Shown: piece by piece, positions 1 to 64,000 of the stretch
Position numbering within the stretch: the stretch's first letter is position 1
Layout of the letters: every line of letters begins with the position of its first letter
From: Candidatus Doudnabacteria bacterium
Lineage (GTDB): Bacteria > Patescibacteriota > Doudnabacteria > UBA920 > O2-02-FULL-48-8
Direction of reading: 5' to 3'
NCBI GenBank assembly: GCA_039931165.1
Contig: JBDTSL010000001.1
Coordinates: forward strand, 2,214 to 66,213
Length of the DNA: 64,000 bases
The notes under the pieces: generated by a model
The model's database searches: none
The model's input: the letters and a program-made list of their open reading frames with translations, nothing else
What the model was told of the DNA's origin: nothing
Translations under genes and position numbers: made by a program

Positions 1-289
1 CGTCAATGGGCACTCCCAGCGCGTTAAACATCCGGCCCAGGGTTTCTTTGCCTACGCCGACAGTGATAGGAGCTCCGGTGTCAATCACGTCCAAATATCT
101 TTGCAGTCCGTCTGTGGCTCCCATAGCGATCGTGCGGACTTGCCCCGCGCCTATGTGCTGAGCGACTTCCAAAACCAAAACCTGGCCTTGATTCAACACT
201 TCCAAAGCATTGCGAATCGCCGGCAGGTCTTTCTCGAACTGCACATCCACCACCGCGCCCGTAACTTGTGTGACTTTTCCTTTGTTCAT
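1..289 (-). CDS. atpD: F1 ATP synthase beta subunit, N-terminal part (gene continues past window start)
   Basis: Minus-strand translation from the ATG at 289 reads [65 protein letters not shown]..., a typical beta-subunit N-terminal barrel. It directly follows atpG in operon order. There is no stop because of the window edge. Confidence 0.8.
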
Positions 290-306
290 AAGTTCCTTTC
301 TTGAAT

Positions 307-1218
307 TTAACTTTCCATGGCCAGCTTCGCCGCGCTAATTTCCGACAATTCTCTGGTAATTCCCGCCTGCCTGGCCTGGTTATAACTTAATGACAGGTCT
401 TCCAGCAGGTCGCCTGCGGCTTCATTGGCATTGCGCATGGCCACCATTCGGGCGGAGTGTTCTGAAGCCGACGCCTCGACCAATGCCTGATATACCGTAA
501 ACTCGATGGTTTTGGTAATTAAGCTCTCTAGGACTTGGTCAGCATCTGGTTCAAACAGAAACTCTGCGCGCTGAGCGCTCAGCGCTGAGCGCTCATTGGC
601 AAAGGGTAACAATTGAAGCATATTCGGCTTTTGAACCAATGTCGAAACAAAATCCGAATATATCAAAAGCACCTTTTCATATTTTCCGCCAGAGGCGGAC
701 CCGCCTACAGCGGGATTAACTCCTAAATATTCTTGCATGGCTATTTGTGAGATTGGCCGGGCATCCAGAGAGTTAACTTTATCTTTAGCAGAAAATGAAG
801 CGATGATGTTTAAGTTCAATCGGCGAACGGCATCCGCGGCTTTTTTCCCGACCGTTATGAAGTCAAATTTTTCGCTACCTTCCTCCTTCATCAGGTTAAC
901 GGTTTTATTTATGACATTAGTATTGAACGCGCCGGCTAATCCGCGGTCGGACGAGATCACAATCGCCAAGATCCGCTTAGGCGCCGCTTGCGGTTTAGAA
1001 AGCGGGCGATTCAGCAGCGGATGCTTGCCGGTGTCGGTAAATGCCGAGATATTGCTCAAAAGTTTGGAAGACAAAATTGCGTAAGGTCTGGATGCGGTGG
1101 CCAATATTTGAGCTTTGCGCATTTTTGCAGCCGAAACCAGCTCCATGGCCTTAGTGATCTGACCGATGTTAGTGATCGATTTTATACGCCGCTTGATTTC
1201 TCTGCTGTTCGATGCCAT
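307..1218 (-). CDS. atpG: F1 ATP synthase gamma subunit
   Basis: 303 aa beginning [37 protein letters not shown], a gamma-subunit N-terminal helix. It sits between alpha and beta in canonical operon order. Confidence 0.9.
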
Positions 1219-2744
1219 TAATTATACCCTTTCTTAAAATCCTCAATTGCTTTCTTGAGTTCAGCTTCTGTTTTTTCTTTCAACTCTTTTTCCGTCGCGA
1301 TTGCTTTCAGCAAATCTTTTTTCTGTATATCCAAAAACTTATGGAAATTATTTTCCCAGTCTTTGACCTTTTCAACAGCCACATCGTCCAGATAACCATT
1401 AATGGCGGCATACAATATTACCACTTGATGCTCCACAGCCATGGGCTCAAACTGATCTTGCTTGAGTATTTCCGTGATCCTAAGCCCCAGGTCAATGCGG
1501 GCTTTGGTCTGAGCATCCAGATCGGAAGCCAGCTGAGTAAAGGCGGCCAGAGCGCGGAACTGAGCCAGATCCAGACGCAATTTTCCGGCAACTTTTTTCA
1601 TAGCTTTTATCTGCGCCGCGGAGCCGACGCGGGAAACGGAAATACCGACGTTTAAAGCAGGCCTGATGCCCTGATAAAACAAATCGCTTTCCAGGAAGAT
1701 CTGTCCGTCGGTAATGGAAATGACATTGGTCGGAATGTAGGCGGACACGTCCCCGGCCTGCGTTTCAATTATGGGCAATGCGGTCAGAGAACCTGCGCCT
1801 TTTTCTTTATTCAATTTGGCCGCACGCTCGAGAAGCCGGGAATGCAGATAAAACACATCGCCGGGGTATGCTTCGCGTCCCGGTGGCCTTCTTAAGAGCA
1901 AAGAAATTTCACGATAAGAAACCGCGTGCCTGGACAGATCATCGTAAACTATCAAAGCGTGTTTGCCCTGGTCCATAAAATACTCGCCCATGGCGCATCC
2001 GGCAAATGGGGCGATATACGAGAGCGCTGCCGGGTCGGAGGCGCCCGCCACTACAATAATGGTGTTTTTCATGGCATCGCGCTGTTCCAGTTCCGCCACG
2101 ATGCGCGCGATCTTTGATTCCTTCTGTCCGATAGCGACATAGATGCTGATCACACCTTTGTCTTTTTGGTTGATGATAGTATCGATGGCGATTGCCGTTT
2201 TACCGGTTTGCCGGTCCCCAATGATCAGTTCGCGCTGGCCGCGGCCGATCGGGATCATGGCGTCAATTGCTTTAATGCCGGTTTGCAAAGGCTCATTCAC
2301 GGATTGTCTTTCAATAACTCCGGGAGCGATCTTTTCCACCGGGTAATACACCAAGGTGGATTTCCCGCCAGAGGCGGGTCCGCCTTCGGCGGATATCGGT
2401 CCTTTGTTATCCAGAGGCTCACCTAAAGGATTTACCACTCGTCCGATCAACCCCACCCCCACCGGAACCGATAAAATTTTGCCTGTTGCCGTGACCTTAT
2501 CTCCTTGCTTGATGTTCGTATCGTCACCCAGTAAAATGACGCCGATCGAATCCTGGTCCAAATTCAGGGCAACGCCGATCACTCCGCCTGCAAATTCCAA
2601 CATTTCCGAAGCTTTGACACTGGAAAGCCCGGCAACGCGGGCAATGCCGTCGCCTACGCTTAAGACAATCCCGACTGTTTCAAGTTTGGCGTTGGCCTGA
2701 AAATTATCGATCCGATTTTTGAGTTGTGTAAGTATGTCGGGCAT
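1218..2744 (-). CDS. atpA: F1 ATP synthase alpha subunit
   Basis: 508 aa with a Walker A GDRQTGKT, plus [10 protein letters not shown] and ALIVYDDLS motifs. Confidence 0.95.
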
Positions 2745-2752
2745 ATACGTTA

Positions 2753-3151
2753 TTAATTACTTAATTCCTTCTTTAATTGTTCCAAATTATTCTTAACCGA
2801 GGCATCGAGAATCTGATCGTCCATTCTTATTATCACTCCGCCGATCAATTGCTCATCGATTTGTTTTTTTACCTCGACTTTTCCGTTGACCAGCCTGTTA
2901 AGCTGATCCACGATTTCCTGTTCATTCTGTTTGTTCAAAGGATGCGCTGAAGTTATCTGAGCTTGTTTTATGCCCTTTCTCGCCAGGTCCAGTTTGTGAA
3001 ATTCTGAGCTTATCTCGTCAAATAATCGTAAATCGTTATTTTCCGCAAGGACTTTGACAAAATTATCCAAAACCGTGCTTTCATCCTGGGGTCTTGCGCT
3101 TTCAATCGCTTCTAACAGCGCCTGGGCATATTGTTTGGCGGCATACTTCAT
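2753..3151 (-). CDS. atpH: ATP synthase delta (OSCP) subunit, short form
   Basis: 132 aa with an OSCP-like C-terminus [18 protein letters not shown]. Its position between atpF and atpA fits the operon. Confidence 0.75.
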
Positions 3152-3642
3152 TTGATTTGCCTGACACTTTCGTTGATTAATTCATGGTCTGTCTTGGAAT
3201 CAAGCTTGCCTCGCAAAATCTTTTCGGACGTTGCCACTACCAGCGTGGCGATTTCCTGTTTTATTTCTTTCAGCATCCGGGTTTTTTCGTTTTCAACGCT
3301 TGATTTTGCCTGTTCCATAACTTTACGCGCCTGGTTCTGAGCCTCGACAATAGTCTCCTGTTTGATCTTGGTCGCGGTGTCCGCGGTCGTTCGCAAGATC
3401 TTGTCAGCCTCGGCGCGGACTTTTTTCATCTCCTGGGTTTTCCATGCATCAAATTTTTTCTTTTCTTCGTCCAGACGGTCGGCATTTTTCAAGCCTTCTT
3501 CAATCCTCTCGGTCCGCTTGGTCAAAGTCGCGCCCAAAGGCTTAACCACCCATTTCCAGAAAATAAACAAAATAATGCTGAAGTTGATCAGCTGTGCCAA
3601 AAACAATTTCCAATTGATTCCAAGTGTTCCTAAAACTTCCAT
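3148..3642 (-). CDS. atpF: ATP synthase Fo subunit b
   Basis: 164 aa with a single N-terminal TM helix and a long charged coiled coil, in operon position. Confidence 0.8.
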   Translation of the reverse strand: MEVLGTLGINWKLFLAQLINFSIILFIFWKWVVKPLGATLTKRTERIEEGLKNADRLDEEKKKFDAWKTQEMKKVRAEADKILRTTADTATKIKQETIVEAQNQARKVMEQAKSSVENEKTRMLKEIKQEIATLVVATSEKILRGKLDSKTDHELINESVRQIK

Positions 3643-3657
3643 AAAATTTAGTTAATT

Positions 3658-3718
3658 AGCGTACAGCGTATAGCGTAAAGCGTATAGATCTAAACCCTAT
3701 ACGCTAAACCCTAAACGC
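3658..3718 (+). repeat. Family-2 GCGTATAG-hairpin element, copy 1 (abuts atpE stop)
   Basis: AGCGTACAGCGTATAGCGTAAAGCGTATAG-ATCTAAACC-CTATACGC-TAAACCCTAAACGC. About 90 percent identical to the reverse complement of 17460-17520. Confidence 0.7.
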
Positions 3719-3719
3719 T

Positions 3720-3956
<237 letters not shown>

Positions 3957-4051
3957 TTAATCGACTGGTTTGTTATATTTAAAGTCGTTCGTAAGAGTTA
4001 AAAGTTCAGAAACAGAAACCTATCGACTGTAAGTCTCTGTAGCCTAAACTA

Positions 4052-4888
4052 TTACCCGCCCGACTGAACGACGTCAGTCGTTCGGGCGGGATGGCTGGTT
4101 TCGTGAACCGGTGCCGTGGCCATTGTCAGATAAACCAGGGTTAGCATGGAGAACACCAAGGCCTGGATCAATCCCACAATCAACTCCAAAAAAATAAACG
4201 GCAGCGGCAAAAAATACGCGAACAATCCGGCCATAATGGTCAGCAGTACTTCGCCTGCGAAAATATTCCCGAACAGCCGGAACGACAAAGAAACCAGCTT
4301 TGCAACCTCCGAAATAATCTCCAGAAAACCCACGCCAAACTCGATGATCGCTGTCATGATGCTTACTGGGCCTTTGCCGAAAGACTTAAACAAATCTCCT
4401 AGTTTGATAAATTTGTTGGCGTACCGAAAAAATCCAATTACGGCCACTCCCATAATGTGCGAAACCAACACAGCGAACACTGCCATGGCCAAAGTCAGAT
4501 TAAGGTCGCTGTTGGCTGAGCGCAGCAGCGGCACCAGTTCGGTTTTACCCTCAACCATCAGATACCTGCCGATTGAGCCTGTGCCCGGTAGCAGGCCCAG
4601 ATAGTTTGAAAATAAAATAAACAGAAACATTCCGCCGATTACCGGCAGGACTTGCAAAGATTTTTGCCTGTTATGGGTCACCTGGTCGATGTAGCCTAGC
4701 ATAAACTCCAAGATACTTTCGGCAAAGTTCTGGAAGCCTTTTGGGATCAGATCCGTCTTTTTGCGCAAAATAAAGCCAACGATCAGGAATACTACAACCG
4801 CAATAGATGAGTTAATGTAAGCATTCGTCACCGGAAATTGACCAATATGTAATATTGACTCTGCGACTAGTGGAGGTATAGCGGTCAT
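4052..4888 (-). CDS. atpB: ATP synthase Fo subunit a
   Basis: 278 aa polytopic membrane protein with a conserved Arg-containing helix (LSFRLFGNIFAGE) and the ELIVGLIQALVFSMLT motif. The last ~15 codons run through a GC-rich nested palindrome at 4056-4092. Confidence 0.85.
   Translation of the reverse strand: MTAIPPLVAESILHIGQFPVTNAYINSSIAVVVFLIVGFILRKKTDLIPKGFQNFAESILEFMLGYIDQVTHNRQKSLQVLPVIGGMFLFILFSNYLGLLPGTGSIGRYLMVEGKTELVPLLRSANSDLNLTLAMAVFAVLVSHIMGVAVIGFFRYANKFIKLGDLFKSFGKGPVSIMTAIIEFGVGFLEIISEVAKLVSLSFRLFGNIFAGEVLLTIMAGLFAYFLPLPFIFLELIVGLIQALVFSMLTLVYLTMATAPVHETSHPARTTDVVQSGG
4056..4092. other. GC-rich nested palindrome (cccgcccg...gaacgac-gtca-gtcgttc-gggcggg) inside the last codons of atpB
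   Basis: Two nested stems of 7-8 bp read directly from the sequence. Confidence 0.5.
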
Positions 4889-5154
4889 TTGATGTACTTT
4901 TTTAATCTATAAGTTAACCACGCCGTGGTACTCGCGATTGCCAAGACTATACCGATTAAAGTAACCCAGGGCAGCGTGTGATGCATGTTGTTGTCGATCC
5001 ATTTGCCCAAAAGCGCCAAAACCACGAGTGGAATCGCGATTATATAACCCAGCTCAAAGCTTAAGCTGATGAGAGCTGCTTTATCGAGTTTTTTGGGTTT
5101 TTGTAGAGGTGATTCCATATTGAAGCGCGTAAATTCTAACAAAAAAAGCCTCAT
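4885..5154 (-). CDS. Small two-TM membrane protein, possible ATP synthase protein I/AtpZ-like
   Basis: 89 aa hydrophobic protein immediately upstream of atpB, overlapping its start. Assignment is by position and size only. Confidence 0.4.
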   Translation of the reverse strand: MRLFLLEFTRFNMESPLQKPKKLDKAALISLSFELGYIIAIPLVVLALLGKWIDNNMHHTLPWVTLIGIVLAIASTTAWLTYRLKKYIK

Positions 5155-5200
5155 TTGGCAATAGCGAAAAAAAACAGCACCCTTGACTTTTAAGAAATCA

Positions 5201-6877
5201 TCATTGAATTAGATCCGAAAACACCACCAGCCGTTGAGGATAACTGTTGGTGATTTTATTAAAATCGCCGATGCAGGTAATAAGAATAAGACGGTTACCT
5301 CCGTTTGAAACAAAAATATCCGAAGCATCCGCTTTTGCTTCGTAGAAACGGCGCTCTCTGACCTCAAATACAAAAGAAACTCCCCTGTCGTCTACCACCG
5401 ACATCGTTTGGCCTACAGTTACATTTTTCAGATTATCAAAAATCGCGGTCTGTCCGCCCGACCAAATCCCGCTATGGCCGTCTATAACGGCATTGCCCGG
5501 CTGGCCAGGTCGAGGGCCCAAATTAAACCATCCGACATGGGCGCGGCCCGCGGCTGTATCCATGGCTCCGGCCGCTGTCAAACCGACTTGCTCGATCGCG
5601 GCATTGACCCTGATGCTGGGAATTTTCAAAAAAGCCGGCAGTCCGCTGGGAATTGGTTTCGGCACAGGGATAGGTTTGGGGGTGGTTGTATTTGGAAGCG
5701 TCGGAGTTGGAATAGGTACCGGAGTGGGAACCGGAGCGATTGGGACCGGCACAATCGCTACGGGGTTACTGAGCGAAGGACTGGGCAGAACTGAGAGAGG
5801 TTGACCGCTAAAATAACTGTTAACCAGAAAGTACGCGAGCAGGCAGATCAGGGATCCGACAACAATAATCACCATCAGTGTTTTTTGTTTTCTTAACCCT
5901 GCCCACAGCGCAAGCAAGCCGGATATTGCCGCAAACGAGATTACAATTGCCCAATTCGTGGGATTGCTTGAACCGGGATCGGTTGCCACACCGGCCGTAA
6001 TATCAAAAAGATTTGGCGGAGTCGGCAACAGATCCGTGCTCGGAAAATCCGGAGCCCGGACCATGCCCGGCACAGCCACTATAACATTTATGGAAACTTT
6101 ATCCATCGCGGCCAGACCATTGGCGATCCCTTCGGCAGTAGCGATACTCTTCGCGTTTGCGGTAAGTTTAACTGAGCAGGTGTATATCCAAGACTCGCCG
6201 GCGTTAAGCAGTTTGTCGCTGTTGGCATCACCCGTTGGTCCTATTACGGACTGGCATTGATCGTCAGAAACGCTGATTCTGCCAATCGGGGCAATTCCCG
6301 GGTTCGAAACCTTATAAGTATACGTTACAAGTCCGCCGCCGAAGGGCAGGACAAACTGATCGGGTTGCGCTACAAGATGAATCAAAGGAGGAATTATGGG
6401 TTCGCTGACCACCACCGTGGCACTGGAGATGGCTGTCGCTGTCAGACCGACAGAATTGCCTGTGGCGGTGGCTGTATTGGTTGTGGTCCGGCCGATCTGA
6501 GTCGTACACCGGTATAACCAAATTTCGTTTGTATCGAGAATCAGATTAAGATTGGGGTCGCCGGAAACAAAACTTACCGAAGCGCATCTGTCGTCAGCAA
6601 CCTTTAAATTATGCACGCCGACTGTTCCGGCATTGGCAACCTTAAAAGTATAAGTGACCAATCCTGGACCTGCGGGCAAAGTCAGCGGGTTTGGCACTTC
6701 CGTAAGGGAAATCAGCGGAGGAATAGCGATAATACTGGCTTGATCCACAGTAGGGTTTGTTTGTATTTGCGCATTTGCGTACATGGCGCCGCACAACACG
6801 ACGAACAAAATCGGCAGGACCAAAAATGCGAACTTGGCAAAAATTCTTTTAGCACGCATGTTCTCGATATGTTTCAT
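5201..6877 (-). CDS. Fusion protein: signal peptide + two DUF11-like repeat domains + sorting-signal-like segment (FPSTD, TM, RKQK) + Pro-rich linker + C-terminal sortase domain
   Basis: The N-terminal 330 aa parallel the C-terminal halves of the adhesins at 7959-11169, with LTLPAGPGLVTYTFKV...VADDRC and LVTYTYKVSNPG repeats. The C-terminal ~190 aa carry the sortase catalytic triad: His in AVIDGH, Cys in LILITC, Arg in QRLVVF. They align with the neighbouring sortase at 6909-7859. Confidence 0.7.
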   Translation of the reverse strand: MKHIENMRAKRIFAKFAFLVLPILFVVLCGAMYANAQIQTNPTVDQASIIAIPPLISLTEVPNPLTLPAGPGLVTYTFKVANAGTVGVHNLKVADDRCASVSFVSGDPNLNLILDTNEIWLYRCTTQIGRTTTNTATATGNSVGLTATAISSATVVVSEPIIPPLIHLVAQPDQFVLPFGGGLVTYTYKVSNPGIAPIGRISVSDDQCQSVIGPTGDANSDKLLNAGESWIYTCSVKLTANAKSIATAEGIANGLAAMDKVSINVIVAVPGMVRAPDFPSTDLLPTPPNLFDITAGVATDPGSSNPTNWAIVISFAAISGLLALWAGLRKQKTLMVIIVVGSLICLLAYFLVNSYFSGQPLSVLPSPSLSNPVAIVPVPIAPVPTPVPIPTPTLPNTTTPKPIPVPKPIPSGLPAFLKIPSIRVNAAIEQVGLTAAGAMDTAAGRAHVGWFNLGPRPGQPGNAVIDGHSGIWSGGQTAIFDNLKNVTVGQTMSVVDDRGVSFVFEVRERRFYEAKADASDIFVSNGGNRLILITCIGDFNKITNSYPQRLVVFSDLIQ

Positions 6878-6908
6878 GGTGTATATTATTAATGATCAGC
6901 TTTATTGC

Positions 6909-7859
6909 TTACAAGACTATATAAGAGTTAAGTATTTTTCTCGTGGCCGGGCCGACATTGCCTAAAACATCAAGACCGTTATCCTTCTGAAATTCTCTGA
7001 CCGCGCTCTGCGTTTCGGTTTGGAAAGAATCGGAGAGCGGCGAATTGAGAGGAATATATCCCAAACATTTAAGAAGACTCTGAAGCAATACCACTTGGGA
7101 GCCGCTACTGCCGATTTTCAATGGACCGGTGAAAGATTCAGCCAGACCACAAGGCCCAGTTTCGTTGGCCGCGGCAGGAAGAGAATATAGCCCGGCCGGT
7201 ATTGGAGGTCCTTCCGCTACTGCCGGCGCCTCGGTCCGGACTCCCGCCACTTCCCCATCCACAAGATCCGCGAATACCACAAACCGTTTAGAGTAGGTTT
7301 TTTTCGATTTATCCCAGACCCCGGCGCAAGTAACAAGATTAAGATGCGCGCCGCTGTCAGACGAATAAACTTCCGGGACCTTGGCGTCAAAATCATAAAA
7401 TCTGGTCTCCCGCACCGCAAAAGGCACGGATTCTCCGTTTTCCGTCAGGATCTGCACCATATCTCCTTTGACCAGCTTATTTAGATTATAAAATACGGCC
7501 GCCTTCCCGTTGGTCCAATCCAAATGGCCTGCGATGACCGAACTGCCCTCCTGACCCGGTTTGGGTCCTTGATCATACCACCCGACATCCTCGGGGCGCT
7601 TAGGCACGTCCATTGCGCCGCCCGCTGTTTCACCCACATTCTCTATGGCGGCGTCGACATTTAAACTCGGGATCACTAAACGCAACGGCTGTCCGTAATC
7701 CGCGGGTTGGTCTTTTATGCCCGCCAGCACAGGAGCGCTGGCTATCTGTTTAGCCGGAGTTTTATCATAATCAAGAGCATACCGTAAAAACAGCAGGAGG
7801 CATATCGCGAATCCGGCCACTAGGATCACGGAGAATTGTTTGCTAAAAAATGTTTTCAT
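6909..7859 (-). CDS. Sortase (transpeptidase) with C-terminal peptidoglycan-binding domain
   Basis: N-terminal TM anchor, His in SVIAGH, Cys in LNLVTC, Arg in KRFVVF. The C-terminal ~60 aa (LQSLLKCLGY...FQTETQSAVREFQKDNGLDVLGNVGPATRKIL) look like a PG_binding_1-type domain. Confidence 0.75.
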   Translation of the reverse strand: MKTFFSKQFSVILVAGFAICLLLFLRYALDYDKTPAKQIASAPVLAGIKDQPADYGQPLRLVIPSLNVDAAIENVGETAGGAMDVPKRPEDVGWYDQGPKPGQEGSSVIAGHLDWTNGKAAVFYNLNKLVKGDMVQILTENGESVPFAVRETRFYDFDAKVPEVYSSDSGAHLNLVTCAGVWDKSKKTYSKRFVVFADLVDGEVAGVRTEAPAVAEGPPIPAGLYSLPAAANETGPCGLAESFTGPLKIGSSGSQVVLLQSLLKCLGYIPLNSPLSDSFQTETQSAVREFQKDNGLDVLGNVGPATRKILNSYIVL

Positions 7860-7958
7860 TCCGAGAAAATATCTTCAAGGACATTATATCAGAAAAGCCG
7901 GACAACCTGACCTAAGACAGGTTCATCCGGCAATTTGGACTTGCAGTGTCTAACTCTA

Positions 7959-9548
7959 CTATTTTCCCGCACGAATTCGCTTTCGGTCAAATTTTCTTCG
8001 GTAAATATAAAGCAGGAACAAAGCTCCGATTATTCCGACCGGAAAAATAATTTTCCATGGGGTGCTATGATCCGCGCTCAGCCCTGTACTTGGAAACGCA
8101 GGAACTTCTGTGGCCGGCAACGCAGGCGGCGCAACCACCACAGTAGCGAACGCAAGATCAGTGGCAGTTATGCCATTGGCCGTGCCGGAGGCTGTGGCAG
8201 TGTTCAGGGTCGTGGCAGTGAGATTTGAGATACAGGTAAAGCTCCAGCTCTCGGTCGGTTCGAGCAGATTGTTTTGATTGATATCTCCCGGGTGTCCTAC
8301 AACTCTACCGGGTAAGCCTGTGCATTTGTTATCAGTAACAGTTACATCACTTAAAGCCACGGTACCCGGGTTGGTGACGGTATATCTGTAAGTAACCGCT
8401 CCGCCGCCTGCCGGCAGTGTGAAAGGATAAGGGATCTTTACCACATGGATCAAAGGAGGAACGACGGCAGCGCCGACGACAACTGTTGCGGTGGCTGTGT
8501 CGGTAGAGCTTAGTCCCAGAGAGAATCCTGTGGCTGTGACGGTATTTGTATGAGTGGCGGCTAGGGTCGTGGCGCAGTTGTATATCCAGACTTCAGTCAG
8601 ATCCAGCGCGCCGTTGGCATTGGTATCGCCGGAGACAAAGTTTACCGGGCCACAGCTGTCATCGGTCACTCTGACAGTGGACATCGGGACAGTTCCGATG
8701 TTACGGACAGAGTAAGTGTAGGTCACGAGCCCGGGACCGCTGGGCAATGATAATGGGCTGGGTACTTTTAGGACATCGATCAGCGGTGGGACCGGGACCG
8801 GGCCTCCGGGGCCGGCGGGCGGTGTGCCTGATGAACATGAGTCAGAAATAGCATTAGTCTGCAACGTTACTTCACCAACCAAAGCTAAGGCGCGGCCAAT
8901 CAAACTTGCGCCGGTGGCTAATGTAATATCGCCAGAGTTTGTGATAATGGTTCCCTTGATCTGTGAGCCGGTACCGATGTTCATAGCTATCGGAACCTGC
9001 CAATATACATCGCAGGCGCTAGCTCCATTGGTTACCGCAACAGTAGTACCTCCGCTATCAGTGATACTGGACGTACTGCTGAAAATGTAGACGCCGGCGC
9101 CATCAAGAGTAATGGTGCCGCCGGTCATAACTCCCGCGGCTACATCATAAACTCCTGGGGTGATCGTTACATTCCCTGACAAAGTTTGGGCTGGTCCAGG
9201 CCCTTGAGCCGCAAGTTGCCCATACGCAGTAAGCGCATCGGCTTCGGGAGTATTCACTGTAGGAGCAACATCATATCCTGCCGCGATTCCCGGACCCGCT
9301 GTATCAGCGAATCCTACGTTCGAGCTATCAGACCCGACACGTCCCGAAAGTACCGATAAGCCTGTATTTGTCACCCCCGCTTTACCAAGAGCCGAATAGG
9401 CAGCAGACGCTCCGAGGGTTGGCGCTACGCCTGTAACGGCATAAACAGTAGTGCCTTTCATTACAAACATTCCAGCCACCAAGGTCACTAAAAGAAATCC
9501 AACAAATAACGTTTTATTGTATTTTTTTGTTGTTCGTTTTTTTATCAC
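7959..9548 (-). CDS. Sortase-substrate surface protein A: signal peptide + ice-binding-like (DUF3494-type) beta-helix + two DUF11 repeats + C-terminal sorting signal (LPATE/FPSTG, TM, RRKFDRKRIRAGK)
   Basis: The N-terminal region has Gly/Thr/Ser-rich beta-solenoid repeats. Its C-terminal 240 aa are near-identical to the paralog at 9568-11169. It ends in a hydrophobic helix plus a basic tail. Confidence 0.65.
   Translation of the reverse strand: MIKKRTTKKYNKTLFVGFLLVTLVAGMFVMKGTTVYAVTGVAPTLGASAAYSALGKAGVTNTGLSVLSGRVGSDSSNVGFADTAGPGIAAGYDVAPTVNTPEADALTAYGQLAAQGPGPAQTLSGNVTITPGVYDVAAGVMTGGTITLDGAGVYIFSSTSSITDSGGTTVAVTNGASACDVYWQVPIAMNIGTGSQIKGTIITNSGDITLATGASLIGRALALVGEVTLQTNAISDSCSSGTPPAGPGGPVPVPPLIDVLKVPSPLSLPSGPGLVTYTYSVRNIGTVPMSTVRVTDDSCGPVNFVSGDTNANGALDLTEVWIYNCATTLAATHTNTVTATGFSLGLSSTDTATATVVVGAAVVPPLIHVVKIPYPFTLPAGGGAVTYRYTVTNPGTVALSDVTVTDNKCTGLPGRVVGHPGDINQNNLLEPTESWSFTCISNLTATTLNTATASGTANGITATDLAFATVVVAPPALPATEVPAFPSTGLSADHSTPWKIIFPVGIIGALFLLYIYRRKFDRKRIRAGK
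8136..8832. repeat. About 700-bp near-identical segment shared with 9725-10421 (the DUF11-repeat halves of adhesins A and B), offset 1589 bp
   Basis: Long identical runs were read directly, for example ccaccacagtagcgaacgcaagatcagtggcagttatgccattggccgtgccggaggctgtggcagtg. There is one short divergent patch near 8715-8760 versus 10318-10360. Confidence 0.85.
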
Positions 9549-9567
9549 GAATCCCAGTTTTATTTTA

Positions 9568-11169
9568 TTAAAACGCTCGTTTTTTTCGGGCCACGTAGAA
9601 CAGCAATAAGGCCGCGATCATTCCCGCCGGAAGGATGACATTCCACAAAGTATTTCTTCCCGCTGGCGCATATCCGGTAGCTGCCAAACCGATGCCTGGA
9701 GGCGGAGTTGGTGTTGCCGGCGGCGCTACCACCACAGTAGCGAACGCAAGATCAGTGGCAGTTATGCCATTGGCCGTGCCGGAGGCTGTGGCAGTGTTCA
9801 GGGTCGTGGCAGTGAGATTTGAGATACAGGTAAAGCTCCAGCTCTCGGTCGGTTCGAGCAGATTGTTTTGATTGATATCTCCCGGGTGTCCTACAACTCT
9901 ACCGGGTAAGCCTGTGCATTTGTTATCAGTAACAGTTACATCACTTAAAGCCACGGTACCCGGGTTGGTGACGGTATATCTGTAAGTAACCGCTCCGCCG
10001 CCTGCCGGCAGTGTGAAAGGATAAGGGATCTTTACCACATGGATCAAAGGAGGAACGACGGCAGCGCCGACGACAACTGTTGCGGTGGCTGTGTCGGTAG
10101 AGCTTAGTCCCAGAGAGAATCCTGTGGCTGTGACGGTATTTGTATGAGTGGCGGCTAGGGTCGTGGCGCAGTTGTATATCCAGACTTCAGTCAGATCCAG
10201 CGCGCCGTTGGCATTGGTATCGCCGGAGACAAAGTTTACCGGGCCACAGCTGTCATCGGTCACTCTGACAGTGGACATCGGGACAGTTCCGATGTTACGG
10301 ACAGAGTAAGTGTAGGTCACAGATCCGGGACCACCAGGCAAAGACAAAGGGCTGGGTACTTTTAGGACATCGATCAGCGGTGGGACCGGGACCGGGCCGC
10401 CGGGGCCGGCGGGCGGTGTGCCTGCACATGTCACCGGTGTGGCTATATTGGTCGTATTCCCCGTTGTAACTACTCCGCCAAATGACAAGGCCCTTCCTGT
10501 CCAGTTTACGTTAGCACCAGTTGTAATGCCCGAATCATCAATAACTGTTCCTAACATAGTCGTATTGTCTGCGAGTGATGTTGCAGAAGTGGCAGTCCAA
10601 AAAACGTCACACGGAGATGCCCCGGCCACTTGCACAATCGCCCCTGCCGACGAGGTTAGGGCGCCAAAAATCCTGAATATATATGTTCCAGCTCCATTAA
10701 GCGTAATTGTGCCTGTTATCTGCGCAGCACTACCGGCTGTAGTGCAATAAATTCCGGGCAGATAAACTCCAATACCACCAGGGTGAAGGGCTTCAGTGCC
10801 CAGATTAACCGCTCCGGCTGGGAAAGTGTAATCGCAAGGCAATTGAGCATTCAAATTAACAAGTGCGCTGCCCTGATCTGTGCCTGCGGTAGAATATGGA
10901 GCACCCGAGCCGTAGCGCAGCTGTGTGCCTAGCGGGTGAACTGCCGGTCCTGTAGTAAATCCGATATCGCCGTTAACCGTGGTTCCGGCGAAGGTATTAA
11001 TGAAAGAACTGGCAAGAATGGCATATGATGTGGCCGCTCCAAGGTTCGGAGTTGTAGCCGCACGAGCCATAAGGCCATTCATCATAGAAATCCCGGCCAT
11101 AAGCAGAATAACCAACAGAGATATAACAATCCGGCCTTTGTATTTTTTTGCGTTTCGTTTTTTTATCAT
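9568..11169 (-). CDS. Sortase-substrate surface protein B: ice-binding-like (DUF3494) N-domain + two DUF11 repeats + LAATG sorting signal
   Basis: After the signal peptide the protein reads LGAATSYAILASSFINTFAGTTVNGDIGFTTGPAV, matching the DUF3494 family opening. The C-terminus is GIGLAATGYAPAGRNTLWNVILPAGMIAALLLFYVARKKRAF. LAXTG is the class-E sortase motif. Confidence 0.7.
   Translation of the reverse strand: MIKKRNAKKYKGRIVISLLVILLMAGISMMNGLMARAATTPNLGAATSYAILASSFINTFAGTTVNGDIGFTTGPAVHPLGTQLRYGSGAPYSTAGTDQGSALVNLNAQLPCDYTFPAGAVNLGTEALHPGGIGVYLPGIYCTTAGSAAQITGTITLNGAGTYIFRIFGALTSSAGAIVQVAGASPCDVFWTATSATSLADNTTMLGTVIDDSGITTGANVNWTGRALSFGGVVTTGNTTNIATPVTCAGTPPAGPGGPVPVPPLIDVLKVPSPLSLPGGPGSVTYTYSVRNIGTVPMSTVRVTDDSCGPVNFVSGDTNANGALDLTEVWIYNCATTLAATHTNTVTATGFSLGLSSTDTATATVVVGAAVVPPLIHVVKIPYPFTLPAGGGAVTYRYTVTNPGTVALSDVTVTDNKCTGLPGRVVGHPGDINQNNLLEPTESWSFTCISNLTATTLNTATASGTANGITATDLAFATVVVAPPATPTPPPGIGLAATGYAPAGRNTLWNVILPAGMIAALLLFYVARKKRAF
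9725..10421. repeat. Second copy of the ~700-bp intragenic repeat
   Basis: See the feature at 8136-8832. Confidence 0.85.
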
Positions 11170-11347
11170 AATCTTCCTGACTTTCGTTAGGCGGGTTAAT
11201 TATTTAGTTTATTTGTATTTCGAACCATGCGGTCTGTGAATCTAGCTTTTTTAGTGTCTTTTTTATGAAAATAGCTTCTGTACATATTATGATATGCTTT
11301 ATGGTAAATGTCAAAACTAACGCTGTGGATAACAGCTTATACCAAAA

Positions 11348-11374
11348 CCACCTGCTGATGCAGGTGGTTTTTTA
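11348..11374. terminator. Intrinsic terminator-like hairpin (ccacctgc-tgat-gcaggtgg) followed by T6
   Basis: Perfect 8-bp stem with a T-run on the plus strand and an A/T-rich run on the other side. Lies between adhesin genes B and C. Confidence 0.5.
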
Positions 11375-11383
11375 TGATTCGGT

Positions 11384-11490
11384 TTTTGCGAGCGACCGCT
11401 TTTGAAGCTTGAGATCTGGCGGGAGCGAATCAATCTCATCTTTAATTGAGATTGCTTCGTCGTCCCGATAAATCGGGACTTCTCGCAAAA
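11384..11490 (+). repeat. Family-1 structured intergenic element, copy a
   Basis: Outer inverted repeat TTTTGCGAG/CTCGCAAAA. Inside it, CGAATCAATCTCA pairs with TGAGATTGCTTCG, then a hairpin TCCCGAT-AAA-TCGGGA, then CTTCTCGCAAAA. Confidence 0.6.
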
Positions 11491-11502
11491 TTGAGAGAAA
11501 AT

Positions 11503-12645
11503 TTAAAGCGCTTTTTTTCTTCGGGCAATGTAGAGCAGGAACAAAACCGCGACTATGCCAATTGGCAGGATCACATTCCAGGGAGTCGCTTTTTGCGCCG
11601 GATTAAATCCTGTAGCTGCCAGCCCGAGGCCGGGTGGCGGAGTAACTGCTACTGGCACAGGAGTGACCACATTTGCCGTATTTACGATGGTGCAGCCGGT
11701 CGTAAGGCCTGCTACAACCGTGATCGAGCCGCAAGTGGATGAATTTTGAGTCCAGCCGGACGGCACTACTTCCGTGGCTGAATAAACTCCTGGGGTAAGA
11801 CCGCTTTGGGTATGTGATCCGGTTCCTGCCGAGGTTGAAATGCTGAAACTAGAGAAGCCGGCGCCGGTGGTGTTAAAGTTGAATGTGCCATTGCCTCCGA
11901 CCGCTGTTTTATTTACGGTAATTGATCCTGTGGCCGGAAGTCCAGAAGCGCATACCGGTGTGGTAATCGTATTGAGAGAGGTGGTGACGGTTCCGCCAAA
12001 TGCCAGGACTCTCCCTGTCCAAGTAGCGAGGTTGCCGAGTGTAATGCCCGAAGCATCGATGTCCCGGCCTACGAAGGCAGAGTTTGCTCCAAGCGTTGTG
12101 GCAGCGCCCGGGGTCCACCAGACATCACAAGAGGTCGCGCCATTGGAGGCCGTGACCACGGAATTGGCCACAGTGGTAAGCGCTCCGGTCATCCGGAAAA
12201 TGTATACGCCGGCGCCATTCAGAGTAATTCCGCCGGTTCCTACGTCAGCCGCGCCCAGAACGCAATATACTCCCGGTGTGTAAACGCCGACCGGACCGTG
12301 TGTGGTATCGGCAGCGAGGTCAATTGCCCCGGGTGCGAATGTAAACGTACACGGCTGGCTGTTCAGGGCAGACAAAGCCGCTCCCTGATCTATGCCGGCC
12401 TGGGCATAAGTAGCATCAGCCGTATGGGTGACGCCAGTGACTGTGGGCGCTACAGCAGGCCCGGTGGTATATCCCAGATCGCCGTTAATGACGGTCCCGA
12501 CCAAAGTGTTGGTATAGGAACCGGAAAGAACGGTAAAGCTGTTGGCCGTCCCAAGGCCCGGTGACGTTGCCGCGTTGGCTGTGACCCCAACCATAAGAAC
12601 AGCGGCCAATAAAATGATAGTGAACAGGATATTAATCTTTTTCAT
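11503..12645 (-). CDS. Sortase-substrate surface protein C: ice-binding-like (DUF3494) domain + Thr/Gly-rich Ig-like segment + LAATG sorting signal
   Basis: Reads LGTANSFTVLSGSYTNTLVGTVINGDLGYTTGPAV after the signal peptide. C-terminus is PGLGLAATGFNPAQKATPWNVILPIGIVAVLFLLYIARRKKAL. Confidence 0.7.
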   Translation of the reverse strand: MKKINILFTIILLAAVLMVGVTANAATSPGLGTANSFTVLSGSYTNTLVGTVINGDLGYTTGPAVAPTVTGVTHTADATYAQAGIDQGAALSALNSQPCTFTFAPGAIDLAADTTHGPVGVYTPGVYCVLGAADVGTGGITLNGAGVYIFRMTGALTTVANSVVTASNGATSCDVWWTPGAATTLGANSAFVGRDIDASGITLGNLATWTGRVLAFGGTVTTSLNTITTPVCASGLPATGSITVNKTAVGGNGTFNFNTTGAGFSSFSISTSAGTGSHTQSGLTPGVYSATEVVPSGWTQNSSTCGSITVVAGLTTGCTIVNTANVVTPVPVAVTPPPGLGLAATGFNPAQKATPWNVILPIGIVAVLFLLYIARRKKAL

Positions 12646-12747
12646 AGTTTGTTTTTAATTATTATATTTTTTTCAAAAGTTACAACTTGTTTAAATTATA
12701 AATAAATCTCCTATAAAAAGCAAGCTCTCTGTGGATAACTGATCACA

Positions 12748-13041
12748 TTGAAAATTATTGCAAAAAATCCTGTGGCATGGTATATTTCAGGCATGGAGCT
12801 GCAAATTTTCGCCCAAACCTTTTTTTTTCTCACCGCTTCGGTTGCGATTATCGTATGCGGGGTGCTGTCCGCGATCGTAATGTACCAGCTGATCTTCATT
12901 ATGAAGCATCTGGAACATATTTCCGATAATCTCGACGATACGGCGGATGATTTAAAAAACCGGGTGAAAGACATGCTCGATAGACTAGAAGAGATCCCGT
13001 TGCTTTCTTATTTTTTTAAAAAAAGAAAAAAAAGGTCGTAA
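12748..13041 (+). CDS. Hypothetical small membrane protein
   Basis: 97 aa with one hydrophobic helix, an acidic coiled segment and a basic C-terminus. Divergent from the adhesin C promoter region. Confidence 0.4.
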   Translation: MKIIAKNPVAWYISGMELQIFAQTFFFLTASVAIIVCGVLSAIVMYQLIFIMKHLEHISDNLDDTADDLKNRVKDMLDRLEEIPLLSYFFKKRKKRS

Positions 13042-13063
13042 TATATTTAAAGGAAAAAACAAT

Positions 13064-13408
13064 ATGCCAAACAAGACGGGTGCGAAAAAATCTCATAAGG
13101 GTTTAATGTGGGTTTCGGGAGCGGTGATAGGTGCCGCGCTTGGAGCAGGCGCTGTGGTCCTGGCCGAATCGAAGATGGGCAAAGACATGTGGAAGCAGGC
13201 GAAACAACAAAGCAAGGATTTCGCCAAATACTTGGCCCCCAAGGTGAAAAAAATCAAACAAATGGGCGAATCCCAATATAAAAAGATGGCCAGCGAGGCT
13301 ATGCAATCGTACAAAAAAAATAAAAATCTTTCCCGCGCTGAAGCAGACCATCTTTTGAAAGCAGCTCGGGCATCCTGGAAACACATGGTAAAAAAAGCAA
13401 AGGTCTAA
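13064..13408 (+). CDS. Hypothetical membrane-anchored Lys-rich protein (YtxH-like architecture)
   Basis: 114 aa with an N-terminal TM helix (GLMWVSGAVIGAALGAGAVVLA) then a K/A/Q-rich helical region. Followed by a terminator. Confidence 0.4.
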   Translation: MPNKTGAKKSHKGLMWVSGAVIGAALGAGAVVLAESKMGKDMWKQAKQQSKDFAKYLAPKVKKIKQMGESQYKKMASEAMQSYKKNKNLSRAEADHLLKAARASWKHMVKKAKV

Positions 13409-13428
13409 TCGTTTCAATTGCTACAAAA

Positions 13429-13455
13429 AGAACTCCTAACTAGGAGTTCTTTTTT
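13429..13455 (+). terminator. Rho-independent terminator (agaactcct-aact-aggagttct + T5)
   Basis: Perfect 9-bp stem followed by a T-run, directly after the stop of the 13064-13408 ORF. Confidence 0.7.
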
Positions 13456-13565
13456 AATTATTCAGGAATTTCATTGGAGCCCCCGGGTAGAATCTCCCGC
13501 CTTTGGCGGGATCCCGCCGTCCTTTAAAATTAATTTCGGTGGCGGGAGAACTCACATTATTTATC

Positions 13566-13623
13566 TGGAGCCGAAGGTCGGGATCGAACCGACGACCTCT
13601 GCTTTACCCCCCAACACCAAATT
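13566..13623 (-). ncRNA. tRNA 3-prime-half-like sequence (ATTTGGTGTTGGGGGGT, then anticodon-stem 3-prime strand, variable loop, T-arm, acceptor 3-prime strand, CCA)
   Basis: Minus-strand ATTTGGTGTTGGGGGGT-A-AAGCAG-AGGTC-GTCGG-TTCGATC-CCGAC-CTTCGGC-T-CCA. Joined to the 5-prime half at 13711-13766 it gives a near-complete tRNA-Thr(CGT)-like cloverleaf with one C-U acceptor mismatch. Confidence 0.35.
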
Positions 13624-13634
13624 AAAATGCCTAA

Positions 13635-13710
13635 TGGAGCCGACGGTCGGGCTTGAACCGACAACCTGCGGTTTACGATACCGCTGCTCTACCAGTTGAG
13701 CTACGTCGGC
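13635..13710 (-). tRNA. tRNA-Thr (anticodon CGT), CCA encoded
   Basis: Minus-strand sequence GCCGACG-TA-GCTC-AACTGGTA-GAGC-A-GCGGT-ATCGTAA-ACCGC-AGGTT-GTCGG-TTCAAGC-CCGAC-CGTCGGC-T-CCA. All four stems pair perfectly. Confidence 0.9.
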
Positions 13711-13766
13711 ATGATTTGGTGTGGGGGTTTACGAAAGCATTGCTCTACCAACTGAGCTACGCCGGC
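13711..13766 (-). ncRNA. tRNA 5-prime-half-like sequence (acceptor, D-arm, anticodon stem-loop with CGT) ending in ACCCCCACACCAAATCAT
   Basis: Minus-strand GCCGGCG-TA-GCTC-AGTTGGTA-GAGC-A-ATGCT-TTCGTAA, then a C-rich tail that is the reverse complement of the start of the 3-prime-half element at 13607-13623. Confidence 0.35.
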
Positions 13767-13787
13767 ATAAGACAAATTATACCACAG

Positions 13788-14966
13788 CTAATTAAATGAC
13801 TGGGAGTCAGTATTGAAGCCGCCGCCGGACGACATGCACCATCGGATATACTCGCTATTTTTCAGCTCCGCGCAATCCGCGCTGAGCTTTGCCGGATCAG
13901 TGGTCCAGCTTTTTATATTGCTGCCCAAATTCTTAAAGCAAGCCTCCTGAAAATTGCTGTTCAGCTGGGCGCAAAAATCTCCGATCTTATTTGTTTGGCC
14001 GACATAGCGTCCTGACAATCCGTCCACTACTCCCAATTGGCAAATTTGAACATAGTTCGCGCTTGGCATCAAACTGCAGGAATTTTCCATTTTCGCGTAA
14101 TCTTGGGTCGAGCCGACCTGATTGGTGCCGATGATATGAAAACATCCCTCCCTGTAAATTTCGGGAACCTTCATGCACAAATCTGCGTTCTTCTTCCAGT
14201 CATATTTGCTTAACTCGGCAAAATACGAACTTTGATACTGGTAGCAAATATTCAAATAGCGGGTTGCCAGAGCATCACAGGGATACATGGGATCGGATGC
14301 CTTCAGAAATTCGGTCGGATGAGCGGTATTGGTTGAGCTTGAAGAATTTTCCATAAAAACCCCGCCATAACAAATCGTTGGTTGATTGCCTTCCAGCTTG
14401 TCGCACAATGCCAACGACTTATTTAGATCCGTATCCGTGATAAACATCATAGCATGCCCTATGCCGTGGACGCATTCGGAATAAAACCTCGGGCTGGTAT
14501 AATCAGAAATTTTCCCGCATGCGGTTTGAAGCGCTTCCGTGATCTTGGGACTGTCCGGATCTGTCAGAGACAAGTGTTTGTCCCAAAAATACGATTCCAT
14601 GACGCCGTGATAAAACCCGCCCCAGCAAACCGGGTTGGCCCTGGAATATACTTTGGACACGCTCCCCTCCTGTTCATATGCCTTCCTGCCGATGTAATGG
14701 GTCAGTTCGTGACAGCGGCTGAATATTTCGGGATACTGTTCGTTGTCTTTCAAAAGCTGAAGAATTTTTACATAATCCCATTTCGCCATTAAAGTCCCTG
14801 CGACTTGCATGTAACAATTGTCGCTCAATTGCTTTTCCCCGCAGGGTCTCATCTGCGAGCGCAGAAACTGGGAATCGGAAATGGTTTGATTTGGATGCGA
14901 CAAAACAAAAAACATGCCTCCGGCAATAAGCAATATCCCGGTTATATAAATTAAATTCCTGTTCAT
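13788..14966 (-). CDS. Membrane-anchored cysteine-rich extracytoplasmic protein with HExxH motif (putative metallopeptidase-like; function unknown)
   Basis: N-terminal TM (LIYITGILLIAGGMFFVL), more than 20 Cys, CHELTHYIG (HExxH) and ECVHGIGHAMMF. Start placed at MNRNLIY (14966), which overlaps the NUDIX stop as ATGA. The track ORF extends to 15008. Confidence 0.45.
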   Translation of the reverse strand: MNRNLIYITGILLIAGGMFFVLSHPNQTISDSQFLRSQMRPCGEKQLSDNCYMQVAGTLMAKWDYVKILQLLKDNEQYPEIFSRCHELTHYIGRKAYEQEGSVSKVYSRANPVCWGGFYHGVMESYFWDKHLSLTDPDSPKITEALQTACGKISDYTSPRFYSECVHGIGHAMMFITDTDLNKSLALCDKLEGNQPTICYGGVFMENSSSSTNTAHPTEFLKASDPMYPCDALATRYLNICYQYQSSYFAELSKYDWKKNADLCMKVPEIYREGCFHIIGTNQVGSTQDYAKMENSCSLMPSANYVQICQLGVVDGLSGRYVGQTNKIGDFCAQLNSNFQEACFKNLGSNIKSWTTDPAKLSADCAELKNSEYIRWCMSSGGGFNTDSQSFN

Positions 14967-15370
14967 TGCTTGAATTTCTTGTAATTCTCGATCGGTTGAT
15001 GAAGCCAATCCGGAAAATCTACTTTTGGATTATTCAGATCAACCCATTTATATTCAGTGTGTTCTTCCGAAAGTTCAACACGGTCCGACTTTGGCTTACA
15101 AAGAAACATCAGCAGAGTGATTTGTTGTCCATCGTCGCGGGTAAAGTAGTGAACATCCAGGGGCATAACAACCTCAATATCCAAATTCGTTTCTTCTTTC
15201 GTCTCTCTTAGCAAACCGGTAAAAGGATTTTCGCCCGGCTCCAGCCTGCCGCCCGGAATATCCCAGGCTCCGGGCTTATGGACGTCGTTAGGCCGCCTTT
15301 TCAAAAGCAAAACTTTTTCGTCTTTGACAATAAAAGCTTTCGCTGCATTGCGAAAATTATTTTCTGGCAT
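14963..15370 (-). CDS. NUDIX hydrolase
   Basis: Nudix box GGRLEPGENPFTGLLRETKEETNL (GX5EX7REUXEEXGU). Confidence 0.85.
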   Translation of the reverse strand: MPENNFRNAAKAFIVKDEKVLLLKRRPNDVHKPGAWDIPGGRLEPGENPFTGLLRETKEETNLDIEVVMPLDVHYFTRDDGQQITLLMFLCKPKSDRVELSEEHTEYKWVDLNNPKVDFPDWLHQPIENYKKFKQ

Positions 15371-15387
15371 TTTTTTAATTTTCCGAA

Positions 15388-15888
15388 CTAGTTGCTGCCT
15401 GGGCCAATCGTAATAGTACCGGCATAATTATAAAATGTGCCGCAATAATTCACTCCCGGGCTTGCCAGCGTGTTAAGGTTCTCAAGTTTATAGACGATCA
15501 TGTAAGCTCTGCCGCAAGAAAGATAAGCTATATTATAATACCCCGCTCCTGCCCAGCCGCCAGTTTGATTTAAAGGATCGAGTGGCAGTCTGGACATATA
15601 CGCGGACATAGCTGTCTGCAAAGTCGTCCAACTTGCGTCGCTACTATTGCTCCAATTAAAGTCCGGGTTGGCAGACCCTCCGGAAGAGGGATAGCCCGCA
15701 TGATCTGTGAAATATAATTCAAGTCCCGACATCATTTGTTTTACATCAGCTATCCTTTTTGCATCCCTCGCTTTTAGCCTGGCGCTGCTGAGAGACACCA
15801 AAACAATAGCGGCCAAAAGCCCGATGATCGCGATCACAACCAGAAGTTCGATTAGGGTAAACCCGTTTGATTTTTTTATTAATTGCAT
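15388..15888 (-). CDS. Type IV pilin-like protein (prepilin N-terminal methylation motif)
   Basis: N-terminus KKSNGFTLIELLVVIAIIGLLAAIVLV has the G/FTLIE class-III signal plus a hydrophobic helix. Confidence 0.8.
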   Translation of the reverse strand: MQLIKKSNGFTLIELLVVIAIIGLLAAIVLVSLSSARLKARDAKRIADVKQMMSGLELYFTDHAGYPSSGGSANPDFNWSNSSDASWTTLQTAMSAYMSRLPLDPLNQTGGWAGAGYYNIAYLSCGRAYMIVYKLENLNTLASPGVNYCGTFYNYAGTITIGPGSN

Positions 15889-15985
15889 TATTGTTTTGGT
15901 TGGTTTTGTATTTTGTCAGTTTAATAATTTCTTTGACAATCTATTTTAGGTCGCAAGAATAGTTAAAAATTTATCAAGCAATTTC

Positions 15986-16059
15986 TGGAGCAGGTAGCGA
16001 GAATCGAACTCGCGCTCTATCCTTGGGAAGGACATGTACTGCCATTATACCATACCTGC
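15986..16059 (-). tRNA. tRNA-Gly (anticodon CCC), CCA encoded
   Basis: Minus-strand GCAGGTA-TG-GTAT-AATGGCA-GTAC-A-TGTCC-TTCCCAA-GGATA-GAGC-GCGAG-TTCGATT-CTCGC-TACCTGC-T-CCA. Confidence 0.85.
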
Positions 16060-16139
16060 TCGTCGCAATGGGTAGACACTTCGCATTTTACTATGTAAAA
16101 ATACTGCGGTCTACCACTGCTCCTTTCGTAAAAAATATT

Positions 16140-16979
16140 CTATTTTATCCGCCAAACCCAAAACTTGTTCAGTTTCGATCTCAGCCAATTATCATAGCCT
16201 GAAGTTTGCACCAAAATGTGCTTGATGTGCCAAACTTTCTGGCCGTCCTGATCCGCAATTTCGACAGGATAAAGAATGTGATAACCCAAGCGGCTGACCA
16301 CAACATACTGCAATGTCTGTCCCAAAGGAGCGTTCAGAATGGCTTTTTCCAATTCAGGCAATAGCTGGCCTCGAGTCACAAATCCCAGATCTCCGCCTAA
16401 TTGTCCTGAGACTAAATCGCCGCTTTCTGTCTTTGCCAGTTGTTCAAAATTTCCGCCGTTGCTTAATTGCATCAATATACTCTGGGCTTTGGCGTACGCG
16501 ATTTCATTGGCGCTGAAATCCGAATTATATTTTATTCGGAGCAGAGTATCATAAACTTCCGGTTTGGCTACATATTCCCGAAACAATTCTTCATCGAAAT
16601 TAAAATATTTGTTAATAATATTTTGGAACTCCTTTTGTTTGCCGGTTTTGTAATACAGCAGTTCCTCATCAAAAATAGGGTTTAAATAAGAAACTTTCGT
16701 GATGGCCAGCAATTGTTCCTGTTGTTTGACTTTTATCAGCTGATCGGAAACTTTTTCCCGGCTTTCGTTGGGATCCAATTTTTCCGCCAATTCATGCCCC
16801 TTGTTCCAATAAGATATCGATATCATTCCCCTGCCGACGATAACTTGCGGATAAATATTTTTAAAAAAACCCGAGACCGGATCTGAAAAACCGGTTCCAT
16901 AAGACAAAGCCAGACTGATCAAAAAGACAGCGATAGCTGATGCCGAAAAATAGATAACTTTTTTACGCTTTTTTTTCAT
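16140..16979 (-). CDS. Membrane-anchored peptidyl-prolyl cis-trans isomerase (parvulin/PpiC-type, SurA/PrsA-like)
   Basis: N-terminal TM. Rotamase region reads GGDLGFVTRGQLLPELEKAILNAPLGQ...VVSRLGYHILYPVE. Confidence 0.7.
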   Translation of the reverse strand: MKKKRKKVIYFSASAIAVFLISLALSYGTGFSDPVSGFFKNIYPQVIVGRGMISISYWNKGHELAEKLDPNESREKVSDQLIKVKQQEQLLAITKVSYLNPIFDEELLYYKTGKQKEFQNIINKYFNFDEELFREYVAKPEVYDTLLRIKYNSDFSANEIAYAKAQSILMQLSNGGNFEQLAKTESGDLVSGQLGGDLGFVTRGQLLPELEKAILNAPLGQTLQYVVVSRLGYHILYPVEIADQDGQKVWHIKHILVQTSGYDNWLRSKLNKFWVWRIK

Positions 16980-17347
16980 TGGCCGGAGGGCTTGCTGAAA
17001 AAATAATTAAACCATTTTGTGAAATTGGACGGGCTGTTCACAATCGGATGGCTATCTGGCGCGGCGTCGCCCTGCAGAGGCAGGCCGATCACGACTTCCC
17101 CGTCCTTTTTCAGATTTAATTTCTCGCGCGCCGATTTATCCTGATAATCGGGGGTCTGGAAATATTGAATGAGGTAGCTCATCTGCTGATTGTCCGATTT
17201 GATCTTCTGAACCTGGCCCTGAAGTTTTGCGATCTCGTGGTCGATCCGGTATTTCTGGATCAAAATTTTGGCGGCGAAGCCCATGACGAAAAGCAGGGAA
17301 ATCCCCAAAATCCATGAGGCAATTCTTGATCTCAATAAATTCTGCAT
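16976..17347 (-). CDS. Septum formation initiator (FtsB/DivIC-like) cell division protein
   Basis: 123 aa with an N-terminal TM then a coiled coil (HEIAKLQGQVQKIKSDNQQMSYLIQYFQTPDYQDKSAREKLNLKKDGE). Confidence 0.6.
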   Translation of the reverse strand: MQNLLRSRIASWILGISLLFVMGFAAKILIQKYRIDHEIAKLQGQVQKIKSDNQQMSYLIQYFQTPDYQDKSAREKLNLKKDGEVVIGLPLQGDAAPDSHPIVNSPSNFTKWFNYFFSKPSGQ

Positions 17348-17459
17348 TTTATCTTGATGATAATAAAGGGATCAATGTGAACAGGAGCATGGCTCCGATC
17401 ATGAATACAGCGAACACGATAGATAATTTTTGGAGTAATTTTCTGTTTCGCATAAAATA

Positions 17460-17520
17460 GCGTTTAGCGGTTAGGGTTTAGCGTCTAGAGGTTTAGATCT
17501 ATACGCTCTACGCTATACCC
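17460..17520 (-). repeat. Family-2 element, copy 2 (abuts lepA stop)
   Basis: Minus strand GGGTATAGCGTAGAGCGTATAGATCTAAACCTCTAGACGCTAAACCCTAACCGCTAAACGC. Confidence 0.7.
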
Positions 17521-19292
17521 TACTTCTTAAGAATTGCCAGAAATGCTTCTTGCGGGATATCGACAGACCCGATCCTTTTCAGCCTCTTTTTACCTTTTTT
17601 CTGCTTTTCCAAATGTTTCATTTTGCGCGTGACGTCCCCTCCATACAATCCCTTGGTCACGTCTTTGCGCACCGCGGAAATCGTTTCGCGGGCGATGACT
17701 TTTCCGCCGATCACGGCCTGTATCGCGATCTCAAATTGCTGGCGGTGGATCAAGGACTTGAGTTTTCCCGCCAAAGACCGGCCTTCTTCTTCAGCCAGCT
17801 CCCTGTGGACTATCATTGACAGAGCATCGACTTTCTCCGAGGCCACCAGAATATCCAACTTCACCAGATCCCCGACCCGATAATCCAGCAATTCATAATT
17901 AAGCGAGGCGTAGCCTGACGAAACACTCTTAAGTTTATCATAAAAATCGATGATGATGTTGGCCAGCGGCATTTCGGCAGTGATCAAAACCCGTTCGTTG
18001 CTCAGGTACTCCATATTTTTGTATATTCCCCTCCGCCCGGTGATCAGTTCCAGGATCCCGCCGATGTATTTTTGCGGGACCAAAATTTCCACATCCACCC
18101 AAGGTTCTTCCAAACTTTCGAACAAAGACGGGTCCGGAAGCTCAGCCGGAGTGTGAATTATTTTCTTTTCCCCATTCCTAAGATTGATCTTATATTCAAC
18201 CGAAGGCGCGGTCAGCACCAGATCCAAGCCATACTCGCGCGTAAGCCGCTCCTGGACAATATCCATATGAAGGAGGCCCAAAAACCCGGTCCTGAAACCG
18301 AAGCCCAACGCCGGAATACTTTCCGGTTCAAATTCCAAAGCCGCATCATTTAACTTCAATTTATCAATGGCATCGCGAAGCAAAGGATAATCGTCACCGG
18401 ATGTGGGAAAAATACTGGCGTAAACCATCGGCTTCACTTGTTTATATCCCGGCAGCTGCTGGACCTTCGAATCCACAGTAGTCACCGTATCCCCGACTCT
18501 TGCTTTGCGCACATCCCGCAGGCCGGTGACTATGTAACCGACCTCTCCGGTCAGCAATTCTTTGGATGGAAAATATTTGGGATGGAAATACCCGACCTCC
18601 AAAGCATCAGCTCCGGTTTTGGTACCCATGATCACTATTTTTTGGTTTTTGGTCAGCTCGCCGTCCACCACCCGCACAAACGTCACAACTCCGCGATGAA
18701 TGTCGTAGGTGGAATCAAAGATCAGCGCCCTCAAAGGTTTATCTGAATCTCCCGTTGGCGCAGGCACTCTTGTGACCACTTCTTCCAGGATCTTTTCCAC
18801 TCCTTCGCCGGTTTTTCCGGACGCGTACAAAATCTCTTCGTCGGTAAAGCCAAACGCTTTTTTTATCTCTTCCGCGGTTTTTACCCGATCAGAGTTCGGC
18901 AGATCAATTTTGTTCACCACCGGAATTATTTTCAAATTATGGGCCTGGGCCAAATGAATATTGGCCAAAGTCTGCGCCTCGATCCCTTGCGTCGAGTCCA
19001 CGACCAAAATCGCGCCTTCACACGCTGCCAATGACCTGCTAACCTCATAAGTAAAATCCACATGCCCTGGAGTGTCAATTAAATTCAAAATATACCCTTT
19101 CCATTCCATGCGGACGGGCTGTAATTTGATCGTAATTCCACGCTCGCGTTCCAGATCCATGGTATCCAAAAGCTGATCCTTCATCTCGCGCTTGGATACT
19201 GTTGACGTCATTTCCAAAAGCCGGTCGGCCAAAGTGGACTTGCCGTGGTCAATGTGGGCGATGATGCAAAAATTACGAATTTTGTCTTGCAT
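17520..19292 (-). CDS. lepA: Elongation factor 4 (LepA)
   Basis: 590 aa with the G1 motif IAHIDHGKSTL, DTPGHVDF and NKIDL. The LepA-specific C-terminal domain is present. Confidence 0.95.
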   Translation of the reverse strand: MQDKIRNFCIIAHIDHGKSTLADRLLEMTSTVSKREMKDQLLDTMDLERERGITIKLQPVRMEWKGYILNLIDTPGHVDFTYEVSRSLAACEGAILVVDSTQGIEAQTLANIHLAQAHNLKIIPVVNKIDLPNSDRVKTAEEIKKAFGFTDEEILYASGKTGEGVEKILEEVVTRVPAPTGDSDKPLRALIFDSTYDIHRGVVTFVRVVDGELTKNQKIVIMGTKTGADALEVGYFHPKYFPSKELLTGEVGYIVTGLRDVRKARVGDTVTTVDSKVQQLPGYKQVKPMVYASIFPTSGDDYPLLRDAIDKLKLNDAALEFEPESIPALGFGFRTGFLGLLHMDIVQERLTREYGLDLVLTAPSVEYKINLRNGEKKIIHTPAELPDPSLFESLEEPWVDVEILVPQKYIGGILELITGRRGIYKNMEYLSNERVLITAEMPLANIIIDFYDKLKSVSSGYASLNYELLDYRVGDLVKLDILVASEKVDALSMIVHRELAEEEGRSLAGKLKSLIHRQQFEIAIQAVIGGKVIARETISAVRKDVTKGLYGGDVTRKMKHLEKQKKGKKRLKRIGSVDIPQEAFLAILKK

Positions 19293-19505
19293 AGTGAACT
19301 TATTCTACCATGCATTGACCAGAATGCCCATCAGTTACAGTAAGGTTGCTGCGCTCTTTTTTATTCCATTTTTTCTTCTCCAGCGAAGATGCGGCACAAA
19401 AAAGAATTTGAGGCCAAAGCGGCTTAGCCGCCGCGAGGCCGAAACTTAGGCAGAAATTTGCGTCCAGCACATTTCTGCCGTCTTTTTTTGCCGCATCCGA
19501 GCGAC

Positions 19506-21119
19506 CTAGCTCCACCAATTCCAAATAATATTGATAGGCCGGCCGATCTTATTGCCCGTCGTTCTCGCCAGCTGAACCAAATTATGAGTTTGATCCAAAC
19601 CTAATGTCCAACCGATCCCAAGGTATGCAACGGACCCGATAAGTCCGGCTGATACTCCTTGAATTAAAACTCCCCAGTAAGTGTGCATATTGACCAGGGG
19701 GGCTATGAAATATAATGAAACGTAAGCCGTAGCGCCGCCTATCAAAGCCGCGATAATTATCTTCAAACAATTTAGAATCAGGTATTCATCCTGAATATCT
19801 CCCAATTTACGATGCAGAACTACTAATAAAAGAATGAGATTAAGGATATTGGTTGCTGAATACGCCAGAGCCATGCCGGCAATTCCGAATCTGCCGGTCA
19901 GATAATAAGTGATCAGAACATTCGAAGCAATGGTGATAAATCCGATGACTACGGGAATGATCGTATTCTGAATGGCAAAAAAAGCTCTTGTAAACAGTGG
20001 GATCAGCGCTTGGGCGAACAATGAAATGCAAAACAGACCCAGGGATTCGGCCACTATTTTAACATTGTCAAAAGTAAAATGCGTGCCCTGCCCGATGCCC
20101 AACACCAGCCTCACCACTTGAGCTCGCAGAACCAGCAGCAAAATCGACAGCGGGATAATAAAAAACAGGATCTGGATCGTGGTTTTGGCCAGTACGTCTT
20201 TAAACCCCTGCTGGTCTTTTTTGTTGAACAGATCCGACAGCAAAGGGAAGACGACGATGGCGAAAGATACCGCGAATATTCCGAGGAACACGGATTGCAG
20301 ATTATTGGCGTAATAAAAAGCGGCCAGAGCGCCGGTGCCCAGGAACGACCCGAACACGCTGACGATCAGCGATGTGACCTGTTCCGTGCCCATGGAAAAA
20401 ATCCTGGGCCAATACAGCTTCCAAAATTTCCTGAAACCCGAATCCGCGCTGACAATTTTAAACGAATAACGGAATCCCAGAGAAATAATCTGCGGAACCT
20501 GGATCGCAAAATGCAAAAACGCACCAAGCACAACTCCGATCGCCAGCCCGGCAGGACCGAAGCGCGGATAAAGCCAAAGTACTCCCGCGATGATCGACAA
20601 GTTGTATACCACGGGCGCCACCGCCACCAGCGCAAACCTTTTATAAGTATTAAGCATGCTGGAGACGATCGACGACAGTGTCAGGAAAATGGGCGAAAGC
20701 AGAAAAATTTTGGTGAACAGTTTGGTCAGGTCAAAAGCCTCCCCGCTGAATCCGGGAGCAATCGCGTGAACCAGCGGATTTATGAATATATACGCGATAA
20801 CGGTCAGCGTCAGCATAAGGATCAGGGTGACATTGATAATGCTGGAGGCCAGGCGATTGGCGTCTTTTTCGTCCCGGATCAGGTATTCGGAAAACACGGG
20901 AATAAACGCGACCGAAAAAGTTCCGAGGATCAATAAGTTATAAATAAAATCCGGAATGCGAAACGCGGCAAAGTAGGCGTCAATAGTCAGTCCGGCCCCG
21001 AATTGATGGGAGAAAACCGCATCGCGGACCAGGCCAAGGATCTTGGCCAACAATGAAAAGACCGCGATGGTCACTGTTGCTTTTCCTATTTTATTGTCGG
21101 ACAAAGATTTTACATTCAT
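19506..21119 (-). CDS. murJ: Lipid II flippase MurJ (MviN)
   Basis: 537 aa with 14 predicted TM helices. Start reads TVTIAVFSLLAKILGLVRDAVFSHQFGAGLTIDAYFAAFRIPDF, typical of MurJ. Confidence 0.85.
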   Translation of the reverse strand: MNVKSLSDNKIGKATVTIAVFSLLAKILGLVRDAVFSHQFGAGLTIDAYFAAFRIPDFIYNLLILGTFSVAFIPVFSEYLIRDEKDANRLASSIINVTLILMLTLTVIAYIFINPLVHAIAPGFSGEAFDLTKLFTKIFLLSPIFLTLSSIVSSMLNTYKRFALVAVAPVVYNLSIIAGVLWLYPRFGPAGLAIGVVLGAFLHFAIQVPQIISLGFRYSFKIVSADSGFRKFWKLYWPRIFSMGTEQVTSLIVSVFGSFLGTGALAAFYYANNLQSVFLGIFAVSFAIVVFPLLSDLFNKKDQQGFKDVLAKTTIQILFFIIPLSILLLVLRAQVVRLVLGIGQGTHFTFDNVKIVAESLGLFCISLFAQALIPLFTRAFFAIQNTIIPVVIGFITIASNVLITYYLTGRFGIAGMALAYSATNILNLILLLVVLHRKLGDIQDEYLILNCLKIIIAALIGGATAYVSLYFIAPLVNMHTYWGVLIQGVSAGLIGSVAYLGIGWTLGLDQTHNLVQLARTTGNKIGRPINIIWNWWS

Positions 21120-21122
21120 AAT

Positions 21123-23192
21123 TTACTTGGCAATCACCATTGGCCAAAAATCATCGGTATTGGTTTCTGATTGAAAGCCAACACCGCCAATAGTTTCCAC
21201 AACTCCCGGCCCTTGCCATTTGAGTTTGAACTGCCCAAGACTCAAGCTACCGGCAAAATGATAAGGCTTGGATCCCGATTGTTTCTGAACCAACAGGCTA
21301 TACGACTGGGTGTTGCCGAAAGCGCTCGATTTGATCTTGAACGGCAGAATATAGGAAATGGTTACGCTTTTGCTTTGTCCGACGTCGGTATTAAGCCAGC
21401 CCGCGAACTCGGTTTTGCCTGCTTCGATCCGCGCAAAGACATTTGAATTCAGCTCTCCAATATCCCAGTTAGCCAGGTCCTTATCCGTGCGCATGCCTTC
21501 TGCGGCTGAATCTAAATATTGATAATCATCAAACCCTGAAGCCGAAATAAATTGGCTGCCCAGCGGCACCAGAACGCGAAGATAATTTTTATTGTCAGCT
21601 TCGGCGGAATTTTTTCGGATAATGGTCAGGGTGTTTATGACAGAGCCGTCCGATAAAACCTTGCTCAGTAAGTTGGCATCCTGATCAATGCTCAGGTCGG
21701 TTTTAGTGCCGCCCAGATTGGAATTGTTGATGGACAAATAATCATAATCCGCGGGCAAGATCTGACCGGCAAAACCCAAATCCGCAATTCGGACTTGCGT
21801 GTCGTGATCTTTGCTGTAGAGCAGAATGCTTCTCTGTCGCAGATTGTCCTCGAAAATCTGGAACAGTTCGAACCATTGGTTCTTATTCATCGCGGACAGG
21901 CGGTCCAGAAGCTCGGGCGTAAAATCAGCCAGGAATTTTTTCGGCTGGTTTAAAGTTTTGTCATAGTCTATTGAAGTTTTAAACTGCGTTTCCTGCTGGA
22001 AATTTTCCGGGGTCAAAGTCACGCCGTATTGGTCCATTTCTACAGGCCCGGTCAAGCGCAGGATATCTTCAAACAGCTTCGGAGTGACGGAGATCACTCC
22101 GTCCGCGGTCTGGCTGCCCTTTTCAAAAAAATACAAAAGCTTTTGGGCCGTGGTCGGGAAATCCGCGAACCAATTCGCATCACGGATAGCCCAGCGCTTA
22201 ATTTCAGGCTGCATTGGCCCCGGGGCCGCTATCTGCTCGTAGATCTGCCCGTCAAGCTGGTATATGCTTTCAATTTTCAGCTTAGATATCGATCCTTGAT
22301 TGGTTTGTAAAACCCCATATGTTCCGATAAAGCCGCCGGTAGCTCGGGCTTCGTCGGAATTCTGGAAGATCAACAGATAGGTTTTTTGTCCGCTGAAAAG
22401 TCCGAGATATAAATTCTCCAGGCCCACCAGCTTGTCTAAGATCGAACCAAGTCCCGCGACTTCCTGTTTGGCCTTATCCAAAGTTTGTGAATAATCAAGA
22501 GGCAGGCTACCCGCAAGATTGAATTCTATCGAAGCCTCGGCAATCAAGCTGCGGCTGGAAGCCAGCAGTCCGCGGTTGGCTGTAAGCCTTTCGTTAAAAT
22601 TCTCGGTTTGCACTCCTAGACTTGACACTTTCAGCTCATCGAACAAGTTCAGCGCCGCGGTCAATTGTTTTCCGGCCTCTGCCAGGGCTGCGGCACCCGA
22701 AAGCATATGATCGGCGGAATTTGCCTGAGGGGCAATCCATTTGAGAACCGGAAAACTATTAAGTTTGCTTTGCGCAAGATTGATATTGGACGTGGCCGCG
22801 TCGAACAACTGGCCGGCAGCCGCAAAATTTTGCGAACCGATATTTTCTTGCGCCGTATGCAGGTCGGTATATGCCGAGGTCGCGTCTCCTAATATTTCGC
22901 CGGTTGCGTTGCGGACGGCAGACAAATAAATCATCCCTTGAAGCAACACGATCAAAATAATGCCGGTAAGCGCGAACGAGCCGATTTGGACCAAATGCCT
23001 GCGGTAATCGCGGAGTTGGGGTTTAAAAGATAAAAGCTGCGGAACTTCCGCAAAGTTCTGTCTGCTTCTGATAACCGCGTACATCAGCTCGGAGCTCATG
23101 ACCTCGCGCTTGATGACATTTTTGATCTTTAAGGGCTTGGCCTTCCGCCTGGCTGATCCGATGTCAATTTTAGAAAATCTTTTTGAGTTCAT
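21123..23192 (-). CDS. DUF4012-like membrane-anchored envelope protein
   Basis: 689 aa with an N-terminal TM and the central motif LLIFQNSDEARATGGFIGTYGVL, resembling the DUF4012 AELRxTGGFIG signature. Sits where murG would be in a canonical dcw cluster. Confidence 0.5.
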   Translation of the reverse strand: MNSKRFSKIDIGSARRKAKPLKIKNVIKREVMSSELMYAVIRSRQNFAEVPQLLSFKPQLRDYRRHLVQIGSFALTGIILIVLLQGMIYLSAVRNATGEILGDATSAYTDLHTAQENIGSQNFAAAGQLFDAATSNINLAQSKLNSFPVLKWIAPQANSADHMLSGAAALAEAGKQLTAALNLFDELKVSSLGVQTENFNERLTANRGLLASSRSLIAEASIEFNLAGSLPLDYSQTLDKAKQEVAGLGSILDKLVGLENLYLGLFSGQKTYLLIFQNSDEARATGGFIGTYGVLQTNQGSISKLKIESIYQLDGQIYEQIAAPGPMQPEIKRWAIRDANWFADFPTTAQKLLYFFEKGSQTADGVISVTPKLFEDILRLTGPVEMDQYGVTLTPENFQQETQFKTSIDYDKTLNQPKKFLADFTPELLDRLSAMNKNQWFELFQIFEDNLRQRSILLYSKDHDTQVRIADLGFAGQILPADYDYLSINNSNLGGTKTDLSIDQDANLLSKVLSDGSVINTLTIIRKNSAEADNKNYLRVLVPLGSQFISASGFDDYQYLDSAAEGMRTDKDLANWDIGELNSNVFARIEAGKTEFAGWLNTDVGQSKSVTISYILPFKIKSSAFGNTQSYSLLVQKQSGSKPYHFAGSLSLGQFKLKWQGPGVVETIGGVGFQSETNTDDFWPMVIAK

Positions 23193-23195
23193 GTG

Positions 23196-24311
23196 TTAAT
23201 TTGCCTCCAAATTCGTGAATCGGGAGATGTTCAGCAAGATCCCTACGGCTGCCAGACTTATCAGCAGAGATGATGAACCGTTGGAAATAAAGGTCAAAGG
23301 AATGCCGGTCAAAGGAATCAACCCGGCTATCCCGCCGATATTGATCAGAGCCTGAAGTATCAGCCAGCTTACTATTCCCGCGGCCGTAAGTTTGCCGAAC
23401 ACATCCGGAGCTTCCCGCGCAACTTTAAATCCCCGATACGCCAAAAACAAGAACAGCAGCAAGATCGCGGAAATTCTTAGAAACCCCAGTTCCTCGGCCA
23501 TGATCGCGAAGATCGAATCACCGATCGGCTCAGGCAGATAGCTGTATTTCTGAAGCGATTGGCCAAATCCCAGGCCCCAGAGCCCGCCGGACCCTATGCC
23601 GATCACAGCCTGATTAACCTGGTAGGCTATTCCCTGAGAATCCGCGGTCGGGTCCATAAAAGCCAAAAATCTATGAGCCCGGTAAGGCTCGGCTTTGACC
23701 AGGATCCATAAGACCAATAATGCTACTGCCGCGGTCGCATAAATATACTTCATCCGCACTCCGCCGATAAAAAACATTACCGCGGCGATGGAGGCCAGAA
23801 CCAGCATTGTGCCGATATCAGGCTCGAGGATGATCAAGCCGGCAACCAGACCTACGATAGCCAGGCTCGGCAGAAACCCGTAATACAAATTATCCGAGTG
23901 CTGCTGCCTTTTGTCGAACCAGCTGGCCAGATACAATATTACCGCCAGCTTCACAAACTCCGTCGGCTGGAATTGAAAAGAGCCCAAATTGATCCAGCGT
24001 CTGGCTCCGCCGATTTTTAATCCGATGCCTGGTATCAAGACCACAACCAGCAGGGCAATGCCGCCCAGGATCAGCAAAGGGGCGAATTTTTGCCATTTAT
24101 GATAATCAATCCTTGAAAAAAAATACATCAAGATCAGGCCGGGCACGGCGCCCAACAGAAGCTGTCTTGAAAAATAATAATAATTATTGTGAAAATTTTG
24201 GAAAGAAAGAACGGTCGAAGCAGAGGACAAAATCAAAAGACCCATGGCCAGCAGGATCAGCACCGGCCATAAAATATATGGATCGACTTTCGGCAAGGTT
24301 TGTTTTTTCAT
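23196..24311 (-). CDS. ftsW: SEDS-family peptidoglycan glycosyltransferase (FtsW/RodA)
   Basis: 371 aa with 10 TM helices and SEDS motifs. Adjacent to murD. Confidence 0.85.
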   Translation of the reverse strand: MKKQTLPKVDPYILWPVLILLAMGLLILSSASTVLSFQNFHNNYYYFSRQLLLGAVPGLILMYFFSRIDYHKWQKFAPLLILGGIALLVVVLIPGIGLKIGGARRWINLGSFQFQPTEFVKLAVILYLASWFDKRQQHSDNLYYGFLPSLAIVGLVAGLIILEPDIGTMLVLASIAAVMFFIGGVRMKYIYATAAVALLVLWILVKAEPYRAHRFLAFMDPTADSQGIAYQVNQAVIGIGSGGLWGLGFGQSLQKYSYLPEPIGDSIFAIMAEELGFLRISAILLLFLFLAYRGFKVAREAPDVFGKLTAAGIVSWLILQALINIGGIAGLIPLTGIPLTFISNGSSSLLISLAAVGILLNISRFTNLEAN

Positions 24312-24321
24312 GCGATTGTTC

Positions 24322-25548
24322 TCATAAAGAATTTACCGCGTTCACAAACTGCTCTCCCCTGTCGGACTCGTTTTTAAACATATCAAAGCTTGAGGTTCCT
24401 GGTGAAAATAAAATCGTATCACCGGCCGATGCCAAAGATCTGGCTTGTCCGATAATTGTTTTCATATTTTCAGCTCCTGTCAGTATTTTTCCGGTGAATC
24501 CGTTGGCCGCTTCCAAAACTTTATTCGAGACCTCTCCGATCACGACCAGACCTTTGACGTTCGGGGCGGATTTAATTTTTTGGCCTACGGCCGAAAAATT
24601 CAGTCCTTTATCGAACCCGCCGATGATCAAGATCAAAGGTGATTTTATGGCTTCAATCGCGGCGATCACAGGGTCAATGTTCGTGCTGAACGCATCGTCA
24701 ATAAAACTGATGCCCGCTATTTCCCTGATCTTATTCAGCCTGTGCGGCAAGGGTTCAAACTCCGCAATGGCTTTGCGGATATCCGGCTCGCCGATCGCTA
24801 AAATTTGGGCAGCCGCGGCCGCGGCCGCGATATTCTCAAGATTATGGGTTCCCAATAACTTGGTCTCATATCTCCTGGCATCCTTCGGGTCAAAAAAAAT
24901 TTTCTTCCCTTTACCGAGATCCTTAAACCATCCTTCAATATCCGGGTGCAATACGGCAAAATCATTTTCACCCTGATAAGCCACAATTGAAGACTTGGCT
25001 TTCACGTATTCTTCCACAGACAAGTGGTGGTTCAAATGATCAGCCGTAATATTCAAAACTATGCCTATGTGCGGACTCTGATCCAGATCCTGCAGTTGAA
25101 AACTTGATAATTCCAATACCACAAAATCTTCAGGCTTGATCGATTCCAGAAATTCAAACGGATCGCGGCCCATATTCCCGCCAAGCCAAGTTTTCTTCCC
25201 TGAAGTCTGTAAAATTTTTGCCAGCAAACTGCTGGTAGTGCCTTTGCCTTTCGTTCCTGTAACCCCGATTATGGGTGCCGGGCAGAGCTTAAAAAACAGT
25301 TTGGTCTGGCTCGAAACCTCAACTCCTTTTTCCGACGCTTGCCGCACTGCCTTGGACAAAAACGGCAGCCCGGGAGTGCGGAAAATAATTTCATATTTAT
25401 CCAGCCGGCCGACCAGCTCAGCAGGATCTTTCCAGTTTTCGATGACGTCAAAGCTAAGTCCGTGGCCCGTCAGATATTCCGCCAGTTTTTTATTGTTCGT
25501 GCCCATGCCGACAACCGCAATTTTCTTGCCCTTCAAATTAGAAAGCAT
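24322..25548 (-). CDS. murD: UDP-N-acetylmuramoylalanine--D-glutamate ligase
   Basis: N-terminal Rossmann GMGTNN and Mur ligase P-loop GVTGTKGKGTT. Confidence 0.9.
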   Translation of the reverse strand: MLSNLKGKKIAVVGMGTNNKKLAEYLTGHGLSFDVIENWKDPAELVGRLDKYEIIFRTPGLPFLSKAVRQASEKGVEVSSQTKLFFKLCPAPIIGVTGTKGKGTTSSLLAKILQTSGKKTWLGGNMGRDPFEFLESIKPEDFVVLELSSFQLQDLDQSPHIGIVLNITADHLNHHLSVEEYVKAKSSIVAYQGENDFAVLHPDIEGWFKDLGKGKKIFFDPKDARRYETKLLGTHNLENIAAAAAAAQILAIGEPDIRKAIAEFEPLPHRLNKIREIAGISFIDDAFSTNIDPVIAAIEAIKSPLILIIGGFDKGLNFSAVGQKIKSAPNVKGLVVIGEVSNKVLEAANGFTGKILTGAENMKTIIGQARSLASAGDTILFSPGTSSFDMFKNESDRGEQFVNAVNSL

Positions 25549-25625
25549 AATTTTTTTAAAGCACCTGCCCGGTAGTGAAATTCGATTTTAATACTGCCGA
25601 GCAGTATCGAATTTCTACTACCGGG

Positions 25626-27182
25626 TTATCGTTTAACAACCGTTCCGTTGGTGCTCAGCACCTGATTGCCGGAAAAGCTTAGTTTGCCGTTGATCAGCAC
25701 CGTATCGATGCCTTCCGAGAACAGATCCGAGTTGGTATAGTCGGCCTTGTCGGAAATGGTCTGCGGGTCGAAGATCGCCACATCGCCCACGCTGTTTTCG
25801 GCAATTGTCCCCCGATCCTTGAGACCCAGTAAGTTTGCCGGCTCATATGTCAGCTTTTTTATAGCCTGCTCCCACTTCAGCAGTTTCTTTTCGCGGACCA
25901 TTTTCAAAAACCGGGGCATGGTGCCGAAACACCTCGGATGAACCAACCCCGCGGATCTTCGATTAAAGCCGGCGCCATCGGTGGCGATCATGGAAAGCGG
26001 CGATGAGCAGAACAATTCGACCTGCTCGGAAGATAAATTGTGGTCAAAGACGATGACCTGGGCGTTGGTGGCGGTGATCACATTCAGGATGGCTTCTTCC
26101 ACGGAAACAGCCTGGTTTTCGGCGATCTGGCCCAAAGTTCTTCCCACAAAATTGCTGTTGCTTGATGCCTCGGCCACTATGATGCTTTTAAAATCATGAC
26201 TCTGATCCCGCAGGTAATCCAAAATTTTCCGCCTCGAAAGAGGATCGGAAACCATTTTCAGGATCTGGGCTCTCCCCCCTTCATAAGCCCACTTCGGCAG
26301 ATACGTATAAAGCACTGACCACGATGTATCGTAAGGGTAGACGTCAAAACTGATCCGCAGTCCTTGGTGGTATGCCACTTCGAGTTTGTTCATCACCCGG
26401 TCAAACTGCGGCCAGTTCTTTTTGCCGCGGATCTTAAGATGAGAGATCTTTATCGGAATTTGACTGGAAGAGGCAAGATCGATCACTTCATCCAATGCTC
26501 CCAAGATATGGCTTGCTTCCGAACGCAAATGCACGCTTAAATATTTATTGTCAGGCTTGAGGTTGCTCACTACCTCCTGCAGTTCGGCGACGGATGAATT
26601 TACCTCGTGAGCATAGATCAAACCCATGGACAAGCCGAAAGCGCCGGCGGCTAAAGCATCGAGCAAAGTTTTGTCCATGATCTTGTTTTCGTCTTTCGTC
26701 AGTTCCCGGACCTTATCGCCGATCAATCCGCGCCGAAGAGTGGCATGTCCCACCAGCGTTCCGACATTCACGCCCAGCGGCATAGTGCCGAGCATCCGCA
26801 AAAATTCCTCCATGGTGGTCCAGTTCAAATTAATGCCCGATAAATTGTGCCACTTCTGGATAGTTTTTATGGACTCCGGGTTTAAGAGCGGCGCAAGCGA
26901 AGCGCCGCAGTTGCCGACAATGATAGTAGTGATCCCCTGAGACAAAAGGCTGGCCTGTTCCGGCTGGTCGAATAGCGTCCAGTAGGAATCTGAATGGTTT
27001 TGGATATCAATAAAACCCGGTGTCACAAATCGGCCCGTCGCGTCAATGGTTTGGAGGGCTTTAGCGGAAATTTCCGGGGCAAGACCCGCTATCTTTCCTT
27101 TTTCGACCGCGACATCCAGCTTTTTCCCAGGGCTACCCGTGCCGTCGATAACCGTGCCGTTTTTTATAAGAATATCGTACAT
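25626..27182 (-). CDS. Amidohydrolase of the N-acyl-D-amino-acid deacylase (D-aminoacylase) family
   Basis: 518 aa. The N-terminus ILIKNGTVIDGTG...GRFVTPGFIDIQNHSD has the amidohydrolase fold signature. Length and C-terminal beta-sandwich are typical of D-aminoacylases. Confidence 0.6.
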   Translation of the reverse strand: MYDILIKNGTVIDGTGSPGKKLDVAVEKGKIAGLAPEISAKALQTIDATGRFVTPGFIDIQNHSDSYWTLFDQPEQASLLSQGITTIIVGNCGASLAPLLNPESIKTIQKWHNLSGINLNWTTMEEFLRMLGTMPLGVNVGTLVGHATLRRGLIGDKVRELTKDENKIMDKTLLDALAAGAFGLSMGLIYAHEVNSSVAELQEVVSNLKPDNKYLSVHLRSEASHILGALDEVIDLASSSQIPIKISHLKIRGKKNWPQFDRVMNKLEVAYHQGLRISFDVYPYDTSWSVLYTYLPKWAYEGGRAQILKMVSDPLSRRKILDYLRDQSHDFKSIIVAEASSNSNFVGRTLGQIAENQAVSVEEAILNVITATNAQVIVFDHNLSSEQVELFCSSPLSMIATDGAGFNRRSAGLVHPRCFGTMPRFLKMVREKKLLKWEQAIKKLTYEPANLLGLKDRGTIAENSVGDVAIFDPQTISDKADYTNSDLFSEGIDTVLINGKLSFSGNQVLSTNGTVVKR

Positions 27183-27192
27183 AAGATCGTGC

Positions 27193-27256
27193 AGGTGTAA
27201 CGTATAGCCTGTAACGTTACAAGTTACAAGTTACGCGTTACACGATTAATTAGCGT
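27193..27256. repeat. Family-2-related GTAACG/CGTTAC palindromic repeat (abuts mraY stop)
   Basis: gtgtaacgtatagcctgtaacgttacaagttacaagttacgcgttacacgattaattagcg. Shares the CGTATAGC and TTAATTAGCG blocks with copy 1 and its flank. Confidence 0.4.
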
Positions 27257-28296
27257 CCTATCAAGTTTACTGCTACTCCTATAACCGCCCCAACTGCGGC
27301 AATAACCCAAAACCTCATGGTTACTTTTGTTTCCGGCCAGCCTTGGGCTTCGAAATGGTGATGCAAAGGAGACGATAAAAATATCTTCCGGCCGCGCAAT
27401 TTTTTTGACAATAACTGGAGAATTGTCGAGCCGGATTCGAGCACCAGCACCAGCCCGATCAGCGGCAATACCGCCACTGAATTGGTCAAAAAAGCAATTA
27501 CAGCCAGCACCGTACCCAAAGACATGGAACCTGTATCACCCATAAAAAACCTGGCTGGATAAATGTTAAACCAAAGAAAGGCCAATAAGCTGCCGGACAA
27601 TACCGATGATAGCGCGGCCAATTCAAACCGGCCTTGCATAAAAGCAATCAAGCCGTAAGCCAAAAACGCAATCGCCAAAACCCCGCCGGCCAAGCCATCC
27701 AAACCATCGGTCTGATTGACGGAAAAACTGGTCGCGATCACGACAAATATAAACAGCGGGATATACCACAATCCAATATTTAAATTGCCGAATCCCGGCA
27801 CATACAAAAGATCAAACTGCAACTTATAATAAAACCAATATGCTCCGACTACTGCCACTAAAGTATATAAAAGCAATTTATGCCGCACACGCAGGCCGCC
27901 TCCTTTGCCGCCGCCGCTGCCTTTGACGCCAAAATAGTCGTCAAACAAACCGAGCACCGCGCTTGCTCCCAGCGCTCCTAATGGCAATAAGGTTTGCTGT
28001 CTGGTCAAAAAATTAAGCCTGTGAAAAAACTCTATGTGCGCTGCCCTGTCCAAAAACCAAAAAATTATCGCTAACGCAAGAGTAGTGAACCAGATCAAAA
28101 CCCCGCCCATGGTCGGGGTGCCAGCCTTTTTTTCGTGCAGTTTACTGTAAATCGGCGTGTCGCCTTCGGCGCGGATCTTTTTGCCGAAATTGTGCTTGAA
28201 CACAAAATTGGTAAAAATCGGGGTCAAAGCCATGGCAATGGCGAAAGAAATCGTACCCAAACTGAAAATTTTAATTACAGCTTGAGAAATGTTCAT
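27250..28296 (-). CDS. mraY: Phospho-N-acetylmuramoyl-pentapeptide transferase
   Basis: 348 aa polytopic protein with GLDGLAGG and GDTGSMSLG motifs. Confidence 0.9.
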   Translation of the reverse strand: MNISQAVIKIFSLGTISFAIAMALTPIFTNFVFKHNFGKKIRAEGDTPIYSKLHEKKAGTPTMGGVLIWFTTLALAIIFWFLDRAAHIEFFHRLNFLTRQQTLLPLGALGASAVLGLFDDYFGVKGSGGGKGGGLRVRHKLLLYTLVAVVGAYWFYYKLQFDLLYVPGFGNLNIGLWYIPLFIFVVIATSFSVNQTDGLDGLAGGVLAIAFLAYGLIAFMQGRFELAALSSVLSGSLLAFLWFNIYPARFFMGDTGSMSLGTVLAVIAFLTNSVAVLPLIGLVLVLESGSTILQLLSKKLRGRKIFLSSPLHHHFEAQGWPETKVTMRFWVIAAVGAVIGVAVNLIGR

Positions 28297-28511
28297 TTTA
28301 TGTATGTTTCAGGCTTCATATTGTATGCTCCATAGTTAAAATTATACCACAAACAGCCTCTATTGACAAAGTAAGTAAAACAAAGTAAAATAGCTTGTTG
28401 GTAAAACTCCCCCACACAGGAGTCTACCCACACCTGGCTGGTTGGAAAAGTTGTATGCCGTCCAAAATATGGACGAATCTGCAATTATCCGATCAGTCAG
28501 GCTCTCTCAAA

Positions 28512-28542
28512 GAAAAAAACCCTACAAAGGGTTTTTATTTTT
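28512..28542. terminator. Bidirectional intrinsic terminator (aaaccct-acaa-agggttt flanked by A- and T-runs)
   Basis: Perfect 7-bp stem with T5aT4 on the plus side and T7 on the minus side. Immediately 3-prime of dacA. Confidence 0.6.
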
Positions 28543-28553
28543 TCGTAAATTAC

Positions 28554-29465
28554 CTACCACTTATACACCGCAAACACCCAGTCCAATAGATCTTGAGTAT
28601 CGGTTTCCCGGTTGTCACTGCCCAGCACTATTGTGACAATCTCGTGGCCTGAGTGATTTACAAGAACGATCAGATTACCCAGTGCCTTCGAGGTAAATCC
28701 GGTTTTAATGCCTGCGACTTGCGGATCATCCAGCAGTAGTTTGTTCGTAGAGTGAAGCTCGTGCGAATATTTACCGTCAGAAGAAGTGATCGAAGTTACC
28801 CTGGTGGCCACGATCTTCCGCAGGAAATCATACTTCAGAAATTCCTGGACGATTTTTATCAGATCCAGACTATTGGAATAATTTTCCTGCTTATCATACC
28901 TGTCCCAGCCGACGGGGTTGGAAAAATGCGTATTTGCCAGATTCAGGTTGGCCGCTTGCTGATTCATCATGGCAGCAAATTTTTCGGGCGAACCTGCCAC
29001 GAAATCCGCCAGAGCCAGCGCCGCATCGTTGCCCGAAGGAATGAGCATGGCCTTCAGCAGATCGGAGACTTTGATTTTCTCTCCCACCACCAAACCGATG
29101 GTACTGCCAATAGGGGTTTGATCTTCTTTCTGAACAGTGACCTCAGATCTTAAATCCACACTGCTGACCACGGTCAGAGCTGTCATGAGCTTGGTCAGGC
29201 TGGCAATCGGCAATTTTTCATCCAGATTGTTTGAATACAGAATAGCGCCTGAACTTAGGTCATAAGCAAGCGCGGCTTTCGCGGTCAGATCCGGAACGCT
29301 CCGGTTTACGGCCATTTCAGGTGCCGCCGTTATGTCGGCGGCAATTGAGGATACAGTTGAATTACCGGCAACAACAGGAGTTCTGGCCGAATCACGCGCC
29401 AGATGAGGAAAAAAAGCCACAGCCAGAGCTATCCCTAAAAGCGTATAAATGATTTTGTTCAGCAT
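28554..29465 (-). CDS. dacA: D-alanyl-D-alanine carboxypeptidase (low-MW PBP, peptidase S11)
   Basis: Signal/TM, SxxK in ASLTKLMTAL, SGN in IPSGNDAA, KTG in IKTGFT. Confidence 0.85.
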   Translation of the reverse strand: MLNKIIYTLLGIALAVAFFPHLARDSARTPVVAGNSTVSSIAADITAAPEMAVNRSVPDLTAKAALAYDLSSGAILYSNNLDEKLPIASLTKLMTALTVVSSVDLRSEVTVQKEDQTPIGSTIGLVVGEKIKVSDLLKAMLIPSGNDAALALADFVAGSPEKFAAMMNQQAANLNLANTHFSNPVGWDRYDKQENYSNSLDLIKIVQEFLKYDFLRKIVATRVTSITSSDGKYSHELHSTNKLLLDDPQVAGIKTGFTSKALGNLIVLVNHSGHEIVTIVLGSDNRETDTQDLLDWVFAVYKW

Positions 29466-29467
29466 TT

Positions 29468-29519
29468 ACCCCCTCACCAAATCTTGGTACGAGGGGTTTA
29501 TCCCCCTCACCAAATCATC
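29468..29519 (+). repeat. Direct repeat of ACCCCCTCACCAAATC separated by its imperfect inverse (TTGGTACGAGGGGT), 3 nt upstream of the dacA start codon
   Basis: ACCCCCTCACCAAATC-TTGGTACGAGGGGT-TTAT-CCCCCTCACCAAATCATC. The same motif (CCCCCACACCAAATCAT and its inverse) flanks tRNA-Thr at 13607-13727. Confidence 0.7.
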
Positions 29520-29829
29520 TAAAGAGTTATCTATTCGTTTCATAAGTTGAACGAATGCTCTACGACGAAATTTAAGATTACGTTCCCTGATTCAAGCATC
29601 TTTTTCTGATTTATAGGCTTCATAATAAATAAGTTCAAATGGAATTCGTGATTTTGTTGAGAAAACTCTCCCTTCATTGTGTAATTTAAAGCGTTTTTTT
29701 AAATCTTTCGTGGAACCGACGTATTTTTGGCCGTCTTTTTTGCTTTTTAGTATATAAACATAAAACATGCGATTTGGTGCGGGGGTTTAGTTTCAAGCGT
29801 TAACAGGTTTGGTGTAATTTTAGCACACT

Positions 29830-29858
29830 TTGACAAAGATTCCTTGCGTTTATATAAT
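29830..29858 (+). promoter_or_regulatory. Consensus sigma70-type promoter TTGACA-17 nt-TATAAT upstream of trxA
   Basis: TTGACA at 29830-29835 and TATAAT at 29853-29858 with an exact 17-nt spacer. An AGGA Shine-Dalgarno lies 7 nt before the ATG at 29891. Confidence 0.55.
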
Positions 29859-29890
29859 ATAAAGACGATTAAGGCGGATGAAAGGAAAAA

Positions 29891-30214
29891 ATGGAACTAA
29901 TTTTAACTGACGCGAACTTCGAGGCCGAGGTTTTAAAATCCGATAAACCGGTGCTTGTGGACTTTTGGGCCGAATGGTGCGGGCCGTGTAAAATGGTGTC
30001 GCCCGCCGTGTCCCAGCTTGCGGAAGAGATGAAGGACCTTCTGAAAGTCGGCAAACTGAATGTCGATGAAAATCCTAAAACGACCCAAACCTATCAGATT
30101 TTCAGCATCCCGTCGCTGAAAGTTTACAAGGACGGCAAAATCCTCGGCGAAATGGTAGGCGCCATGCCCAAAGCCGTGATTGAGATGAAATTAAAAAGCA
30201 TCCTCGGCATATAA
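29891..30214 (+). CDS. trxA: Thioredoxin
   Basis: 107 aa with the WCGPCK active site. Confidence 0.95.
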   Translation: MELILTDANFEAEVLKSDKPVLVDFWAEWCGPCKMVSPAVSQLAEEMKDLLKVGKLNVDENPKTTQTYQIFSIPSLKVYKDGKILGEMVGAMPKAVIEMKLKSILGI

Positions 30215-30264
30215 GGTTATAAAAGTCATGAGCATGCTCATGACTAAATAAAATAGAACATAAT

Positions 30265-30293
30265 AAAAAAACGGACCTTAGGTCCGTTTTTTT
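30265..30293. terminator. Bidirectional intrinsic terminator (aacggacc-tta-ggtccgtt + T7) between trxA and the P-type ATPase
   Basis: Perfect 8-bp stem, A7 upstream and T7 downstream. Confidence 0.7.
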
Positions 30294-32649
30294 ATGTATG
30301 CCTGATTTGCCGGGCTTTCAGCCAAAACCATTTCACGATACCGAATTGGACGGCGCAATAGGAAAAAATAACTATTAAGAATGAAGTGATGTTTATTCCG
30401 GCCGTGTAATTAAGATCAAAAAAATCAAGCATCAAAGGAACTTGGAAAATGAAATAAAGCAGAATCACGGCACACACGCAGAATCCCGCAAACATTATTT
30501 TTTGGGCTCGGGTCGTCATACCGATATACACGCTAGGCGCAAATATAAAAAATATAGTGTTGAAAACAATGAAAGCGAATATCACGTTTGAGTTCGATCC
30601 GCCGGTTTTTAAATACGCGGTGCTTTGAAAAAAAATGATAGCGGCGACAATTGCCTGAAAAAATCCGCTGACCACCGCGAAAGGCAGGACTCTGCGTAAA
30701 AAAGGCTGAACGCTCGGCAAGCGTGGTTTCTCTGTGGCATACACGGCCCAATAAAAAACCATCATGCTGGGAAATCCAATCCCGAAGTAATCGATCAGGG
30801 TGATGTTCAGTGGAGTCAGCGGAAAAGTGTGATTCAAAACGCTTAATATAATAAAGAAGAATAGTCCGCTCGCGACTTGATTAAAAAACAAACTGGCCAT
30901 GATCTCTATGTTGCCGATGATATTGTCGGCCAGCTTCACCCCGCCAGGAAGGGCCAGGAAACTATTATTGGTAAGAACCACCGCAGCCAGCCGCCTGGTT
31001 GCCTGCGCGCCGTCAAACATCGCGATCCCGAGATCGGCTTTCTTTATAGCCAACGCGTCATTCGCCCCGTCCCCGACCATGGCGGTAAACCCGATTTTTT
31101 TGAGCGCTGTGATAATTTTTTCTTTTTGCTCCGGATTTATCCGCGCGAAAATGTGATAATTCCCGGCCTTGGCGTTATACTCCTCCTGGGTCCAGGATTC
31201 CATTTCCTGCCCCAAAATTATTGCTTCGGAATTTTTTACTCCTGCGGACAAGGCCACGGCGCTGACGGTCTCCGGATTGTCGCCCGAAATAATCCTGATG
31301 ATCACGCCGCGTTTCTGAAAAAAATCGATCACGTCCCGGATGCCTTCGCGAAGATTATTATAAAATATAAAAACGGCAACAAGCAATAACTTGGTTTTTA
31401 TCAGGTCCTTCGGCAAACCGTAAGTTCTTGTTTTCACCACACACAGGATCCTTTTCCCGCCGCTTGTATTGTCTTTTAAGGTTTGTTGAAGCCACAGTTT
31501 GTCTTTTTCATCAGCCAAATGCGGCAGGACCACATCATCCGCTCCGACGATGACGCTTACGTCTCCTCCGGCATTCTTGGCCGTCACCGCTCCGAATCGT
31601 CTCTGGGAGGAAAACGGGACATACTCGTTTGTATTGGCCACACGCTTGAATGTAAAGAACTTGGTAAGCGCCTGAACCGATTCCGTGGAATCATTTGACC
31701 CGTTCAGGTAAGCTTTAGTGAGCTCTTCGGCCTCTGTTTTCTGGATCCAATCCGGGACAAGCATTTTTTCGACAACAAGTTTAATTTCCGTCAGCGTTCC
31801 GGTTTTGTCCAAACAAAGATTTTTAATCCGCCCCAATTTTTCGGTGGCGTTTATTTCCTGCAGAAGCACATGTTTGCGGAACAGGTTGACGGCCCCATAA
31901 GCAAACAGGATTGTGGTCACCAGCACCAGTCCTTGAGGCACCAGCAGACTGGTCAGAGCCGCAACGTTTTTTACCACGCTGACCACCGGCTGATGAACCA
32001 AGATACCGCGCCCGATGATGAACCCGAGCACGAATATCAGCAAGTAACCGGAATATTTTATCGCTCGATTGATCGAGATCTGGATCGGACTGAAATTCCA
32101 GGTGTATTTTTTGATATGTTTCGTTATTTGGGAGATCCTGCTGTCGGCAAACGGAGTCTCAACCTTGACCATGCCTTTGCCGGCGGTCACAATTCCCCCT
32201 GCTTGAACTTTTTCGCCTGTAAGCCTGAGCATTGAGTTCGATTCTCCGGTCAGAAGCGCGTTGCTGACCTCGATGCCTTCGGAACTGATGAGGGTACCGT
32301 CGCAAGGCACCTGGTCTCCCAGTTTTAATTTGACCCGGTCCCCTTTTTTTATTTCTTCGGCCAAGACCGATTCTTCGGTCCCGTTCTGATTAACGCGCGC
32401 TACCCTCAGAGCCGTCAGCATCTGCAGTTTTTCCAGCATAAGGCGGGCACGAATATCCTGAACCAGACCGATCACGATCGCGACTACGATAGCAATTAGC
32501 AGAAAAAACGCCACTTGTGTTTCGTGATAAATAAAAAGCATTATTATCACAAGATAAATAATGACGTTGGTGATCAGGACCACATTCCGGAAAACTATCG
32601 GGCCGATATCCTGAAAGGTCCTTTTATAATGCTCAAATGCGTGATCCAT
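30292..32649 (-). CDS. Cation-transporting P-type ATPase (P2-like)
   Basis: 785 aa with phosphorylation site CLDKTGTLT, hinge MVGDGANDALA, and TGES in the actuator domain. Confidence 0.85.
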   Translation of the reverse strand: MDHAFEHYKRTFQDIGPIVFRNVVLITNVIIYLVIIMLFIYHETQVAFFLLIAIVVAIVIGLVQDIRARLMLEKLQMLTALRVARVNQNGTEESVLAEEIKKGDRVKLKLGDQVPCDGTLISSEGIEVSNALLTGESNSMLRLTGEKVQAGGIVTAGKGMVKVETPFADSRISQITKHIKKYTWNFSPIQISINRAIKYSGYLLIFVLGFIIGRGILVHQPVVSVVKNVAALTSLLVPQGLVLVTTILFAYGAVNLFRKHVLLQEINATEKLGRIKNLCLDKTGTLTEIKLVVEKMLVPDWIQKTEAEELTKAYLNGSNDSTESVQALTKFFTFKRVANTNEYVPFSSQRRFGAVTAKNAGGDVSVIVGADDVVLPHLADEKDKLWLQQTLKDNTSGGKRILCVVKTRTYGLPKDLIKTKLLLVAVFIFYNNLREGIRDVIDFFQKRGVIIRIISGDNPETVSAVALSAGVKNSEAIILGQEMESWTQEEYNAKAGNYHIFARINPEQKEKIITALKKIGFTAMVGDGANDALAIKKADLGIAMFDGAQATRRLAAVVLTNNSFLALPGGVKLADNIIGNIEIMASLFFNQVASGLFFFIILSVLNHTFPLTPLNITLIDYFGIGFPSMMVFYWAVYATEKPRLPSVQPFLRRVLPFAVVSGFFQAIVAAIIFFQSTAYLKTGGSNSNVIFAFIVFNTIFFIFAPSVYIGMTTRAQKIMFAGFCVCAVILLYFIFQVPLMLDFFDLNYTAGINITSFLIVIFSYCAVQFGIVKWFWLKARQIRHT

Positions 32650-32767
32650 GAGAAAGTTTATTTTTATTTTTTTCAGTGTAAATATACTGATAATATATCA
32701 GATTTAAGACGATAAATATAGCGAGTATTGAGTAACTAAGCGATTTTTGATACAATTATCAGGCTTT

Positions 32768-32842
32768 TGGGGAGTAGCCAAGTGGTAAGGCAGGGGCCTT
32801 TGAAGCCCCCATCCGAAGGTCCGAATCCTTCCTCCCCAGCCA
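32768..32842 (+). tRNA. tRNA-Gln (anticodon TTG), CCA encoded
   Basis: TGGGGAG-TA-GCCA-AGTGGTA-AGGC-A-GGGGC-CTTTGAA-GCCCC-CATCC-GAAGG-TCCGAAT-CCTTC-CTCCCCA-G-CCA. Confidence 0.85.
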
Positions 32843-32982
32843 AAAAGAATGAACTAAGTTTTATAACGAAGGATTCGGACGGGCAGCAGTGAGACGAGGC
32901 CTAAGCCGAAGTCGAGCGCCGATGAAAGCGAGTGCACGCAGCTTTCAGCGCTGCCCCGTATTTGAGAGCTTAAGCGCGAATC

Positions 32983-33005
32983 CCGAATCCTTTTCGGTTT
33001 TTTTT
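32983..33005 (+). terminator. Weak intrinsic terminator (ccgaa-tcctt-ttcgg + T8) ending the tRNA-Gln downstream region
   Basis: 5-bp stem followed by eight T. Confidence 0.35.
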
Positions 33006-33022
33006 ATTTCTATTTACTTATT

Positions 33023-34594
33023 TCAGTTACTATTTTCTATCTCGCCGCCGAGGATTTTCAGTGCCGATTCTACGGTTTCATTTGGAGTATCAACTGCCGT
33101 ACTACCGGGCCAGTCTTTGGCCATAACCGGCTTGACCATCAGTTTAATGCCTGCGACTTCCTCAATCACCTGATCGACAATGATCCTGTTCTTGCGCGCT
33201 TCGATCGCGTCTTTGTGGAATTTATACGGAAAAGTCAGGATCAATTCTTTGCCGATCACTGCCTCGGGCTTGGATAATTTCAAACTGGAGATCAAAGAAT
33301 GATTGTAATCCTTGATTTTTTCCAGAATTTCCGGCCATTTTTCTATGATAGCTGCCAACTCCTCATTACCATCGCGAGCCTGCGAAGCAGGCGCGGCGAT
33401 CTTTTCTTTTGCTAAGATTGCTTCGTTGGCCGCAAAATCAGACCCTTTGGAAATCGGCCTCCTCGCAATGGTACTATTTTGTTCTGCATCAATCCGCGTT
33501 AAGTCTACATCTGTGAGTGTTGTTGTTGCCTCCACCGCGGCCAATTCCAAAGGCAAGCTTTGGACCACAGCCCATTTGATCTCGCTTTCGGCTTTTTGAA
33601 AGATCTGAATGATTTTCGTCAGCCTAGCCAGCGGCAGGCTGTCGGTCTGCTTTCTCAAATTTTCCTGCACGTCCTTGGTGAAGCCAAAGTCAGAAACGGC
33701 GCCGACTTTGAGCAATAAAATTTTGCGCAAATATTCCAGAAAGTCCTTTTCAAACTGGTACAGATCGCGTCCTCCGTACATCAGCTTGGAAATAAAGCCA
33801 ACCGCTTCCTGGGTTTGATTGCCGATGAGCAGATCTAAAAAATTACCCGTGGTTTTAATTCCGGTCAGTCCCAGGATCTGTTCCACCATCTCTTCAGTGA
33901 CCTGCTCTTCGGAGTAATTGATGACCTGGTCCAGAAGCGACAAACCGTCGCGGAAACTGCCGTCCGCCGCCGCGGCGATTTCCATCACAGCCCCGTCCGT
34001 AATGCTGACTTTATTGTCTTCGGCCACAAACTTCAAAAGTTTGGTCAGATCGGCGATGCTGACTTTTTTAAAATCAAACCGCTGAGTGCGGGATATGATC
34101 GTGGCCGGGACTTTATTTATCTCCGTCGTGGCAAGTATAAACACAGCGTGCTTCGGCGGCTCTTCCAAAGTTTTCAGAAGCGCGTTGAACGCGCCTTTCG
34201 AAAGCATATGGACCTCGTCGACGATGATGACCTTGTAGGTCGCCTTAGTCGGAGCAAACTGCAAATGCTCGATCAGTTCGCGGATATTGTCGACTCCGGT
34301 GTGGGATGCCGCGTCGATCTCCAGCAGATCCAGGCTGGTGGCCTCGAAAAACTGCCGGCAGACGTCGCATTCGTTGCATGGTTCCGATCCTTGTCTGTTG
34401 GTGCAATTGATCGCGCGCGCAAAAATCCGCGCCAGCGTGGTTTTGCCCACTCCTCTGGGGCCCGTGAACAAATACGCGTGGCCGACGCGATTATTGGCCA
34501 CGGCATTGGCTAAAGTGGTTTTGATATGTTCCTGATTGACCACGGAAGCGAAATTCAGCGGCCGGTATTTTCTGTATAGAACTAGATTGGACAT
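33023..34594 (-). CDS. dnaX: DNA polymerase III subunit gamma/tau
   Basis: Walker A GPRGVGKTT, a zinc-module cysteine cluster CTNRQGSEPCNECDVC, and the motif IIVDEVHML. Confidence 0.9.
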   Translation of the reverse strand: MSNLVLYRKYRPLNFASVVNQEHIKTTLANAVANNRVGHAYLFTGPRGVGKTTLARIFARAINCTNRQGSEPCNECDVCRQFFEATSLDLLEIDAASHTGVDNIRELIEHLQFAPTKATYKVIIVDEVHMLSKGAFNALLKTLEEPPKHAVFILATTEINKVPATIISRTQRFDFKKVSIADLTKLLKFVAEDNKVSITDGAVMEIAAAADGSFRDGLSLLDQVINYSEEQVTEEMVEQILGLTGIKTTGNFLDLLIGNQTQEAVGFISKLMYGGRDLYQFEKDFLEYLRKILLLKVGAVSDFGFTKDVQENLRKQTDSLPLARLTKIIQIFQKAESEIKWAVVQSLPLELAAVEATTTLTDVDLTRIDAEQNSTIARRPISKGSDFAANEAILAKEKIAAPASQARDGNEELAAIIEKWPEILEKIKDYNHSLISSLKLSKPEAVIGKELILTFPYKFHKDAIEARKNRIIVDQVIEEVAGIKLMVKPVMAKDWPGSTAVDTPNETVESALKILGGEIENSN

Positions 34595-34666
34595 AGATTT
34601 GGCTCTTTAGTCTAACATAAAAAATAAACGCCGGAAAGGCGTTATCTATAACCTGCCACCTATAAC

Positions 34667-35092
34667 CTATTTTTTAAAAACAATAACCTTATACCCTATA
34701 AAATTCCAGATCAGGCTTACTCCTGTAGCCACTAGCTTTGCCGCGATCAGCCAGGCTCGGGGCGGCAAGCCGAACATCGGCGAAACATGGGAAGTAATAA
34801 AAGTTACGATAGAGGTATTGATGGTCACGCCAATGATGCTGACGATCAAAAACAAACTGAATTTTTTGCCCTGTTCTCCGCTTTGATCGGCAAAAGCCCA
34901 GCGCCGGTTCAGAAAATAACTGTTGGTCGTGGCCACGCTGAACGAAATAATGTTCAGAGGAATTATTTTGGCTCCGCCGGTGATCCCCGTAATAGCTGAC
35001 AATATCAGCAAAATACCGTAATCGATCGCGGTATTGATGATACCGATTATGACGAAACGCCATAATTGGCTGAAAGTTTTTTTGTAGTCCAT
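34667..35092 (-). CDS. GtrA-family membrane protein
   Basis: 141 aa with four TM helices. The GtrA-like N-terminus reads LWRFVIIGIINTAIDYGILLIL. Confidence 0.65.
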   Translation of the reverse strand: MDYKKTFSQLWRFVIIGIINTAIDYGILLILSAITGITGGAKIIPLNIISFSVATTNSYFLNRRWAFADQSGEQGKKFSLFLIVSIIGVTINTSIVTFITSHVSPMFGLPPRAWLIAAKLVATGVSLIWNFIGYKVIVFKK

Positions 35093-35111
35093 CGCGGTCT
35101 ACTGTCTATTT

Positions 35112-35714
35112 TTATAATTCTTCCAGTTCTGTTTCGTCCGATGCTTGCGCGCGGGCGATAGGCGCTTGCTCCAAGCCTATCTGGTCTTTTTTGATGACAT
35201 TTTCCACGGCTCCCCAGTCGGCGTCTTTGTCTTTCGGAAGCACGATAGTGACCTGATCTCCCGGTTCGGCTTTGAAATAGGTCAAGCTCGCCAACAAAAC
35301 CTTGTGAGGCTTCCCTTCAGCGACAACTTTGTACTCGCCTTTTTCATCCGAGACCAGGATACCCAAAATCTTGCGCCGCTCGATCGGGCCGATCTGTTTA
35401 TAGATAAATGAACCGTCGTCGGCTATCGTCAGTTTCAAAACGTCGCCTTCGACCAGTTTGCTTTTTGACGCATAATTGGCAGGCACCGGATATTGCTTCC
35501 CGTCAGGCCCCATCATATTCTGGCCGTCGAACATTCCTTCGATGACCTTGCCGCCCTCGGACATATTCAAAACTTGGGCTCTTTTTATGAGCTCAGAAGA
35601 CGAGTCGGATTTTCCGCCCATCATTTCACGCAACAAAGCCTTGGCTGACTGGATATTTTTTTCAGCCGACTCGATCATTTGCGCGATTAAAGCGATGTTA
35701 GAAAGATTGTCCAT
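35112..35714 (-). CDS. Hypothetical protein
   Basis: 200 aa soluble protein with an acidic C-terminal tail. No recognisable motif. Confidence 0.4.
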   Translation of the reverse strand: MDNLSNIALIAQMIESAEKNIQSAKALLREMMGGKSDSSSELIKRAQVLNMSEGGKVIEGMFDGQNMMGPDGKQYPVPANYASKSKLVEGDVLKLTIADDGSFIYKQIGPIERRKILGILVSDEKGEYKVVAEGKPHKVLLASLTYFKAEPGDQVTIVLPKDKDADWGAVENVIKKDQIGLEQAPIARAQASDETELEEL

Positions 35715-35884
35715 AAATGAAGTTTATCCACAGAAAACAATAGTATTCTACCAATTATACGACTTAAAGTTGATTTTGGTTTCCAAAAGCTTATTTTAGC
35801 TTAAACATTATAGCAGAGTTCTTAAGGAACACGCAAGTCCTCCCTGCAGAGGAAGTTTGGTGAACATTAACAAATATAACGCAT

Positions 35885-36008
35885 CTGCGAGCGGCCGATT
35901 TCATTTAGCATTATGTTTAGCGGCCGCGTGGCAGTCTATACTAATGATTAGATTGCTTCGTCGCCCCGCCCTTGAAGAATCCGTAATTTAGCGGGTCTCC
36001 TCGCAAAT
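35885..36008 (+). repeat. Family-1 structured intergenic element, copy b
   Basis: TCTGCGAG...AGATTGCTTCGTCG-CCCCGCC...GCGGG-TCTCCTCGCAAA. It shares the AGATTGCTTCGTCG and CTCCTCGCAAA blocks. An internal GCGGCCG/CGGCCGC hairpin is present. Confidence 0.55.
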
Positions 36009-36226
36009 TCGATAGATTCAGCTTTATTCACTAAACTCGTGAAGCTGTTTCTAATCAATCAAACTTTTTACCCAAGCGACAAAGGTCTGCAGGCCAAGCG
36101 TGAAGCTGTCGTCCGGCGGGTTTTCCAAGATCTCCGCCCCCTTATAAAATTCTTCGTCTTTCAATTCGACCGCGTTTTCAGCCGGGGCTTCGCGGTTTTT
36201 TTCGGTTTCCAATTTTTCCGGTGAGT

Positions 36227-36655
36227 TCATAGTTTATTTTTCTCCAAAAATTGGCTGAATTGCGGAAACTCCTGGCGCAAAACGTCCTTGTTAATTTGGG
36301 CCTTGACCGCTTCCTGCAAAATCCGGAGGGCTGTATGAGTATCAACCGGCAAAATATCCTCAACAAATTCAAGGACTTCGCCTTCCAGTAATTTTCGTTC
36401 CGAGATATGGATGCTCATCTGGATCCGCTCCGTCAAGGGGAACAATTCGTCAAAATCTTTCGTCAGATCCATGATCAATTTCAAAAAAACCTGCTCATTG
36501 TCGATAAGATTGATGTTATCCACGACTTTCTGGGCAATTTCAGCCGCGCGCTGCAAACTGATATTCCTGACCCGCAGCTGCTCAGCCAGAAAATAACAGA
36601 CGGATTTGGCGTATTGGTCATTTGGCTTGCTCTTGTTCACGTTAGTTTCCTGCAT
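36227..36655 (-). CDS. Hypothetical protein
   Basis: 142 aa helical acidic protein. Its start overlaps the upstream pilin gene stop by 14 nt. Confidence 0.4.
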   Translation of the reverse strand: MQETNVNKSKPNDQYAKSVCYFLAEQLRVRNISLQRAAEIAQKVVDNINLIDNEQVFLKLIMDLTKDFDELFPLTERIQMSIHISERKLLEGEVLEFVEDILPVDTHTALRILQEAVKAQINKDVLRQEFPQFSQFLEKNKL

Positions 36656-37139
36656 AAAAATTTAAGCCAGTGTTATTCCAGGCGGCAAAAGTGGCCACTG
36701 CTGATGGGTTGGATTGATTCTCCAGTCTGGTTGCCAAAATGTAGTCCGTTGCCAGGTCGGTGAAGAGATAATCACAACATCCGTTTCTCTTAAAGCCGCG
36801 GGCATAGTAATAACCGTATTGGGCGTCGATGTTGATCGGGTCAATTGGAATCGAAGTCAAATACGCTGGGACTAACCCAAGTGTCTTGATGTCACCATAA
36901 AAAGGACTGGTCGAAGTGCATGCTGTAGTACTGGCGCCAGTACAAGTCGGATAAAAGCCATTATCGTTAATATACAGCGCTAGTGCGGCCTGCAATTGGT
37001 GCATGTCTGTCAGCCGCTTGGCGTCCCGAGATTTGGAGCGTGCGGTTCCCAACGCAACTATGACCACAGAGGCCAAAAGCCCGATGATGGCGATGACGAC
37101 GAGCAATTCAATTAAGGTAAAGCCTTTATTTTTAATCAT
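36642..37139 (-). CDS. Type IV pilin-like protein
   Basis: N-terminus MIKNKGFTLIELLVVIAIIGLLASVVIVAL is a prepilin motif. Has C-terminal Cys pairs. Confidence 0.8.
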   Translation of the reverse strand: MIKNKGFTLIELLVVIAIIGLLASVVIVALGTARSKSRDAKRLTDMHQLQAALALYINDNGFYPTCTGASTTACTSTSPFYGDIKTLGLVPAYLTSIPIDPINIDAQYGYYYARGFKRNGCCDYLFTDLATDYILATRLENQSNPSAVATFAAWNNTGLNFYAGN

Positions 37140-37183
37140 AATATTTTATTTAGCACCTCTAATTATTCGAATCTCTAAGTAAT

Positions 37184-39718
37184 CTAGCCAGATTTTTCCA
37201 CAATTGCCGGGCCGGCAGTCATCGGCGAGCCGAGCTTGGTGCGGTTTAGAATTTCTGTCTGGACTTCCAAACGGGATTTGCCGTGTTTCAGGCTCGAGAG
37301 ATTGCGGATGACTTTGCCCATTTCCGGATCGGCGCCTGGAGGTTTGGGATAAGTTTCCATATTGAAAGGGCGCGAACCGGTTCCTCTGATCATCAGTTTC
37401 ACATAGGCGTTATAACGGTCGATGTTGATGACGTCAAATTCATTGAATACCGGCGCGAATTCTTTGGCTATGATCTCCGCGTCTTCCACGCCGATCCTGA
37501 AGGCCACGATAGTGCCGGTATTGCCGAAAACCGCGTCTTTCATCCTTGTGTCGATGGCCGACGAGCCTTCTTTTTCCTGAGCCAGCTGAGAAATAAACTG
37601 ATGGGCCATGATCAGGTTCAGGCGATATTTACGGGCTTCGGATAAAATAGTGGCAAAACTGTCTGTAACGAAATTTTGGAACTCATCCACATATAAATAA
37701 AAATCGCGCCGCTTGTCTTCCGGAATATCGGCGCGGGAGAGCGCGGCCATTTGAAGCTTGGATACGATGATCAAGCCCAAAAGCTTGGCGTTGATCTCGC
37801 CGGTCTTGCCTTTCGACAGATTGATCAGGAGGATCTTGCCCTGGTCCATGACCTCGCGGAAATCGAAAGCGCTTTCCGGCTGGCCGATGATGTTGCGCAT
37901 CATTTCGTTTTCCACGAACCGTCCGACTTTAGAAACCAGATAGCCCAGCATTTCGGATTTATGGAAATCGGACGTTTTAGCCATCTCCTTTTCCCAGAAA
38001 CTGCGGACTATGGGATCTTTGACTTTTGAAACTTTATATTTCTGAAAATCCGTGTCCGTAAACATCCGCGGAATGTCGGCGAGAGTTCCCGGCGACTGCT
38101 TGTCTTCCATCAAGGTCAGCATGACGTTGCGCATATTGTGCTCAAACATCGGGCCGATCATCTCCGGCGGGAACAGCTTCATGAAAATCGCGATCATCTC
38201 CTGGACGGCAAAATCTTTTTGCTCCGGGCTTTTCACTTCCAGCATATTCAGGCCCAACGGCCGCTCCATGTCGAAAGGCTCGAACAGGATGACGTCATCG
38301 GCTCGCTCTTTGGGAATGTACTGCAGAACGTCTTCCACAAAATCGCCGTGCGGGTCCACTATACAGAGTCCTTCGCCGGACCTGATGTCCTGGATGGCCA
38401 TATTTTTTAGCAGTTCGGTTTTGCCGGTGCCGGTGCGACCGATTATATACTCATGCCGCCTGCGGTCGTCCCGCTCCAGATAAATTTTGGTTTCAATGCC
38501 GCGGTATGTATTTTTGCCGAGCAGGACTCCTGAGGTCGGGGTGTTTACCGGCGCCGGGGCTTTTTTCGCGGTCACCCATTTGATGTTCGGCGTTTCCATA
38601 TACCTGGTGGGCAGGTGCCAGATGCTTGCCAATTCTTCGGTATTTAAGATCTCCCGAGTATTTCTAAAAACCCGGAAAATGTAATCGGTCATGACCTGAG
38701 CCTGCTTTTTGCTCATAACCCTAAAACCATTGAACGGCGGCATGGTGTATTGCATGAATGACGCCAGAATATTGCGAAGACTCGCATCTGCCGATCTTTG
38801 GTCGGTTGATGAGCAAATGACCCGAAGATTAAATTTAAATCCGGTTTTGGACGCTTTTTCCTCGAATTTTTTGATCATCTCCTGCTGCATGGGAGTCAAC
38901 TGCAGCGGTTTTTTCATGCCGGAATTGTCCATATATCCCTGCTGTTGATGAGCCTGATTTTTTGGGGAAAATAATTGATTCAAAGCGCTCCCTATCAGGC
39001 CAAGTGTCCCATTGAGAGCCTTGCTGGCGGTTGAAGAGGTCACCACATCCGGGTTGCGACCCTGCTGGATCTGCAAGGCGTAATGCCTTGGCTTCGATTG
39101 CCAGTGATGTGTCGCCGGGCTGATCAAAAGCTGGATGGCGGCTCCCTCGTCCGTGGCCAGTTTCGACAGGCTGTTGGTCAGGGAATTAAGCGGGTCGGTC
39201 TCCATAACCTTGTAAGTGCGCAAGGGAAACGAATAGCTTTTTTGCAGCTGCAGCTCCGCTGCCGCAACCGCTGATTTCGGCGAAAAAATATTATACGCCT
39301 TTACCAGGTCTATCTGGGCATTCGGATACTGGGCATGAAGTTGTTTTTCCACCAAATTCTGGGAACGTTTCGGGACATTGATATAAAAAGATATCTTTTT
39401 TTTGTGGGCCGCGATCTCAAAGCTCATGTATTCGTTAATGCCCAAAAAATGTTTCAGGTCAGTGCCTTCGGTGGTACCGATGGTGGCAAAAAACTGTTCG
39501 GCAATGCCGATGATATCTTTTTCCTCTTTCTGCGGTTCCTGTTCCGGATTGGAATTTTCCTTGGAGATCGTGACTTCCAGGAAAACCGAATCCATGATCC
39601 TGGGCGCCCAGGTTTTTTTGCGCAATAGATCAATTGCCAAAAAATACAAAATCAGGCCTACCAGGCCCAGGATAGCTATTAGTATGAGTGAGAAAATAAT
39701 TAGCGAGCTGTTGATCAT
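37184..39718 (-). CDS. Membrane-anchored VirD4/TraG/TraD-like P-loop ATPase (type IV coupling-protein family) with a ~400-aa N-terminal extracytoplasmic domain
   Basis: N-terminal TM. Walker A IIGRTGTGKTELL followed by IVDPHGDF, Walker B FYLYVDEFQNF, and the C-terminal motif LIMAHQFISQL (TraG-D_C-like HQxxxQL). Confidence 0.55.
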   Translation of the reverse strand: MINSSLIIFSLILIAILGLVGLILYFLAIDLLRKKTWAPRIMDSVFLEVTISKENSNPEQEPQKEEKDIIGIAEQFFATIGTTEGTDLKHFLGINEYMSFEIAAHKKKISFYINVPKRSQNLVEKQLHAQYPNAQIDLVKAYNIFSPKSAVAAAELQLQKSYSFPLRTYKVMETDPLNSLTNSLSKLATDEGAAIQLLISPATHHWQSKPRHYALQIQQGRNPDVVTSSTASKALNGTLGLIGSALNQLFSPKNQAHQQQGYMDNSGMKKPLQLTPMQQEMIKKFEEKASKTGFKFNLRVICSSTDQRSADASLRNILASFMQYTMPPFNGFRVMSKKQAQVMTDYIFRVFRNTREILNTEELASIWHLPTRYMETPNIKWVTAKKAPAPVNTPTSGVLLGKNTYRGIETKIYLERDDRRRHEYIIGRTGTGKTELLKNMAIQDIRSGEGLCIVDPHGDFVEDVLQYIPKERADDVILFEPFDMERPLGLNMLEVKSPEQKDFAVQEMIAIFMKLFPPEMIGPMFEHNMRNVMLTLMEDKQSPGTLADIPRMFTDTDFQKYKVSKVKDPIVRSFWEKEMAKTSDFHKSEMLGYLVSKVGRFVENEMMRNIIGQPESAFDFREVMDQGKILLINLSKGKTGEINAKLLGLIIVSKLQMAALSRADIPEDKRRDFYLYVDEFQNFVTDSFATILSEARKYRLNLIMAHQFISQLAQEKEGSSAIDTRMKDAVFGNTGTIVAFRIGVEDAEIIAKEFAPVFNEFDVINIDRYNAYVKLMIRGTGSRPFNMETYPKPPGADPEMGKVIRNLSSLKHGKSRLEVQTEILNRTKLGSPMTAGPAIVEKSG

Positions 39719-39752
39719 TTTTTGTTTTGGTATCTAAACTTTAATCTCGGAT

Positions 39753-40127
39753 TTATGCCGATAGCGATTCTGGATGTTCTTTTACCTGGCCCAAAAGTTG
39801 GATCGCTTCATCGGGAGGTATTTCTTTTTTTTGCGCGGCGGCAATAACTTCATTCATGATCTTGGTTGCTTCCGCCTGATCTTTGGCTGCCTCAAACCTG
39901 TCAACGAATATTTGAGTAGCATCCGAAAATATTGCCTCCGGCTCCTTCTCGGCTCCCGCGGGTTTTTGGTACTCTAAAATTTTCTTTGTCTTGTCGGCAA
40001 GCTCTTCGCGTTCAGCCGCAGTACTAAAACCCCGGGTATTGGCCTCGGTTTGATTGGTTTGGGCTGCCTCGTAGAATTCGTTTCCGGCTTCCACTTCAGC
40101 CCCTGGTTTTCTGAGTATTTCTGCCAT
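39753..40127 (-). CDS. Hypothetical small acidic protein
   Basis: 124 aa, Glu/Ala-rich. First gene of the pilin/ATPase operon. Confidence 0.35.
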   Translation of the reverse strand: MAEILRKPGAEVEAGNEFYEAAQTNQTEANTRGFSTAAEREELADKTKKILEYQKPAGAEKEPEAIFSDATQIFVDRFEAAKDQAEATKIMNEVIAAAQKKEIPPDEAIQLLGQVKEHPESLSA

Positions 40128-40298
40128 ATTTATAAGTTAACTGCTAAGTTTATCACAAAATAGGGATTTTGGCAAGGGGTTTTGATTTCAAGAATCTGTC
40201 CCAAAAGTTATCTATATTATACCATAAATTCCAGGACTTTGACGAATAGCCGCTTAAATGGTAAAATTCAGGCAATATCGTCGCTCATCAGAAACAAA

Positions 40299-41216
40299 AT
40301 GTCCCTAAAAATCATACACACAAAAAATTTACGCTGGGTGGATATCGTCAATCCTGACGACAAAGATCTTAACTACCTGAAGGAAAATTTCAAATTCCAT
40401 CCGCTGGATTTTGAGGATATGGTCACTCCAGCCACACAGACAAAGATCGACGAATACGATCAGCACCATTTTGTAATTTTACTGTTCCCTATGGTTACGC
40501 GCGAAACCGGTGAAATCAAATCAACGGAAGTTGATTTTCTTATTGGTAAAAACTTTTTGATAACCGTTCATAACAGCACCATGCAGACACTAAGCAATCT
40601 CGTCAATAATGTCCAACGATACGACAACGTGCGTGGCGAATATATGACGGATGGACCGGGTAAACTGCTTTGCCTGATCCTTGAATTGTTGTTCAAGCGA
40701 AGCGCCCCGATTCTTGACCGGATGAACCAGGACATTTCAAATGCGGAAAAAAACACATATAACCTGAAAATTGAAGCTCTGGACCACTTGGCGGGAGTCA
40801 AAAAAAACATTATCATATTCCGCCGCATCATGAAAATGCACGGATATGTTTTGGAAAAACTCAACCGAAGCAAAAAAGAATATCTGAAATTCAAAGATTC
40901 CCAAATGTATTTTCAAAATCTGATCGAATACGAGGAAAATATCTGGAACATGCTTAATGCGGACAAAGAAATCGTAGAAAGCTTTGAAGAAACCAACCAG
41001 TCTTTGTCCGGCCACAAAATGAACGACATATTGCGCATACTTACGATTTTTTCGGTAATTATATTCCTGCTTACTTTATTGATAAACATTCTGTTGTTCG
41101 CGGAAAGCGTATCTAAAATTGATTCCTGGCCCTATCTATTACCCGTAACATTTTTGACTTTGTGCACCATCACTTTGGGCATGCTTATTTACTTCAGAAA
41201 AAGAAAATGGCTCTAA
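40299..41216 (+). CDS. CorA-like divalent cation transporter family protein (divergent, no canonical GMN motif)
   Basis: The N-terminal cytoplasmic domain (LNYLKENFKFHPLDFEDMV) and two C-terminal TM helices fit the CorA fold. Start chosen at MSLKIIH; the track ORF begins at 40182. Confidence 0.5.
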   Translation: MSLKIIHTKNLRWVDIVNPDDKDLNYLKENFKFHPLDFEDMVTPATQTKIDEYDQHHFVILLFPMVTRETGEIKSTEVDFLIGKNFLITVHNSTMQTLSNLVNNVQRYDNVRGEYMTDGPGKLLCLILELLFKRSAPILDRMNQDISNAEKNTYNLKIEALDHLAGVKKNIIIFRRIMKMHGYVLEKLNRSKKEYLKFKDSQMYFQNLIEYEENIWNMLNADKEIVESFEETNQSLSGHKMNDILRILTIFSVIIFLLTLLINILLFAESVSKIDSWPYLLPVTFLTLCTITLGMLIYFRKRKWL

Positions 41217-43858
41217 AACGCAAATGGCACAATTTGGAAACTGACGAAGCCCTCTCTCAAGCCAAAAGCTCTAAACACGGCCTTACGGAAGAAGAAGTTC
41301 TGAACAGGCTAAATAAGTTCGGACCGAATGAACTGCCACAACAAAAACCGTATTCCAAATTACGGCTGTTTTTTAACCAGTTCCGAAATCCGCTGATGTA
41401 CATTCTGCTTGGAACAGTGGCTATTTCTTTGTTCCTCAGACATTATTCCGATACAGTATTCATTGTCCTGGTCCTCATAAGCAATGTCGCGGTTTCTTAT
41501 TACCAGGAAAACAAGGCAGGGAACGCCATCCAAAGCCTGAAAAAGATGGTCCGGATCAACGCCAGAGTTATAAGAGATAATAACGAAAAAGAAATAAACA
41601 GCCGAGAACTGACTGTGGGCGATATTATAATCCTCCATTCCGGCGACAAAGTGCCGGCTGATGCCAGAATTCTGGAATCACGCGACTTGCAGGTAAATGA
41701 GGCCAGCCTGACCGGCGAGTCAAAGGCTGCGAAAAAAAAATCGCTCAAGCTCCCTGCCAACTCGGTAATTGCCGAGCAATCCAATATGCTGTTCATGGGG
41801 ACCATCGTGGAAGAAGGATGGTCAAAGGCGGTCGTGACGGGCATTGGCTTGAATACCCAAATGGGTGAAATTGTTCATATGCTCTCCGAAACCGAGGAAG
41901 CTTTAACTCCCCTGCAAATCCAGATATCGCGCCTGGCCAAATATACGACCGCGTTTATTTTATTCATAATCGCTGTTATCTTCATTATCGGTTCCCTCCG
42001 GCATCAAAGCACCAGCGAAATGCTTCTGGCCGCTCTTTCCCTGGCAGTTTCGGCTATTCCCACTGGTCTGATGCCGGCCATTACCATCATTTTGGTATTG
42101 GCCATGAGGAGAATATTGCGACAACACGGCCTGGTAAGAAAGCTGGTATCCAACGAAACTCTGGGCAGCGTCTCCGTGATCTGCACCGACAAGACCGGCA
42201 CGCTTACCGAAGGCAAAATGGAAGTGACTCACTTGTTAGGTGAAAGCCTGGAGCTTTCCGGAAAAAGCATGGCAACTTTAAATATAGACGATCCCGATCC
42301 TAAAACCGAGCCGATAAAGCAACTGGTAAAAATTTCCGTTCTCGATAACGACGCTTTTTTGGAAAATCCGCAGGCTAAGCCGGACAAATGGGTGATCCGG
42401 GGTAAAGTCACCGAGCAGGCTCTGTTGCGGAAAGCAACTCAGGTAGGATTTGATAAAAAATTACTTGAACAAGAGCATTTGCTGATCGATAAAATCTATT
42501 TTTCGTCGGAATTGAAATTCTCAGCCAGTTTGCGCGAAATGGACGCGACAGGACCGACAAGTCTTTTTGTTGTCGGCGCGCCTGAATTTGTTTTTTCCAA
42601 ATCAAACAAAAATTCAGACAAGTTCGAGGAAAAAATGCAGCGCCTGACAAATCAAGGCCTGCGGGTGGTAGCGGTGGCGATCAGAGAATTCGACCGTCAC
42701 CCCAAATACAAAAAATTGACTGAGCTGGTAGAGAATCTGACTCTGGTCGGACTAATTGGGCTGGAAGATCCTGTTCGCGGTGAAGTAATCGAGGCTATTA
42801 AACTTACAAAAAAAGCAGGCATCCGGACTATTATTGTCACAGGCGACCATAAAATTACAGCAGCCGTTGTGGCCAAAAAAATCGGATTGAAGGTGAATAA
42901 TAATGAGATCATGGAAGGAAAAGATCTCGATGCAATCACCGACGAAAAATTAAAAGAAAGAGTCAAATCGATCGGGATTTTTGCCCGAGTTTCGCCGAGC
43001 CACAAATTCCGGATTGTGGCCGCCTTGCGGGCCCATGGCGAAATTGTGGCCATGGTAGGAGACGGCGTCAATGACGCGCCGGCTCTTAAATCCGCGGATA
43101 TCGGCGTGGCTGTAAATTCCGGCACGGATGTAGCCAAAGAAGTGGCGGATTTGATTCTGCTTGACAACGGATTCCATACAATCGTCAAAGCCATAGAGCA
43201 AGGCCGGGTGATATTTTCAAACATCCGAAAAGTGTTCGTGTATTTGCTTGCGGACGACTTCCAGGAGATCTATATTTTCCTCGCCGCCATGATCATGGGC
43301 TTGCCTCTGCCGTTGCTGCCCGCGCAAATTCTTTGGATCAATCTGGTCGAAGACGGTTTGCCCGATATTGCTTTAACCACGGAACAGGAGACCTTATATG
43401 TCATGGACCAACCGCCCAGACCGAAAAACGAACCAGTAGTGAACCGGCCGCTCAAATTTTGGCTGGCTTCGGTATTTCTCGTTTCCGGCACTTCAGCCTT
43501 GGTTTTGTTCGCGTTCGGACTGCATCTGACAGGTGACCTGGAGCGGATCAGGACCATGGTATTCGTGCTCATGGGCTTGGATTCGCTGGTATTTTCTTTC
43601 TCTGTCAGATCATTCAATCAAATAATGTTCCGGAAGGATATTTTCAGCAATAAGTTCCTGGTCGGAGCGGTTACGATCAGCTTTATTCTGCTGATCACGG
43701 CGGTTTATCTCCCGGGGCTTCAAAAATTATTGTCCACCCAAAGTCTGACAATCTTTGACTGGATTGTGATCTTTGGGTTCAGTTTCGTTGAAATTATTTT
43801 TATCGAAATGTTTAAAACCACATTCTTGTTTAAACCCAAGAGTTCGGCTATGCTATAA
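41207..43858 (+). CDS. P2-type (Ca2+/cation) P-type ATPase
   Basis: Phosphorylation site ICTDKTGTLT, hinge MVGDGVNDAPALK, M6-like LWINLVEDGLPDIAL. Start chosen at MALKRKW, overlapping the CorA-like stop by 10 nt. Confidence 0.85.
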   Translation: MALKRKWHNLETDEALSQAKSSKHGLTEEEVLNRLNKFGPNELPQQKPYSKLRLFFNQFRNPLMYILLGTVAISLFLRHYSDTVFIVLVLISNVAVSYYQENKAGNAIQSLKKMVRINARVIRDNNEKEINSRELTVGDIIILHSGDKVPADARILESRDLQVNEASLTGESKAAKKKSLKLPANSVIAEQSNMLFMGTIVEEGWSKAVVTGIGLNTQMGEIVHMLSETEEALTPLQIQISRLAKYTTAFILFIIAVIFIIGSLRHQSTSEMLLAALSLAVSAIPTGLMPAITIILVLAMRRILRQHGLVRKLVSNETLGSVSVICTDKTGTLTEGKMEVTHLLGESLELSGKSMATLNIDDPDPKTEPIKQLVKISVLDNDAFLENPQAKPDKWVIRGKVTEQALLRKATQVGFDKKLLEQEHLLIDKIYFSSELKFSASLREMDATGPTSLFVVGAPEFVFSKSNKNSDKFEEKMQRLTNQGLRVVAVAIREFDRHPKYKKLTELVENLTLVGLIGLEDPVRGEVIEAIKLTKKAGIRTIIVTGDHKITAAVVAKKIGLKVNNNEIMEGKDLDAITDEKLKERVKSIGIFARVSPSHKFRIVAALRAHGEIVAMVGDGVNDAPALKSADIGVAVNSGTDVAKEVADLILLDNGFHTIVKAIEQGRVIFSNIRKVFVYLLADDFQEIYIFLAAMIMGLPLPLLPAQILWINLVEDGLPDIALTTEQETLYVMDQPPRPKNEPVVNRPLKFWLASVFLVSGTSALVLFAFGLHLTGDLERIRTMVFVLMGLDSLVFSFSVRSFNQIMFRKDIFSNKFLVGAVTISFILLITAVYLPGLQKLLSTQSLTIFDWIVIFGFSFVEIIFIEMFKTTFLFKPKSSAML

Positions 43859-43870
43859 TCGCTTAATAAT

Positions 43871-45253
43871 ATGTTCAAACTATATAATTCACTGTCCCGA
43901 AAAATCGAAGAATTCAAGCCTATCAAACCTGGCCGGGCCGGACTTTATATTTGCGGGCCAACGGTCTACAGCAATGCCCACATCGGCAACCTGCGGACCA
44001 TGATCATGGGCGATGTCCTGCGCCGGGTTTTGGAATACAACAGCTACAAGGTCAACCAGGTCATGAACATCACTGACGTTGGCCACTTAAGCAATGATGA
44101 GGATTTTGGCGAAGATAAAATGGAAAAAAACGCCAAGACCAAGGAAGAGTACTTGGCGCTGGCAAAAAAATACACGCAAAATTTTCTCGATGACCTAAAA
44201 TCTCTAAACATCGAACCGGCTTCAGTCATGCCGAAAGCTTCCGAACATGTGGCTGAACAGATCGAAATGATTGAAATGCTGATCGAAAAAGGATTTGCGT
44301 ATCAGTCGGACGAAGCGGTGTATTTCGATGTCGCAAAATTTCCCGAATACAACCAGCTGACCGGCCAACGCCTGGTGGATATGAAATTAGGGGCCCGGCA
44401 GGATGTGGTCATGGACCTGAAGAAAAAAAATCCTTACGACTTTGTGCTCTGGTTTAATACTACGGGGCGCTATGCCAACCATATCATGCGCTGGGACAGT
44501 CCGTGGGGGATCGGATTCCCTGGCTGGCATATCGAATGCTCGGCAATGAGCATCAAATATCTGGGTTCGACATTCGATATCCATGCCGGAGGGATTGATT
44601 TGAAATTCCCCCACCATTCCAACGAGATCGCGCAATCCGAAGCCTTCAGTGGCAAAAAATTCGTGAACTACTGGGTTCATGGGGAGCATCTGCTTTTGGA
44701 TAAAGCCAAAATGGCCAAATCCGAAGGCACGGACCTGATCTTACAAAATTTAACCGACAAAAGCTTCAATCCGCTGGCCTTCCGGTACTTAGCTCTAACC
44801 ACGCATTACCGCTCCAAACTTAATTTCACTTTCGAAAGCCTGCAGGCCGCACAAAACGCTTTAAATAATTTTTACGAAGAAATTTCAACTTTTGAGTCGC
44901 CAGATGGCGGAGCTTCCAAATTCGAAGAACAATTTGAAGAAGCGATCAATAACGATATGGAAACTCCACAGGCATTGGCCGTGGCTCATGACCTTCTGAA
45001 ATCCGAACAGCCAAGTTCCGCAAAACTGGCAAGTTTGATCAAGTTTGATCAAGTGTTGGGGCTTAAGATCAAAGAAGTCTGGGAAGAGAGCAGGGTCCTT
45101 CCCGAAACCGTGCGTCAATTGGTGAACGAACGGGAAATCGCCAGGAAAACCAAAGACTTCGCGCGGTCGGACGAGCTGAGACGCGAAATAGAGTCCAGCG
45201 GCTATACTCTAGAAGATACTATCGATGGTTTTCGGATCAAAAAGAAATTTTGA
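43871..45253 (+). CDS. cysS: Cysteinyl-tRNA synthetase
   Basis: HIGH-like [21 protein letters not shown]-like KMAKSEG, and a zinc-ligand Cys. Confidence 0.9.
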
Positions 45254-45278
45254 CAAAAAACCCGTTTGGGTGTATAAT
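45250..45278 (+). promoter_or_regulatory. Consensus promoter TTGACA-17 nt-(TG)TATAAT upstream of dnaB
   Basis: TTGACA at 45250-45255 overlaps the cysS stop. TATAAT at 45273-45278 is preceded by TG. A hairpin at 45305-45328 (gcggc-caaaga-gccgc + TTTTAT) lies in the leader. Confidence 0.5.
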
Positions 45279-45411
45279 ATAAGTAAGTTAATACTTTCAA
45301 ATCGGCGGCCAAAGAGCCGCTTTTATGTTATCCACTCTGTCCACACAATCCACAGGGTTGCCTGATTGATTTGTATAAATCTATAATAGATTACCCTATA
45401 AGACATAAATT

Positions 45412-46827
45412 ATGGCCAAAAAACAATCCGATCCCGAACCATCCCAAAACTTCATCAACCGCATCCCGCCGCAGAACCTGGAAGCCGAACAATCCGTGCT
45501 GGGTTCGCTCCTGCTTGACCGTGATGCGGTCATCAAAATTGCCGACCTGATCACTTCCGACGATTTTTATGATCAGCGACACCGGATCATTTATCTGGGG
45601 ATTCTCAGGCTCTACGACGAACGGGCTTCCATCGACATTCTCACGGTTTCAAACGTTCTGGAAGAAGGTCACAGTTTAGAGAAGATCGGCGGAGTCTCTT
45701 ATCTCACTACTCTGGTCAATGCCGTGCCGTCCGCGGCCCACATCGTGCACTACGCCAATATCGTCAGGCGAAAAGGCACGCTGCGGCGGCTGATCTCTTC
45801 CGCCACCGACATTGTCGGCTTGGGCTATCAGGAAGATGTGGATCTGGAAACTCTGCTCGACCAGGCCGAACAAAAATTGTTCGGGGTCTCGCAAAAATAT
45901 CTTAAGCAGAACTTCGTTGGGCTGTCGGAAATTTTGCACGAGACTTTTGACCGCATAGACGAACTGCACCGCGAAAAAGGAAAACTGCGCGGTGTTTCCA
46001 CCGGTTTTTCGGATCTGGACAACAAGCTTGGGGGCCTTCAAAAATCCGACCTGATAATTCTGGCCGCCCGCCCATCCATGGGAAAAACTTCTTTGGCTTT
46101 GGATTTCGTGCGCCATGTCGCCATGAACGAACACAAGGCTGTGGGAATTTTCTCGCTGGAAATGAGCAAAGACCAGCTGGTGGACAGGCTGCTGGCTGCG
46201 GAAGCCGACGTCGACCTGTGGAAAATGCGCACCGGCAAGCTCAATGACCTCGGGCCTGATAATGATTTCGAACGGATCGGGCACGCTCTGGGCCGCCTTT
46301 CCGAAGCGCCGATCTTCATTGACGACTCGGGCTCTGTCAACATTATGGAATTGCGCACAAAAGCGAGGCGCCTGCAATCCGAGCATGATCTGGACCTGAT
46401 CGTGGTGGACTACCTGCAGCTGATGCAGGGCCGCTCAACAGAAAACCGCGTGCAGGAAGTTTCCGAAATATCCCGCTCGCTGAAAATTTTGGCCAAAGAA
46501 TTAAACGTGCCGGTGCTGGCTCTGTCTCAGCTTTCCCGCGCCGTGGAACAGCGCGGCGGAGACAAAAAACCGCAGCTCTCCGACCTGCGCGAATCGGGTT
46601 CCATCGAGCAGGACGCGGATGTGGTGATGTTCATTTACCGCGACGAAATGTACACCGGCAAAGACTCGCGCAAGCCGCACATCGCCGAGATCCTCATCCG
46701 GAAGCACAGAAACGGCCCGACCGGCGACATCGAGCTGTTCTTTGACCAGGAAAAAACATCATTCAAGAACCTGGCCAAACAGCCGCCATCCATGGAAGAA
46801 GCGATGATGAATCAGATCATGGAATAA
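45412..46827 (+). CDS. dnaB: Replicative DNA helicase
   Basis: 471 aa with Walker A ARPSMGKTS and a RecA-like C-terminal domain. No intein. Confidence 0.9.
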   Translation: MAKKQSDPEPSQNFINRIPPQNLEAEQSVLGSLLLDRDAVIKIADLITSDDFYDQRHRIIYLGILRLYDERASIDILTVSNVLEEGHSLEKIGGVSYLTTLVNAVPSAAHIVHYANIVRRKGTLRRLISSATDIVGLGYQEDVDLETLLDQAEQKLFGVSQKYLKQNFVGLSEILHETFDRIDELHREKGKLRGVSTGFSDLDNKLGGLQKSDLIILAARPSMGKTSLALDFVRHVAMNEHKAVGIFSLEMSKDQLVDRLLAAEADVDLWKMRTGKLNDLGPDNDFERIGHALGRLSEAPIFIDDSGSVNIMELRTKARRLQSEHDLDLIVVDYLQLMQGRSTENRVQEVSEISRSLKILAKELNVPVLALSQLSRAVEQRGGDKKPQLSDLRESGSIEQDADVVMFIYRDEMYTGKDSRKPHIAEILIRKHRNGPTGDIELFFDQEKTSFKNLAKQPPSMEEAMMNQIME

Positions 46828-46890
46828 GTTTTCGATTCCACTTATCAGTTTGAGTTTGCTATAATCTATTTAATAATTAATCAAACAAAT

Positions 46891-47109
46891 ATGTTCTTGG
46901 GACTTTTTCTTGTAATCTTGGGCGGGTTGCTGCTCCTCAAAAACTTGGGCGTGATCGTGCTTCCGGCCTCGGTCTGGTCGGTTCTTTATCCGATAATCTT
47001 AATTGTGCTCGGGTTGTGGCTTATCTCGCTCGTCTCGCGCGGAAGGCAATACAAGCACTGGATGATGAACCGCTACTGGGGACGCAGAGACGATGACGAA
47101 GAAATATAA
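46891..47109 (+). CDS. Hypothetical two-TM small membrane protein
   Basis: 72 aa. It has its own TGcTATAAT -10 box at about 46852-46860. Confidence 0.4.
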   Translation: MFLGLFLVILGGLLLLKNLGVIVLPASVWSVLYPIILIVLGLWLISLVSRGRQYKHWMMNRYWGRRDDDEEI

Positions 47110-47110
47110 A

Positions 47111-49402
47111 CTATTTCACGCTGTGTCCGCCGAACTGCTCGCGCATGGAAGAAACCAGTTTCCCGACAAAACTCTTAGTTTTTTTTGATCTCACCCGGAA
47201 CCGGAACGACTGTTCGATGATGGCGGCCGGAATTCCCAGCTCTTTGGCGGTTTTGGCGGTCCATTCGCCTTCACCTGTATAACCCACGACCCCGGATATC
47301 CCTTTCAGATTCTGGCCTCGGGCCAAAAATGCATCCTTCAGCCAGCCGACCAATCGAGATTCCACCACGCTGCCGTGATTGTATATATCAGCAACGTCGA
47401 TCAGGTTTAATTTAAACGGCGAGGCTTTCATGATGCCGAACCCTTCCGCGATAGACTGCATCATGCCGTACTCAATGCCGTTATGGACCATTTTCACGAA
47501 ATGGCCGGCGCCGGCTTTACCGAAATATTTGTAGCCATCAGGAATGGACATGGCATCGAACAACGGCCTGAGTTTTTCAAACAGATTCTCTTTGCCGCCG
47601 ATCATCAGACAGCCGCCGCGGAGCGCTCCTCCTGGGCCGCCGGAAAAACCCACGTCCATAAAATCAATGCCTTTTTTCGCGAGCAATCCGCCGCGCCGGA
47701 TGGAATCCTTATAAAACGAATTACCGCTGTCTATCACAATATCGCCCCGTTCCAAATAATCGGCTAACCCGTCCCGGCTAAACAGGACCGCATCGACTTC
47801 AGCGTGCGGCACCATCAGCCAAAAAAGTCTTGGGCGCGGCAGGGAAGCCGCGAGTTCCTTCCAGTTATTTACCGGCTTAAAATTTTTAAATCGCGATAAT
47901 TCCTCGATTGCTTGTTTGGAATGCTGATTAGTCGCGATAATTTGCCAATTTTTTTCCAAAAGCTGTATTGCCAGGTTCTTGCCCATTTTACCCAAACCGA
48001 TCATGGCAAATTTTTTATGGGCAAAATGGGGTTTGGGCAATTGATCAAACATCTGCAAAATCTTCGTATTTTTTTTATATACAGCCAGCGGCGTTGATTT
48101 TTTCTTCCAGTCGGCGATAATCGGATCAATAAATCGCCAGGAAGCGATCGCTTCACGCGAGGAGACAAACAATGTCTGGTCGCCTTCCATGGCATCCCTG
48201 ATTAGCTTGCGGTATTCGGCCACATAGCGAAGTTTGGACTCGGATTCATAGTCAAACCGCAGCTGGCGCTTTTCTAAAACCATGTCCTGCCCTTGCTTAT
48301 TCCAAAATTCTATTTCAATTCCCGGGTTTGGCTGTATCCGAAAAATAATCCGGTTTTTGAATTCCACGCCCTTCAATGTCACAACGATTTCTTTTTTCGT
48401 TTCATGCAGGTTTTTCCCAGCTTCCAGGTAAATCGGCACGTTTTGCCACCTGGGACTGTTAATGTGAGCCAATAGCTTAAAGTATGTCTCAGTATTTGAT
48501 GTCCGGGACACTCCTGGCTCTTTCTTGTAACCCTGGTATTGTCCGCGCAAGGTCTGATTTTTGATTTCGTTTTCACCAAGCAGACGCAAATGGCCGATGA
48601 CCTCGGCGCGCTTGCTGCGAATGATATGCGGATCCGGCGAATTGGGATTATCCATAGTGATCAGAGCCATCATTTGCAGCAAATGATTCTGGCCCATATC
48701 CACCAAAGCGCCGGTGGCGTCATAAAACTCGCCGCGGCTCTCGACATCGATTTCCTCCAGGGTGCGGATCTCGATCTTTTCGATGAAATTATGGTTCCAG
48801 ACGTTCTCTAGCAAATTGTTGGCAAACCTGAACGCCATAATGTCCTGCAGGATATCCTTGGCTAAATAATGGTCTATCCTGTAAATTTGATCGTCGGTGA
48901 AAAGTTTGCCCAAGAGCAAATCGAGTTCTTCGGCGTGGCGAAGATCCTTGCCGAACGGTTTTTCCACGATTATCCTGGCCCACAGGCCGGATTTGGCGCG
49001 GGTCAAACCCGACTTTGCCAGTTCCCGCAGCAATCCGTCATAAAAAATCGGAGGCGTAGCCAGATAAAATAATTTATTCCCGGCGCCTTTAAGCTTGCCG
49101 ACAAGCGACTGAAACGCGTCTTTCTGATCGAACATTCCCTGATGATAAGAAAACAATCTCAAAAAAGGGCCAATATTACCCTGGATCTTTACTTTTTTAC
49201 GCAAAGATTTTTTTAAAAGTTGGCGAAACTGTTCGTCGGAAAAAGGCCGGCGGGCAAAACCAATCACCCGAAATTTCGCGGGCAACTGTTTTTCAAGATA
49301 CAAATGGTAAAGCGCGGGCAGTAATTTGCGCTCAACCAGATCACCTGTGGCGCCGAAGATCACCAAAACCGTCGGTTCTTTAATGCTCTTGCGTATTGCC
49401 AT
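47111..49402 (-). CDS. zwf-gnd: Fused glucose-6-phosphate 1-dehydrogenase (N-terminal ~470 aa) and 6-phosphogluconate dehydrogenase, decarboxylating, short form (C-terminal ~290 aa)
   Basis: The Zwf part has NADP site GATGDLVERKLLPAL, signature RIDHYLAKD and EKPFG. The Gnd part has Rossmann MIGLGKMGKNLA, VIDSGNS, DVGFSGG and GAGHFVKMVHNGIEYGMMQ. It is one uninterrupted ORF. Confidence 0.85.
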   Translation of the reverse strand: MAIRKSIKEPTVLVIFGATGDLVERKLLPALYHLYLEKQLPAKFRVIGFARRPFSDEQFRQLLKKSLRKKVKIQGNIGPFLRLFSYHQGMFDQKDAFQSLVGKLKGAGNKLFYLATPPIFYDGLLRELAKSGLTRAKSGLWARIIVEKPFGKDLRHAEELDLLLGKLFTDDQIYRIDHYLAKDILQDIMAFRFANNLLENVWNHNFIEKIEIRTLEEIDVESRGEFYDATGALVDMGQNHLLQMMALITMDNPNSPDPHIIRSKRAEVIGHLRLLGENEIKNQTLRGQYQGYKKEPGVSRTSNTETYFKLLAHINSPRWQNVPIYLEAGKNLHETKKEIVVTLKGVEFKNRIIFRIQPNPGIEIEFWNKQGQDMVLEKRQLRFDYESESKLRYVAEYRKLIRDAMEGDQTLFVSSREAIASWRFIDPIIADWKKKSTPLAVYKKNTKILQMFDQLPKPHFAHKKFAMIGLGKMGKNLAIQLLEKNWQIIATNQHSKQAIEELSRFKNFKPVNNWKELAASLPRPRLFWLMVPHAEVDAVLFSRDGLADYLERGDIVIDSGNSFYKDSIRRGGLLAKKGIDFMDVGFSGGPGGALRGGCLMIGGKENLFEKLRPLFDAMSIPDGYKYFGKAGAGHFVKMVHNGIEYGMMQSIAEGFGIMKASPFKLNLIDVADIYNHGSVVESRLVGWLKDAFLARGQNLKGISGVVGYTGEGEWTAKTAKELGIPAAIIEQSFRFRVRSKKTKSFVGKLVSSMREQFGGHSVK

Positions 49403-49437
49403 ATAAAGTATATTAGCATAAAATGTGTAAGTAATTC

Positions 49438-50046
49438 ATGTCTACACTGCCGAAATCGATCCAGAATCTGATCAACGAATTTTCCAAACTACCGGGCATC
49501 GGGCCGAAAACCGCTTCCCGCCTGGCTTTTTATTTGCTCAAAACCCCCAACATCGACCTTCAAAGTTTTGCCCAGGCCGTAGCGGAGTTGCAAAAAAATA
49601 TTATTTATTGCTCGACCTGCTTTAACATGGCCGAATCAGACCCCTGCAAAATTTGCGCCGATTCAAAGCGCGACCATGATCTGATCTGCGTGGTGGAAGA
49701 CCCGTTGGATGTGGTGGCCATGGATCAGATCTCCAATTTTAACGGCGTCTACCATGTCTTGGGCGGAGTTATCTCGCCGCTCGACGGCATGGGGCCGGAT
49801 AATCTTAAAATCACCGAGTTGCTGGCACGATTGTCGGCGCCGGGAGCAAAAGAAATTATCCTGACCACCAATCCTTCGCTGGAAGGCGAAGCCACAGCCA
49901 TGTACATTGCCAAGCAACTGCGGCAGGCGCAATTTTCGCATATAAAAGTCACTCGCATCGCCAGAGGCCTTCCTTCCGGCGCGGATCTGGAATACACAGA
50001 CGAATATACTTTGAGCAAAGCCATCGAAGGCCGCCGGGAATATTAG
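49438..50046 (+). CDS. recR: Recombination protein RecR
   Basis: HhH motif LPGIGPKTASRLAF, C4 zinc finger CSTCFNMAESDPCKICAD, and a Toprim domain. Confidence 0.9.
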   Translation: MSTLPKSIQNLINEFSKLPGIGPKTASRLAFYLLKTPNIDLQSFAQAVAELQKNIIYCSTCFNMAESDPCKICADSKRDHDLICVVEDPLDVVAMDQISNFNGVYHVLGGVISPLDGMGPDNLKITELLARLSAPGAKEIILTTNPSLEGEATAMYIAKQLRQAQFSHIKVTRIARGLPSGADLEYTDEYTLSKAIEGRREY

Positions 50047-50097
50047 AAATAAAAAAGAGGCTCTGGCTAAAGATAGCCAGGGCCGTGCCGAATCCGG

Positions 50098-50289
50098 TCA
50101 TGAGAAACCGAAAATTCGGGCGTATTTCGAGAGAAAAAACATAGTTGTGTTCAAACGACGGCGGATCGCTTCGATCGGGCCTTCAATGTCAAACAAATAA
50201 CAGAGGATCTCAACCGGTGCCAGCATTATCAGAAACACGTGCCTGGCCGAGGCAAAAGCCAATACAAGTAAGATCGCAAACAAGACCAT
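50098..50289 (-). CDS. Hypothetical small membrane protein
   Basis: 63 aa hydrophobic ORF in a compositionally GC-richer patch. Weak. Confidence 0.25.
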   Translation of the reverse strand: MVLFAILLVLAFASARHVFLIMLAPVEILCYLFDIEGPIEAIRRRLNTTMFFLSKYARIFGFS

Positions 50290-50319
50290 CGCACCTCAAT
50301 GTGTGATCCGGAAGTGATC

Positions 50320-50562
50320 TTACTCGTTCTTGTGGAAACCCTTGACGTGACGTGCGTGATGAGCACGACAATCCACTTCCGTGATTCGCCGCGTGGCAAA
50401 GTCCGTCGCTTCTGCCAATAACTTCCTGGCGTCCTCATCGGTGCGAGAACTAAGTTGCTGCGCACTAACCCCGCTGTTGCGCAAGTATTCTTCGAAGTAC
50501 TGGCGTCTCAGGGCACTGTGCGGATCTTCCATCGGATGCACATCATCAAGACGATCAACCAT
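50320..50562 (-). CDS. Hypothetical protein
   Basis: 80 aa, Arg/Asp-rich, in the same GC-richer patch directly downstream of rplU, where rpmA normally lies. Confidence 0.3.
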   Translation of the reverse strand: MVDRLDDVHPMEDPHSALRRQYFEEYLRNSGVSAQQLSSRTDEDARKLLAEATDFATRRITEVDCRAHHARHVKGFHKNE

Positions 50563-50641
50563 GAAACCCTCCTTGGTATCTGGCGTTAAATTCTGAAAAC
50601 AAAAAGAAACTGCAAAAAACCATTCGCAGTTTCCTTTTATT

Positions 50642-50950
50642 TTAAGTAATGGATTGTATTTCGACGATCGTCTGCGACTGCCTGTGTCCCTGTTTTCTGC
50701 GGTAGCGCGATTTGGCGCGGTATTTGAAGACGATCAGCTTCTCACCCCGGCCTTGGGACAAAACTTTGCCGGTAACTTTAGTGCCGGTTATATAAGGCTT
50801 GCCCAAATTCACTTTCGAATCATTGGCTACGAGCAAAACCTTATCAAAGGTAACAGAATCCCCTTCATTTGCTATTAGTTTTTCAACTATAACTTTGTCT
50901 TTCGGGGCAACCAGATACTGCTTGCCGCCTGTTTCTATTACTGCCTGCAT
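50642..50950 (-). CDS. rplU: 50S ribosomal protein L21
   Basis: 102 aa reading MQAVIETGGKQYLVAPKDKVIVEKL...KVLLV. Confidence 0.9.
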   Translation of the reverse strand: MQAVIETGGKQYLVAPKDKVIVEKLIANEGDSVTFDKVLLVANDSKVNLGKPYITGTKVTGKVLSQGRGEKLIVFKYRAKSRYRRKQGHRQSQTIVEIQSIT

Positions 50951-51073
50951 AGATTTTCTTTCATCTTATTCTCCCCTTTCAGGGAGATGTCCGCAAAGCG
51001 GACAGAGAGGTATATTCTGGGTCAGTTAATTACCAAAAAAGTTTAGCAAAAAACACTGAACTGGTCAAGGCGG

Positions 51074-51526
51074 TTATTTAAAAAATACCCAATCCCCGAC
51101 CTTGATCCCATTTTTCGCACTCCAGCCGGCGTTGACTTCGATTGTCGAATCAACCGGCACAGATGGCATATACCTTATCAGATCAGCGTCCGCGGCATCA
51201 GGTTGTGGCAAAACATTTGGGGTAATTTCAACCACTTTTCCATTGCGGACCCAGATGAAATCCAGAGGTATCATGGTATCCTTCATCCAGAAAGCTACTT
51301 GGCCCGGGGTTTGGAATATGAAAATCATGCCGTCATTTTCCGGCATCGAAGCGCGACCGCCCAGGCCTTGGGCCTGCTCTTGTGGTGTTCGCGCCACATC
51401 AACATTCAGCACATGACCCGCTATTGTTACATTTGGGGTAATTTGTTTGTTGCAGCTCGCTGCCAAAAAAACCAGAGGGATTAAAATTAAAACTATTTTA
51501 ATTTTACTAAAGCCAATTTTTTTCAT
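51074..51526 (-). CDS. DUF192-family protein with lipoprotein-like signal
   Basis: Motif MKDTMIPLDFIWV and a signal peptide ending LAASC. Start chosen at MKKIGF so the upstream repeat element is not translated; the track ORF extends to 51568. Confidence 0.55.
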   Translation of the reverse strand: MKKIGFSKIKIVLILIPLVFLAASCNKQITPNVTIAGHVLNVDVARTPQEQAQGLGGRASMPENDGMIFIFQTPGQVAFWMKDTMIPLDFIWVRNGKVVEITPNVLPQPDAADADLIRYMPSVPVDSTIEVNAGWSAKNGIKVGDWVFFK

Positions 51527-51539
51527 AATCTTATTTGTC

Positions 51540-51646
51540 TTTGCGAGGCTTCCAAAAGCATGAACCAAGGCCGAAGCAATCTCTTTCCCAAAGATTAGAT
51601 TGCTTCGTCGCCCTGTACCGAGCGCCGGTACAGGGCTCCTCGCAAA
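51540..51646 (+). repeat. Family-1 structured intergenic element, copy c
   Basis: Outer pair TTTGCGAGG/CCTCGCAAA. Inside it, CGAAGCAATCT pairs with AGATTGCTTCG, then a hairpin CCTGTACCG-AGCG-CCGGTACAGG, then GCTCCTCGCAAA. Confidence 0.6.
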
Positions 51647-51666
51647 GGCGACTTATTAAAAATTAT

Positions 51667-52737
51667 TTATTCAGAACGTTTATTTTTTTCTTTAAACGCG
51701 CTGTAAATCGAAGCGATGATCGCCAGCATGACCAGAATTAGAATGACCAGGGCTATGAGCTTGCCGCGGGACTGTAAAAATAATGCCGAAACTCCAAAAA
51801 TTCCGGTCAAAGCATAGAGAAACAGCACGGCCTGCGGTTCGGATAACCCTACCTCCAGCAGTTTAAAGTGCAAATGCTTGCGGTCTCCGGAAAACGGCGA
51901 TTGTCCGGCTCGCAATCTTTGGAACACCACCCAGACCATATCCAACAGAGGAATGCCCATGACCAGAAGCGCTGTGGCGATCTTGCCGCCGGAAACGATG
52001 GCCAATACTGCCAGCATAAAACCGGCAAAAGTGGATCCCGACTCGCCCAAAAATATTTTGGCCGGATAAAAATTAAGGATCAAAAACCCGGCCAAGCTGC
52101 CGGCAAAAGTGACTGCCAACAGAGCGGTCTGCGGCTGATTGACTTGGGGAGTGAGAGAAAGACCAAACAATATCAAAGCTGAGATGGCTGCAACTCCTGT
52201 GACCAGCCCGTCTATTCCGTCCAAAAGTTTGGTGGTATAAGTTATGGTCAATGTCCATACAAATACGACCAGACCCGACACCAGAGGCAGGCCAAACAGT
52301 TTTAAATTATCCAACAAGATGATGCCGTTATTGAAAGGATTATGCACGCTGACAGCCGTGACACCCGAAGTCACGATCGCTAAACCAGCCAAGGCTGGAA
52401 ATAAAATCGAGTATTTCGGCGGCAACCGGTAACGCTCGTCCAGATAGCCTCCAAACATCAGTATTGCCCCTCCTGCCCAGATCCCGGCCAAAACCTTCAG
52501 CGGAATATTGCCATGCAATAAATATCCGCCAAATATTCCCACTGCCAGCGTAACCAGGAAAAAACTTCCATATACCGCTATTCCGCCCAAAGTCGGAGTT
52601 GCCTGCTTATGAAACCGGCGCTCGGTGTCCGGAAAATCCAAAATTTTGCGCCGCACCGCCATGCGGAATACCAAAACCGTGCCGATGAAAGAAACGACAA
52701 ACGCCGAAGCAAACGAAGCAATATAAATAAAATTCAT
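51667..52737 (-). CDS. Polyprenyl-phosphate N-acetylhexosamine-1-phosphate transferase (WecA/TagO-like, MraY superfamily)
   Basis: Polytopic. Has the LLDGIDGLV motif and Asp-rich cytoplasmic loops. Start chosen at MNFIYIASF (52737), abutting the upstream GT2 stop. Confidence 0.7.
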   Translation of the reverse strand: MNFIYIASFASAFVVSFIGTVLVFRMAVRRKILDFPDTERRFHKQATPTLGGIAVYGSFFLVTLAVGIFGGYLLHGNIPLKVLAGIWAGGAILMFGGYLDERYRLPPKYSILFPALAGLAIVTSGVTAVSVHNPFNNGIILLDNLKLFGLPLVSGLVVFVWTLTITYTTKLLDGIDGLVTGVAAISALILFGLSLTPQVNQPQTALLAVTFAGSLAGFLILNFYPAKIFLGESGSTFAGFMLAVLAIVSGGKIATALLVMGIPLLDMVWVVFQRLRAGQSPFSGDRKHLHFKLLEVGLSEPQAVLFLYALTGIFGVSALFLQSRGKLIALVILILVMLAIIASIYSAFKEKNKRSE

Positions 52738-54389
52738 ATTTTCTCGGTTAATGGGACCTCGTGCTTGCGGACCTTTGGCGTGACAAAAAATTCCATATAT
52801 TTTCCGAGCATCATCCGGGTCTGGGCATCGATCGCGGGCAGGGACCCGAACAACGATGAAACGATCGGGCTTAGGATCCACTGCCAGACCATGGAAAAGG
52901 ATTTCCACCGGCTGTATTCTTTCGGCCTCGGGGGCAGCAGAACCAAACTGACATACATGGAAAAGATCAGAAAAAAAGTGGCTATGGTCATTATCCCACG
53001 GGTCAGCTGAGGCAAATTAAGCGCCAGCACCGTGGTCCCGAAACGCTCCCCGCCAAAGATCAGCGGCAGCCAGCCCAGCACTGCTATCATGATCGAGGCA
53101 GTGGCCCAAAAATAATGGCCTTCGACCAGCCTTTCGCCCCAGAGCAATTTTTTCCAAAGCGGAATTTTATGATTTTTTATGAATTCAGGAATGACCATGG
53201 GAATTTCCGTACAGCCCCATGCCCAGCGCCGCTTTTGTTTGTACAGGGCAAGCAAGGTGCCTGTGTACGTACTGGCGAGCACGGCGTCCATGGATACGGT
53301 GCTGAACAGAGGCTTGCTCCGGTAATCGCCATTAAAATGAAGGAAACACTGCCAGAAAATATGCGAGTCGTCGGGAATAATGTCAGTTCGCCAAAATCCC
53401 ACATCCACCAAAGTTTTGAAACTCATAGCGTGCGACGAAAAGGTGATCAACCTATCCGGCCTCGATGCTTCCACCAGCTGCCAGAACGAGGACGAACTGG
53501 CTATCACTCTTGCCACAGCCGGCGAATCCCAGATGTTGTTGTGGAACATAGGCATGGGTTGGTAGCTTGATTGCAGAGGTTTTGCCGCGGTCAGAAAATC
53601 ATAGGTCAAATGGGCGAAGTAATTTTTCGAGATCGTGGTATCGGAATCAAAAGCGGAAACTATGACATCTTCATAAGAAATATTCGTCTCATCGATGAAT
53701 TTTTGCCCGAGCTTGGCCGCATGAGTGATGTTGGCGCCTTTAACCTTGGCTTCCCCGACTACCCCGTCCGGGTGCTTGGAAATGACAAATTTATGAAAAC
53801 TGTTCTGATATTTCTCAAAAAGTTTTTTGGCTTTTTGTTCGGCTTCAGTGCCGGCCCGCTCCTCGGTGGCCAGAACAAAAATGATCTTCGAATGGTCATA
53901 CCGAGCCCCGGCGTATGAAGATATCGAGCTATCGAGCAGTTCAAAATTTTCATTAAAAGTCGCCAAAATAACCATATGGTAAATACGGGTAAAATCAAAG
54001 TTGCGATCTGAAGGCAAACCATCCAGGCATTCGATCTGTTGACGGTATAGTCCGCGAAGGCTATTTCTCGGATCGGTGATCAAAGCCTGGGACAAATAAG
54101 CCTTGAATGTCTCCGGATTTTTCAGCCTATTGATCCAGTCAAACCAGTCGATCTGGTTGTGAGTTTTCAGCTCATTATAAGAGTGCAACAAATGCAAGGC
54201 GACATTCGCGCCTTTCAGAAACCAAAAGAGGTCAAACAAAATAATATAAACGGATATCCAAACCGGATGGAAATAAGCCAGTACCGGAGCTCCAAGCAAA
54301 GTCGTCCAGGTCAGAACCCCGGGAAATATTTCCAAAAAACGGACCAAGGGCGTCTTTTTAATCGAAGTTGTATTACCGGGCATTTGCAT
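52734..54389 (-). CDS. Processive family-2 glycosyltransferase (polysaccharide synthase-like) with C-terminal TM domain
   Basis: DXD in VSAFDSDTT, a Q(K)RRW motif in KQKRRWAWG, and multiple C-terminal TM helices. Confidence 0.65.
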   Translation of the reverse strand: MQMPGNTTSIKKTPLVRFLEIFPGVLTWTTLLGAPVLAYFHPVWISVYIILFDLFWFLKGANVALHLLHSYNELKTHNQIDWFDWINRLKNPETFKAYLSQALITDPRNSLRGLYRQQIECLDGLPSDRNFDFTRIYHMVILATFNENFELLDSSISSYAGARYDHSKIIFVLATEERAGTEAEQKAKKLFEKYQNSFHKFVISKHPDGVVGEAKVKGANITHAAKLGQKFIDETNISYEDVIVSAFDSDTTISKNYFAHLTYDFLTAAKPLQSSYQPMPMFHNNIWDSPAVARVIASSSSFWQLVEASRPDRLITFSSHAMSFKTLVDVGFWRTDIIPDDSHIFWQCFLHFNGDYRSKPLFSTVSMDAVLASTYTGTLLALYKQKRRWAWGCTEIPMVIPEFIKNHKIPLWKKLLWGERLVEGHYFWATASIMIAVLGWLPLIFGGERFGTTVLALNLPQLTRGIMTIATFFLIFSMYVSLVLLPPRPKEYSRWKSFSMVWQWILSPIVSSLFGSLPAIDAQTRMMLGKYMEFFVTPKVRKHEVPLTEKI

Positions 54390-54792
54390 TTATCAAAACT
54401 ATGCTGGCGACGAGGAAAATCAACTGAATGGCGATAGAAGAAATTACCAGAAAATACGCGGCCAGTTTTTCTTTACGGTAAAAAACGGAAGCCGCGGCCA
54501 TATTGATCATAAGCAGGATCAGGGCAAGTAAAGGGATCCAGTAAATGTACAAGGCTTTTTGGACCAGATCAGTGCCATAAACCACGCTGTAATGCAACAG
54601 GATAGGGGCATCTGAGGTCTTTATCTTGCTCAGCAATATCAACCAATGTATAATATTTAAAAGGCCTGCTATCCCCAAACTGTAATAGTTCATAGGTTCA
54701 GCCAGGAATGATTTTATTGGGTCTGAGGACCTGCGAAAAACCGCATTCAATTTGCTCCTCAGCGCTTCGCCAGGTATCGCAAATCTGTTCAT
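54373..54792 (-). CDS. Hypothetical four-TM membrane protein
   Basis: 139 aa hydrophobic protein in an operon with the GT2 synthase. Confidence 0.4.
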   Translation of the reverse strand: MNRFAIPGEALRSKLNAVFRRSSDPIKSFLAEPMNYYSLGIAGLLNIIHWLILLSKIKTSDAPILLHYSVVYGTDLVQKALYIYWIPLLALILLMINMAAASVFYRKEKLAAYFLVISSIAIQLIFLVASIVLINANAR

Positions 54793-54877
54793 GATCTTGA
54801 TTAAATTACGCTTAAAATCACCGCGTTTTCAGCAACAAACATTAGGGTAATTATACCGCTTTTGCCGTAAACTTTCA

Positions 54878-56524
54878 ATGAAAAATTTCTTCAAATCAAA
54901 CTGGGTTTTGCTCTTGATTTTGGCTTTGGCTTTGTTCTTCCGTTTTTGGCAGATCGGACATCTGCCCGGTGGCCTGTTCCCGGATGAGGCGGCCAACGGT
55001 TTGGACGTCAATTCCATATTACACGGCCACCTCCAGCCTTTTTACGAACGCGGCAACGGACGGGAAGCGCTGTTTTTTTACTTTGAAGCGTTTTCGGTTT
55101 TACTCTTCGGCCCGGGGGTATGGCAATTCCATATAGTCTCCGCCGCGTTTGGCTTTGCCGCCGTTCTAGCGGCTTACTTTTTGGCCAAAAAAATGTTCGG
55201 AAAAAGGGTGGCTTTGCTGTCCGCATTGTTCATGGCAGTGTCAAGTTATGCTGTGATTATCTCGCGCACGGCTTTTAGGGCAAACGCGGTGCCGCTTTTC
55301 AGTACCCTGACCCTTCTGTTTCTGGTAAAATTTTTTTCCGCCCAAGGCGGACAAAACTCCAAAGAAAAATATTGGTCCGCGGCACTGGCCGGAATCTCTT
55401 TCGGGTTGGGTTTTTATACTTATATTTCGTTCAGAATGATGCTGCCTTTGGTGGTCGGTTTTCTGATTATATTGGCAATTGGATTTAGGAGCGAACTGCG
55501 CGAGAAATGGCGCGAGTATGCCAAATACAAAGCTGCGTTTATAGCCGCTTTCTTGCTGGCGATTTCCTGGATCGCGGTTTATTTCATCCAAAATCCTAAA
55601 AGTTTCGTCGGCCGAGCCGGCGGTGTTTCGGTCTTTAATGAAGAACTTAACCATGGAGATCTGATCGGCACAATAATTCTGGTTTTCAAAAAAACTTTTT
55701 TGAGCTTTTTTACCCATGGCGATATTATTTGGCGGCATAACGTCTCCGGATTTCCGTTCCTGTCTCCCCTGCTCAGCCCGTTCTTTGCCTTGGCTGTGAT
55801 CTGGTTTACGATCTCGCTTTTCCGCCTGCTCAAACAGGTCTGGGACCAAAAAATTCAGGAACAGACCGTTTATCAGGCTCTGCTGGCATGCTGGTTTTGG
55901 TTCATGCTGGTCCCCGAACTTGCTACCGCCGAAGGCATCCCCCACGGCTTGCGGCTTACGGGTGTCATACCTGTCATATTCATTCTGGCCGCTTGGGGTG
56001 TCAATTGGTTTTGGGAAAGAATGCCTCACAAGGATTATCTGAAAGCGGAAAAAACCCTAGTAGCCGTAATTTTTGTTTCGGGATTGATCATCTACAACTT
56101 CCTATTATATTTCGGCCTGGCCGCTTCATCTGCCGGATATTACTACGCGTTCCGCTCCGACCTGACCGATGTCAGCAACTATCTCAACCAAAGAAACATG
56201 AAAGACAGGACTTATCTGACCCTTGATACATTTTCAGTCCAGACCACGGATTATCTTACGACCGACTTTAACCAGCCGTATATTTTGGTGGATCCGGCCC
56301 ATGCCTTTGAAGTAAAACTAAAAACGGGCGACCAGGTCGTATTTACAATGAGCACGCTGTTTGACAGCAAGAAATTCTGTGAATCCCATCCGACCGCAAA
56401 ATTGGTGCAAAAAAACGTAAACCAGTTCGGATTGGTCTCCATGGCTGTTTATGAAGACAGGAATATTTCCGGCGATGTCTGCGAGCCTTCTGGCAATCCC
56501 GGATTTAACACCAACCCAAGCTAA
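54878..56524 (+). CDS. GT39/GT83-family (ArnT/PMT-like) membrane glycosyltransferase
   Basis: First-loop motif HLPGGLFPDEAAN (the DE motif of GT-C enzymes). 548 aa, polytopic. Confidence 0.6.
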   Translation: MKNFFKSNWVLLLILALALFFRFWQIGHLPGGLFPDEAANGLDVNSILHGHLQPFYERGNGREALFFYFEAFSVLLFGPGVWQFHIVSAAFGFAAVLAAYFLAKKMFGKRVALLSALFMAVSSYAVIISRTAFRANAVPLFSTLTLLFLVKFFSAQGGQNSKEKYWSAALAGISFGLGFYTYISFRMMLPLVVGFLIILAIGFRSELREKWREYAKYKAAFIAAFLLAISWIAVYFIQNPKSFVGRAGGVSVFNEELNHGDLIGTIILVFKKTFLSFFTHGDIIWRHNVSGFPFLSPLLSPFFALAVIWFTISLFRLLKQVWDQKIQEQTVYQALLACWFWFMLVPELATAEGIPHGLRLTGVIPVIFILAAWGVNWFWERMPHKDYLKAEKTLVAVIFVSGLIIYNFLLYFGLAASSAGYYYAFRSDLTDVSNYLNQRNMKDRTYLTLDTFSVQTTDYLTTDFNQPYILVDPAHAFEVKLKTGDQVVFTMSTLFDSKKFCESHPTAKLVQKNVNQFGLVSMAVYEDRNISGDVCEPSGNPGFNTNPS

Positions 56525-58041
56525 TGCCGGACATGAATAAAAAAACTTCCTCGATGTGGCTGTATCCAATAATTATTTTGGGCGGAGTTTTGCGCTACTA
56601 CAACAATACGGCGGTGGCGCTTTGGCATGACGAAGCCTTCTCCGCGCTGTATATCCGTTATCCAATTGGCGAAATGATGCACCGCATCACCCTGGATGTG
56701 CACCCGCCGCTTTACTATTGGGTCTTGAGGTTGTGGAGCTATGTTTTCGGCTCAGGCCTTCTGTCCCTGCGCTCGCTTTCGATATTATTCGGGATTCTGA
56801 CAATTTACGCCTGTTATCTGTTTGTGAAAGAAGCTTTCCAAAACGAAAAATTGGCAATTTTGGCAAGTTTTTTTCTGGCCATCAACCCGTTTCAGATCCA
56901 GTATTCGCTTGAGGCCAGAATGTACACTTTAGGAACCTTTCTTATCCTCTTTTCCTCTTATCTTCTGATCCGGGCCCTCAATTCAAATAAAACTTCGGTC
57001 TGGGCCGCCTATGCTGTTATTACCGCGGCTTGTTTTTATACGCACTACTTTTTATTTTTCTCAGTTGCCGCCCAAGGCCTTTATTTTCTTTATTGGCTTT
57101 GGCAGCAAAAAAGGTTCACTCTCAATTTTAAAAAAGATAATCTGACGCTGAAAGGATTGGGGAGTTATCTGTTGAGCCTGATAATTTTTTTGCCTTGGGT
57201 GCCGACTTTGCTGGCCCAGGTACAAAGGGTGGAAAAATCCTTCTGGATCCCGGCTCCGGACCGATGGTCGATTCCCTCAACGATTTGGAAAATGGCCTTC
57301 GGCGGCCAGGGCAATGACCATATAACTCTAGCCGTGATAACACTGGTCGCGATAGGGCTGATCATCTATTATTTCAGGGAATCAGCGCCTCCTGCCAGAT
57401 GGTTTATCATGCTCGGGGTTGCTGTGCCTTTTGTCATATCCCTCTTGCTTTCGTTCAGGCAGGCGATCTATCAGGACCGCTACTTCGTGTTCGCCTCTTT
57501 ATACTTCACTATCCTGATAGCGGGCACAATCTATGTGGTGCCGAAATACACCACCAGAAGAACGCTGACATTTTTGTTAGCCGCTTTCTCGATCGTGATA
57601 TTTTTTAAAAACTGGAACGACCTGGGCGTTAAAAATTTATTTATTAACCGCGAAATAAACCACAAGCCCGGCATGGCAGCCGCGGCTTTGGTGATCAACA
57701 GCGAAGCCAAGCTTGGGAACAAAATTTATATCGGTTCAAGCTTCGTTTACTTTACCTTCCGCTACTATAATAAAACCTCAATTCATCCCCTGCTTTATTC
57801 AAACGAACCGCTGAAAAACCTGCCGCACTTTTCCGGCACCGCGCTTCTCAACGACGACGACCTGATCATGGACTTCGGCCAGGCCAAGAAAAACGACACG
57901 GTCTGGCTTCTGTGGACCACCGGTTTCGGCGGATCGAAACCCAATGTCCCCGGCACATGGCTAAAAATTGACGAAAAAAGCTTCGGTGATACACCTGGTT
58001 TCAAGGGCGATATTTACGTGACCCAATACCGAGCAGGATAG
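56524..58041 (+). CDS. GT39/GT83-family (ArnT/PMT-like) membrane glycosyltransferase, paralog
   Basis: ALWHDEAFSALY DE motif, 505 aa, polytopic. Start overlaps the upstream stop. Confidence 0.6.
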   Translation: MPDMNKKTSSMWLYPIIILGGVLRYYNNTAVALWHDEAFSALYIRYPIGEMMHRITLDVHPPLYYWVLRLWSYVFGSGLLSLRSLSILFGILTIYACYLFVKEAFQNEKLAILASFFLAINPFQIQYSLEARMYTLGTFLILFSSYLLIRALNSNKTSVWAAYAVITAACFYTHYFLFFSVAAQGLYFLYWLWQQKRFTLNFKKDNLTLKGLGSYLLSLIIFLPWVPTLLAQVQRVEKSFWIPAPDRWSIPSTIWKMAFGGQGNDHITLAVITLVAIGLIIYYFRESAPPARWFIMLGVAVPFVISLLLSFRQAIYQDRYFVFASLYFTILIAGTIYVVPKYTTRRTLTFLLAAFSIVIFFKNWNDLGVKNLFINREINHKPGMAAAALVINSEAKLGNKIYIGSSFVYFTFRYYNKTSIHPLLYSNEPLKNLPHFSGTALLNDDDLIMDFGQAKKNDTVWLLWTTGFGGSKPNVPGTWLKIDEKSFGDTPGFKGDIYVTQYRAG

Positions 58042-58122
58042 CTGTAACTATTGCCTGAGTTCCTCGATTCATTATTATAGTATTCAAAAGGTCGATTAAA
58101 TAACCAGAAACCTCAATAATGT

Positions 58123-58551
58123 ATGAAGAAATTTATTATTTCCGCGGCAGTCGGAACCATGATGTTGGCGGCTCTTCCTGTTTTTGCTGAAAACTCCAAT
58201 TCCAGGACCCCAACCCAGCTAACTACGGTTGACTTAGCCTGCGCTCAGACTGCTGTAAACACCCGTGAAGCAGCTGTTATTGCAGCCGTATCGGCGCATT
58301 CCGGCTCCTGGACCGCGGCTTTGCAGGCACGCCAGACAGCGCTCAACACCGCCTGGGGCCTGTCGGACACCACCGCACGGAGAGCGGCGATCAATGCCGC
58401 ATTGAAGACATATAAGACAGCGCATAAAGCTACTCAAACCGCTTTCAACAAGGCTCAAAGAGATGCCTGGACTGCTTTCAAAACAGCGGCAAAAACTTGC
58501 CATATCAGCTCGAGGGACGACTCATCCGGTTTTAGCTTGGACAATCGGTAA
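58123..58551 (+). CDS. Secreted Ala/Thr-rich hypothetical protein
   Basis: Signal peptide MKKFIISAAVGTMMLAALPVFA, then repetitive helical A/T/Q-rich sequence. The ORF is GC-richer than its surroundings. Followed by a terminator. Confidence 0.45.
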   Translation: MKKFIISAAVGTMMLAALPVFAENSNSRTPTQLTTVDLACAQTAVNTREAAVIAAVSAHSGSWTAALQARQTALNTAWGLSDTTARRAAINAALKTYKTAHKATQTAFNKAQRDAWTAFKTAAKTCHISSRDDSSGFSLDNR

Positions 58552-58565
58552 TATCTGAAATAAAA

Positions 58566-58594
58566 AACCGTCCCGGTTAACGGGGCGGTTTTTT
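58566..58594 (+). terminator. Rho-independent terminator (ccgtcccg-gttaa-cggggcgg + T7)
   Basis: 8-bp GC-rich stem with one G-U pair, then a T-run. Confidence 0.7.
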
Positions 58595-58653
58595 AAATTT
58601 ACTGATCGATTTTGACGCCGAGATGTAATTGCTTTGAGCATAATTATTGGCTT

Positions 58654-59616
58654 TTATGGTTTGACCGCATCGGTATTGGATCCAGCCACATCGGGCTGGG
58701 GCTGTTGGCTGCAGGCGCTGGCCTGGAAGCAATAATAGGCCCATTTCGCCAGTCGAAGGTCTATGTAGGCCAGGCGAGGGCGGTCTTTGGGAGCTATCTG
58801 CTTATTTAGCAATACCGATAAATTATTCAGTTGTGTAACCACCGAACGGGTGGTATCAAACATCACTGACCAGCCTTCGGAGGAAATAAACTGCACATCG
58901 GTGCTTTTCTTCCCAGGAAATTTTATCTGAGTGATCGGCGTTGAGATCTTACCGTTCCATTGCCGGGTCATAGACAGCACGAATGCGGCCAGTTTGGAAT
59001 TAGCCAGAACCTCGCCGGACGCAAAGGCTTCGGTCAACTGGTCGTTGACCACTAGTTTGCTGCCCGGAGTATCTATCTGCGAAACTACGGTTCCGTCCTC
59101 ATCAACCAGAAAATATTTGCCGTTCGATTCGATCACAAACCCCGGCACTCGTTCTTTGATCTCGATTGCGATGCTATTCGGCCAGATCCTCCGATAACCC
59201 GTAACTTCTTTGATCGTCGGCAGTGCCTGGGTTAAAAGTTTATTCACGCGGCCCTTGGTTAAAAGAAAAAAAATGTTTTTTCGGATGAGCATTAAACGGG
59301 ATTGTCCGGCCTGGGAGATGACATCCGCGATTGCCTGTGAGGAAATCTGGACGTTTCCAGAAACAGAAACATTTGTAACGACAAAAGTGGAAGAAATACA
59401 TAAATAATAAATTATCGCAGCCAAACCAAGAAAGATTACAGCCTGCCATAATTTCGAACCAAGCCCTATTTTGGCCATAAACCTGTTGAAACGGCCCTGA
59501 GGATTTGGGGTAAAAACACGCTTGTAATTGGCCGCCTGTTTTATCTTATTCCGAAAACCCCGGCCGCCAAACCGCCGTTTCGGCTCCAATTTTCTTCTGT
59601 GGGTGGAAAAAATCAT
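58654..59616 (-). CDS. ftsQ: Cell division protein FtsQ/DivIB (POTRA domain)
   Basis: Basic N-terminus, single TM, a POTRA-like beta domain. Lies immediately downstream of ddl, as in dcw clusters. Confidence 0.6.
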   Translation of the reverse strand: MIFSTHRRKLEPKRRFGGRGFRNKIKQAANYKRVFTPNPQGRFNRFMAKIGLGSKLWQAVIFLGLAAIIYYLCISSTFVVTNVSVSGNVQISSQAIADVISQAGQSRLMLIRKNIFFLLTKGRVNKLLTQALPTIKEVTGYRRIWPNSIAIEIKERVPGFVIESNGKYFLVDEDGTVVSQIDTPGSKLVVNDQLTEAFASGEVLANSKLAAFVLSMTRQWNGKISTPITQIKFPGKKSTDVQFISSEGWSVMFDTTRSVVTQLNNLSVLLNKQIAPKDRPRLAYIDLRLAKWAYYCFQASACSQQPQPDVAGSNTDAVKP

Positions 59617-60644
59617 TCTTTATCCAATGCCAGGCCGATTAATTTATCCAAAAACTGCGGGTAAGAGATCCCAGCGGCTTTGGCAGACTTGGGAGTCAAT
59701 GAATTGGCGGTCATACCGGGAATGGTGTTGATCTCCAAAAAATAAATTTGCCCGTTGTCCTTGACAATAAAATCCGACCGGCTGACCCCGCGGCAACCCA
59801 GAAGTTTGTGTATCAAAACTGCCCGCTCTTGAAGATTCTTGGCCAATGATCGGGGAATATGCGCCGGGACTATTTCATCGGAATAATCCGGATTGTATTT
59901 TGCGCGAAAATCAAAAAACTCCGAGCCTCGCTTCGGCAAGATTTCAATTACAGGAAGTGCCTGCAATTTTTGGTTCCCCAACACCGGCACGGTCAATTCC
60001 CGGCCCGACAGATATTCCTCGATCAATATTTCACTGTCGTGTTCAAAAGCCCGCCGGATCCCTGCTTTAATTTCTTTTTTGCTTTTTGCGATGGTCACGC
60101 CCAGGGACGAACCGATGCGATTGGGCTTAATGACCAGTTTCCCGTGCAATTTGTTCAAATATTTTTTAGAGTTTTTCCGATATTCTTCGCTGTTCAAAAT
60201 AACATGCGGTGCTACCAAAATTCCTTCTGAAGCCACGACTCTTTTGGTTTTAGCTTTATCCATAGCCAGCGCTGAGGCCAAAATTCCTGAACCGGTGTAT
60301 TTTACCCCCAGAGACTGCAGAACTCCCTGAATGGTGCCGTCTTCGCCTCCTGGCCCGTGCAGGGCCAAGAAAGCGACATCGATCTTTCCCTGTGAATTTT
60401 TATCTATCGGCACAATTTCGCGGTTTGATGAGATTTTTTTCGTATACCCTAATTTCTCAATCTGCTTGATTGTCGGACTGCTGATCAACCATTGGCCTTT
60501 TTCTGAAATTTCAACCGGGGTCACGTCATATTTTTTTTTGCTGAGATTTTCGGCCACATTTTTTCCCGACTTCAAAGAAATCTCCCTCTCTTGAGAAGTC
60601 CCGCCAAAAATCAAGGCGATTCTAAGTTTTTTCTTATGTCTCAT
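59613..60644 (-). CDS. ddl: D-alanine--D-alanine ligase
   Basis: 343 aa with an ATP-grasp fold. N-terminus IALIFGGTSQEREISLKSG, C-terminus EINTIPGMT. Confidence 0.9.
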   Translation of the reverse strand: MRHKKKLRIALIFGGTSQEREISLKSGKNVAENLSKKKYDVTPVEISEKGQWLISSPTIKQIEKLGYTKKISSNREIVPIDKNSQGKIDVAFLALHGPGGEDGTIQGVLQSLGVKYTGSGILASALAMDKAKTKRVVASEGILVAPHVILNSEEYRKNSKKYLNKLHGKLVIKPNRIGSSLGVTIAKSKKEIKAGIRRAFEHDSEILIEEYLSGRELTVPVLGNQKLQALPVIEILPKRGSEFFDFRAKYNPDYSDEIVPAHIPRSLAKNLQERAVLIHKLLGCRGVSRSDFIVKDNGQIYFLEINTIPGMTANSLTPKSAKAAGISYPQFLDKLIGLALDKE

Positions 60645-61729
60645 TTCAAAATCCTAGGGATCAAGGGATTAATTCTAGCTACAACTTCGTAGTTTATCGT
60701 GTCTATTGTTTTAGCCAATTCGTCCGCGCTGATTTCGGCTCCGATCAACTCGACTTTGTCTCCTGCCCTAACTTTCTTGAGATCAGTAACATCAACCATG
60801 GTCAGATTCATGCAGACCCGGCCCAAAATTTTACAGCGTTTGCCGTTTATCAAAACTTGGCCGTTGTTGGAAAACCTCCGGTCAAAGCCGTCAAAATAGC
60901 CGATCGGCAAAACCGCAAGTTTGGTCGCGCGCCTGGTTTGATAAGTTAAATCATAGCCAACGAAAGCTCCTTTTGGCAATGCTTTCACTTGAATCACTTG
61001 GGTTTGCCATGACAGCACCGGCCTCACGGCAAATTTTGCTTTTTTGCGCGTAAAATCCGACGGCCATAGTCCGTACAAACCTATTCCCAGCCTTACCATA
61101 TCATGCCGGCCTGCTGCGCTGACAATTCCTGCGGCAGTACAGGCAATATGCTTGATCGGAACAATTCCCCGCCATTCCAATTCCTCGATCACCGTGTTAA
61201 ACCCGAGGTTTTGTTTGTGGGTAAATTCCAAATTTTCTTCGGATGCCGCAAAGTGAGAAAACACTCCTTCGATCTTTAAATTCGGCAATCGGAGCAGTTT
61301 GTCCGCAAAAAAAGCAACATCGGCCGGTAGTATTCCAAGCCTGGATGTGCCGGTATCGACTTTCAGATGAATTCTTGCAGTCTTTTTTAATTTTTTGGCC
61401 GCAGCCGAAATCAGCCTGGCTTGTTTTATATCGTAAACTGCTAGGGAAACGTTTCTTTTGATTAAATCCGGGATTTCAAACGGGTCATAAAAACTCAAAA
61501 CCAAGATAGGTTTTTTGATGCCGGTTTGGCGCAAAGACAAGGCCTCGAGGCCCGAAGCCACGCCAAACCAATCTGTTTCTCTTTCGATAGCCGAAGAAAC
61601 CAAGTCTATTCCGTGGCCATAAGCATTGCTTTTGACCACTGCCATGATCTGAGTATCACCAACAGCACGCCGATAGGCGCGCAGATTGTGAACCAAAGCG
61701 GATTTGCTGATTATAACTTTTGAGGACAT
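60641..61729 (-). CDS. alr: Alanine racemase
   Basis: PLP site AVVKSNAYGHG. 362 aa. Confidence 0.9.
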   Translation of the reverse strand: MSSKVIISKSALVHNLRAYRRAVGDTQIMAVVKSNAYGHGIDLVSSAIERETDWFGVASGLEALSLRQTGIKKPILVLSFYDPFEIPDLIKRNVSLAVYDIKQARLISAAAKKLKKTARIHLKVDTGTSRLGILPADVAFFADKLLRLPNLKIEGVFSHFAASEENLEFTHKQNLGFNTVIEELEWRGIVPIKHIACTAAGIVSAAGRHDMVRLGIGLYGLWPSDFTRKKAKFAVRPVLSWQTQVIQVKALPKGAFVGYDLTYQTRRATKLAVLPIGYFDGFDRRFSNNGQVLINGKRCKILGRVCMNLTMVDVTDLKKVRAGDKVELIGAEISADELAKTIDTINYEVVARINPLIPRILK

Positions 61730-61774
61730 GGATTAGATCACCACGCGACGGCAAATATCATACCTGCTTAACCG

Positions 61775-61850
61775 TCGCTCGCGAATTCGCATTTGCGAGG
61801 AGCCGCTTTTTTACCTAAAAGGTCAGCTTCGGCGGCAACGAAGCAATCTA
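61775..61850 (-). repeat. Family-1 element, copy d (inverted orientation, most divergent)
   Basis: Minus strand reads AGATTGCTTCGTTG-CCGCCGAAG...GCGG-CTCCTCGCAAA-TGCGAATTCGCGAG. It abuts the serS stop codon. Confidence 0.5.
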
Positions 61851-63155
61851 TTATTTTTTGATCACATCAAACCCCGTGTATTTCTGCAGCACTTCCGGAA
61901 CTTCCACCGACCCATCGGCTTGCTGGTAATTTTCCAGGATCGCGATCAAAACTCTGGGCATGGCCAGTGCAGTCGCGTCATTCGTATGCACCAGAACATT
62001 TTCTCCTTTTTCGGATTTTAGCTTGATGTTCAGCCGCCGGGACTGAAAATCAGTCATCATGTCGGCGGTATGAGTCTCCCGGTAGGTTTTTTGGCTTGGG
62101 ATCCAGACCTCCATATCAACCCCTCGGGCATTTGGCATGCCGATATCAGCCGTACACTTCAGCAATTTTCTGTACGGCAGATCCAGGGCCTGCAAAATAT
62201 GCTCTTCGATGGCGATCAGGAACAAGTGCTCTTTAAAAGAATCCGAAGCGGCGGTAAAAGATTCCATTTCCAGCTTGTCGAACTGGTGCACCCTTAGGAT
62301 TCCTTTCACATCCTTGCCATATGAGCCTGATTCCCGCCTGAAAGAGGTAGAATAGCCGATATATCGCAAAGGCAGATCTGAGGCCTTTAAAACCTCATCC
62401 ATATGCTTGGAAACCAAAGTATGCTCCGCGCTGCCGATCAAATACAGATCGTCCTTTTGCAGATAATATCTTTCATCTTTATCTTCCTCGCTCAGACGCG
62501 AAGTTTTTACGTATACTTCCGGTTTGATCATGAAAGGCGGGATGACCGGGATAAACGGCTTGGCGGGATATCCTTTTTCCACGGAATTTGCGAGTTTCTT
62601 AAGTTCGGTTTCGTTCAACAACAGGGTGAAGACATAGTTGATCAGGGCAAATTGCAACTGGACCAAGCCTCCGGTCAAATAACCAAATCTGCTCCCTGCG
62701 ACTTTGGCCGCGGACTCCGTGTCGATAAGGTTCAGGTCGTGCCCAAGCTGCATATGATCTTTGGGTTCAAAAGCAAATTTCCTAGGGGCACCCCAAGTAA
62801 AAACCGTTTGATTCTCTCTCTCGTCCTGGCCCACCGGCACGTCTTTCCACGGAATATTCGGGACTTTCAACATTTCGGCCATCCATTGCCTGTCAATCTC
62901 GATAAACTCCAGTTCAAACTTCCCTAGCTCGTCCTTTAAAGCTCTGCTCTGCTCGATCAGCTCGTCTGTTCTGGCTTGTTTCAGCAGCATATTGAGCTCA
63001 TTTCTTTTCGCGCGTAGGTCTTCGATCCTGACCAGCAATTTTCTCCTTTGCTCGTCCAAAGAAAGCAAGTGGTCGATATTAGCCGAAGCTTTTTTGTGTT
63101 CAACCGCTTGTTTTACCTTTTTCGCGTTATCGCGGATAAATTTAATATCGAGCAT
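61851..63155 (-). CDS. serS: Seryl-tRNA synthetase
   Basis: 434 aa with an N-terminal coiled-coil arm and class II motifs (FRRE, GLDMEVWIPSQ). Confidence 0.9.
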   Translation of the reverse strand: MLDIKFIRDNAKKVKQAVEHKKASANIDHLLSLDEQRRKLLVRIEDLRAKRNELNMLLKQARTDELIEQSRALKDELGKFELEFIEIDRQWMAEMLKVPNIPWKDVPVGQDERENQTVFTWGAPRKFAFEPKDHMQLGHDLNLIDTESAAKVAGSRFGYLTGGLVQLQFALINYVFTLLLNETELKKLANSVEKGYPAKPFIPVIPPFMIKPEVYVKTSRLSEEDKDERYYLQKDDLYLIGSAEHTLVSKHMDEVLKASDLPLRYIGYSTSFRRESGSYGKDVKGILRVHQFDKLEMESFTAASDSFKEHLFLIAIEEHILQALDLPYRKLLKCTADIGMPNARGVDMEVWIPSQKTYRETHTADMMTDFQSRRLNIKLKSEKGENVLVHTNDATALAMPRVLIAILENYQQADGSVEVPEVLQKYTGFDVIKK

Positions 63156-63156
63156 A

Positions 63157-63747
63157 TTATTTATTCAGATCCTTAAGAATATCGACTAATTTTTCCAATG
63201 CGTATTTCCGATGGTTTAAAATTTCTTCCTCTTCGTGTGTCAACTCCACCCAATATTTATTGTAATTCGGCAGAAACAGAACGCTGCGGTAAGGAAATTT
63301 ATCAAGTCTTTTGTCGGACGGTTTGGCCGGTATCATACCCACAACCTCGCTGTGCGACGTAAAGACTCCCAACGAACTCGAGAATGCGATTACTATCGAA
63401 TGCTTGGCGCTGCGGTCATACTTTCCTTCCAGCCTTTTGAAAACTTCGGCGATGTTTTGTTCGTCCGTCATCTTGCTTTCATCCCAATTCTTGGATCGGA
63501 TGCCGGGAGCGCCGCCCAGGGCTTCGATCTCGAACCCGCCGACTTCTACCAAACTGGGCAAGCCGGATTTTTCGGCATAATAATTGGCTTTCCTGACCGC
63601 TTCTTCCTCAAAAGAAGTGGCTCTTTCTTCAGGATCCGGAATTTTTAAATCTTGCGCTGAGACAACTTTCAGATCAAGGCCCTTTAGCAAATTGACGTAT
63701 TCGTTCAATTTGGTCTTATTCTCCATGCTGATCAGTATATTCTTCAT
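63157..63747 (-). CDS. Ham1/RdgB-family (non-canonical NTP pyrophosphatase) paralog, divergent
   Basis: The N-terminal half resembles Ham1 (ISMENKTKLNEY...EVGGFEIEALGGAPGIRS). The C-terminal motif NHRKYALEKL is retained, but the canonical PRGxxGFGYDPIF segment is replaced. Confidence 0.45.
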   Translation of the reverse strand: MKNILISMENKTKLNEYVNLLKGLDLKVVSAQDLKIPDPEERATSFEEEAVRKANYYAEKSGLPSLVEVGGFEIEALGGAPGIRSKNWDESKMTDEQNIAEVFKRLEGKYDRSAKHSIVIAFSSSLGVFTSHSEVVGMIPAKPSDKRLDKFPYRSVLFLPNYNKYWVELTHEEEEILNHRKYALEKLVDILKDLNK

Positions 63748-64000
63748 CGTAGCAAATATTCCTTTAATTTTTTAGCCGCGGCAGCCCTCATGGAAGTCGC
63801 GTATTTCTCATCTCTCTCCATCTCGCCATAAGTTTTGTCAGATCCTCTCGGCTGAAATATCGGACCCCAGCCGAAATCCTTGCCGCCTCGGGGTTCTACG
63901 ATCTCGCCGTCGTTTCTGCCTTCAAAAAACTCGATCTCATCCTTGCTTTTCGCGTAACCGAAAATTGTCAGACAGAAAGCTTTGGTGTTCCCCATTTTTT
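63744..64000 (-). CDS. Ham1/RdgB-family dITP/XTP pyrophosphatase, C-terminal part (start beyond window end)
   Basis: Canonical C-terminal segment EGRNDGEIVEPRGGKDFGWGPIFQPRGSDKTYGEMERDEKYATSMRAAAAKKL. The ORF runs off the window. Confidence 0.6.
   Translation of the reverse strand, partial: KMGNTKAFCLTIFGYAKSKDEIEFFEGRNDGEIVEPRGGKDFGWGPIFQPRGSDKTYGEMERDEKYATSMRAAAAKKLKEYLLR

What the first reader, a model, noticed from the sequence alone, without database searches (positions are those of the whole stretch)
13566..13766. Complete tRNA-Thr(CGT) nested between a tRNA 5-prime half and a tRNA 3-prime half whose inner flanks are mutually complementary
The minus strand reads 5-prime-half (GCCGGCG...anticodon loop TTCGTAA) + ACCCCCACACCAAATCAT + [full 76-nt tRNA-Thr CGT] + TTAGGCATTTTA + ATTTGGTGTTGGGGGGT + 3-prime-half (AAGCAG-AGGTC-GTCGG-TTCGATC-CCGAC-CTTCGGC-T-CCA). 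The two C-rich and G-rich flanks can form a ~14-bp helix, which would bring the halves together. After removal of the ~130-nt intervening segment at the canonical 37/38 anticodon-loop position, the halves assemble into a second near-perfect tRNA-Thr(CGT) cloverleaf. Four of five anticodon-stem pairs form, and the acceptor stem is 6/7 with one C-U mismatch. Three explanations are possible. It may be an intron-like insertion in a tRNA gene whose loop carries another tRNA gene. It may be a rearranged tandem duplication. Or it may be a palindromic repeat element inserted into, or captured around, a tRNA gene, because the same CCCCC(A/T)CACCAAATCAT motif recurs at 29468-29519. The ~130-nt insert is too short for a group I intron, so any RNA-level joining would need a different mechanism.
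Basis: seen in the sequence. Interest (0 to 1): 0.7.

Follow-up and report, generated by a model that had tools for sequence, protein, structure and literature searches.

The report
Palindromic mobile element carrying tRNA, inside tRNA
A 125-base palindromic mobile element carrying its own complete threonine tRNA gene has inserted into the anticodon loop of the resident threonine tRNA gene of a Candidatus Doudnabacteria genome; it is a DNA insertion, not an intron, and its arms belong to a widespread repeat family that normally brackets a small GIY-YIG nuclease gene.

Summary
On the minus strand, 13766-13566 holds a tRNA-Thr(CGT) split after position 39 by 125 nt. The insert is a 14-nt arm, CAT, a complete tRNA-Thr(CGT), 12 nt, the complementary arm, and a second GTAAA.

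The intron reading is not supported. There is no group I/II or BHB signature. The insert has terminal inverted repeats and a target-site duplication. The closest relative (Logan contig L150, syntenic) carries the same tRNA uninterrupted: 69/73 identical to the outer halves and reading TTCGTAAAGCAG across the junction. The inner tRNA is only 59/73 identical to the outer, so this is not a tandem duplication.

The arms (CCCCCACACCAAAT / ATTTGGTGTGGGGG) belong to a widespread family:
- They directly abut an 84-aa GIY-YIG nuclease gene in the 8 loci of this subfamily I read. One is a pseudogene copy in this window at 29469-29785.
- They also occur as short hairpins flanked by TAAA on both sides.
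- Several copies sit in frame inside TatD, PGK, trigger factor and pilin genes, much like Rickettsia palindromic elements.

Most likely the inner tRNA is the working gene, transcribed from the resident promoter, and the outer halves are dead. How the tRNA got between the arms is unresolved. I found no description of this family in the papers searched.

The parts
13776..13784 (-). Promoter-like extended -10 box, TGgTATAAT, ending about 10 nt upstream of G1 of the outer tRNA. It is the likely promoter for the whole nested unit.
   Evidence: Read directly. The relative L150 has TGaTATAAT at the equivalent place. The consensus scan did not call it because no -35 box matches. Function is inferred.
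13728..13766 (-). Outer (resident) tRNA-Thr(CGT), positions 1-39: acceptor 5' strand, D arm, anticodon stem 5' strand, and loop TTCGTAA plus A39.
   Evidence: Positions 7-39 are identical to the uninterrupted tRNA of L150.
13603..13727 (-). The whole 125-nt insertion: a 120-nt element (arm, CAT, tRNA, 12 nt, arm) plus the duplicated GTAAA.
   Evidence: ARAGORN reports 'Intron Length: 125' and 'ctttc-Intron-gtaaa'. This segment is absent from the orthologous tRNA in L150.
13714..13727 (-). Left arm (terminal inverted repeat), CCCCCACACCAAAT.
   Evidence: It is identical to the left arm of the metagenomic hairpins and of the GIY-YIG units.
13635..13710 (-). Inner, complete tRNA-Thr(CGT) with encoded CCA. 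This is the cargo and probably the functional gene.
   Evidence: ARAGORN. Rfam RF00005 at 66.7 bits with all stems perfect.
13608..13622 (-). Right arm, ATTTGGTGT(T)GGGGG. It has one extra T relative to the family consensus.
13603..13607 (-). Second copy of GTAAA, a target-site duplication. The first copy is tRNA positions 35-39 at 13732-13728.
   Evidence: The intact tRNA in L150 has a single GTAAA.
13566..13602 (-). Outer tRNA-Thr(CGT), positions 40-76: anticodon stem 3' strand, variable loop, T arm, acceptor 3' strand, U73 and CCA.
   Evidence: Positions 40-66 are identical to L150.
13425..13454 (.). Perfect 14-bp hairpin with flanking A and T runs. It is the likely terminator of the tRNA transcription unit, about 110 nt beyond the outer CCA.
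   Evidence: (I1).
29469..29785 (-). Second member of the family in the window. Order on the minus strand: left arm (29785-29772), GIY-YIG gene (ATG at 29768, in-frame TGA at 29594-29592, frame continuing to 29502), right arm (29515-29502), ATAAA, then a mini-hairpin with a degenerate left arm (29496-29483) and a right arm (29482-29469), then TAA-ATG of the next gene.
   Evidence: The codon 59 stop replaces the Arg of the intact homologue in L090, which is 72% identical. Pfam PF01541.

Best explanation
The resident tRNA-Thr(CGT) gene was split at the DNA level by insertion of a 120-bp non-autonomous member of a palindromic mobile-element family. The family's 14-bp terminal inverted repeats (CCCCCACACCAAAT / ATTTGGTGTGGGGG) normally bracket an 84-aa GIY-YIG nuclease gene. 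In this copy the space between the arms holds a complete, different tRNA-Thr(CGT) gene.

The element entered at the TAAA formed by tRNA positions 36-39 and duplicated (G)TAAA.

Inferred working: the unit is transcribed from the resident tRNA promoter. RNase P and 3' processing release the inner tRNA, which takes over ACG decoding. The outer halves are inert remnants that are not rejoined. The insertion persists because the cargo complements the gene it destroyed.

Mobility probably depends, in trans, on the family's GIY-YIG nuclease. The only copy in this window is a pseudogene.

It is unresolved whether the tRNA was already between the arms when the element arrived, or was captured into an already inserted hairpin. 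I lean slightly towards arrival pre-loaded.
For: Shown:
1. The insert has inverted-repeat ends and a 5-nt direct repeat, GTAAA.
2. Empty site. The closest relative of the flanking gene (P0122, 67% aa identity, with the same NUDIX, 400-aa protein, tRNA gene order) has an uninterrupted tRNA-Thr(CGT) at that position. It is 69/73 identical to the outer halves and identical from position 7 to 66, including the A27.G43 mismatch. Rfam scores it at 56 bits.
3. The inner tRNA is only 59/73 identical to the outer and 58/73 to L150, with compensated anticodon-stem differences. It is therefore another lineage, not a local duplicate.
4. The same arms occur in 20 or more metagenomic hairpins with loops of roughly 0-290 nt. 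Every copy found through a left-hand TAAA also had TAAA on the right, which was not part of the query.
5. The arms abut the start and stop codons of the GIY-YIG gene in the window, L090, L127, L133, L134, L144, L146 and L148. In L133 I read only the right arm directly; the left one shows as PPHQI in the mis-called N-terminus of P0007. L144 shows a TTGA/TTGA duplication.
6. Mis-called N- and C-terminal extensions of further homologues translate the arms.
7. The ORFs are 64-72% identical at the nucleotide level, but the arm cores are nearly invariant.
8. Family members sit in frame inside TatD, PGK, trigger factor, pilin and GT9 genes, with lengths of 33, 33, 33, 33, 69 and 78 nt including the duplication.
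9. No intron family is detected.

Inferred: expression from the upstream TGgTATAAT, processing of the transcript, loss of outer function, and the role of the nuclease.
Against: - The outer halves show no decay in positions 7-66 relative to the L150 orthologue. This fits a recent insertion, but it also fits continued selection on the outer tRNA.
- No second example of a tRNA between these arms was found. None of the other cargos resembles a tRNA.
- Landing in the very gene the cargo can replace is improbable for random insertion, and nothing shown here accounts for it.
- TAAA flanks are not seen around most GIY-YIG copies found through the protein (L127, L134, L146, L148). The 4-bp duplication rule therefore rests mainly on copies selected with a left-hand TAAA, on L144, and on the tRNA itself.
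- Nothing shows that the 84-aa nuclease moves the element.
- Only 64 kb of the genome was visible, so other tRNA-Thr genes are unknown.
Confidence: 0.75

Rival explanations
1. In-situ capture. A plain hairpin element first split the tRNA-Thr(CGT) gene. Later a break in the palindrome loop was repaired with foreign or paralogous DNA containing a tRNA-Thr(CGT) gene, and selection for restored ACG decoding fixed that event. This is a variant of the best explanation that differs only in the order of events.
For: - Loops of family members hold unrelated sequences of very different lengths, as if loops accept filler DNA.
- Some loops contain relics of further arm-TAAA-arm junctions, and tandem or nested copies occur.
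- This order explains why the cargo matches the disrupted gene without requiring a lucky landing.
Against: - The cargo is trimmed almost exactly to the tRNA, with 3 nt and 12 nt of flank, which is a lot to ask of random capture.
- No loop-capture mechanism is demonstrated.
- No intermediate, meaning a tRNA split by an empty hairpin, was found in any locus.
Confidence: 0.3
2. Functional nested gene, an RNA-level 'intron'. The 14-bp helix brings the halves together. The hairpin plus inner tRNA is cut out of the precursor, for example by RNase P and RNase Z or by a helix-specific nuclease. An RNA ligase such as RtcB then rejoins the outer halves, so that one transcript yields two tRNA-Thr(CGT).
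For: - After removal of the 125 nt the outer halves form a near-perfect cloverleaf with all universal bases.
- Positions 7-66 are undecayed relative to the orthologue.
- The fold places the inner cloverleaf on a 14-bp helix.
- Patescibacteria are known to tolerate introns in tRNA anticodon loops (PMC13011429).
Against: - There is no group I/II core.
- There is no bulge-helix-bulge geometry. An asymmetric 8-nt/4-nt internal loop separates the anticodon stem from the helix.
- From general knowledge, no bacterial pathway is known that ligates tRNA halves after RNase P/Z-type cuts.
- Hairpins of the same family inside ORFs all have lengths that are multiples of three, so they are kept in the mRNA.
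- The ends look like a DNA transposition product, with inverted repeats and a duplication.
- A complete spare tRNA in the loop removes any need for splicing.
Confidence: 0.04
3. Local rearrangement. A tandem pair of tRNA-Thr genes was rearranged or partly duplicated, and the complementary flanks arose by chance.
For: Two tRNA-Thr(CGT) sequences lie within 200 nt, and tandem tRNA paralogues are common in bacteria (general knowledge).
Against: - The two tRNAs are 59/73 identical and have different, individually compensated anticodon stems.
- The flanks are exact members of a repeat family found in many unrelated contigs.
- The junctions carry a clean GTAAA duplication.
- The relative has a single uninterrupted gene.
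Confidence: 0.02

Closest known systems
Miniature inverted-repeat transposable elements (MITEs) of bacteria, e.g. Neisseria Correia elements and pneumococcal RUP
   Same: It is small and non-coding for a transposase. It has terminal inverted repeats that can form a hairpin, a short A/T-rich target duplication, and many dispersed copies. Longer relatives share the same ends.
   Different: - The longer relatives carry only an 84-aa single-domain GIY-YIG nuclease, not a DDE transposase.
- This copy carries a complete tRNA gene as cargo.
- The arms are only 14 bp and directly abut the cargo.
Rickettsia palindromic elements (RPEs; PMC1779305)
   Same: These are palindromic repeats found both between genes and in frame inside conserved protein genes, tolerated as extra peptide segments. 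The family here does the same in TatD, PGK, trigger factor and pilin genes.
   Different: - RPEs are 100-150 bp with no associated gene. Here the minimal unit is 29 bp plus a 4-bp duplication, and full copies hold a GIY-YIG gene.
- The hosts are Patescibacteria and other uncultivated phyla.
- No sequence relationship was tested or is claimed.
REP/BIME repeats with their RAYT gene (REPtrons)
   Same: A small nuclease-type gene is flanked in inverted orientation by the same short repeat that is scattered through genomes as hairpins. The arrangement suggests the gene product acts on the repeats.
   Different: - RAYTs are HUH/Y1 transposase relatives and each REP is itself a hairpin.
- Here the enzyme has a GIY-YIG fold, and each flank is half of one hairpin that closes over the gene.
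Free-standing GIY-YIG homing endonuclease genes (T4 Seg proteins, including SegB in the tRNA gene cluster; from my own knowledge)
   Same: A GIY-YIG catalytic domain (Pfam PF01541), mobile-looking gene units between host genes, and an association with tRNA genes. L009 shows a related GIY-YIG gene next to a partly duplicated tRNA-Trp.
   Different: - Seg and I-TevI enzymes are 200 aa or more, with a DNA-binding domain, and have no inverted-repeat borders or target duplication.
- The protein here is 84 aa and resembles UPF0213 proteins (PDB 1zg2 and 1ywl).
Group I introns in tRNA anticodon loops of Patescibacteria (PMC13011429)
   Same: The same phylum and the same kind of site, an interrupted anticodon loop. 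Both are missed by standard tRNA annotation.
   Different: - Those introns average 257 nt, have a ribozyme core, and self-splice.
- This insert is 125 nt, has no ribozyme match, has transposon-like ends, and contains a tRNA.
Integrative elements that target tRNA genes and carry a replacement segment
   Same: The inserted DNA compensates for damage done to a tRNA gene.
   Different: - Those elements are kilobases long, use integrases, and restore only the displaced part of the same gene.
- Here a whole second tRNA gene is supplied, and the resident one stays split.

Membership tests
Group I intron | Conserved ribozyme core (P3-P9), detectable with the Rfam Intron_gpI model | tested here: not met
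   There was no hit at the gathering threshold over the whole window. There was also none at E<=10 over 13350-13850.
Group I intron | Length sufficient for the core (about 200 nt or more; tRNA introns average 257 nt in PMC13011429) | tested here: not met
   The insert is 125 nt, of which 76 nt form a tRNA cloverleaf.
Archaeal/eukaryal BHB tRNA intron | Bulge-helix-bulge motif (two 3-nt bulges around a 4-bp helix) at the exon-intron junctions | tested here: not met
   The junctions lie in an asymmetric 8-nt/4-nt internal loop next to a 14-bp helix.
Archaeal/eukaryal BHB tRNA intron | A splicing endonuclease (EndA) and a ligase encoded in the genome | not testable with these tools
   Only 64 kb of a contig of at least 160 kb was available.
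MITE-like palindromic mobile element | Terminal inverted repeats | tested here: met
   The arms are 13/14 complementary and identical to the family consensus.
MITE-like palindromic mobile element | Target-site duplication, and an empty site in a relative | tested here: met
   GTAAA is present at both junctions. L150 has the uninterrupted tRNA with a single GTAAA.
MITE-like palindromic mobile element | Multiple dispersed copies in different contexts | tested here: met
   There are three arm pairs in the window. There are 20 or more elements in unrelated metagenome contigs, both intergenic and in ORFs.
MITE-like palindromic mobile element | A longer relative with the same ends that encodes the mobilising enzyme | tested here: inconclusive
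   Longer copies with the same ends exist and carry a GIY-YIG gene. That this protein mobilises the element is untested.
Rickettsia palindromic elements | In-frame presence inside conserved protein genes | tested here: met
   This holds for the family, not for this copy. Pfam TatD and PGK matches run across the inserts, and the lengths are multiples of three.
Rickettsia palindromic elements | Sequence homology to the RPE families | not tested
   No RPE models were available, and no relationship is claimed.
tRNA (inner gene) | Covariance-model score above the Rfam threshold, with a canonical cloverleaf | tested here: met
   It scores 66.7 bits against a threshold of 29. ARAGORN calls it Thr(cgt).
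tRNA (outer gene after removal of the insert) | Cloverleaf and universal bases once the halves are joined | tested here: met
   ARAGORN accepts it. The uninterrupted orthologue, which is 69/73 identical, scores 56 bits in Rfam. The joined sequence itself could not be given to Rfam.
Homing GIY-YIG endonuclease (I-TevI/Seg type) | GIY-YIG catalytic domain | tested here: met
   PF01541, E = 2e-18.
Homing GIY-YIG endonuclease (I-TevI/Seg type) | A C-terminal DNA-binding domain, and cleavage of the element-free allele | tested here: not met
   The protein is 84 aa with a single domain. It matches TIGR01453 only weakly, over residues 4-39 and below the cut-off. Cleavage cannot be tested here.
Tandem tRNA duplication | Adjacent copies related by recent local duplication | tested here: not met
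   The arrangement is nested rather than tandem, and the two copies are 59/73 identical.

The most novel reading that the evidence does not exclude
The hairpin-plus-tRNA segment is removed from the precursor RNA and the outer halves are rejoined by a protein pathway. One transcript would then give two tRNA-Thr(CGT) molecules. This would be a bacterial tRNA intron of neither group I nor group II type, and one that itself hosts a tRNA. The only positive hints are the undecayed outer halves (identical to the orthologue over positions 7-66) and the helix that juxtaposes the halves.
Probability: 0.04. Interest if true: 0.9.

Novelty: new variant of a known kind. Interest (0 to 1): 0.6.

Why it matters
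1. It settles a structure that looks like a split or intron-containing bacterial tRNA. It is a DNA insertion, and the proof includes an empty site in a relative.

2. It exposes a repeat family for which I found no description in the papers searched. The family is an 84-aa GIY-YIG nuclease gene closed by invariant 14-bp inverted repeats, with short hairpin derivatives. These derivatives invade intergenic DNA, conserved protein genes (in frame) and, here, a tRNA gene. The hosts are Patescibacteria and other uncultivated bacteria. If the nuclease moves the repeats, this would be a mobile-element type built on a GIY-YIG enzyme.

3. An element that carries a working copy of the gene it disrupts shows how a selfish insertion into a translation gene can be made harmless.

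4. There are practical consequences for annotation. tRNA finders report only the inner gene. Gene callers extend the GIY-YIG ORF through the arms. The in-frame hairpins add about 11-26 spurious-looking residues to housekeeping proteins of candidate-phyla genomes.

Tried and rejected
Approaches that gave nothing useful:
- The orthologous locus through species-representative genomes. The best relative was only 48% identical and had no synteny or neighbouring tRNA-Thr.
- Exact-protein look-ups of the flanking genes found nothing. The NUDIX neighbour gave only a 2.2-kb contig that stops short of the tRNA.
- P0125, a 51% relative, is not syntenic.
- Viral contigs. Three chance-like single-arm matches and no arm pairs at 1-30 or 75-105 nt spacing. 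The family therefore looks cellular rather than viral.
- Rfam at permissive thresholds gave only noise apart from the tRNA.
- Literature searches for the arm sequence, for GIY-YIG with inverted repeats, palindromes or CPR, and for MITEs in tRNA anticodon loops found no description of this family.

Ideas tested and dropped:
- ARAGORN in intron mode on the native sequence reported only the inner tRNA. The outer gene appeared only after the inner one was masked.
- The other loop cargos are not degraded tRNAs (all p>0.2), and they are not remnants of the GIY-YIG ORF.
- The inner tRNA is not shown to be a retro-copied mature tRNA. All tRNAs in the window encode CCA, so its encoded CCA is not informative.
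- The 110 nt downstream of the outer tRNA has no other copy in the data and no significant fold (z = -1.5).

Full report
OBSERVATION

Outer tRNA positions 1-39 end in the anticodon loop, TTCGTAA plus A. Then come CCCCCACACCAAAT, CAT, and a complete tRNA-Thr(CGT) at 13710-13635 (ARAGORN; Rfam 66.7 bits). After it come TTAGGCATTTTA, ATTTGGTGTTGGGGG and GTAAA, and then outer positions 40-76 with CCA. The two flanks are 13/14 complementary.

When the inner tRNA is shuffled, ARAGORN calls the outer halves a tRNA-Thr(cgt) with a 125-nt intron. Every in-register splice variant is accepted as Thr(cgt). As RNA, the region is predicted to fold into the inner cloverleaf closed by the 14-bp helix (z = -4.2). 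The 'intron' is therefore a 120-nt unit with inverted-repeat ends plus a 5-nt direct repeat, which is the anatomy of a transposition product.

THE HOST

The flanking 392-aa protein is 100% identical to an NCBI protein from a Candidatus Doudnabacteria MAG. Its more distant relatives are almost all Patescibacteria.

THE EMPTY SITE

The closest relative of that protein is P0122, at 67% identity. It lies on Logan contig L150 with the same gene order: NUDIX, the 400-aa protein, then the tRNA. Directly downstream is an uninterrupted tRNA-Thr(CGT) (Rfam 56 bits) that reads TTCGTAAAGCAG across the insertion point.

This tRNA is 69/73 identical to the joined outer halves. It is identical from position 7 to 66, including the A27.G43 mismatch. 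It is only 58/73 identical to the inner tRNA. Three things follow. The outer halves are the resident gene. The 125 nt are an insertion. The inner tRNA (59/73 to the outer, with a different but fully compensated anticodon stem) is a different lineage, not a local duplicate. This rejects the tandem-duplication reading.

WHAT THE FLANKS ARE

The same arms occur at 29469-29785 in the window. There they enclose a GIY-YIG gene whose ATG follows the left arm by 3 nt. Its reading frame runs into the right arm, and a mini-hairpin of the same arms follows. That gene has a TGA where the intact homologue in L090 (72% identity) has Arg, so it is a pseudogene.

One metagenome scan with TAAA plus the left arm returned 42 loci. 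About 20 are true arm pairs, with loops from roughly 0 to 290 nt. Every one of them also had TAAA after the right arm, which was not part of the query.

Starting instead from the protein (621 homologues at E<1e-10, mostly 84 aa, in several phyla), the arms turned up in each locus of this subfamily that I read. They directly abut the start and stop codons in L127, L134, L144, L146 and L148. In L133 I read only the right arm; the left one shows as PPHQI in the mis-called N-terminus of P0007. L144 has a TTGA/TTGA duplication. A more distant GIY-YIG gene in L146 has no arms.

Homologues mis-called with N- or C-terminal extensions translate the arms: PPHQI-M, PHTN-M, TPTPI-M, and ...FGVGV. The ORFs are 64-72% identical at the nucleotide level, while the arm cores are nearly invariant. 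The arms are therefore under selection as part of the unit. The protein is a bare GIY-YIG domain resembling UPF0213 proteins.

BEHAVIOUR OF THE FAMILY

Short members sit inside conserved protein genes in frame:
- TatD (AEG[VYPHTKRFGVG]VYATVGLHP).
- Phosphoglycerate kinase.
- Trigger factor.
- A type IV pilin, exactly at the G|FTLVELL site, with FT duplicated.
- A GT9 glycosyltransferase.
- A membrane protein.

Pfam domain matches run across the inserts. Including the 4-bp duplication, these six inserts are 33, 33, 33, 33, 69 and 78 nt long, all multiples of three. This means the hairpins stay in the mRNA and are translated, as Rickettsia palindromic elements are (PMC1779305). It argues against any built-in RNA-level excision in the family.

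The other cargos are not tRNA-like and are not remnants of the nuclease ORF. Some contain relics of further arm-TAAA-arm junctions, which suggests nested insertion. The family was absent from viral contigs.

WHY IT IS NOT AN INTRON

There is no group I/II match, even at E<=10. The insert is half the size of the Patescibacteria tRNA group I introns (PMC13011429). The junctions lie in an 8/4 asymmetric loop rather than a bulge-helix-bulge motif. The ends carry inverted repeats and a duplication.

One fact keeps a small probability alive for a functional outer tRNA: the outer halves have not decayed relative to the orthologue. A recent insertion explains that equally well.

MECHANISM

Shown: a family member inserted into the TAAA of anticodon-loop positions 36-39 and duplicated (G)TAAA.

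Inferred:
- Transcription starts from the resident extended -10 box, TGgTATAAT at 13784-13776. The box is conserved as TGaTATAAT in L150.
- Transcription ends at the hairpin at 13425-13454.
- The inner tRNA is released by ordinary 5' and 3' processing.
- The outer halves are inert.
- The insertion is tolerated because the cargo replaces the lost function.
- U36-A37-A38-A39 makes TAAA a natural feature of many ANN-decoding tRNAs (general knowledge of tRNA sequence conventions), which may predispose such genes to be hit.

Not explained: how a tRNA came to replace the nuclease gene between the arms, and why the cargo matches the target. The two orders of events, pre-loaded arrival and capture into an inserted hairpin, cannot be separated with the data available. 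It is also untested whether the 84-aa nuclease drives mobility.

COMPARISON AND NOVELTY

The element works like a MITE or RPE-type palindromic element. The gene-between-its-own-repeats layout recalls REP/RAYT. It is not a member of any intron class. I found no description of a GIY-YIG gene bracketed by these repeats, or of a tRNA nested in a tRNA through such an element. The library does not hold most subscription-journal papers. I rate it a new variant of a known kind, with interest 0.6.

LIMITS

- There is only one empty-site comparison, and it is at 67% protein identity.
- No expression data exist.
- Only 64 kb of the genome was visible.

Noticed in passing
window 29469-29785 (minus strand): A GIY-YIG gene unit bounded by the same arms as the tRNA insert. 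The gene has an in-frame TGA at codon 59 where the homologue has Arg. A mini-hairpin of the same arms follows, and then TAA-ATG of a D-Ala-D-Ala carboxypeptidase-like gene.
   Followed up: yes
L124 1836-1864; L101 3735-3765; L091 4835-4908; L089 812-876; L085 260-288; L119 661-689: Hairpins of the family lie in frame inside TatD, PGK, trigger factor, type IV pilin, GT9 and a membrane-protein gene. They add 11-26 residues, for example VYPHTKRFGVG. All the lengths are multiples of three.
   Followed up: yes
L009 2360-2775 (Saccharimonadales MAG DATIJK010000085): A more distant GIY-YIG gene (45% identity) sits between a 40-nt exact duplicate of the tRNA-Trp(CCA) 5' half and the complete tRNA-Trp. 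The duplicate ends in the anticodon loop and is followed by a perfect 22-nt palindrome. This is a second link between small GIY-YIG genes and interrupted or duplicated tRNA genes.
   Followed up: partly
window 13482-13558 (minus strand): A 77-nt segment containing CTCCCGCC/GGCGGGAG palindromes lies just 3' of the outer tRNA. It sits between two similar GGCTCCA-(G/A)AT(A/G)AAAT repeats, so a third 'GGCTCCA' end follows the two tRNA ends. It could be the scar of another insertion. It has no other copy in the data and no significant fold.
   Followed up: partly
L150 2272-2344, and window outer tRNA: The uninterrupted orthologous tRNA has two non-canonical acceptor-stem pairs (A4.C69, G6.A67). The outer tRNA has C6.U67 and G5.U68. 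All four differences between the two genes are in the acceptor stem, while positions 7-66 are identical. This could mean relaxed or unusual constraints on this tRNA-Thr(CGT) lineage.
   Followed up: no
L150 2236-2274: Upstream of the intact tRNA, the sequence CCCCC-(14 nt)-CACCA-(5 nt)-TCATGCC loosely resembles the left arm plus CAT plus GCC that precedes the inner tRNA in the window. The resemblance is weak and may be chance.
   Followed up: no
L122 and L123 (the same contig in both orientations): 2374-2474, 4338-4437 and 5313-5411 in L123: Three roughly 100-nt members of the family lie in intergenic gaps of one 6-kb Patescibacteria-like contig. Their internal sequences are related but diverged, and not all have TAAA flanks.
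   Followed up: partly
L133 111-416: ARAGORN calls a tRNA-Asn(GTT) with a 231-nt intron. This looks like the published Patescibacteria group I type. It lies on the same contig as a GIY-YIG unit with arms.
   Followed up: no
window 7959-12645 (minus strand): Three tandem paralogous secreted or surface proteins. The first two share long stretches of identical C-terminal sequence, which suggests recent duplication or gene conversion.
   Followed up: no
P0025, P0104 and P0070 (GIY-YIG homologues with C-terminal extensions): The translated extensions read right arm, left arm, right arm (for example DFGVG-STPTSKS-FGVGV). The layout seen in the window, a nuclease unit followed by a mini-hairpin, therefore recurs in other genomes.
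   Followed up: partly

Follow-up and report, generated by a model that had tools for sequence, protein, structure and literature searches.

Type IV coupling proteins (T4CPs), represented by VirD4, TrwB, TraG, TraD and DotL, unite a P-loop motor, which carries Walker A and B motifs as well as an all-alpha insertion, with a membrane tether, the canonical N-terminus comprising two transmembrane helices. VirB4, exemplified by TrwK of R388, instead pairs an N-terminal domain with a C-terminal ATPase. A third group, the DUF8128 ATPases, is encoded by monoderm plasmids and large Bacillus phages and includes a B. subtilis plasmid product (NZ_CP032854, "DUF87 domain-containing protein"), SPO1 gp27.4 and phage G gp156; these genes are followed by that of a Replic_Relax relaxase or nickase, and the plasmid copies head a TcpE/VirB4 conjugation operon.

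Within the Patescibacteria, 5,713 VirD4-like homologs have been counted in 2,918 of 3,035 genomes, as compared to 2,417 genomes with VirB4, while relaxases are rare (PMC12102498). Only 148 of these homologs lie near virB4, indicating that they have no genomic linkage to a type IV secretion system (T4SS), and the authors raised the possibility of exaptation. Patescibacteria also possess their own, phylogenetically distinct VirB4, separate from such ATPases (PMC12102498). In Candidatus Southlakia epibionticum, a cultivated member of the phylum, the T4SS cluster is essential and contains no coupling protein, while growth does not require ComEC, ComF or DprA (PMC10633639). Two genes of this species encode a region of roughly 400 aa followed by a T4CP motor, away from virB4: SEML1_0142 was called essential, as was the 139-aa ORF preceding it, while SEML1_0293, which adjoins a Sigma70_r4+HARE-HTH gene, was dispensable (Wang et al., 2023). 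These genes and the orphan T4CP homologs (Quinonero-Coronel et al., 2025) share phylum and annotation with the ATPase described here, and are likened to it by layout. While orphan T4CP homologs in Patescibacteria are already published, the DUF8128/VirB4-like N-domain, the A/B paralogy and the conserved 200-aa partner detailed below are absent from both papers (Quinonero-Coronel et al., 2025; Wang et al., 2023).

The window, a 64,000-nucleotide stretch of a Candidatus Doudnabacteria (Patescibacteria/CPR) chromosome, contains on its minus strand every ORF and motif listed in the first-pass annotation, with the ORFs at the positions given there, as well as a 59-aa ORF (Table 1). The 142-aa ORF and the end of the pilin gene share 14 bp, while 336 bp of non-coding sequence, probably a transcription break, separate the 59-aa ORF from the 200-aa gene. 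Neighboring genes in the window have housekeeping roles (dnaX, gtrA, corA, cysS, dnaB) and GC content is uniform (0.47-0.48). A domain scan of window ORFs of at least 110 aa revealed no VirB4, VirB6, relaxase, PilB, PilC or PilD domain, in agreement with the earlier remark that the first three are lacking.

Table 1. Features of the ATPase locus, in window coordinates.
Feature	Position	Strand	Remarks
Acidic 124-aa protein (pI 4.6)	39753..40127	(-)	34 bp upstream of ATPase; fast-diverging, positionally conserved small-acidic-ORF class
844-aa membrane-anchored ATPase, "paralog A" type	37184..39718	(-)	DUF8128 N-domain and T4CP-like motor (Pfam, NCBIfam)
ATPase sole hydrophobic segment, aa 4-30	39629..39709	(-)	Kyte-Doolittle scan; predicted N-out/C-in single-pass anchor
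ATPase N-domain, aa 40-400	38519..39601	(-)	Pfam DUF8128; predicted VirB4 N-terminal-domain-like fold; cytoplasmic by predicted topology
ATPase T4CP-like P-loop motor with all-alpha insertion, aa 405-795	37334..38506	(-)	TrwB_AAD_bind, TrwB structures
ATPase Walker A	38417-38440	(-)	Motif scan
ATPase Walker B	37670-37699	(-)	Motif scan
165-aa type IV prepilin (G-1/F+1/E+5)	36642..37139	(-)	N_methyl, TIGR02532; lineage-specific insertion at ATPase/142-aa gene junction
142-aa helical protein, no family	36227..36655	(-)	Accessory gene in variable slot downstream of ATPase
59-aa conserved small ORF	36051..36230	(-)	4-bp overlap with 142-aa stop; absent from first-pass list
Short intergenic repeat copy	35930..36015	(-)	In 336-bp spacer ahead of 200-aa gene
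200-aa protein, no Pfam family	35112..35714	(-)	Most conserved ATPase neighbor; possible AbrB/MazE-like beta segment

The motifs from which a coupling ATPase was originally proposed are exact: GRTGTGKT (Walker A, aa 427-434), IVDPHGD (453-459), YLYVDEFQNF (674-683) and HQFISQL (706-712). Profile comparisons place T4CP families first, with matches to TrwB_AAD_bind (2.2e-13, aa 412-714), T4SS-DNA_transf (1e-7) and TraG-D_C (1.4e-4); the DUF87/HerA profile is weaker (3.2e-5) and no FtsK model matches. A best score as FtsK/SpoIIIE or HerA, which the first-pass annotation had named as refuting its assignment, is thus not observed. Similarly, a profile of the ATPase family searched against PDB sequences recovers below 0.01 only TrwB (3.6e-7) and DotL (9e-6), with HerA at 0.03 and both FtsK and VirB4 missing. 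On these profile grounds T4CP is the best assignment for the 844-aa protein, although all NCBIfam T4CP models fall far under their cut-offs (e.g., 57 bits vs 366). In Foldseek searches with the full-length AF2 model (pLDDT 79), TrwK/VirB4 is the top match and aligns across both domains, while TrwB superposes on the C-domain (TMt 0.61).

The N-terminal half sets this ATPase apart from the T4CPs in that a single hydrophobic segment replaces the two transmembrane helices and a domain of roughly 360 aa lies between anchor and motor. The segment is followed by LRKKTWAPR, and the Kyte-Doolittle scan reveals no other before the Walker motifs. The protein is thus predicted to be a single-pass, N-out/C-in membrane protein, and the N-domain, which follows the sole hydrophobic segment, lies on the same membrane side as the motor. 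The domain had been described as unique and extracytoplasmic; the topology rules out an extracytoplasmic location, and its assignment to Pfam PF26449 (DUF8128), with 2,110 representative clusters (50% identity clusters, E<=1e-3), makes it widespread. Modeled alone (AF2 pLDDT 82, pTM 0.79), it is predicted to adopt a VirB4 N-terminal-domain-like fold: the top 14 PDB matches in Foldseek are all TrwK/VirB4 (E 4e-6 to 4e-3), and phage G Gp156 is matched in BFVD (E 1e-21, TMq 0.61). The likeness to VirB4 is confined to the level of fold (TMq 0.41-0.43); profile-sequence comparison with a monoderm VirB4 finds nothing outside the Walker A region, there are no CagE_TrbE_VirB or AAA_10 Pfam matches, and the gene is unlinked to VirB3, VirB6 and VirB8.

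The two-domain layout as a whole is shared with the DUF8128 ATPases of plasmids and phages, at 20-30% identity over aa ~96-795. Specifically, an 886-aa Bacillus plasmid homolog aligns full-length (23% identity, E 2e-46, aa 96-795) and opens a conjugation operon that continues with a Replic_Relax relaxase, TcpE and an AAA_10 VirB4, while in phage SPO1 gp27.4 precedes the Replic_Relax nickase gp27.3; both arrangements point to an ancestral role. Further remote homologs occur on Bacillus, Streptomyces, haloarchaeal and Sulfolobus plasmids and in large Bacillus phages, and phrog_5156 is matched full-length (5e-95). Unlike these genes, the window ATPase is followed by a variable slot and then by an unrelated 200-aa protein.

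Also unlike plasmid T4CPs, the ATPase is chromosomal, has no relaxase or T4SS genes nearby and is far more strongly conserved. Over 1,700 homologs with 59-84% identity were found, every one PF26449+PF10412, relatives occur in at least 555 species genomes, mean column identity is 71%, and some related loci adjoin rpsE-rplO-secY; conservation is near-housekeeping and the context chromosomal. The conserved order is small acidic ORF, ATPase, variable slot and 200-aa protein, and linkage of the ATPase to the upstream ORF and to the 200-aa protein is conserved. An upstream flanking ORF of 110-145 aa is present in 71 of 78 loci. The 200-aa protein has 8,000 or more homologs with 75-91% identity; its gene lies within 2.2 kb downstream of the ATPase in 52 of 63 loci, and is adjacent in 12. 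The pairing extends to distant Patescibacterial loci (L081-L083), whose ATPase (paralog A) has just 45% identity and stands immediately before a homolog of the 200-aa protein with 47% identity; a second, soluble paralog (B) lies nearby and, like SEML1_0293, adjoins a Sigma70_r4+HARE-HTH gene. The 200-aa protein matches MazE_antitoxin below threshold (E 0.089). A candidate assignment to Replic_Relax was rejected (hhalign probability 1.7%).

These observations leave us about evenly disposed toward an explanation in which the 844-aa protein would be a coupling ATPase of monoderm type that has become domesticated and probably works for the relaxase-less T4SS of Patescibacteria. Members of this A-type lineage, with a single N-terminal anchor, cytoplasmic DUF8128 and a TrwB/VirD4-like motor with an all-alpha insertion, may form membrane-tethered hexamers as other T4CPs do, and could recruit substrate for, or energize, the MPF_FATA-derived T4SS encoded elsewhere in most Patescibacteria. 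The VirB4-like N-domain would offer a possible dock onto the VirB4/VirB3/VirB6 platform, while the 200-aa protein, judged by synteny and its sub-threshold AbrB/MazE-like match, might be an adaptor for substrate or nucleic acid. Weighing against this explanation are the absence of T4SS genes from the window, the rarity of virB4 near T4CP homologs, the dispensability of SEML1_0293 where the T4SS is essential, the missing two-helix N-terminus, and an N-domain resemblance to VirB4 that stays at fold level, with nothing in sequence past Walker A.

A possible but rather unlikely alternative is an exapted, T4SS-independent membrane machine, built from the A-type ATPase together with the 200-aa protein, that might move or process DNA or nucleoprotein in uptake from the host, competence or DNA repair. 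Consistent with such a machine are the housekeeping-level conservation, the surplus of genomes with T4CP homologs over those with VirB4 and the near-total lack of linkage between the two, and the placement of both paralogs beside putative nucleic-acid-binding proteins; the surplus, however, could stem from two gene copies in incomplete MAGs, and the conserved cassette contains no channel partner. NCBIfam models of CedB and CedD, ATPases of archaeal DNA import, are also matched, but weakly, at scores far under cut-off (25 and 22 bits vs 600 and 700). Additionally, ComEC, ComF and DprA are dispensable while SEML1_0142 is essential; if SEML1_0142 is orthologous to the window ATPase, competence alone is an unlikely role.

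The first-pass annotation had proposed that pilin and ATPase form a minimal pilus-associated device for DNA uptake, export or secretion, for which cooperation of type IV pili with conjugation-type DNA transfer in R64 and Sulfolobus Ced/Ups provides precedent (cited in PMC12102498). The pilin itself is sound, having a genuine prepilin-peptidase site, MIKNKG|FTLIE, with matches to N_methyl (E 1.6e-8) and TIGR02532 (E 1.5e-8), and shares with type IV pilins and T2SS pseudopilins the leader, a hydrophobic helix at the N-terminus and an N-half resembling GspG, although it scores 55 bits against the GspG equivalog cut-off of 89. Its gene begins 44 bp past the stop codon of the ATPase and runs into the gene that follows, so it is probably co-transcribed. 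In contrast to pilus and T2SS systems, assembly genes are absent nearby, and no prepilin-motif ORF lies within 1.5 kb of the ATPase in any of 70 informative related loci. At 84% ATPase identity, L018 has 55 bp between ATPase and 142-aa gene in place of 600 bp in the window (blastn), and L087, on a 964-kb contig, is colinear (118 aa, ATPase, 138 aa, 65 aa, 200 aa, GtrA, DnaX) and pilin-free. A paralogous pilin lies 21 kb off (15388-15888, 39% identity). By these comparisons the pilin is a recent, lineage-specific insertion of ~545 bp, adjacent to the ATPase in this genome only, which leaves a pilin-plus-motor machine unsupported; moreover, the N-domain, being cytoplasmic, could not contact a pilus outside the cell. 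The device, largely refuted by synteny, is accordingly very improbable, and the pilin is most likely an ordinary type IV pilus subunit expressed from this position by chance.

Comparably improbable is an FtsK/SpoIIIE substitute, a membrane-anchored DNA pump clearing or segregating chromosomes at division; the anchor, RecA-like hexameric motor fold, high conservation and proximity to dnaX, and in relatives to division and cell-wall genes, would fit, but no FtsK profile or structure is matched at sequence level and S. epibionticum already has a bona fide FtsK, itself essential. Descent from a decayed plasmid, ICE, phage or prophage, leaving the ATPase as remnant or cargo and not a host gene, is suggested by the plasmid, phage and PHROG matches but is hardly credible given a locus colinear across many species in housekeeping surroundings, full-length homologs with intact motifs, uniform GC content, no relaxase, integrase or other T4SS genes nearby, and no relatives found in IMG/VR viral contigs.

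Encoded in the variable slot, after the ATPase and ahead of the 200-aa gene, are the pilin and the 142-aa and 59-aa proteins. In line with the first reading of the locus, which called three small proteins unannotatable, the 124-, 142- and 200-aa proteins have no match in Pfam, NCBIfam or PHROG; a candidate assignment of the 142-aa protein to DUF5663 was rejected. Homologs of the 124-aa protein (39% identity) occupy the equivalent position in L002 and L006, with L030 added by HMM, while homologs of the 142-aa protein do so in 35 of 80 loci. The 59-aa ORF clusters with ORFs of 57-70 aa at the equivalent position in 12 related loci, its counterpart in L087 being the annotated 65-aa gene. The repeat reported between the 142-aa and 200-aa genes is indeed present as a short element with no Rfam match, consisting of TTTGCGAGGAG, a variable hairpin and CGACGAAGCAATCTA, and its 18-mer core has 5 matches vs 0.06 expected.

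The locus is chromosomal DNA of a Candidatus Doudnabacteria (Patescibacteria/CPR) MAG. All of the open reading frames (ORFs) listed in the first-pass annotation are present where they were placed, and each motif reported for the ATPase is matched exactly (Walker A, aa 427-434; IVDPHGD, aa 453-459; Walker B, aa 674-683; HQFISQL, aa 706-712). The minus-strand genes are tightly packed, with 34 bp between the 124-aa gene and the ATPase gene, 44 bp between the ATPase and pilin genes, and a 14-bp overlap between the pilin and 142-aa genes. Homologs of the additional 59-aa ORF (57-70 aa, C-terminal ...F.AWVKS motif) occupy the same position in 12 related loci, and the ORF has an annotated counterpart in L087, a locus whose ATPase is 84% identical. 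Between this ORF and the 200-aa gene lie 336 bp of non-coding DNA with a short repeat; gtrA follows the 200-aa gene after 19 bp and is itself followed by a terminator-like hairpin. Scanned neighbors, which include dnaX, gtrA, corA, a P-type ATPase gene, cysS, dnaB, recR, mur/fts and ATP synthase genes as well as sortases and surface proteins, are housekeeping, envelope or surface-protein genes. As originally noted, VirB4, VirB6 and relaxase are absent from the scanned ORFs of at least 110 aa in the 64-kb window, and PilB, PilC and PilD domains were likewise not found among these ORFs. Moreover, no linkage to a relaxase or VirB4-type type IV secretion system (T4SS) was found in the 64-kb window or within +/-10 kb in 80 related loci, and in this respect the locus differs from those of type IV coupling proteins (T4CPs).

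Features of the ATPase locus and of the surrounding window
Feature	Position	Strand	Remark
124-aa acidic gene	39753-40127	-	
ATPase gene (844 aa)	37184-39718	-	
Pilin gene (165 aa)	36642-37139	-	
142-aa gene	36227-36655	-	
59-aa ORF	36051-36230	-	stop of 142-aa gene overlapped by 4 bp; absent from first-pass annotation
200-aa gene	35112-35714	-	
Second type IV prepilin gene (166 aa)	15388-15888	-	N_methyl 2.7e-9
Short intergenic repeat	35930-36015	-	repeat copy
Short intergenic repeat	51577-51660	-	repeat copy
Short intergenic repeat	11430-11500	-	repeat copy
Short intergenic repeat	61795-61870	+	repeat copy
Short intergenic repeat, degenerate copy	33414-33431		
Sortase and surface-protein array	5201-12645	-	
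Near-identical 300-nt stretches	8122-8421 and 9716-10015		99% identical
zwf-gnd fusion	47111-49402	-	one 763-aa ORF
Arms of 32-nt inverted repeat	3665-3696 and 17490-17521		94% complementary, 13.8 kb apart

Pfam searches rank T4CP models highest for the ATPase: TrwB_AAD_bind matches aa 412-714 at 2.2e-13 (50 bits, cut-off 20.5), with further matches to T4SS-DNA_transf (1e-7) and TraG-D_C (1.4e-4). The DUF87/HerA model scores just over its cut-off (3.2e-5, 24.6 bits) and more weakly than TrwB_AAD_bind, HerA_C falls under its cut-off, and the FtsK model gives no match. Similarly, a 67-sequence profile of the ATPase family, searched against all PDB sequences, recovers TrwB (3.6e-7), DotL (9e-6) and HerA (0.03), with FtsK and VirB4 chains missing even at E<=10. 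Because FtsK and HerA score below T4CPs in both searches, the initial assignment to the VirD4/TraG family stands. Against the NCBIfam TraD/VirD4 T4CP models, the ATPase scores far under the cut-offs (best TIGR03743, 56.6 bits vs 366; CD1115 family, 39 vs 250).

The ATPase shares with VirD4, TrwB and TraG the Walker A/B RecA-like nucleotide-binding domain and the all-alpha insertion, the latter seen in the full-length AlphaFold2 model (pLDDT 79) as a purely helical stretch (aa ~499-611) that separates Walker A from Walker B. T4CPs differ in possessing two N-terminal TM helices and a short periplasmic loop, and pLS20 VirD4 carries two such helices (PMC8557374), whereas the ATPase has one hydrophobic segment. 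FtsK/SpoIIIE proteins combine an FtsK_SpoIIIE motor having alpha and gamma domains with a 4-TM N-terminus, which the ATPase does not match, and the central and C-terminal domains of HerA do not outscore T4CP models on it. A function as FtsK substitute was also considered and rejected: the ATPase has no FtsK similarity, and the FtsK of Candidatus Southlakia epibionticum is canonical and essential (PMC10633639), which argues against such a role.

The single hydrophobic segment of the ATPase spans aa 4-30 and is followed by LRKKTWAPR; since no other precedes the Walker motifs, the ~360-aa N-domain (aa 40-400) lies on the ATPase side of the membrane, in the cytoplasm. This domain had been described as extracytoplasmic and unique; the lone N-terminal segment contradicts the former, and the domain is Pfam PF26449 (DUF8128), which is precomputed on P0001, a database protein 100% identical to the window ATPase, and on all of 120 listed homologs. 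A full-library phmmer search with aa 40-400 yielded 2,110 clusters at 50% identity with E<=1e-3, 969 of which reach E<=1e-10. In complete proteins DUF8128 is N-terminal, within proteins of 800-1,400 aa whose C-halves again match T4CP profiles; in the ATPase it sits directly N-terminal to the T4CP-like motor (PF10412), a layout that distant members keep.

The best PDB matches found by Foldseek for the full ATPase model are to TrwK/VirB4 of R388 (E 1.5e-15, ~940 alignment columns), with TrwB next and aligned to the C-domain only (TMt 0.61). When the N-domain was modeled separately (pLDDT 82, pTM 0.79), TrwK/VirB4 accounted for 14/14 top PDB matches at moderate similarity (E 4e-6 to 4e-3, TMq 0.41-0.43), and PDB matches beyond these were noise. 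The order of anchor, N-terminal domain and C-terminal ATPase is thus common to VirB4 and the window protein, which differs by sequence in that the VirB4 Pfam profiles (CagE_TrbE_VirB, AAA_10) do not match it. Direct hhalign comparison of the family with monoderm AAA_10 VirB4 likewise gave a probability of 3%, confined to the Walker A region. The predicted resemblance to VirB4 is at the level of fold only; the layout is VirB4-like while the motor is T4CP-like by sequence. Neither is the ATPase likely to be the "VirB4" counted by Quinonero-Coronel et al., an identification rejected because no VirB4 profile matches and because its neighbors are dnaX, gtrA, corA and secY, vs comF, recG and radA at the reported ABY1 virB4 loci (PMC12102498). 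Taken together, these data identify the protein as a T4CP-family motor with one membrane anchor and a cytoplasmic DUF8128 domain whose fold resembles the VirB4 N-terminal domain.

The protein encoded beside the ATPase is, as proposed, a real prepilin: its prepilin site is canonical (MIKNKG/FTLIELLVVIAIIGLLA, the slash marking the site), its class III signal peptide is complete (short basic leader, G-1, F/M+1, E+5, hydrophobic helix), and PF07963 (1.6e-8) and TIGR02532 (1.5e-8) both score over cut-off. Its presence is incidental to the ATPase and reflects a recent insertion. At least 555 species carry a relative of the ATPase; among 80 related loci surveyed from species-representative genomes, 70 had enough downstream sequence to judge, and a prepilin-motif ORF within 1.5 kb on the strand of the ATPase was found in 0/70, the only pilins detected lying 2-6 kb from the ATPase. 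In L018, a second locus whose ATPase is 84% identical, 55 bp lie between the aligned ATPase gene and the aligned 142-aa gene, vs 600 bp in the window, which therefore contains an insertion of ~545 bp that includes the 498-bp pilin gene. The L087 locus, on a 964-kb contig, reads dnaB-cysS-corA, 118 aa, ATPase, 138 aa, 65 aa, 200 aa, GtrA and DnaX, and is colinear with the window without the pilin. The pilin is 39% identical to the second prepilin of the window, to which the pilins of related loci are closer than they are to the pilin beside the ATPase. Proximity of pilin and ATPase thus mirrors the history of one genome rather than a conserved pilus-translocase device, and an attractive but wrong inference is corrected: the first-pass observation is largely right, including its T4CP family call, and its topology claim and pilin-based mechanism are wrong.

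Two other neighbors are linked to the ATPase, which is chromosomal, strongly conserved and widespread in Patescibacteria. Firstly, an upstream ORF of 110-145 aa is present in 71 of 78 loci and is acidic in those examined. Its sequence diverges quickly, and BLAST and iterative HMMs join only a few members; an attempt to unite the 71 loci from the 124-aa protein by iterative phmmer/hmmsearch gathered 3 sequences only, because these ORFs diverge too fast. Secondly, 52 of 63 informative loci encode the 200-aa protein downstream of a variable slot, on the ATPase strand and no more than 2.2 kb away; in 12 loci it abuts the ATPase directly (gaps of 1-196 bp). Members of the 142-aa family fill the slot in 35 loci and those of the 59-aa family in 12, with His/Gly-rich small proteins elsewhere; the window slot additionally holds the pilin. 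In the related loci L025, L050, L068, L072, L075, L080, L031, L036, L049 and L053, the slot proteins are 64-96 aa long, with His/Gly-rich ends (e.g., ...GGHGGGGGHGGHH) around a hydrophobic core. Assignment of the 142-aa family to DUF5663 was rejected (hhalign probability 0.7%).

Databases contain at least 8,000 homologs of the 200-aa protein (75-91% identity), each labeled "hypothetical." The protein contains no Pfam domain, and a PDB profile search with its family returned nothing significant (best Fur, E 0.9); as to its fold, the sole indications are a MazE/AbrB-like segment that scores under threshold (E 0.089) and one source annotation as PrlF-like.

Deeper relatives retain part of this arrangement. 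Three distant Patescibacteria loci (L081-L083), obtained via a distant family member with Berkelbacteria among its relatives, contain a larger cassette (positions 2126-11237 in L081) in the order giant 950-1,870-aa protein, DUF5663, variable 350-600-aa protein, paralog A, 170-aa protein, Sigma70_r4+HARE-HTH and paralog B. Paralog A is a TM-anchored DUF8128 ATPase of ~850 aa. Paralog B, also a DUF8128 ATPase, has ~1,030-1,180 aa, and P0335, its only member inspected for this feature, lacks an N-terminal anchor. Identity to the window ATPase is 45% for paralog A and 37% for paralog B, and the 170-aa protein shares 47% identity with the window 200-aa protein; therefore, the pair of paralog A and 200-aa protein survives across deep divergence. 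Several Doudnabacteria loci, the window not among them, carry DUF5663 and a ~1,000-aa protein upstream of the ATPase. Cassette parts lie upstream of the ATPase in L007-L009, L012, L013, L016, L017 and L030, and the window keeps a part only. At other Doudnabacteria loci the cassette directly follows rpsE-rplO-secY.

Beyond Patescibacteria, tblastn detects 20-30%-identical homologs over aa ~96-795, most of the N-domain included, in 379 plasmid records (Streptomyces 96, Bacillus 58, Staphylococcus 32, Clostridium 31, plus haloarchaea and Sulfolobus) and 60 phage records, nearly all from Bacillus phages such as G, SPO1 and CP-51. The phage family phrog_5156 matches the ATPase over its full length (5e-95), and the N-domain model matches phage G Gp156 (E 1e-21, TMq 0.61); no close relatives were found in IMG/VR viral contigs. 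A conjugation operon on a 24.7-kb B. subtilis plasmid opens with the homolog (E 2e-46) and goes on to encode a Replic_Relax relaxase, TcpE, an AAA_10 VirB4 and further conjugal-transfer proteins, and in SPO1 gp27.4 precedes the Replic_Relax nickase gp27.3; the lineage therefore holds the coupling-protein position in a monoderm mobile element. Whereas a relaxase or nickase comes next on the plasmid and in SPO1, the Patescibacterial 200-aa partner is not a relaxase, its family being unrelated to the Replic_Relax neighbor of the Bacillus plasmid homolog (hhalign 1.7%).

Patescibacteria, which live attached to other microbes, account for a large fraction of bacterial diversity. To our knowledge, their T4SS, which is essential in the sole genetically tractable species, has no recognized coupling protein, relaxase or substrate. 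The locus described here supplies candidates for substrate recruitment, namely a near-universal, highly conserved coupling-type ATPase with a VirB4-like N-domain, and its conserved 200-aa partner. We consider the chances about even that the ATPase is a domesticated coupling or energizing ATPase of this relaxase-less T4SS, with the 200-aa protein serving as its adaptor. The main rival, an exapted translocase that works independently of any T4SS, is fairly unlikely in our estimate; Quinonero-Coronel et al. (2025) considered that T4CP exaptation "cannot be ruled out" and counted 5,713 VirD4-like homologs, of which just 148 lay near virB4, across 2,918 of the 3,035 Patescibacteria genomes, along with VirB4 in 2,417 genomes and rare relaxases (PMC12102498). 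About two T4CP copies per genome would fit the A/B paralogy. A pilin-coupled device, suggested by gene adjacency in the window, is highly improbable given the pilin-free relatives.

The domesticated-ATPase reading gains a lead from S. epibionticum, whose essential T4SS cluster is without recognizable coupling and relaxase proteins (Wang et al., 2023, PMC10633639). Tables of that study contain two genes, SEML1_0293 and SEML1_0142, whose products have the layout of the window ATPase. SEML1_0293 (PF10412 at aa 402-719) is non-essential and adjoins the Sigma70_r4+HARE-HTH homolog SEML1_0294, itself essential, which is the synteny of paralog B; SEML1_0142 (P-loop at aa 381-800) received an essential call at each of three time points, and the preceding 139-aa ORF, SEML1_0141, was scored as growth-deficient at the earliest of these and as essential at both later ones (PMC10633639). 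Orthology of the window ATPase to these genes is a lead, not a result. An extended reading, which we hold to be unlikely as a whole, is that the A-type DUF8128 ATPase, the acidic protein and the 200-aa protein together make up a machine of conjugative coupling-protein origin that is essential and phylum-wide and no longer moves plasmid DNA, with the essential SEML1_0142 and SEML1_0141 as orthologs. Such a machine might supply the relaxase-less T4SS with the substrate receptor and motor that it lacks, docking via VirB4 mimicry, or might instead import or export host-derived nucleic acid or protein independently, and as such be a basis of the epibiotic lifestyle.

Orphan T4CP homologs of Patescibacteria have been published, the ATPase gene is named in NCBI and a Pfam DUF covers its N-domain; the advance is therefore incremental. 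The searchable literature yielded no mention of DUF8128, PF26449 or DUF5663, and we found no description of the VirB4-like N-domain, the A/B paralogy, or the conserved 200-aa partner and the link between the window ATPase and the relaxase-adjacent ATPases of the Bacillus plasmid and SPO1.

Several further features of the window were observed. The short intergenic repeat, located upstream of the 200-aa gene, a DUF192 gene, a surface-protein gene and alr, consists of TTTGCGAGGAG, a GC hairpin whose stem sequence varies between copies, CGACGAAGCAATCTA and often a second hairpin. Its 18-mer core has 5 matches vs 0.06 expected, folding of two copies gives z = -4.2 and -4.9, and no Rfam family matches it; the repeat may represent a structured RNA motif or else a REP-like element. 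In the surface-protein array, two sortase-domain proteins accompany three Ice_binding-like surface proteins that are paralogs; DUF7507 and weak DUF11 matches occur in two of these paralogs, and SpaA_4 takes their place in the third. The identity of the two 300-nt stretches suggests recent gene conversion or duplication. One arm of the 32-nt inverted repeat adjoins the ATP synthase b-subunit gene and the other lies at the lepA stop. Finally, the unusual zwf-gnd fusion joins a glucose-6-phosphate dehydrogenase (G6PD_N and G6PD_C, aa 14-447) to a 6-phosphogluconate dehydrogenase (NAD_binding_2 and 6PGD, aa 464-743).

Follow-up and report, generated by a model that had tools for sequence, protein, structure and literature searches.

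Several enzymes that join glucose-6-phosphate dehydrogenase (G6PD) to a second oxidative pentose-phosphate enzyme have been described. The G6PD::6PGL enzymes, which include Plasmodium GluPho, metazoan H6PD, and those of Giardia and Trichomonas, have repeated origins (PMC3148214). The protein analyzed here resembles them in carrying G6PD together with a second enzyme of the branch, but they unite steps 1 and 2, which are consecutive, by means of a Glucosamine_iso/6PGL domain, whereas it combines the non-consecutive steps 1 and 3. A Zwf-Pgl fusion of 768 aa (P0215) was also seen among the homology matches.

The only G6PD-6PGD fusion found in the literature is that of the diatom Phaeodactylum tricornutum (Stover, Dixon & Cavalcanti 2011, PMC3148214). 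It was reported to occur in that species and its nearest relatives alone, with no second case in nr in 2011, and JGI subsequently split the gene model (PMC3148214). By its description, the diatom fusion is likewise one ORF with G6PD at the N-terminus, 6PGD at the C-terminus, and the lactonase skipped, and both fusions are known from sequence alone. The diatom fusion is eukaryotic, whereas the one described here is bacterial. Full-text literature searches did not find a Zwf-Gnd fusion described from bacteria, CPR included; matches to 'fused' in a Woesearchaeota paper and a CPR RuBisCO paper proved unrelated.

Solved chains of short-chain 6PGDHs are assigned in PMC12871650 to Gluconobacter oxydans (10gw/6xeq), Gluconacetobacter diazotrophicus (6vpb), and Mycobacterium tuberculosis (8ihe/9ijb). 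These enzymes are tetramers in which the RX2FGXH tail shuts over 6PG in the adjacent subunit (PMC12871650). Stand-alone members of this group (also 4e21) are, like the Gnd half of our protein, about 300 aa long; both have one helical hemi-domain, a catalytic helix with KMVHNGIEYG, and RX2FGXH as the C-terminal tail. An insertion before GAGHF in the solved enzymes is absent from the Gnd half.

Domains and active-site residues of the fused protein

The fused gene lies in a 64,000-nucleotide stretch of DNA from a Candidatus Doudnabacteria bacterium, hereafter the window, and its features are listed in Table 1. An earlier note on this DNA had described a single uninterrupted 763-aa frame with Zwf followed by Gnd, and this frame is present on the minus strand, which that note had left unnamed, as one ORF of 763 codons with a stop at 47111-47113 and no internal stops. 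Its product matches at 100% identity a protein in NCBI that comes from a Candidatus Doudnabacteria MAG and is encoded on a contig of 159,654 bp. Four Pfam domains were found in the order G6PD_N, G6PD_C, NAD_binding_2, and 6PGD from the N- to the C-terminus. Each motif quoted in the earlier note occurs in the product, and its description of a complete Zwf and a complete short-form 6PGDH was borne out, since both halves pass curated NCBIfam cut-offs.

Table 1. Features of the zwf::gnd fusion gene (positions in the window)
Feature	Coordinates	Strand	Basis
Whole zwf::gnd fusion gene	47111..49402	minus	Single ATG-started ORF
Weak sigma-70-like promoter match, TAGACA-18-TATGCT	49415..49444	minus	Consensus scan, 9/12 positions
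Zwf NAD(P)-binding Rossmann domain, aa 14-186	48845..49363	minus	PF00479 (G6PD_N), 4.6e-51
Zwf beta+alpha catalytic/dimerisation domain, aa 189-447	48062..48838	minus	PF02781 (G6PD_C), 3e-76
Inter-domain linker, aa 448-463, KILQMFDQLPKPHFAH	48014..48061	minus	Variable across fused family; lower pLDDT
Gnd Rossmann domain, aa 464-619	47546..48013	minus	PF03446 (NAD_binding_2), 4.1e-35
Gnd cofactor 2'-phosphate loop, N492-Q493-H494-S495	47918..47929	minus	Atypical for fused family
Gnd helical hemi-domain and C-terminal helix/tail, aa 633-763	47114..47506	minus	PF00393
C-terminal RX2FGXH substrate-binding tail, R754-E-Q-F757-G758-G-H760	47123..47143	minus	Conservation in 120 homologs

The Zwf half spans aa 10-447 and scored 434.4 bits against a cut-off of 400.6 with TIGR00871, the zwf equivalog model (EC 1.1.1.49), over profile positions 2-467 of 486. 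Its Rossmann domain holds GATGDL, the A-R51-R52 2'-phosphate site, and EKPFG, and the motif GATGDLVERKLLPAL is found at aa 17-31 of the fusion protein. G17-A-T-G-D-L22 fits the dinucleotide motif GxxGDLx(R/K)K and E147-K-P-F-G151 fits EKPxG, both of which are invariant or nearly so among 120 fused homologs. RIDHYLAKD (aa 175-183), just N-terminal to the G6PD_C domain, keeps the Asp, His, and Lys of the active-site nonapeptide RIDHYLGKE, and Q-N-H240 lies within that domain; D177, H178, K182, and H240 are unchanged across the 120 homologs. The strict PROSITE G6PD pattern is DH[YF]LGK[EQK], which the Zwf half misses with A181 for G and D183 for E. Ala at position 181 is the family consensus (108/120 fused homologs). 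The AF2 model superposed on L. mesenteroides and human G6PD with a target-normalised TM of 0.83. By these features the N-terminal half is a G6PDH, predicted to convert G6P and NADP+ to 6-phosphoglucono-delta-lactone and NADPH.

The Gnd half spans aa 464-763 and scored 323 bits with TIGR00872 (gnd_rel; cut-off 297.2, profile positions 2-296 of 299) and 325.6 bits with a second family model, NF007161 (cut-off 271). MIGLGKMGKN, VIDSGNS, and DVGFSGG are found at aa 467-476, 556-562, and 583-589, and the Rossmann domain residues GLGKMG, N561-S562, and S587-G-G are invariant or nearly so in the 120 homologs. The 6PGD (PF00393) match at aa 633-743 (1.7e-19) covers only profile positions 1-117 of 290, which corresponds to one hemi-domain. 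The motif GAGHFVKMVHNGIEYGMMQ is found at aa 631-649, and GxGHFxKMxHNGIEYGxMQ of this half showed no variation across the homologs. On the KMVHNGIEY helix, the catalytic Lys, Asn, and Glu (K637, N641, and E644) and H640, together with S587-G-G of the substrate loop, are constant in the same 120 proteins and align with solved 6PGDHs. Also unchanged are R754, F757, G758, and H760 of the tail motif, which ends three residues before the C-terminus. The best PDB matches to this half were exclusively 6PGDHs. The C-terminal half is thus a short-chain 6PGDH by homology and would convert 6PG and NAD(P)+ to ribulose-5-P, CO2, and NAD(P)H.

Cofactor classes were compared as the NADP+ N-R-T triad versus the NAD+ Asp at the end of beta2. 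The consensus of the fused family at this loop is [YF]-N-R-T, and the long-chain 6PGDH 7cb0 has N-R-S. The stand-alone short-chain 6PGDHs, in contrast, are separate polypeptides with Asp at the beta2 end; in the solved short enzymes Asp occupies the N position, and one of these enzymes (8ihe/9ijb) is deposited as NAD+-dependent. The window protein reads T-N492-Q-H-S, with neither Asp nor Arg, and the Q and inserted H are confined to its subclade. Since N-Q-H-S takes the place of N-R-T at the 2'-phosphate pocket, the cofactor preference of the Gnd half is uncertain.

The promoter-like match lies 13 nt upstream of the fusion ATG, and the number of sites in the consensus scan was not above shuffle expectation; we regard the match as a lead only. 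No Shine-Dalgarno sequence precedes the ATG, and a near-leaderless mRNA is possible.

The junction and alternative readings

The linker is about 16 aa long, and its length and sequence vary across the fused family. The boundary had been placed at about 47990-48010, where the Gnd Rossmann fold begins; the linker, at 48014-48061, lies slightly upstream of that. The whole-protein AF2 monomer model had a mean pLDDT of 89 with a linker of lower confidence, where pLDDT drops to about 70 at aa 451-460, and it puts a short helix at aa 447-454. Its pTM was 0.68, and the relative placement of the two halves is not fixed by the model.

The junction is A-rich, with runs of A6, A8, and A6, and a homopolymer indel there could have wrongly merged adjacent, translationally coupled zwf and gnd genes. 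Such an artefact would also fit the sequence at M466 ('gccATGAtc', 48004-48007), where the ATG and an out-of-frame TGA overlap in the manner of an ATGA stop/start, and the CPR relatives that are truly split with overlapping frames (e.g. L018, L022, L030, and L032). It is hard to reconcile with more than 120 independent fused homologs and with complete fused genes at 13 genome loci from different projects. Across the A8 and A6 homopolymers, the closest homologs (P0002-P0008) conserve KK-NxKIL-xxF and KK[LF]AM, the translated frame flanking each homopolymer aligns residue by residue with these proteins, and the other frame over the junction stretch gives a sequence unlike Zwf. The earlier note had asked for a check for a frameshift at the domain boundary; this residue-by-residue match of the frame in the closest homologs from independent assemblies speaks against one, and we consider a mis-merged pair exceedingly improbable. 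The ATGA overlap was ruled out as a sign of a mis-joined pair because close homologs keep the junction frame. M466 was also rejected as a conserved internal start for free Gnd, since it has no upstream Shine-Dalgarno sequence and Met occurs there in 11/120 homologs.

A real fusion could also carry one catalytically dead half with a regulatory or scaffolding role only. The atypical N-Q-H-S loop in the window's subclade and the shortened C-terminal end of Zwf, where the profile was reached to 467 of 486, are in line with this, but none of the 120 homologs, which share about 50% overall identity, varies at any known catalytic or substrate-binding residue of either half, and both halves are over equivalog or subfamily cut-offs, making a dead half very unlikely. 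We give next to no credence to the C-terminal half being another beta-hydroxyacid dehydrogenase, of the HIBADH or tartronate-semialdehyde reductase type, with a different substrate. The models for 2-hydroxy-3-oxopropionate reductase, HIBADH, and L-threonate dehydrogenase that match its Rossmann domain reach only 38-64 bits against cut-offs of 290-450, whereas gnd_rel (323 vs 297) and NF007161 (326 vs 271) pass, the 6PGDH-specific KMVHNGIEY and RX2FGXH are present, and the best PDB matches are 6PGDHs throughout. Very probably, the gene encodes a genuine, selectively maintained bifunctional Zwf-Gnd enzyme of single origin, with a constraint on domain order and with co-assembly rather than a channel as its benefit.

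Distribution, domain order, and linkage to pgl

The same four-domain architecture was found in all of the best 120 database homologs (735-839 aa, 47-65% identity), which come from many CPR phyla and independent assemblies; this was the check on orthologs that the earlier note had proposed. On genome contigs, 13 fused genes were complete and another was truncated by the end of its contig; each was verified as a single frame. Full-length fusions made up about 14 of the 3,504 strong (E<=1e-30) 50%-identity cluster representatives. The architecture had been called uncommon, which is correct across life, but within one large Patescibacteria clade it is the norm. The fusion gene is also present in high-GC Actinomycetota bins. 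Many of the matches from Pseudomonas, Mycobacterium, Bacillales, Chloroflexi, and other groups that cover residues 1-763 were discarded as adjacent genes with no fusion.

In a neighbor-joining tree of Zwf halves, 33 fused and only three split sequences formed one clade. The tree of Gnd halves was less clean, and both were simple neighbor-joining trees without support values. The Zwf-half distance tree suggests one fusion origin inside Patescibacteria with a few later splits. The fusion was probably born once from a zwf-gnd(-pgl) operon of a Patescibacteria ancestor and would then have spread both vertically and laterally.

Short-chain gnd adjoins zwf in many phyla. Unfused CPR relatives often have zwf-gnd-pgl operons of separate genes; Chloroflexi, Bacteroidetes, Nitrospirota, and other MAGs have unfused gnd-zwf-pgl; and Pseudomonas loci have gnd->zwf with no pgl match. 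Unfused operons thus occur in both gene orders, usually with pgl linked, whereas fusions derive from zwf->gnd only. Every fused gene seen has the order Zwf->Gnd, and among about 37 neighboring gnd->zwf pairs there was no fusion, even where a single in-frame stop is all that lies between them. This restriction was seen directly, and we infer that it reflects the quaternary structure: Zwf(N)-Gnd(C) would be the required order because short-chain 6PGDH sites need a neighbor's free C-terminal RX2FGXH tail, which this order would leave free to complete the active site of the neighboring subunit.

The 6-phosphogluconolactonase is not adjacent to the fused gene, as the earlier note observed; the neighbors are dnaB, a 72-aa membrane ORF, recR, and rplU. 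None of the 40 ORFs in the window that reach 150 aa encodes a PF01182 or PF10282 protein, a purpose-built Pgl HMM run on six-frame ORFs of at least 120 aa from the window had no match even at E<=10, and a Pfam search did not find a PF01182 (Glucosamine_iso) domain in the fusion protein. Of 13 unfused CPR loci with zwf->gnd, six have a pgl homolog next to them; of 18 fused genes, only one has a pgl homolog within about 8-10 kb, and that homolog is 3.2 kb off on the opposite strand (Fisher p=0.012, phylogeny not corrected for). The lack of a nearby pgl is in this way associated with the fusion. It is conceivable, though unlikely, that no dedicated lactonase takes part in the oxidative pentose-phosphate branch of the fused lineage, which the Zwf-Gnd particle would run by itself. 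An ancestral zwf-gnd-pgl operon would then have shed pgl when zwf and gnd fused, and proximity of the dehydrogenases, or hydrolysis on or near the enzyme, would spare Pgl in these minimal genomes.

Role and naming of the fusion

The fusion had been proposed to channel two of the pathway's steps. Steps 1 and 3 do reside in one polypeptide, but "channel" is too strong since lactone hydrolysis intervenes, and the non-consecutive order of the fused steps makes literal channelling doubtful. Hydrolysis of the lactone intermediate would take place away from the enzyme, whether spontaneously or through a Pgl whose gene lies elsewhere. Therefore, the fusion most likely serves obligatory 1:1 co-expression and co-assembly of both dehydrogenases in one oligomeric particle, with no closed channel; its enzyme activities and oligomeric state are those expected from homology.

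The analysis confirmed that the Zwf-Gnd fusion is real, conserved, and under-annotated, and its novelty is modest. NCBI names the fused proteins 'glucose-6-phosphate dehydrogenase' and JGI names them '6-phosphogluconate dehydrogenase'; neither gives both activities. Because of these single-activity names, CPR reconstructions based on names or single best hits can score the oxidative pentose-phosphate branch as incomplete; the branch has already been called patchy in CPR (PMC7304191). The fusion is a natural, widely conserved joining of two dehydrogenases, both predicted to be oligomeric and to produce NAD(P)H, and it leaves out the enzyme between them. It could serve as a test case for whether selection on fusions acts through stoichiometry and co-assembly or through channelling, and as a ready-made two-NADPH module for biocatalysis. 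Its single fused order would illustrate how a quaternary-structure constraint, the free C-terminal tail, limits which gene neighbors fuse.

At the window locus, the gene order recR / fusion / small membrane ORF / dnaB / cysS is common to a relative on a 964-kb contig. At two other loci a transketolase gene lies near the fused gene, directly downstream in one (L082) and one gene further in the other (L083), which ties the fusion to the pentose-phosphate pathway.

A single reading frame for Zwf and Gnd

The zwf::gnd gene is a minus-strand open reading frame of 763 codons (window 47111-49402) with an ATG start and zero internal stops. [quoted passage not shown] The C-terminal part matched end to end both TIGR00872 gnd_rel (323 bits, cut-off 297) and NF007161, the short 6-phosphogluconate dehydrogenase (6PGDH, Gnd) model (326 bits, cut-off 271). 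Other beta-hydroxyacid dehydrogenase models for the C-terminal part gave NCBIfam scores far under their cut-offs. The reading frame, Pfam, and NCBIfam results agree with the claim of an earlier note that one unbroken 763-aa frame holds Zwf followed by a short-form 6PGDH, and every motif quoted there was found in the protein. That interpretation of the gene was essentially correct. The Zwf/Gnd boundary had been placed at 47990-48010, which is the first strand of the Gnd Rossmann fold, whereas the junction itself lies at 48014-48061.

Features of the fused protein and of the rest of the window
Feature	Window position	Strand	Residues (aa)	Basis
G6PD_N			14-186	Pfam
G6PD_C			189-447	Pfam
Inter-domain linker	48014-48061		448-463	
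NAD_binding_2			464-619	Pfam
6PGD helical domain, profile positions 1-117 of 290 only			633-743	Pfam
Gnd cofactor loop N-Q-H-S, inserted His	47918-47929		492-495	
Two sortase-domain proteins	5201-6877, 6909-7859	minus		
Three paralogous secreted-type proteins, Ice_binding-like plus DUF7507 or SpaA-like	7959-9548, 9568-11169, 11503-12645	minus		
Second pilin-like ORF, 20 kb off	15388-15888	minus		
Pilin-like protein, N-terminal methylation motif, adjoining coupling protein	36642-37139	minus		
Type IV secretion coupling protein (TrwB/T4SS-DNA_transf)	37184-39718	minus		

The fused protein matches an NCBI protein of a Candidatus Doudnabacteria MAG (159,654-bp contig) at 100% identity. A collection of 5.8 billion proteins was searched for homologs, and the best 120 matches were examined. 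The domain architecture of orthologs, a check proposed in the earlier note, was the same in all 120, with the four domains in proteins of 735-839 aa at 47-65% identity. These matches come from NCBI, JGI, ENA, and Logan assemblies and represent Doudna-, Saccharibacteria, Levy-, Harrison-, Wolfe-, and Roizmanbacteria, plus bins labelled Woesearchaeota and Bathyarchaeota. A scan using one genome per species gave 80 loci, each checked for an unbroken frame. Complete fused genes were found at 13 of these (L001, L002, L004-L014), and the fused gene at L027 is truncated by the contig end.

The junction DNA holds A6, A8, and A6 runs, the obvious places where a false join would be expected. Since the translated frame on either side of these runs matches the closest relatives residue by residue, with KK-NxKIL-xxF and KK[LF]AM kept in homologs P0002-P0008 of the junction alignment, a frameshift artefact is very unlikely. 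The 763-aa protein is a real, conserved, and probably bifunctional Zwf-Gnd enzyme. At window 48004-48007, the ATG of Met466, in the first Gnd Rossmann strand, shares bases with an out-of-frame TGA ('ATGA'). This resembles a remnant of zwf and gnd genes with coupled translation; it may also be coincidental. Among the 120 aligned proteins, Met at position 466 is conserved in the Doudnabacteria subclade only.

Distribution and origin of the fusion

A short-chain gnd adjoining zwf is a widespread gene pair. Separate zwf->gnd genes were found at approximately 23 of the 80 loci, in Patescibacteria (CPR) lineages, Fictibacillus, Brevibacillus, Mycobacterium/Actinospica, and Zetaproteobacteria. The gnd->zwf order was found at approximately 37, in Chloroflexi, Pseudomonas, Bacteroidetes, Ignavibacteria, Nitrospirota, Acetobacteraceae, and others. 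All the fusions found have the Zwf->Gnd order, and none of the approximately 37 gnd->zwf pairs was fused, several of them being parted by just one in-frame stop. At the Parcubacteria locus L003, zwf and gnd share a frame with a single TAG between them (4948-4950) and the gnd Met three codons on. At the mycobacterial loci L019, L021, and L025, the two genes are in frame with one TAA between. The junctions at these four loci can be read as 'almost fused' states.

When 1.84 billion 50%-identity representatives were searched exhaustively with HMMER, 3,504 matches at E<=1e-30 were returned, of which approximately 14 were full-length fused representatives. Therefore, the fusion is one coherent family that is rare across life and dominant within its clade. 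The architecture had been called uncommon, which holds across life but not among many Patescibacteria, where it is clade-typical.

The histories of the two halves were compared using simple distance trees without support values. In the Zwf-half neighbour-joining tree, 33 fused sequences and only three split ones (L003, L018, and L022) form one clade, with the remaining CPR split loci outside it. This suggests that the genes fused once and were occasionally split again later. The tree of the Gnd half, which is shorter, is less clean than the Zwf-half tree. Three contigs of 64-69% GC labelled Coriobacteriia, Slackia, or Actinomycetes (L010, L012, and L013) also carry fused genes (match at 10001-12350 in each), and the gene has the same GC as its locus. 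Their nesting within the CPR fused clade suggests lateral transfer, perhaps long ago, between CPR bacteria and Actinomycetota. Actinomycetota are hosts of Saccharibacteria.

Other Zwf arrangements occur among proteins of the metagenome collection. In P0267 (606 aa), a full Zwf is preceded by a Rossmann domain of 6PGDH type, and the 6PGD helical domain is missing. P0145 (868 aa) carries approximately 420 residues without domain assignment C-terminal to its Zwf part, and P0215 (768 aa) is a Zwf-Pgl fusion, Pgl being 6-phosphogluconolactonase (6PGL). G6PD-6PGL fusions are well described in Plasmodium, metazoan H6PD, Giardia, and Trichomonas (PMC3148214). The only G6PD-6PGD fusion found in the literature searched is that of Phaeodactylum tricornutum, which a 2011 study reported as unique in nr and whose gene model JGI later split (PMC3148214). 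According to a survey of central metabolism in CPR, the oxidative pentose-phosphate branch is patchy, with low phylogenetic depth; the survey does not mention a fusion (PMC7304191). No description of a bacterial Zwf-Gnd fusion was found in the literature searched, and public sources name the fused proteins for one half only. Zwf-Gnd is an uncharacterised though database-visible case of G6PD fused to another oxidative pentose-phosphate enzyme.

Catalytic sites, cofactor sites, and proposed working of the enzyme

Across the 120 aligned fused proteins, GATGDL, EKPFG, D177/H178/K182 of RIDHYLxK, and H240 of QNH are invariant or nearly so in the Zwf half. The same is true of GLGKMG, N561-S562, S587-G-G, and GxGHFxKMxHNGIEYGxMQ in the Gnd half and of its tail residues R754/F757/G758/H760. 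That these residues are kept while the mean column identity of the alignment is approximately 53% is the mark of purifying selection on both catalytic centres. An AF2 model built on 64 homologs predicts both halves to be well folded (mean pLDDT 89.2, linker approximately 70), and, with a pTM of 0.68, does not fix their relative orientation. The Zwf half of the model aligned with L. mesenteroides and human G6PD at a target-normalised TM of 0.83. No solved chain spanning both halves was found, by structure (query-normalised TM <=0.54) or by sequence.

In the Zwf half, A-R51-R52 follows beta2, and R51, the Arg that in this family contacts the 2'-phosphate of NADP+, is present in 111 of the 120 proteins. 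The fused-family consensus where beta2 of the Gnd half ends is [YF]-N-R-T, similar to N-R-S in the long-chain 6PGDH 7cb0. In contrast, all the solved short-chain 6PGDHs have Asp in place of this Asn (8ihe YDHD, 6vpb FDRD, 10gw/6xeq HDRT, 4e21 YDLN), and 8ihe was deposited as NAD+-dependent. T-N-Q-H-S occurs only in the window and its subclade, the inserted His being present in 8 of 120 proteins. Since this loop fits neither the N-R-T nor the Asp signature, the window's Gnd half may prefer either NAD or NADP. Asp occupies the Asn position in 18 of the 120, and the loop variation hints at NAD/NADP preference switches inside the fused family.

Short-chain 6PGDHs are tetramers in which the last helix and RX2FGXH tail close over the 6-phosphogluconate of the neighbouring subunit (PMC12871650). 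The fused protein ends in R754-E-Q-F-G-G-H760-S-V-K. With Gnd at the C-terminal position this tail would stay free, and a reverse Gnd->Zwf fusion would tie it to the Zwf Rossmann fold. We infer that a free-tail requirement would fit the absolute Zwf->Gnd order bias. Because Zwf enzymes are themselves dimers or tetramers, as PDB entry titles give for human G6PD, an oligomeric particle with the Zwf and Gnd halves each self-associating would be expected.

The earlier note had proposed channelling of two steps. The fused activities are the non-consecutive steps 1 and 3 of the oxidative branch, and lactone hydrolysis is needed between them; the lactone hydrolyses spontaneously, yet efficiency requires 6PGL (Stover et al., PMC3148214). 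A sealed channel between Zwf and Gnd is therefore implausible, and co-assembly with stoichiometric coupling is put in its place. The more likely benefits are a fixed 1:1 stoichiometry, co-assembly, and, in a streamlined genome, the loss of an intergenic/regulatory region. At L082, the gene immediately downstream of the fused gene, overlapping its end, encodes transketolase; at L083, transketolase comes one gene later. This ties the fused gene to the pentose-phosphate pathway.

Gene neighbourhood and the position of pgl

The fusion gene stands alone between dnaB and a 72-aa membrane ORF on one side and a divergent recR on the other, and this synteny is conserved in a relative (964-kb contig). 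Just 35 bp (49403-49437) separate the divergent starts of the fusion gene and recR. No Shine-Dalgarno sequence was found in this interval, and the start codon of the fusion gene has a weak -10-like hexamer 13 nt upstream. From these sequence features, the transcript may have no leader or almost none.

The absence of an adjacent pgl, as first noted, was borne out. No lactonase or other pentose-phosphate enzyme was found among the 40 window ORFs of at least 150 aa, and a Pgl HMM, seeded from a PF01182 gene near P0020 and then iterated, gave no match in the window even at E<=10. With this HMM, pgl was found to end most gnd-zwf-pgl operons and to adjoin 6 of 13 unfused CPR zwf->gnd pairs; at L015, L022, L028, L030, L031, and L035 a divergent pgl lies immediately beside the unfused pair. 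Only 1 of 18 fused genes has pgl nearby (L083, 3.2 kb upstream on the other strand), a difference in linkage with Fisher p=0.012 when kinship is ignored.

Elsewhere in the window, the cluster of sortase-domain and secreted-type proteins (5201-12645) may encode a surface fibre or adhesin that a CPR bacterium assembles by sortase, judging from its domains. The coupling-protein/corA/cysS/dnaB neighbourhood is syntenic with locus L081.
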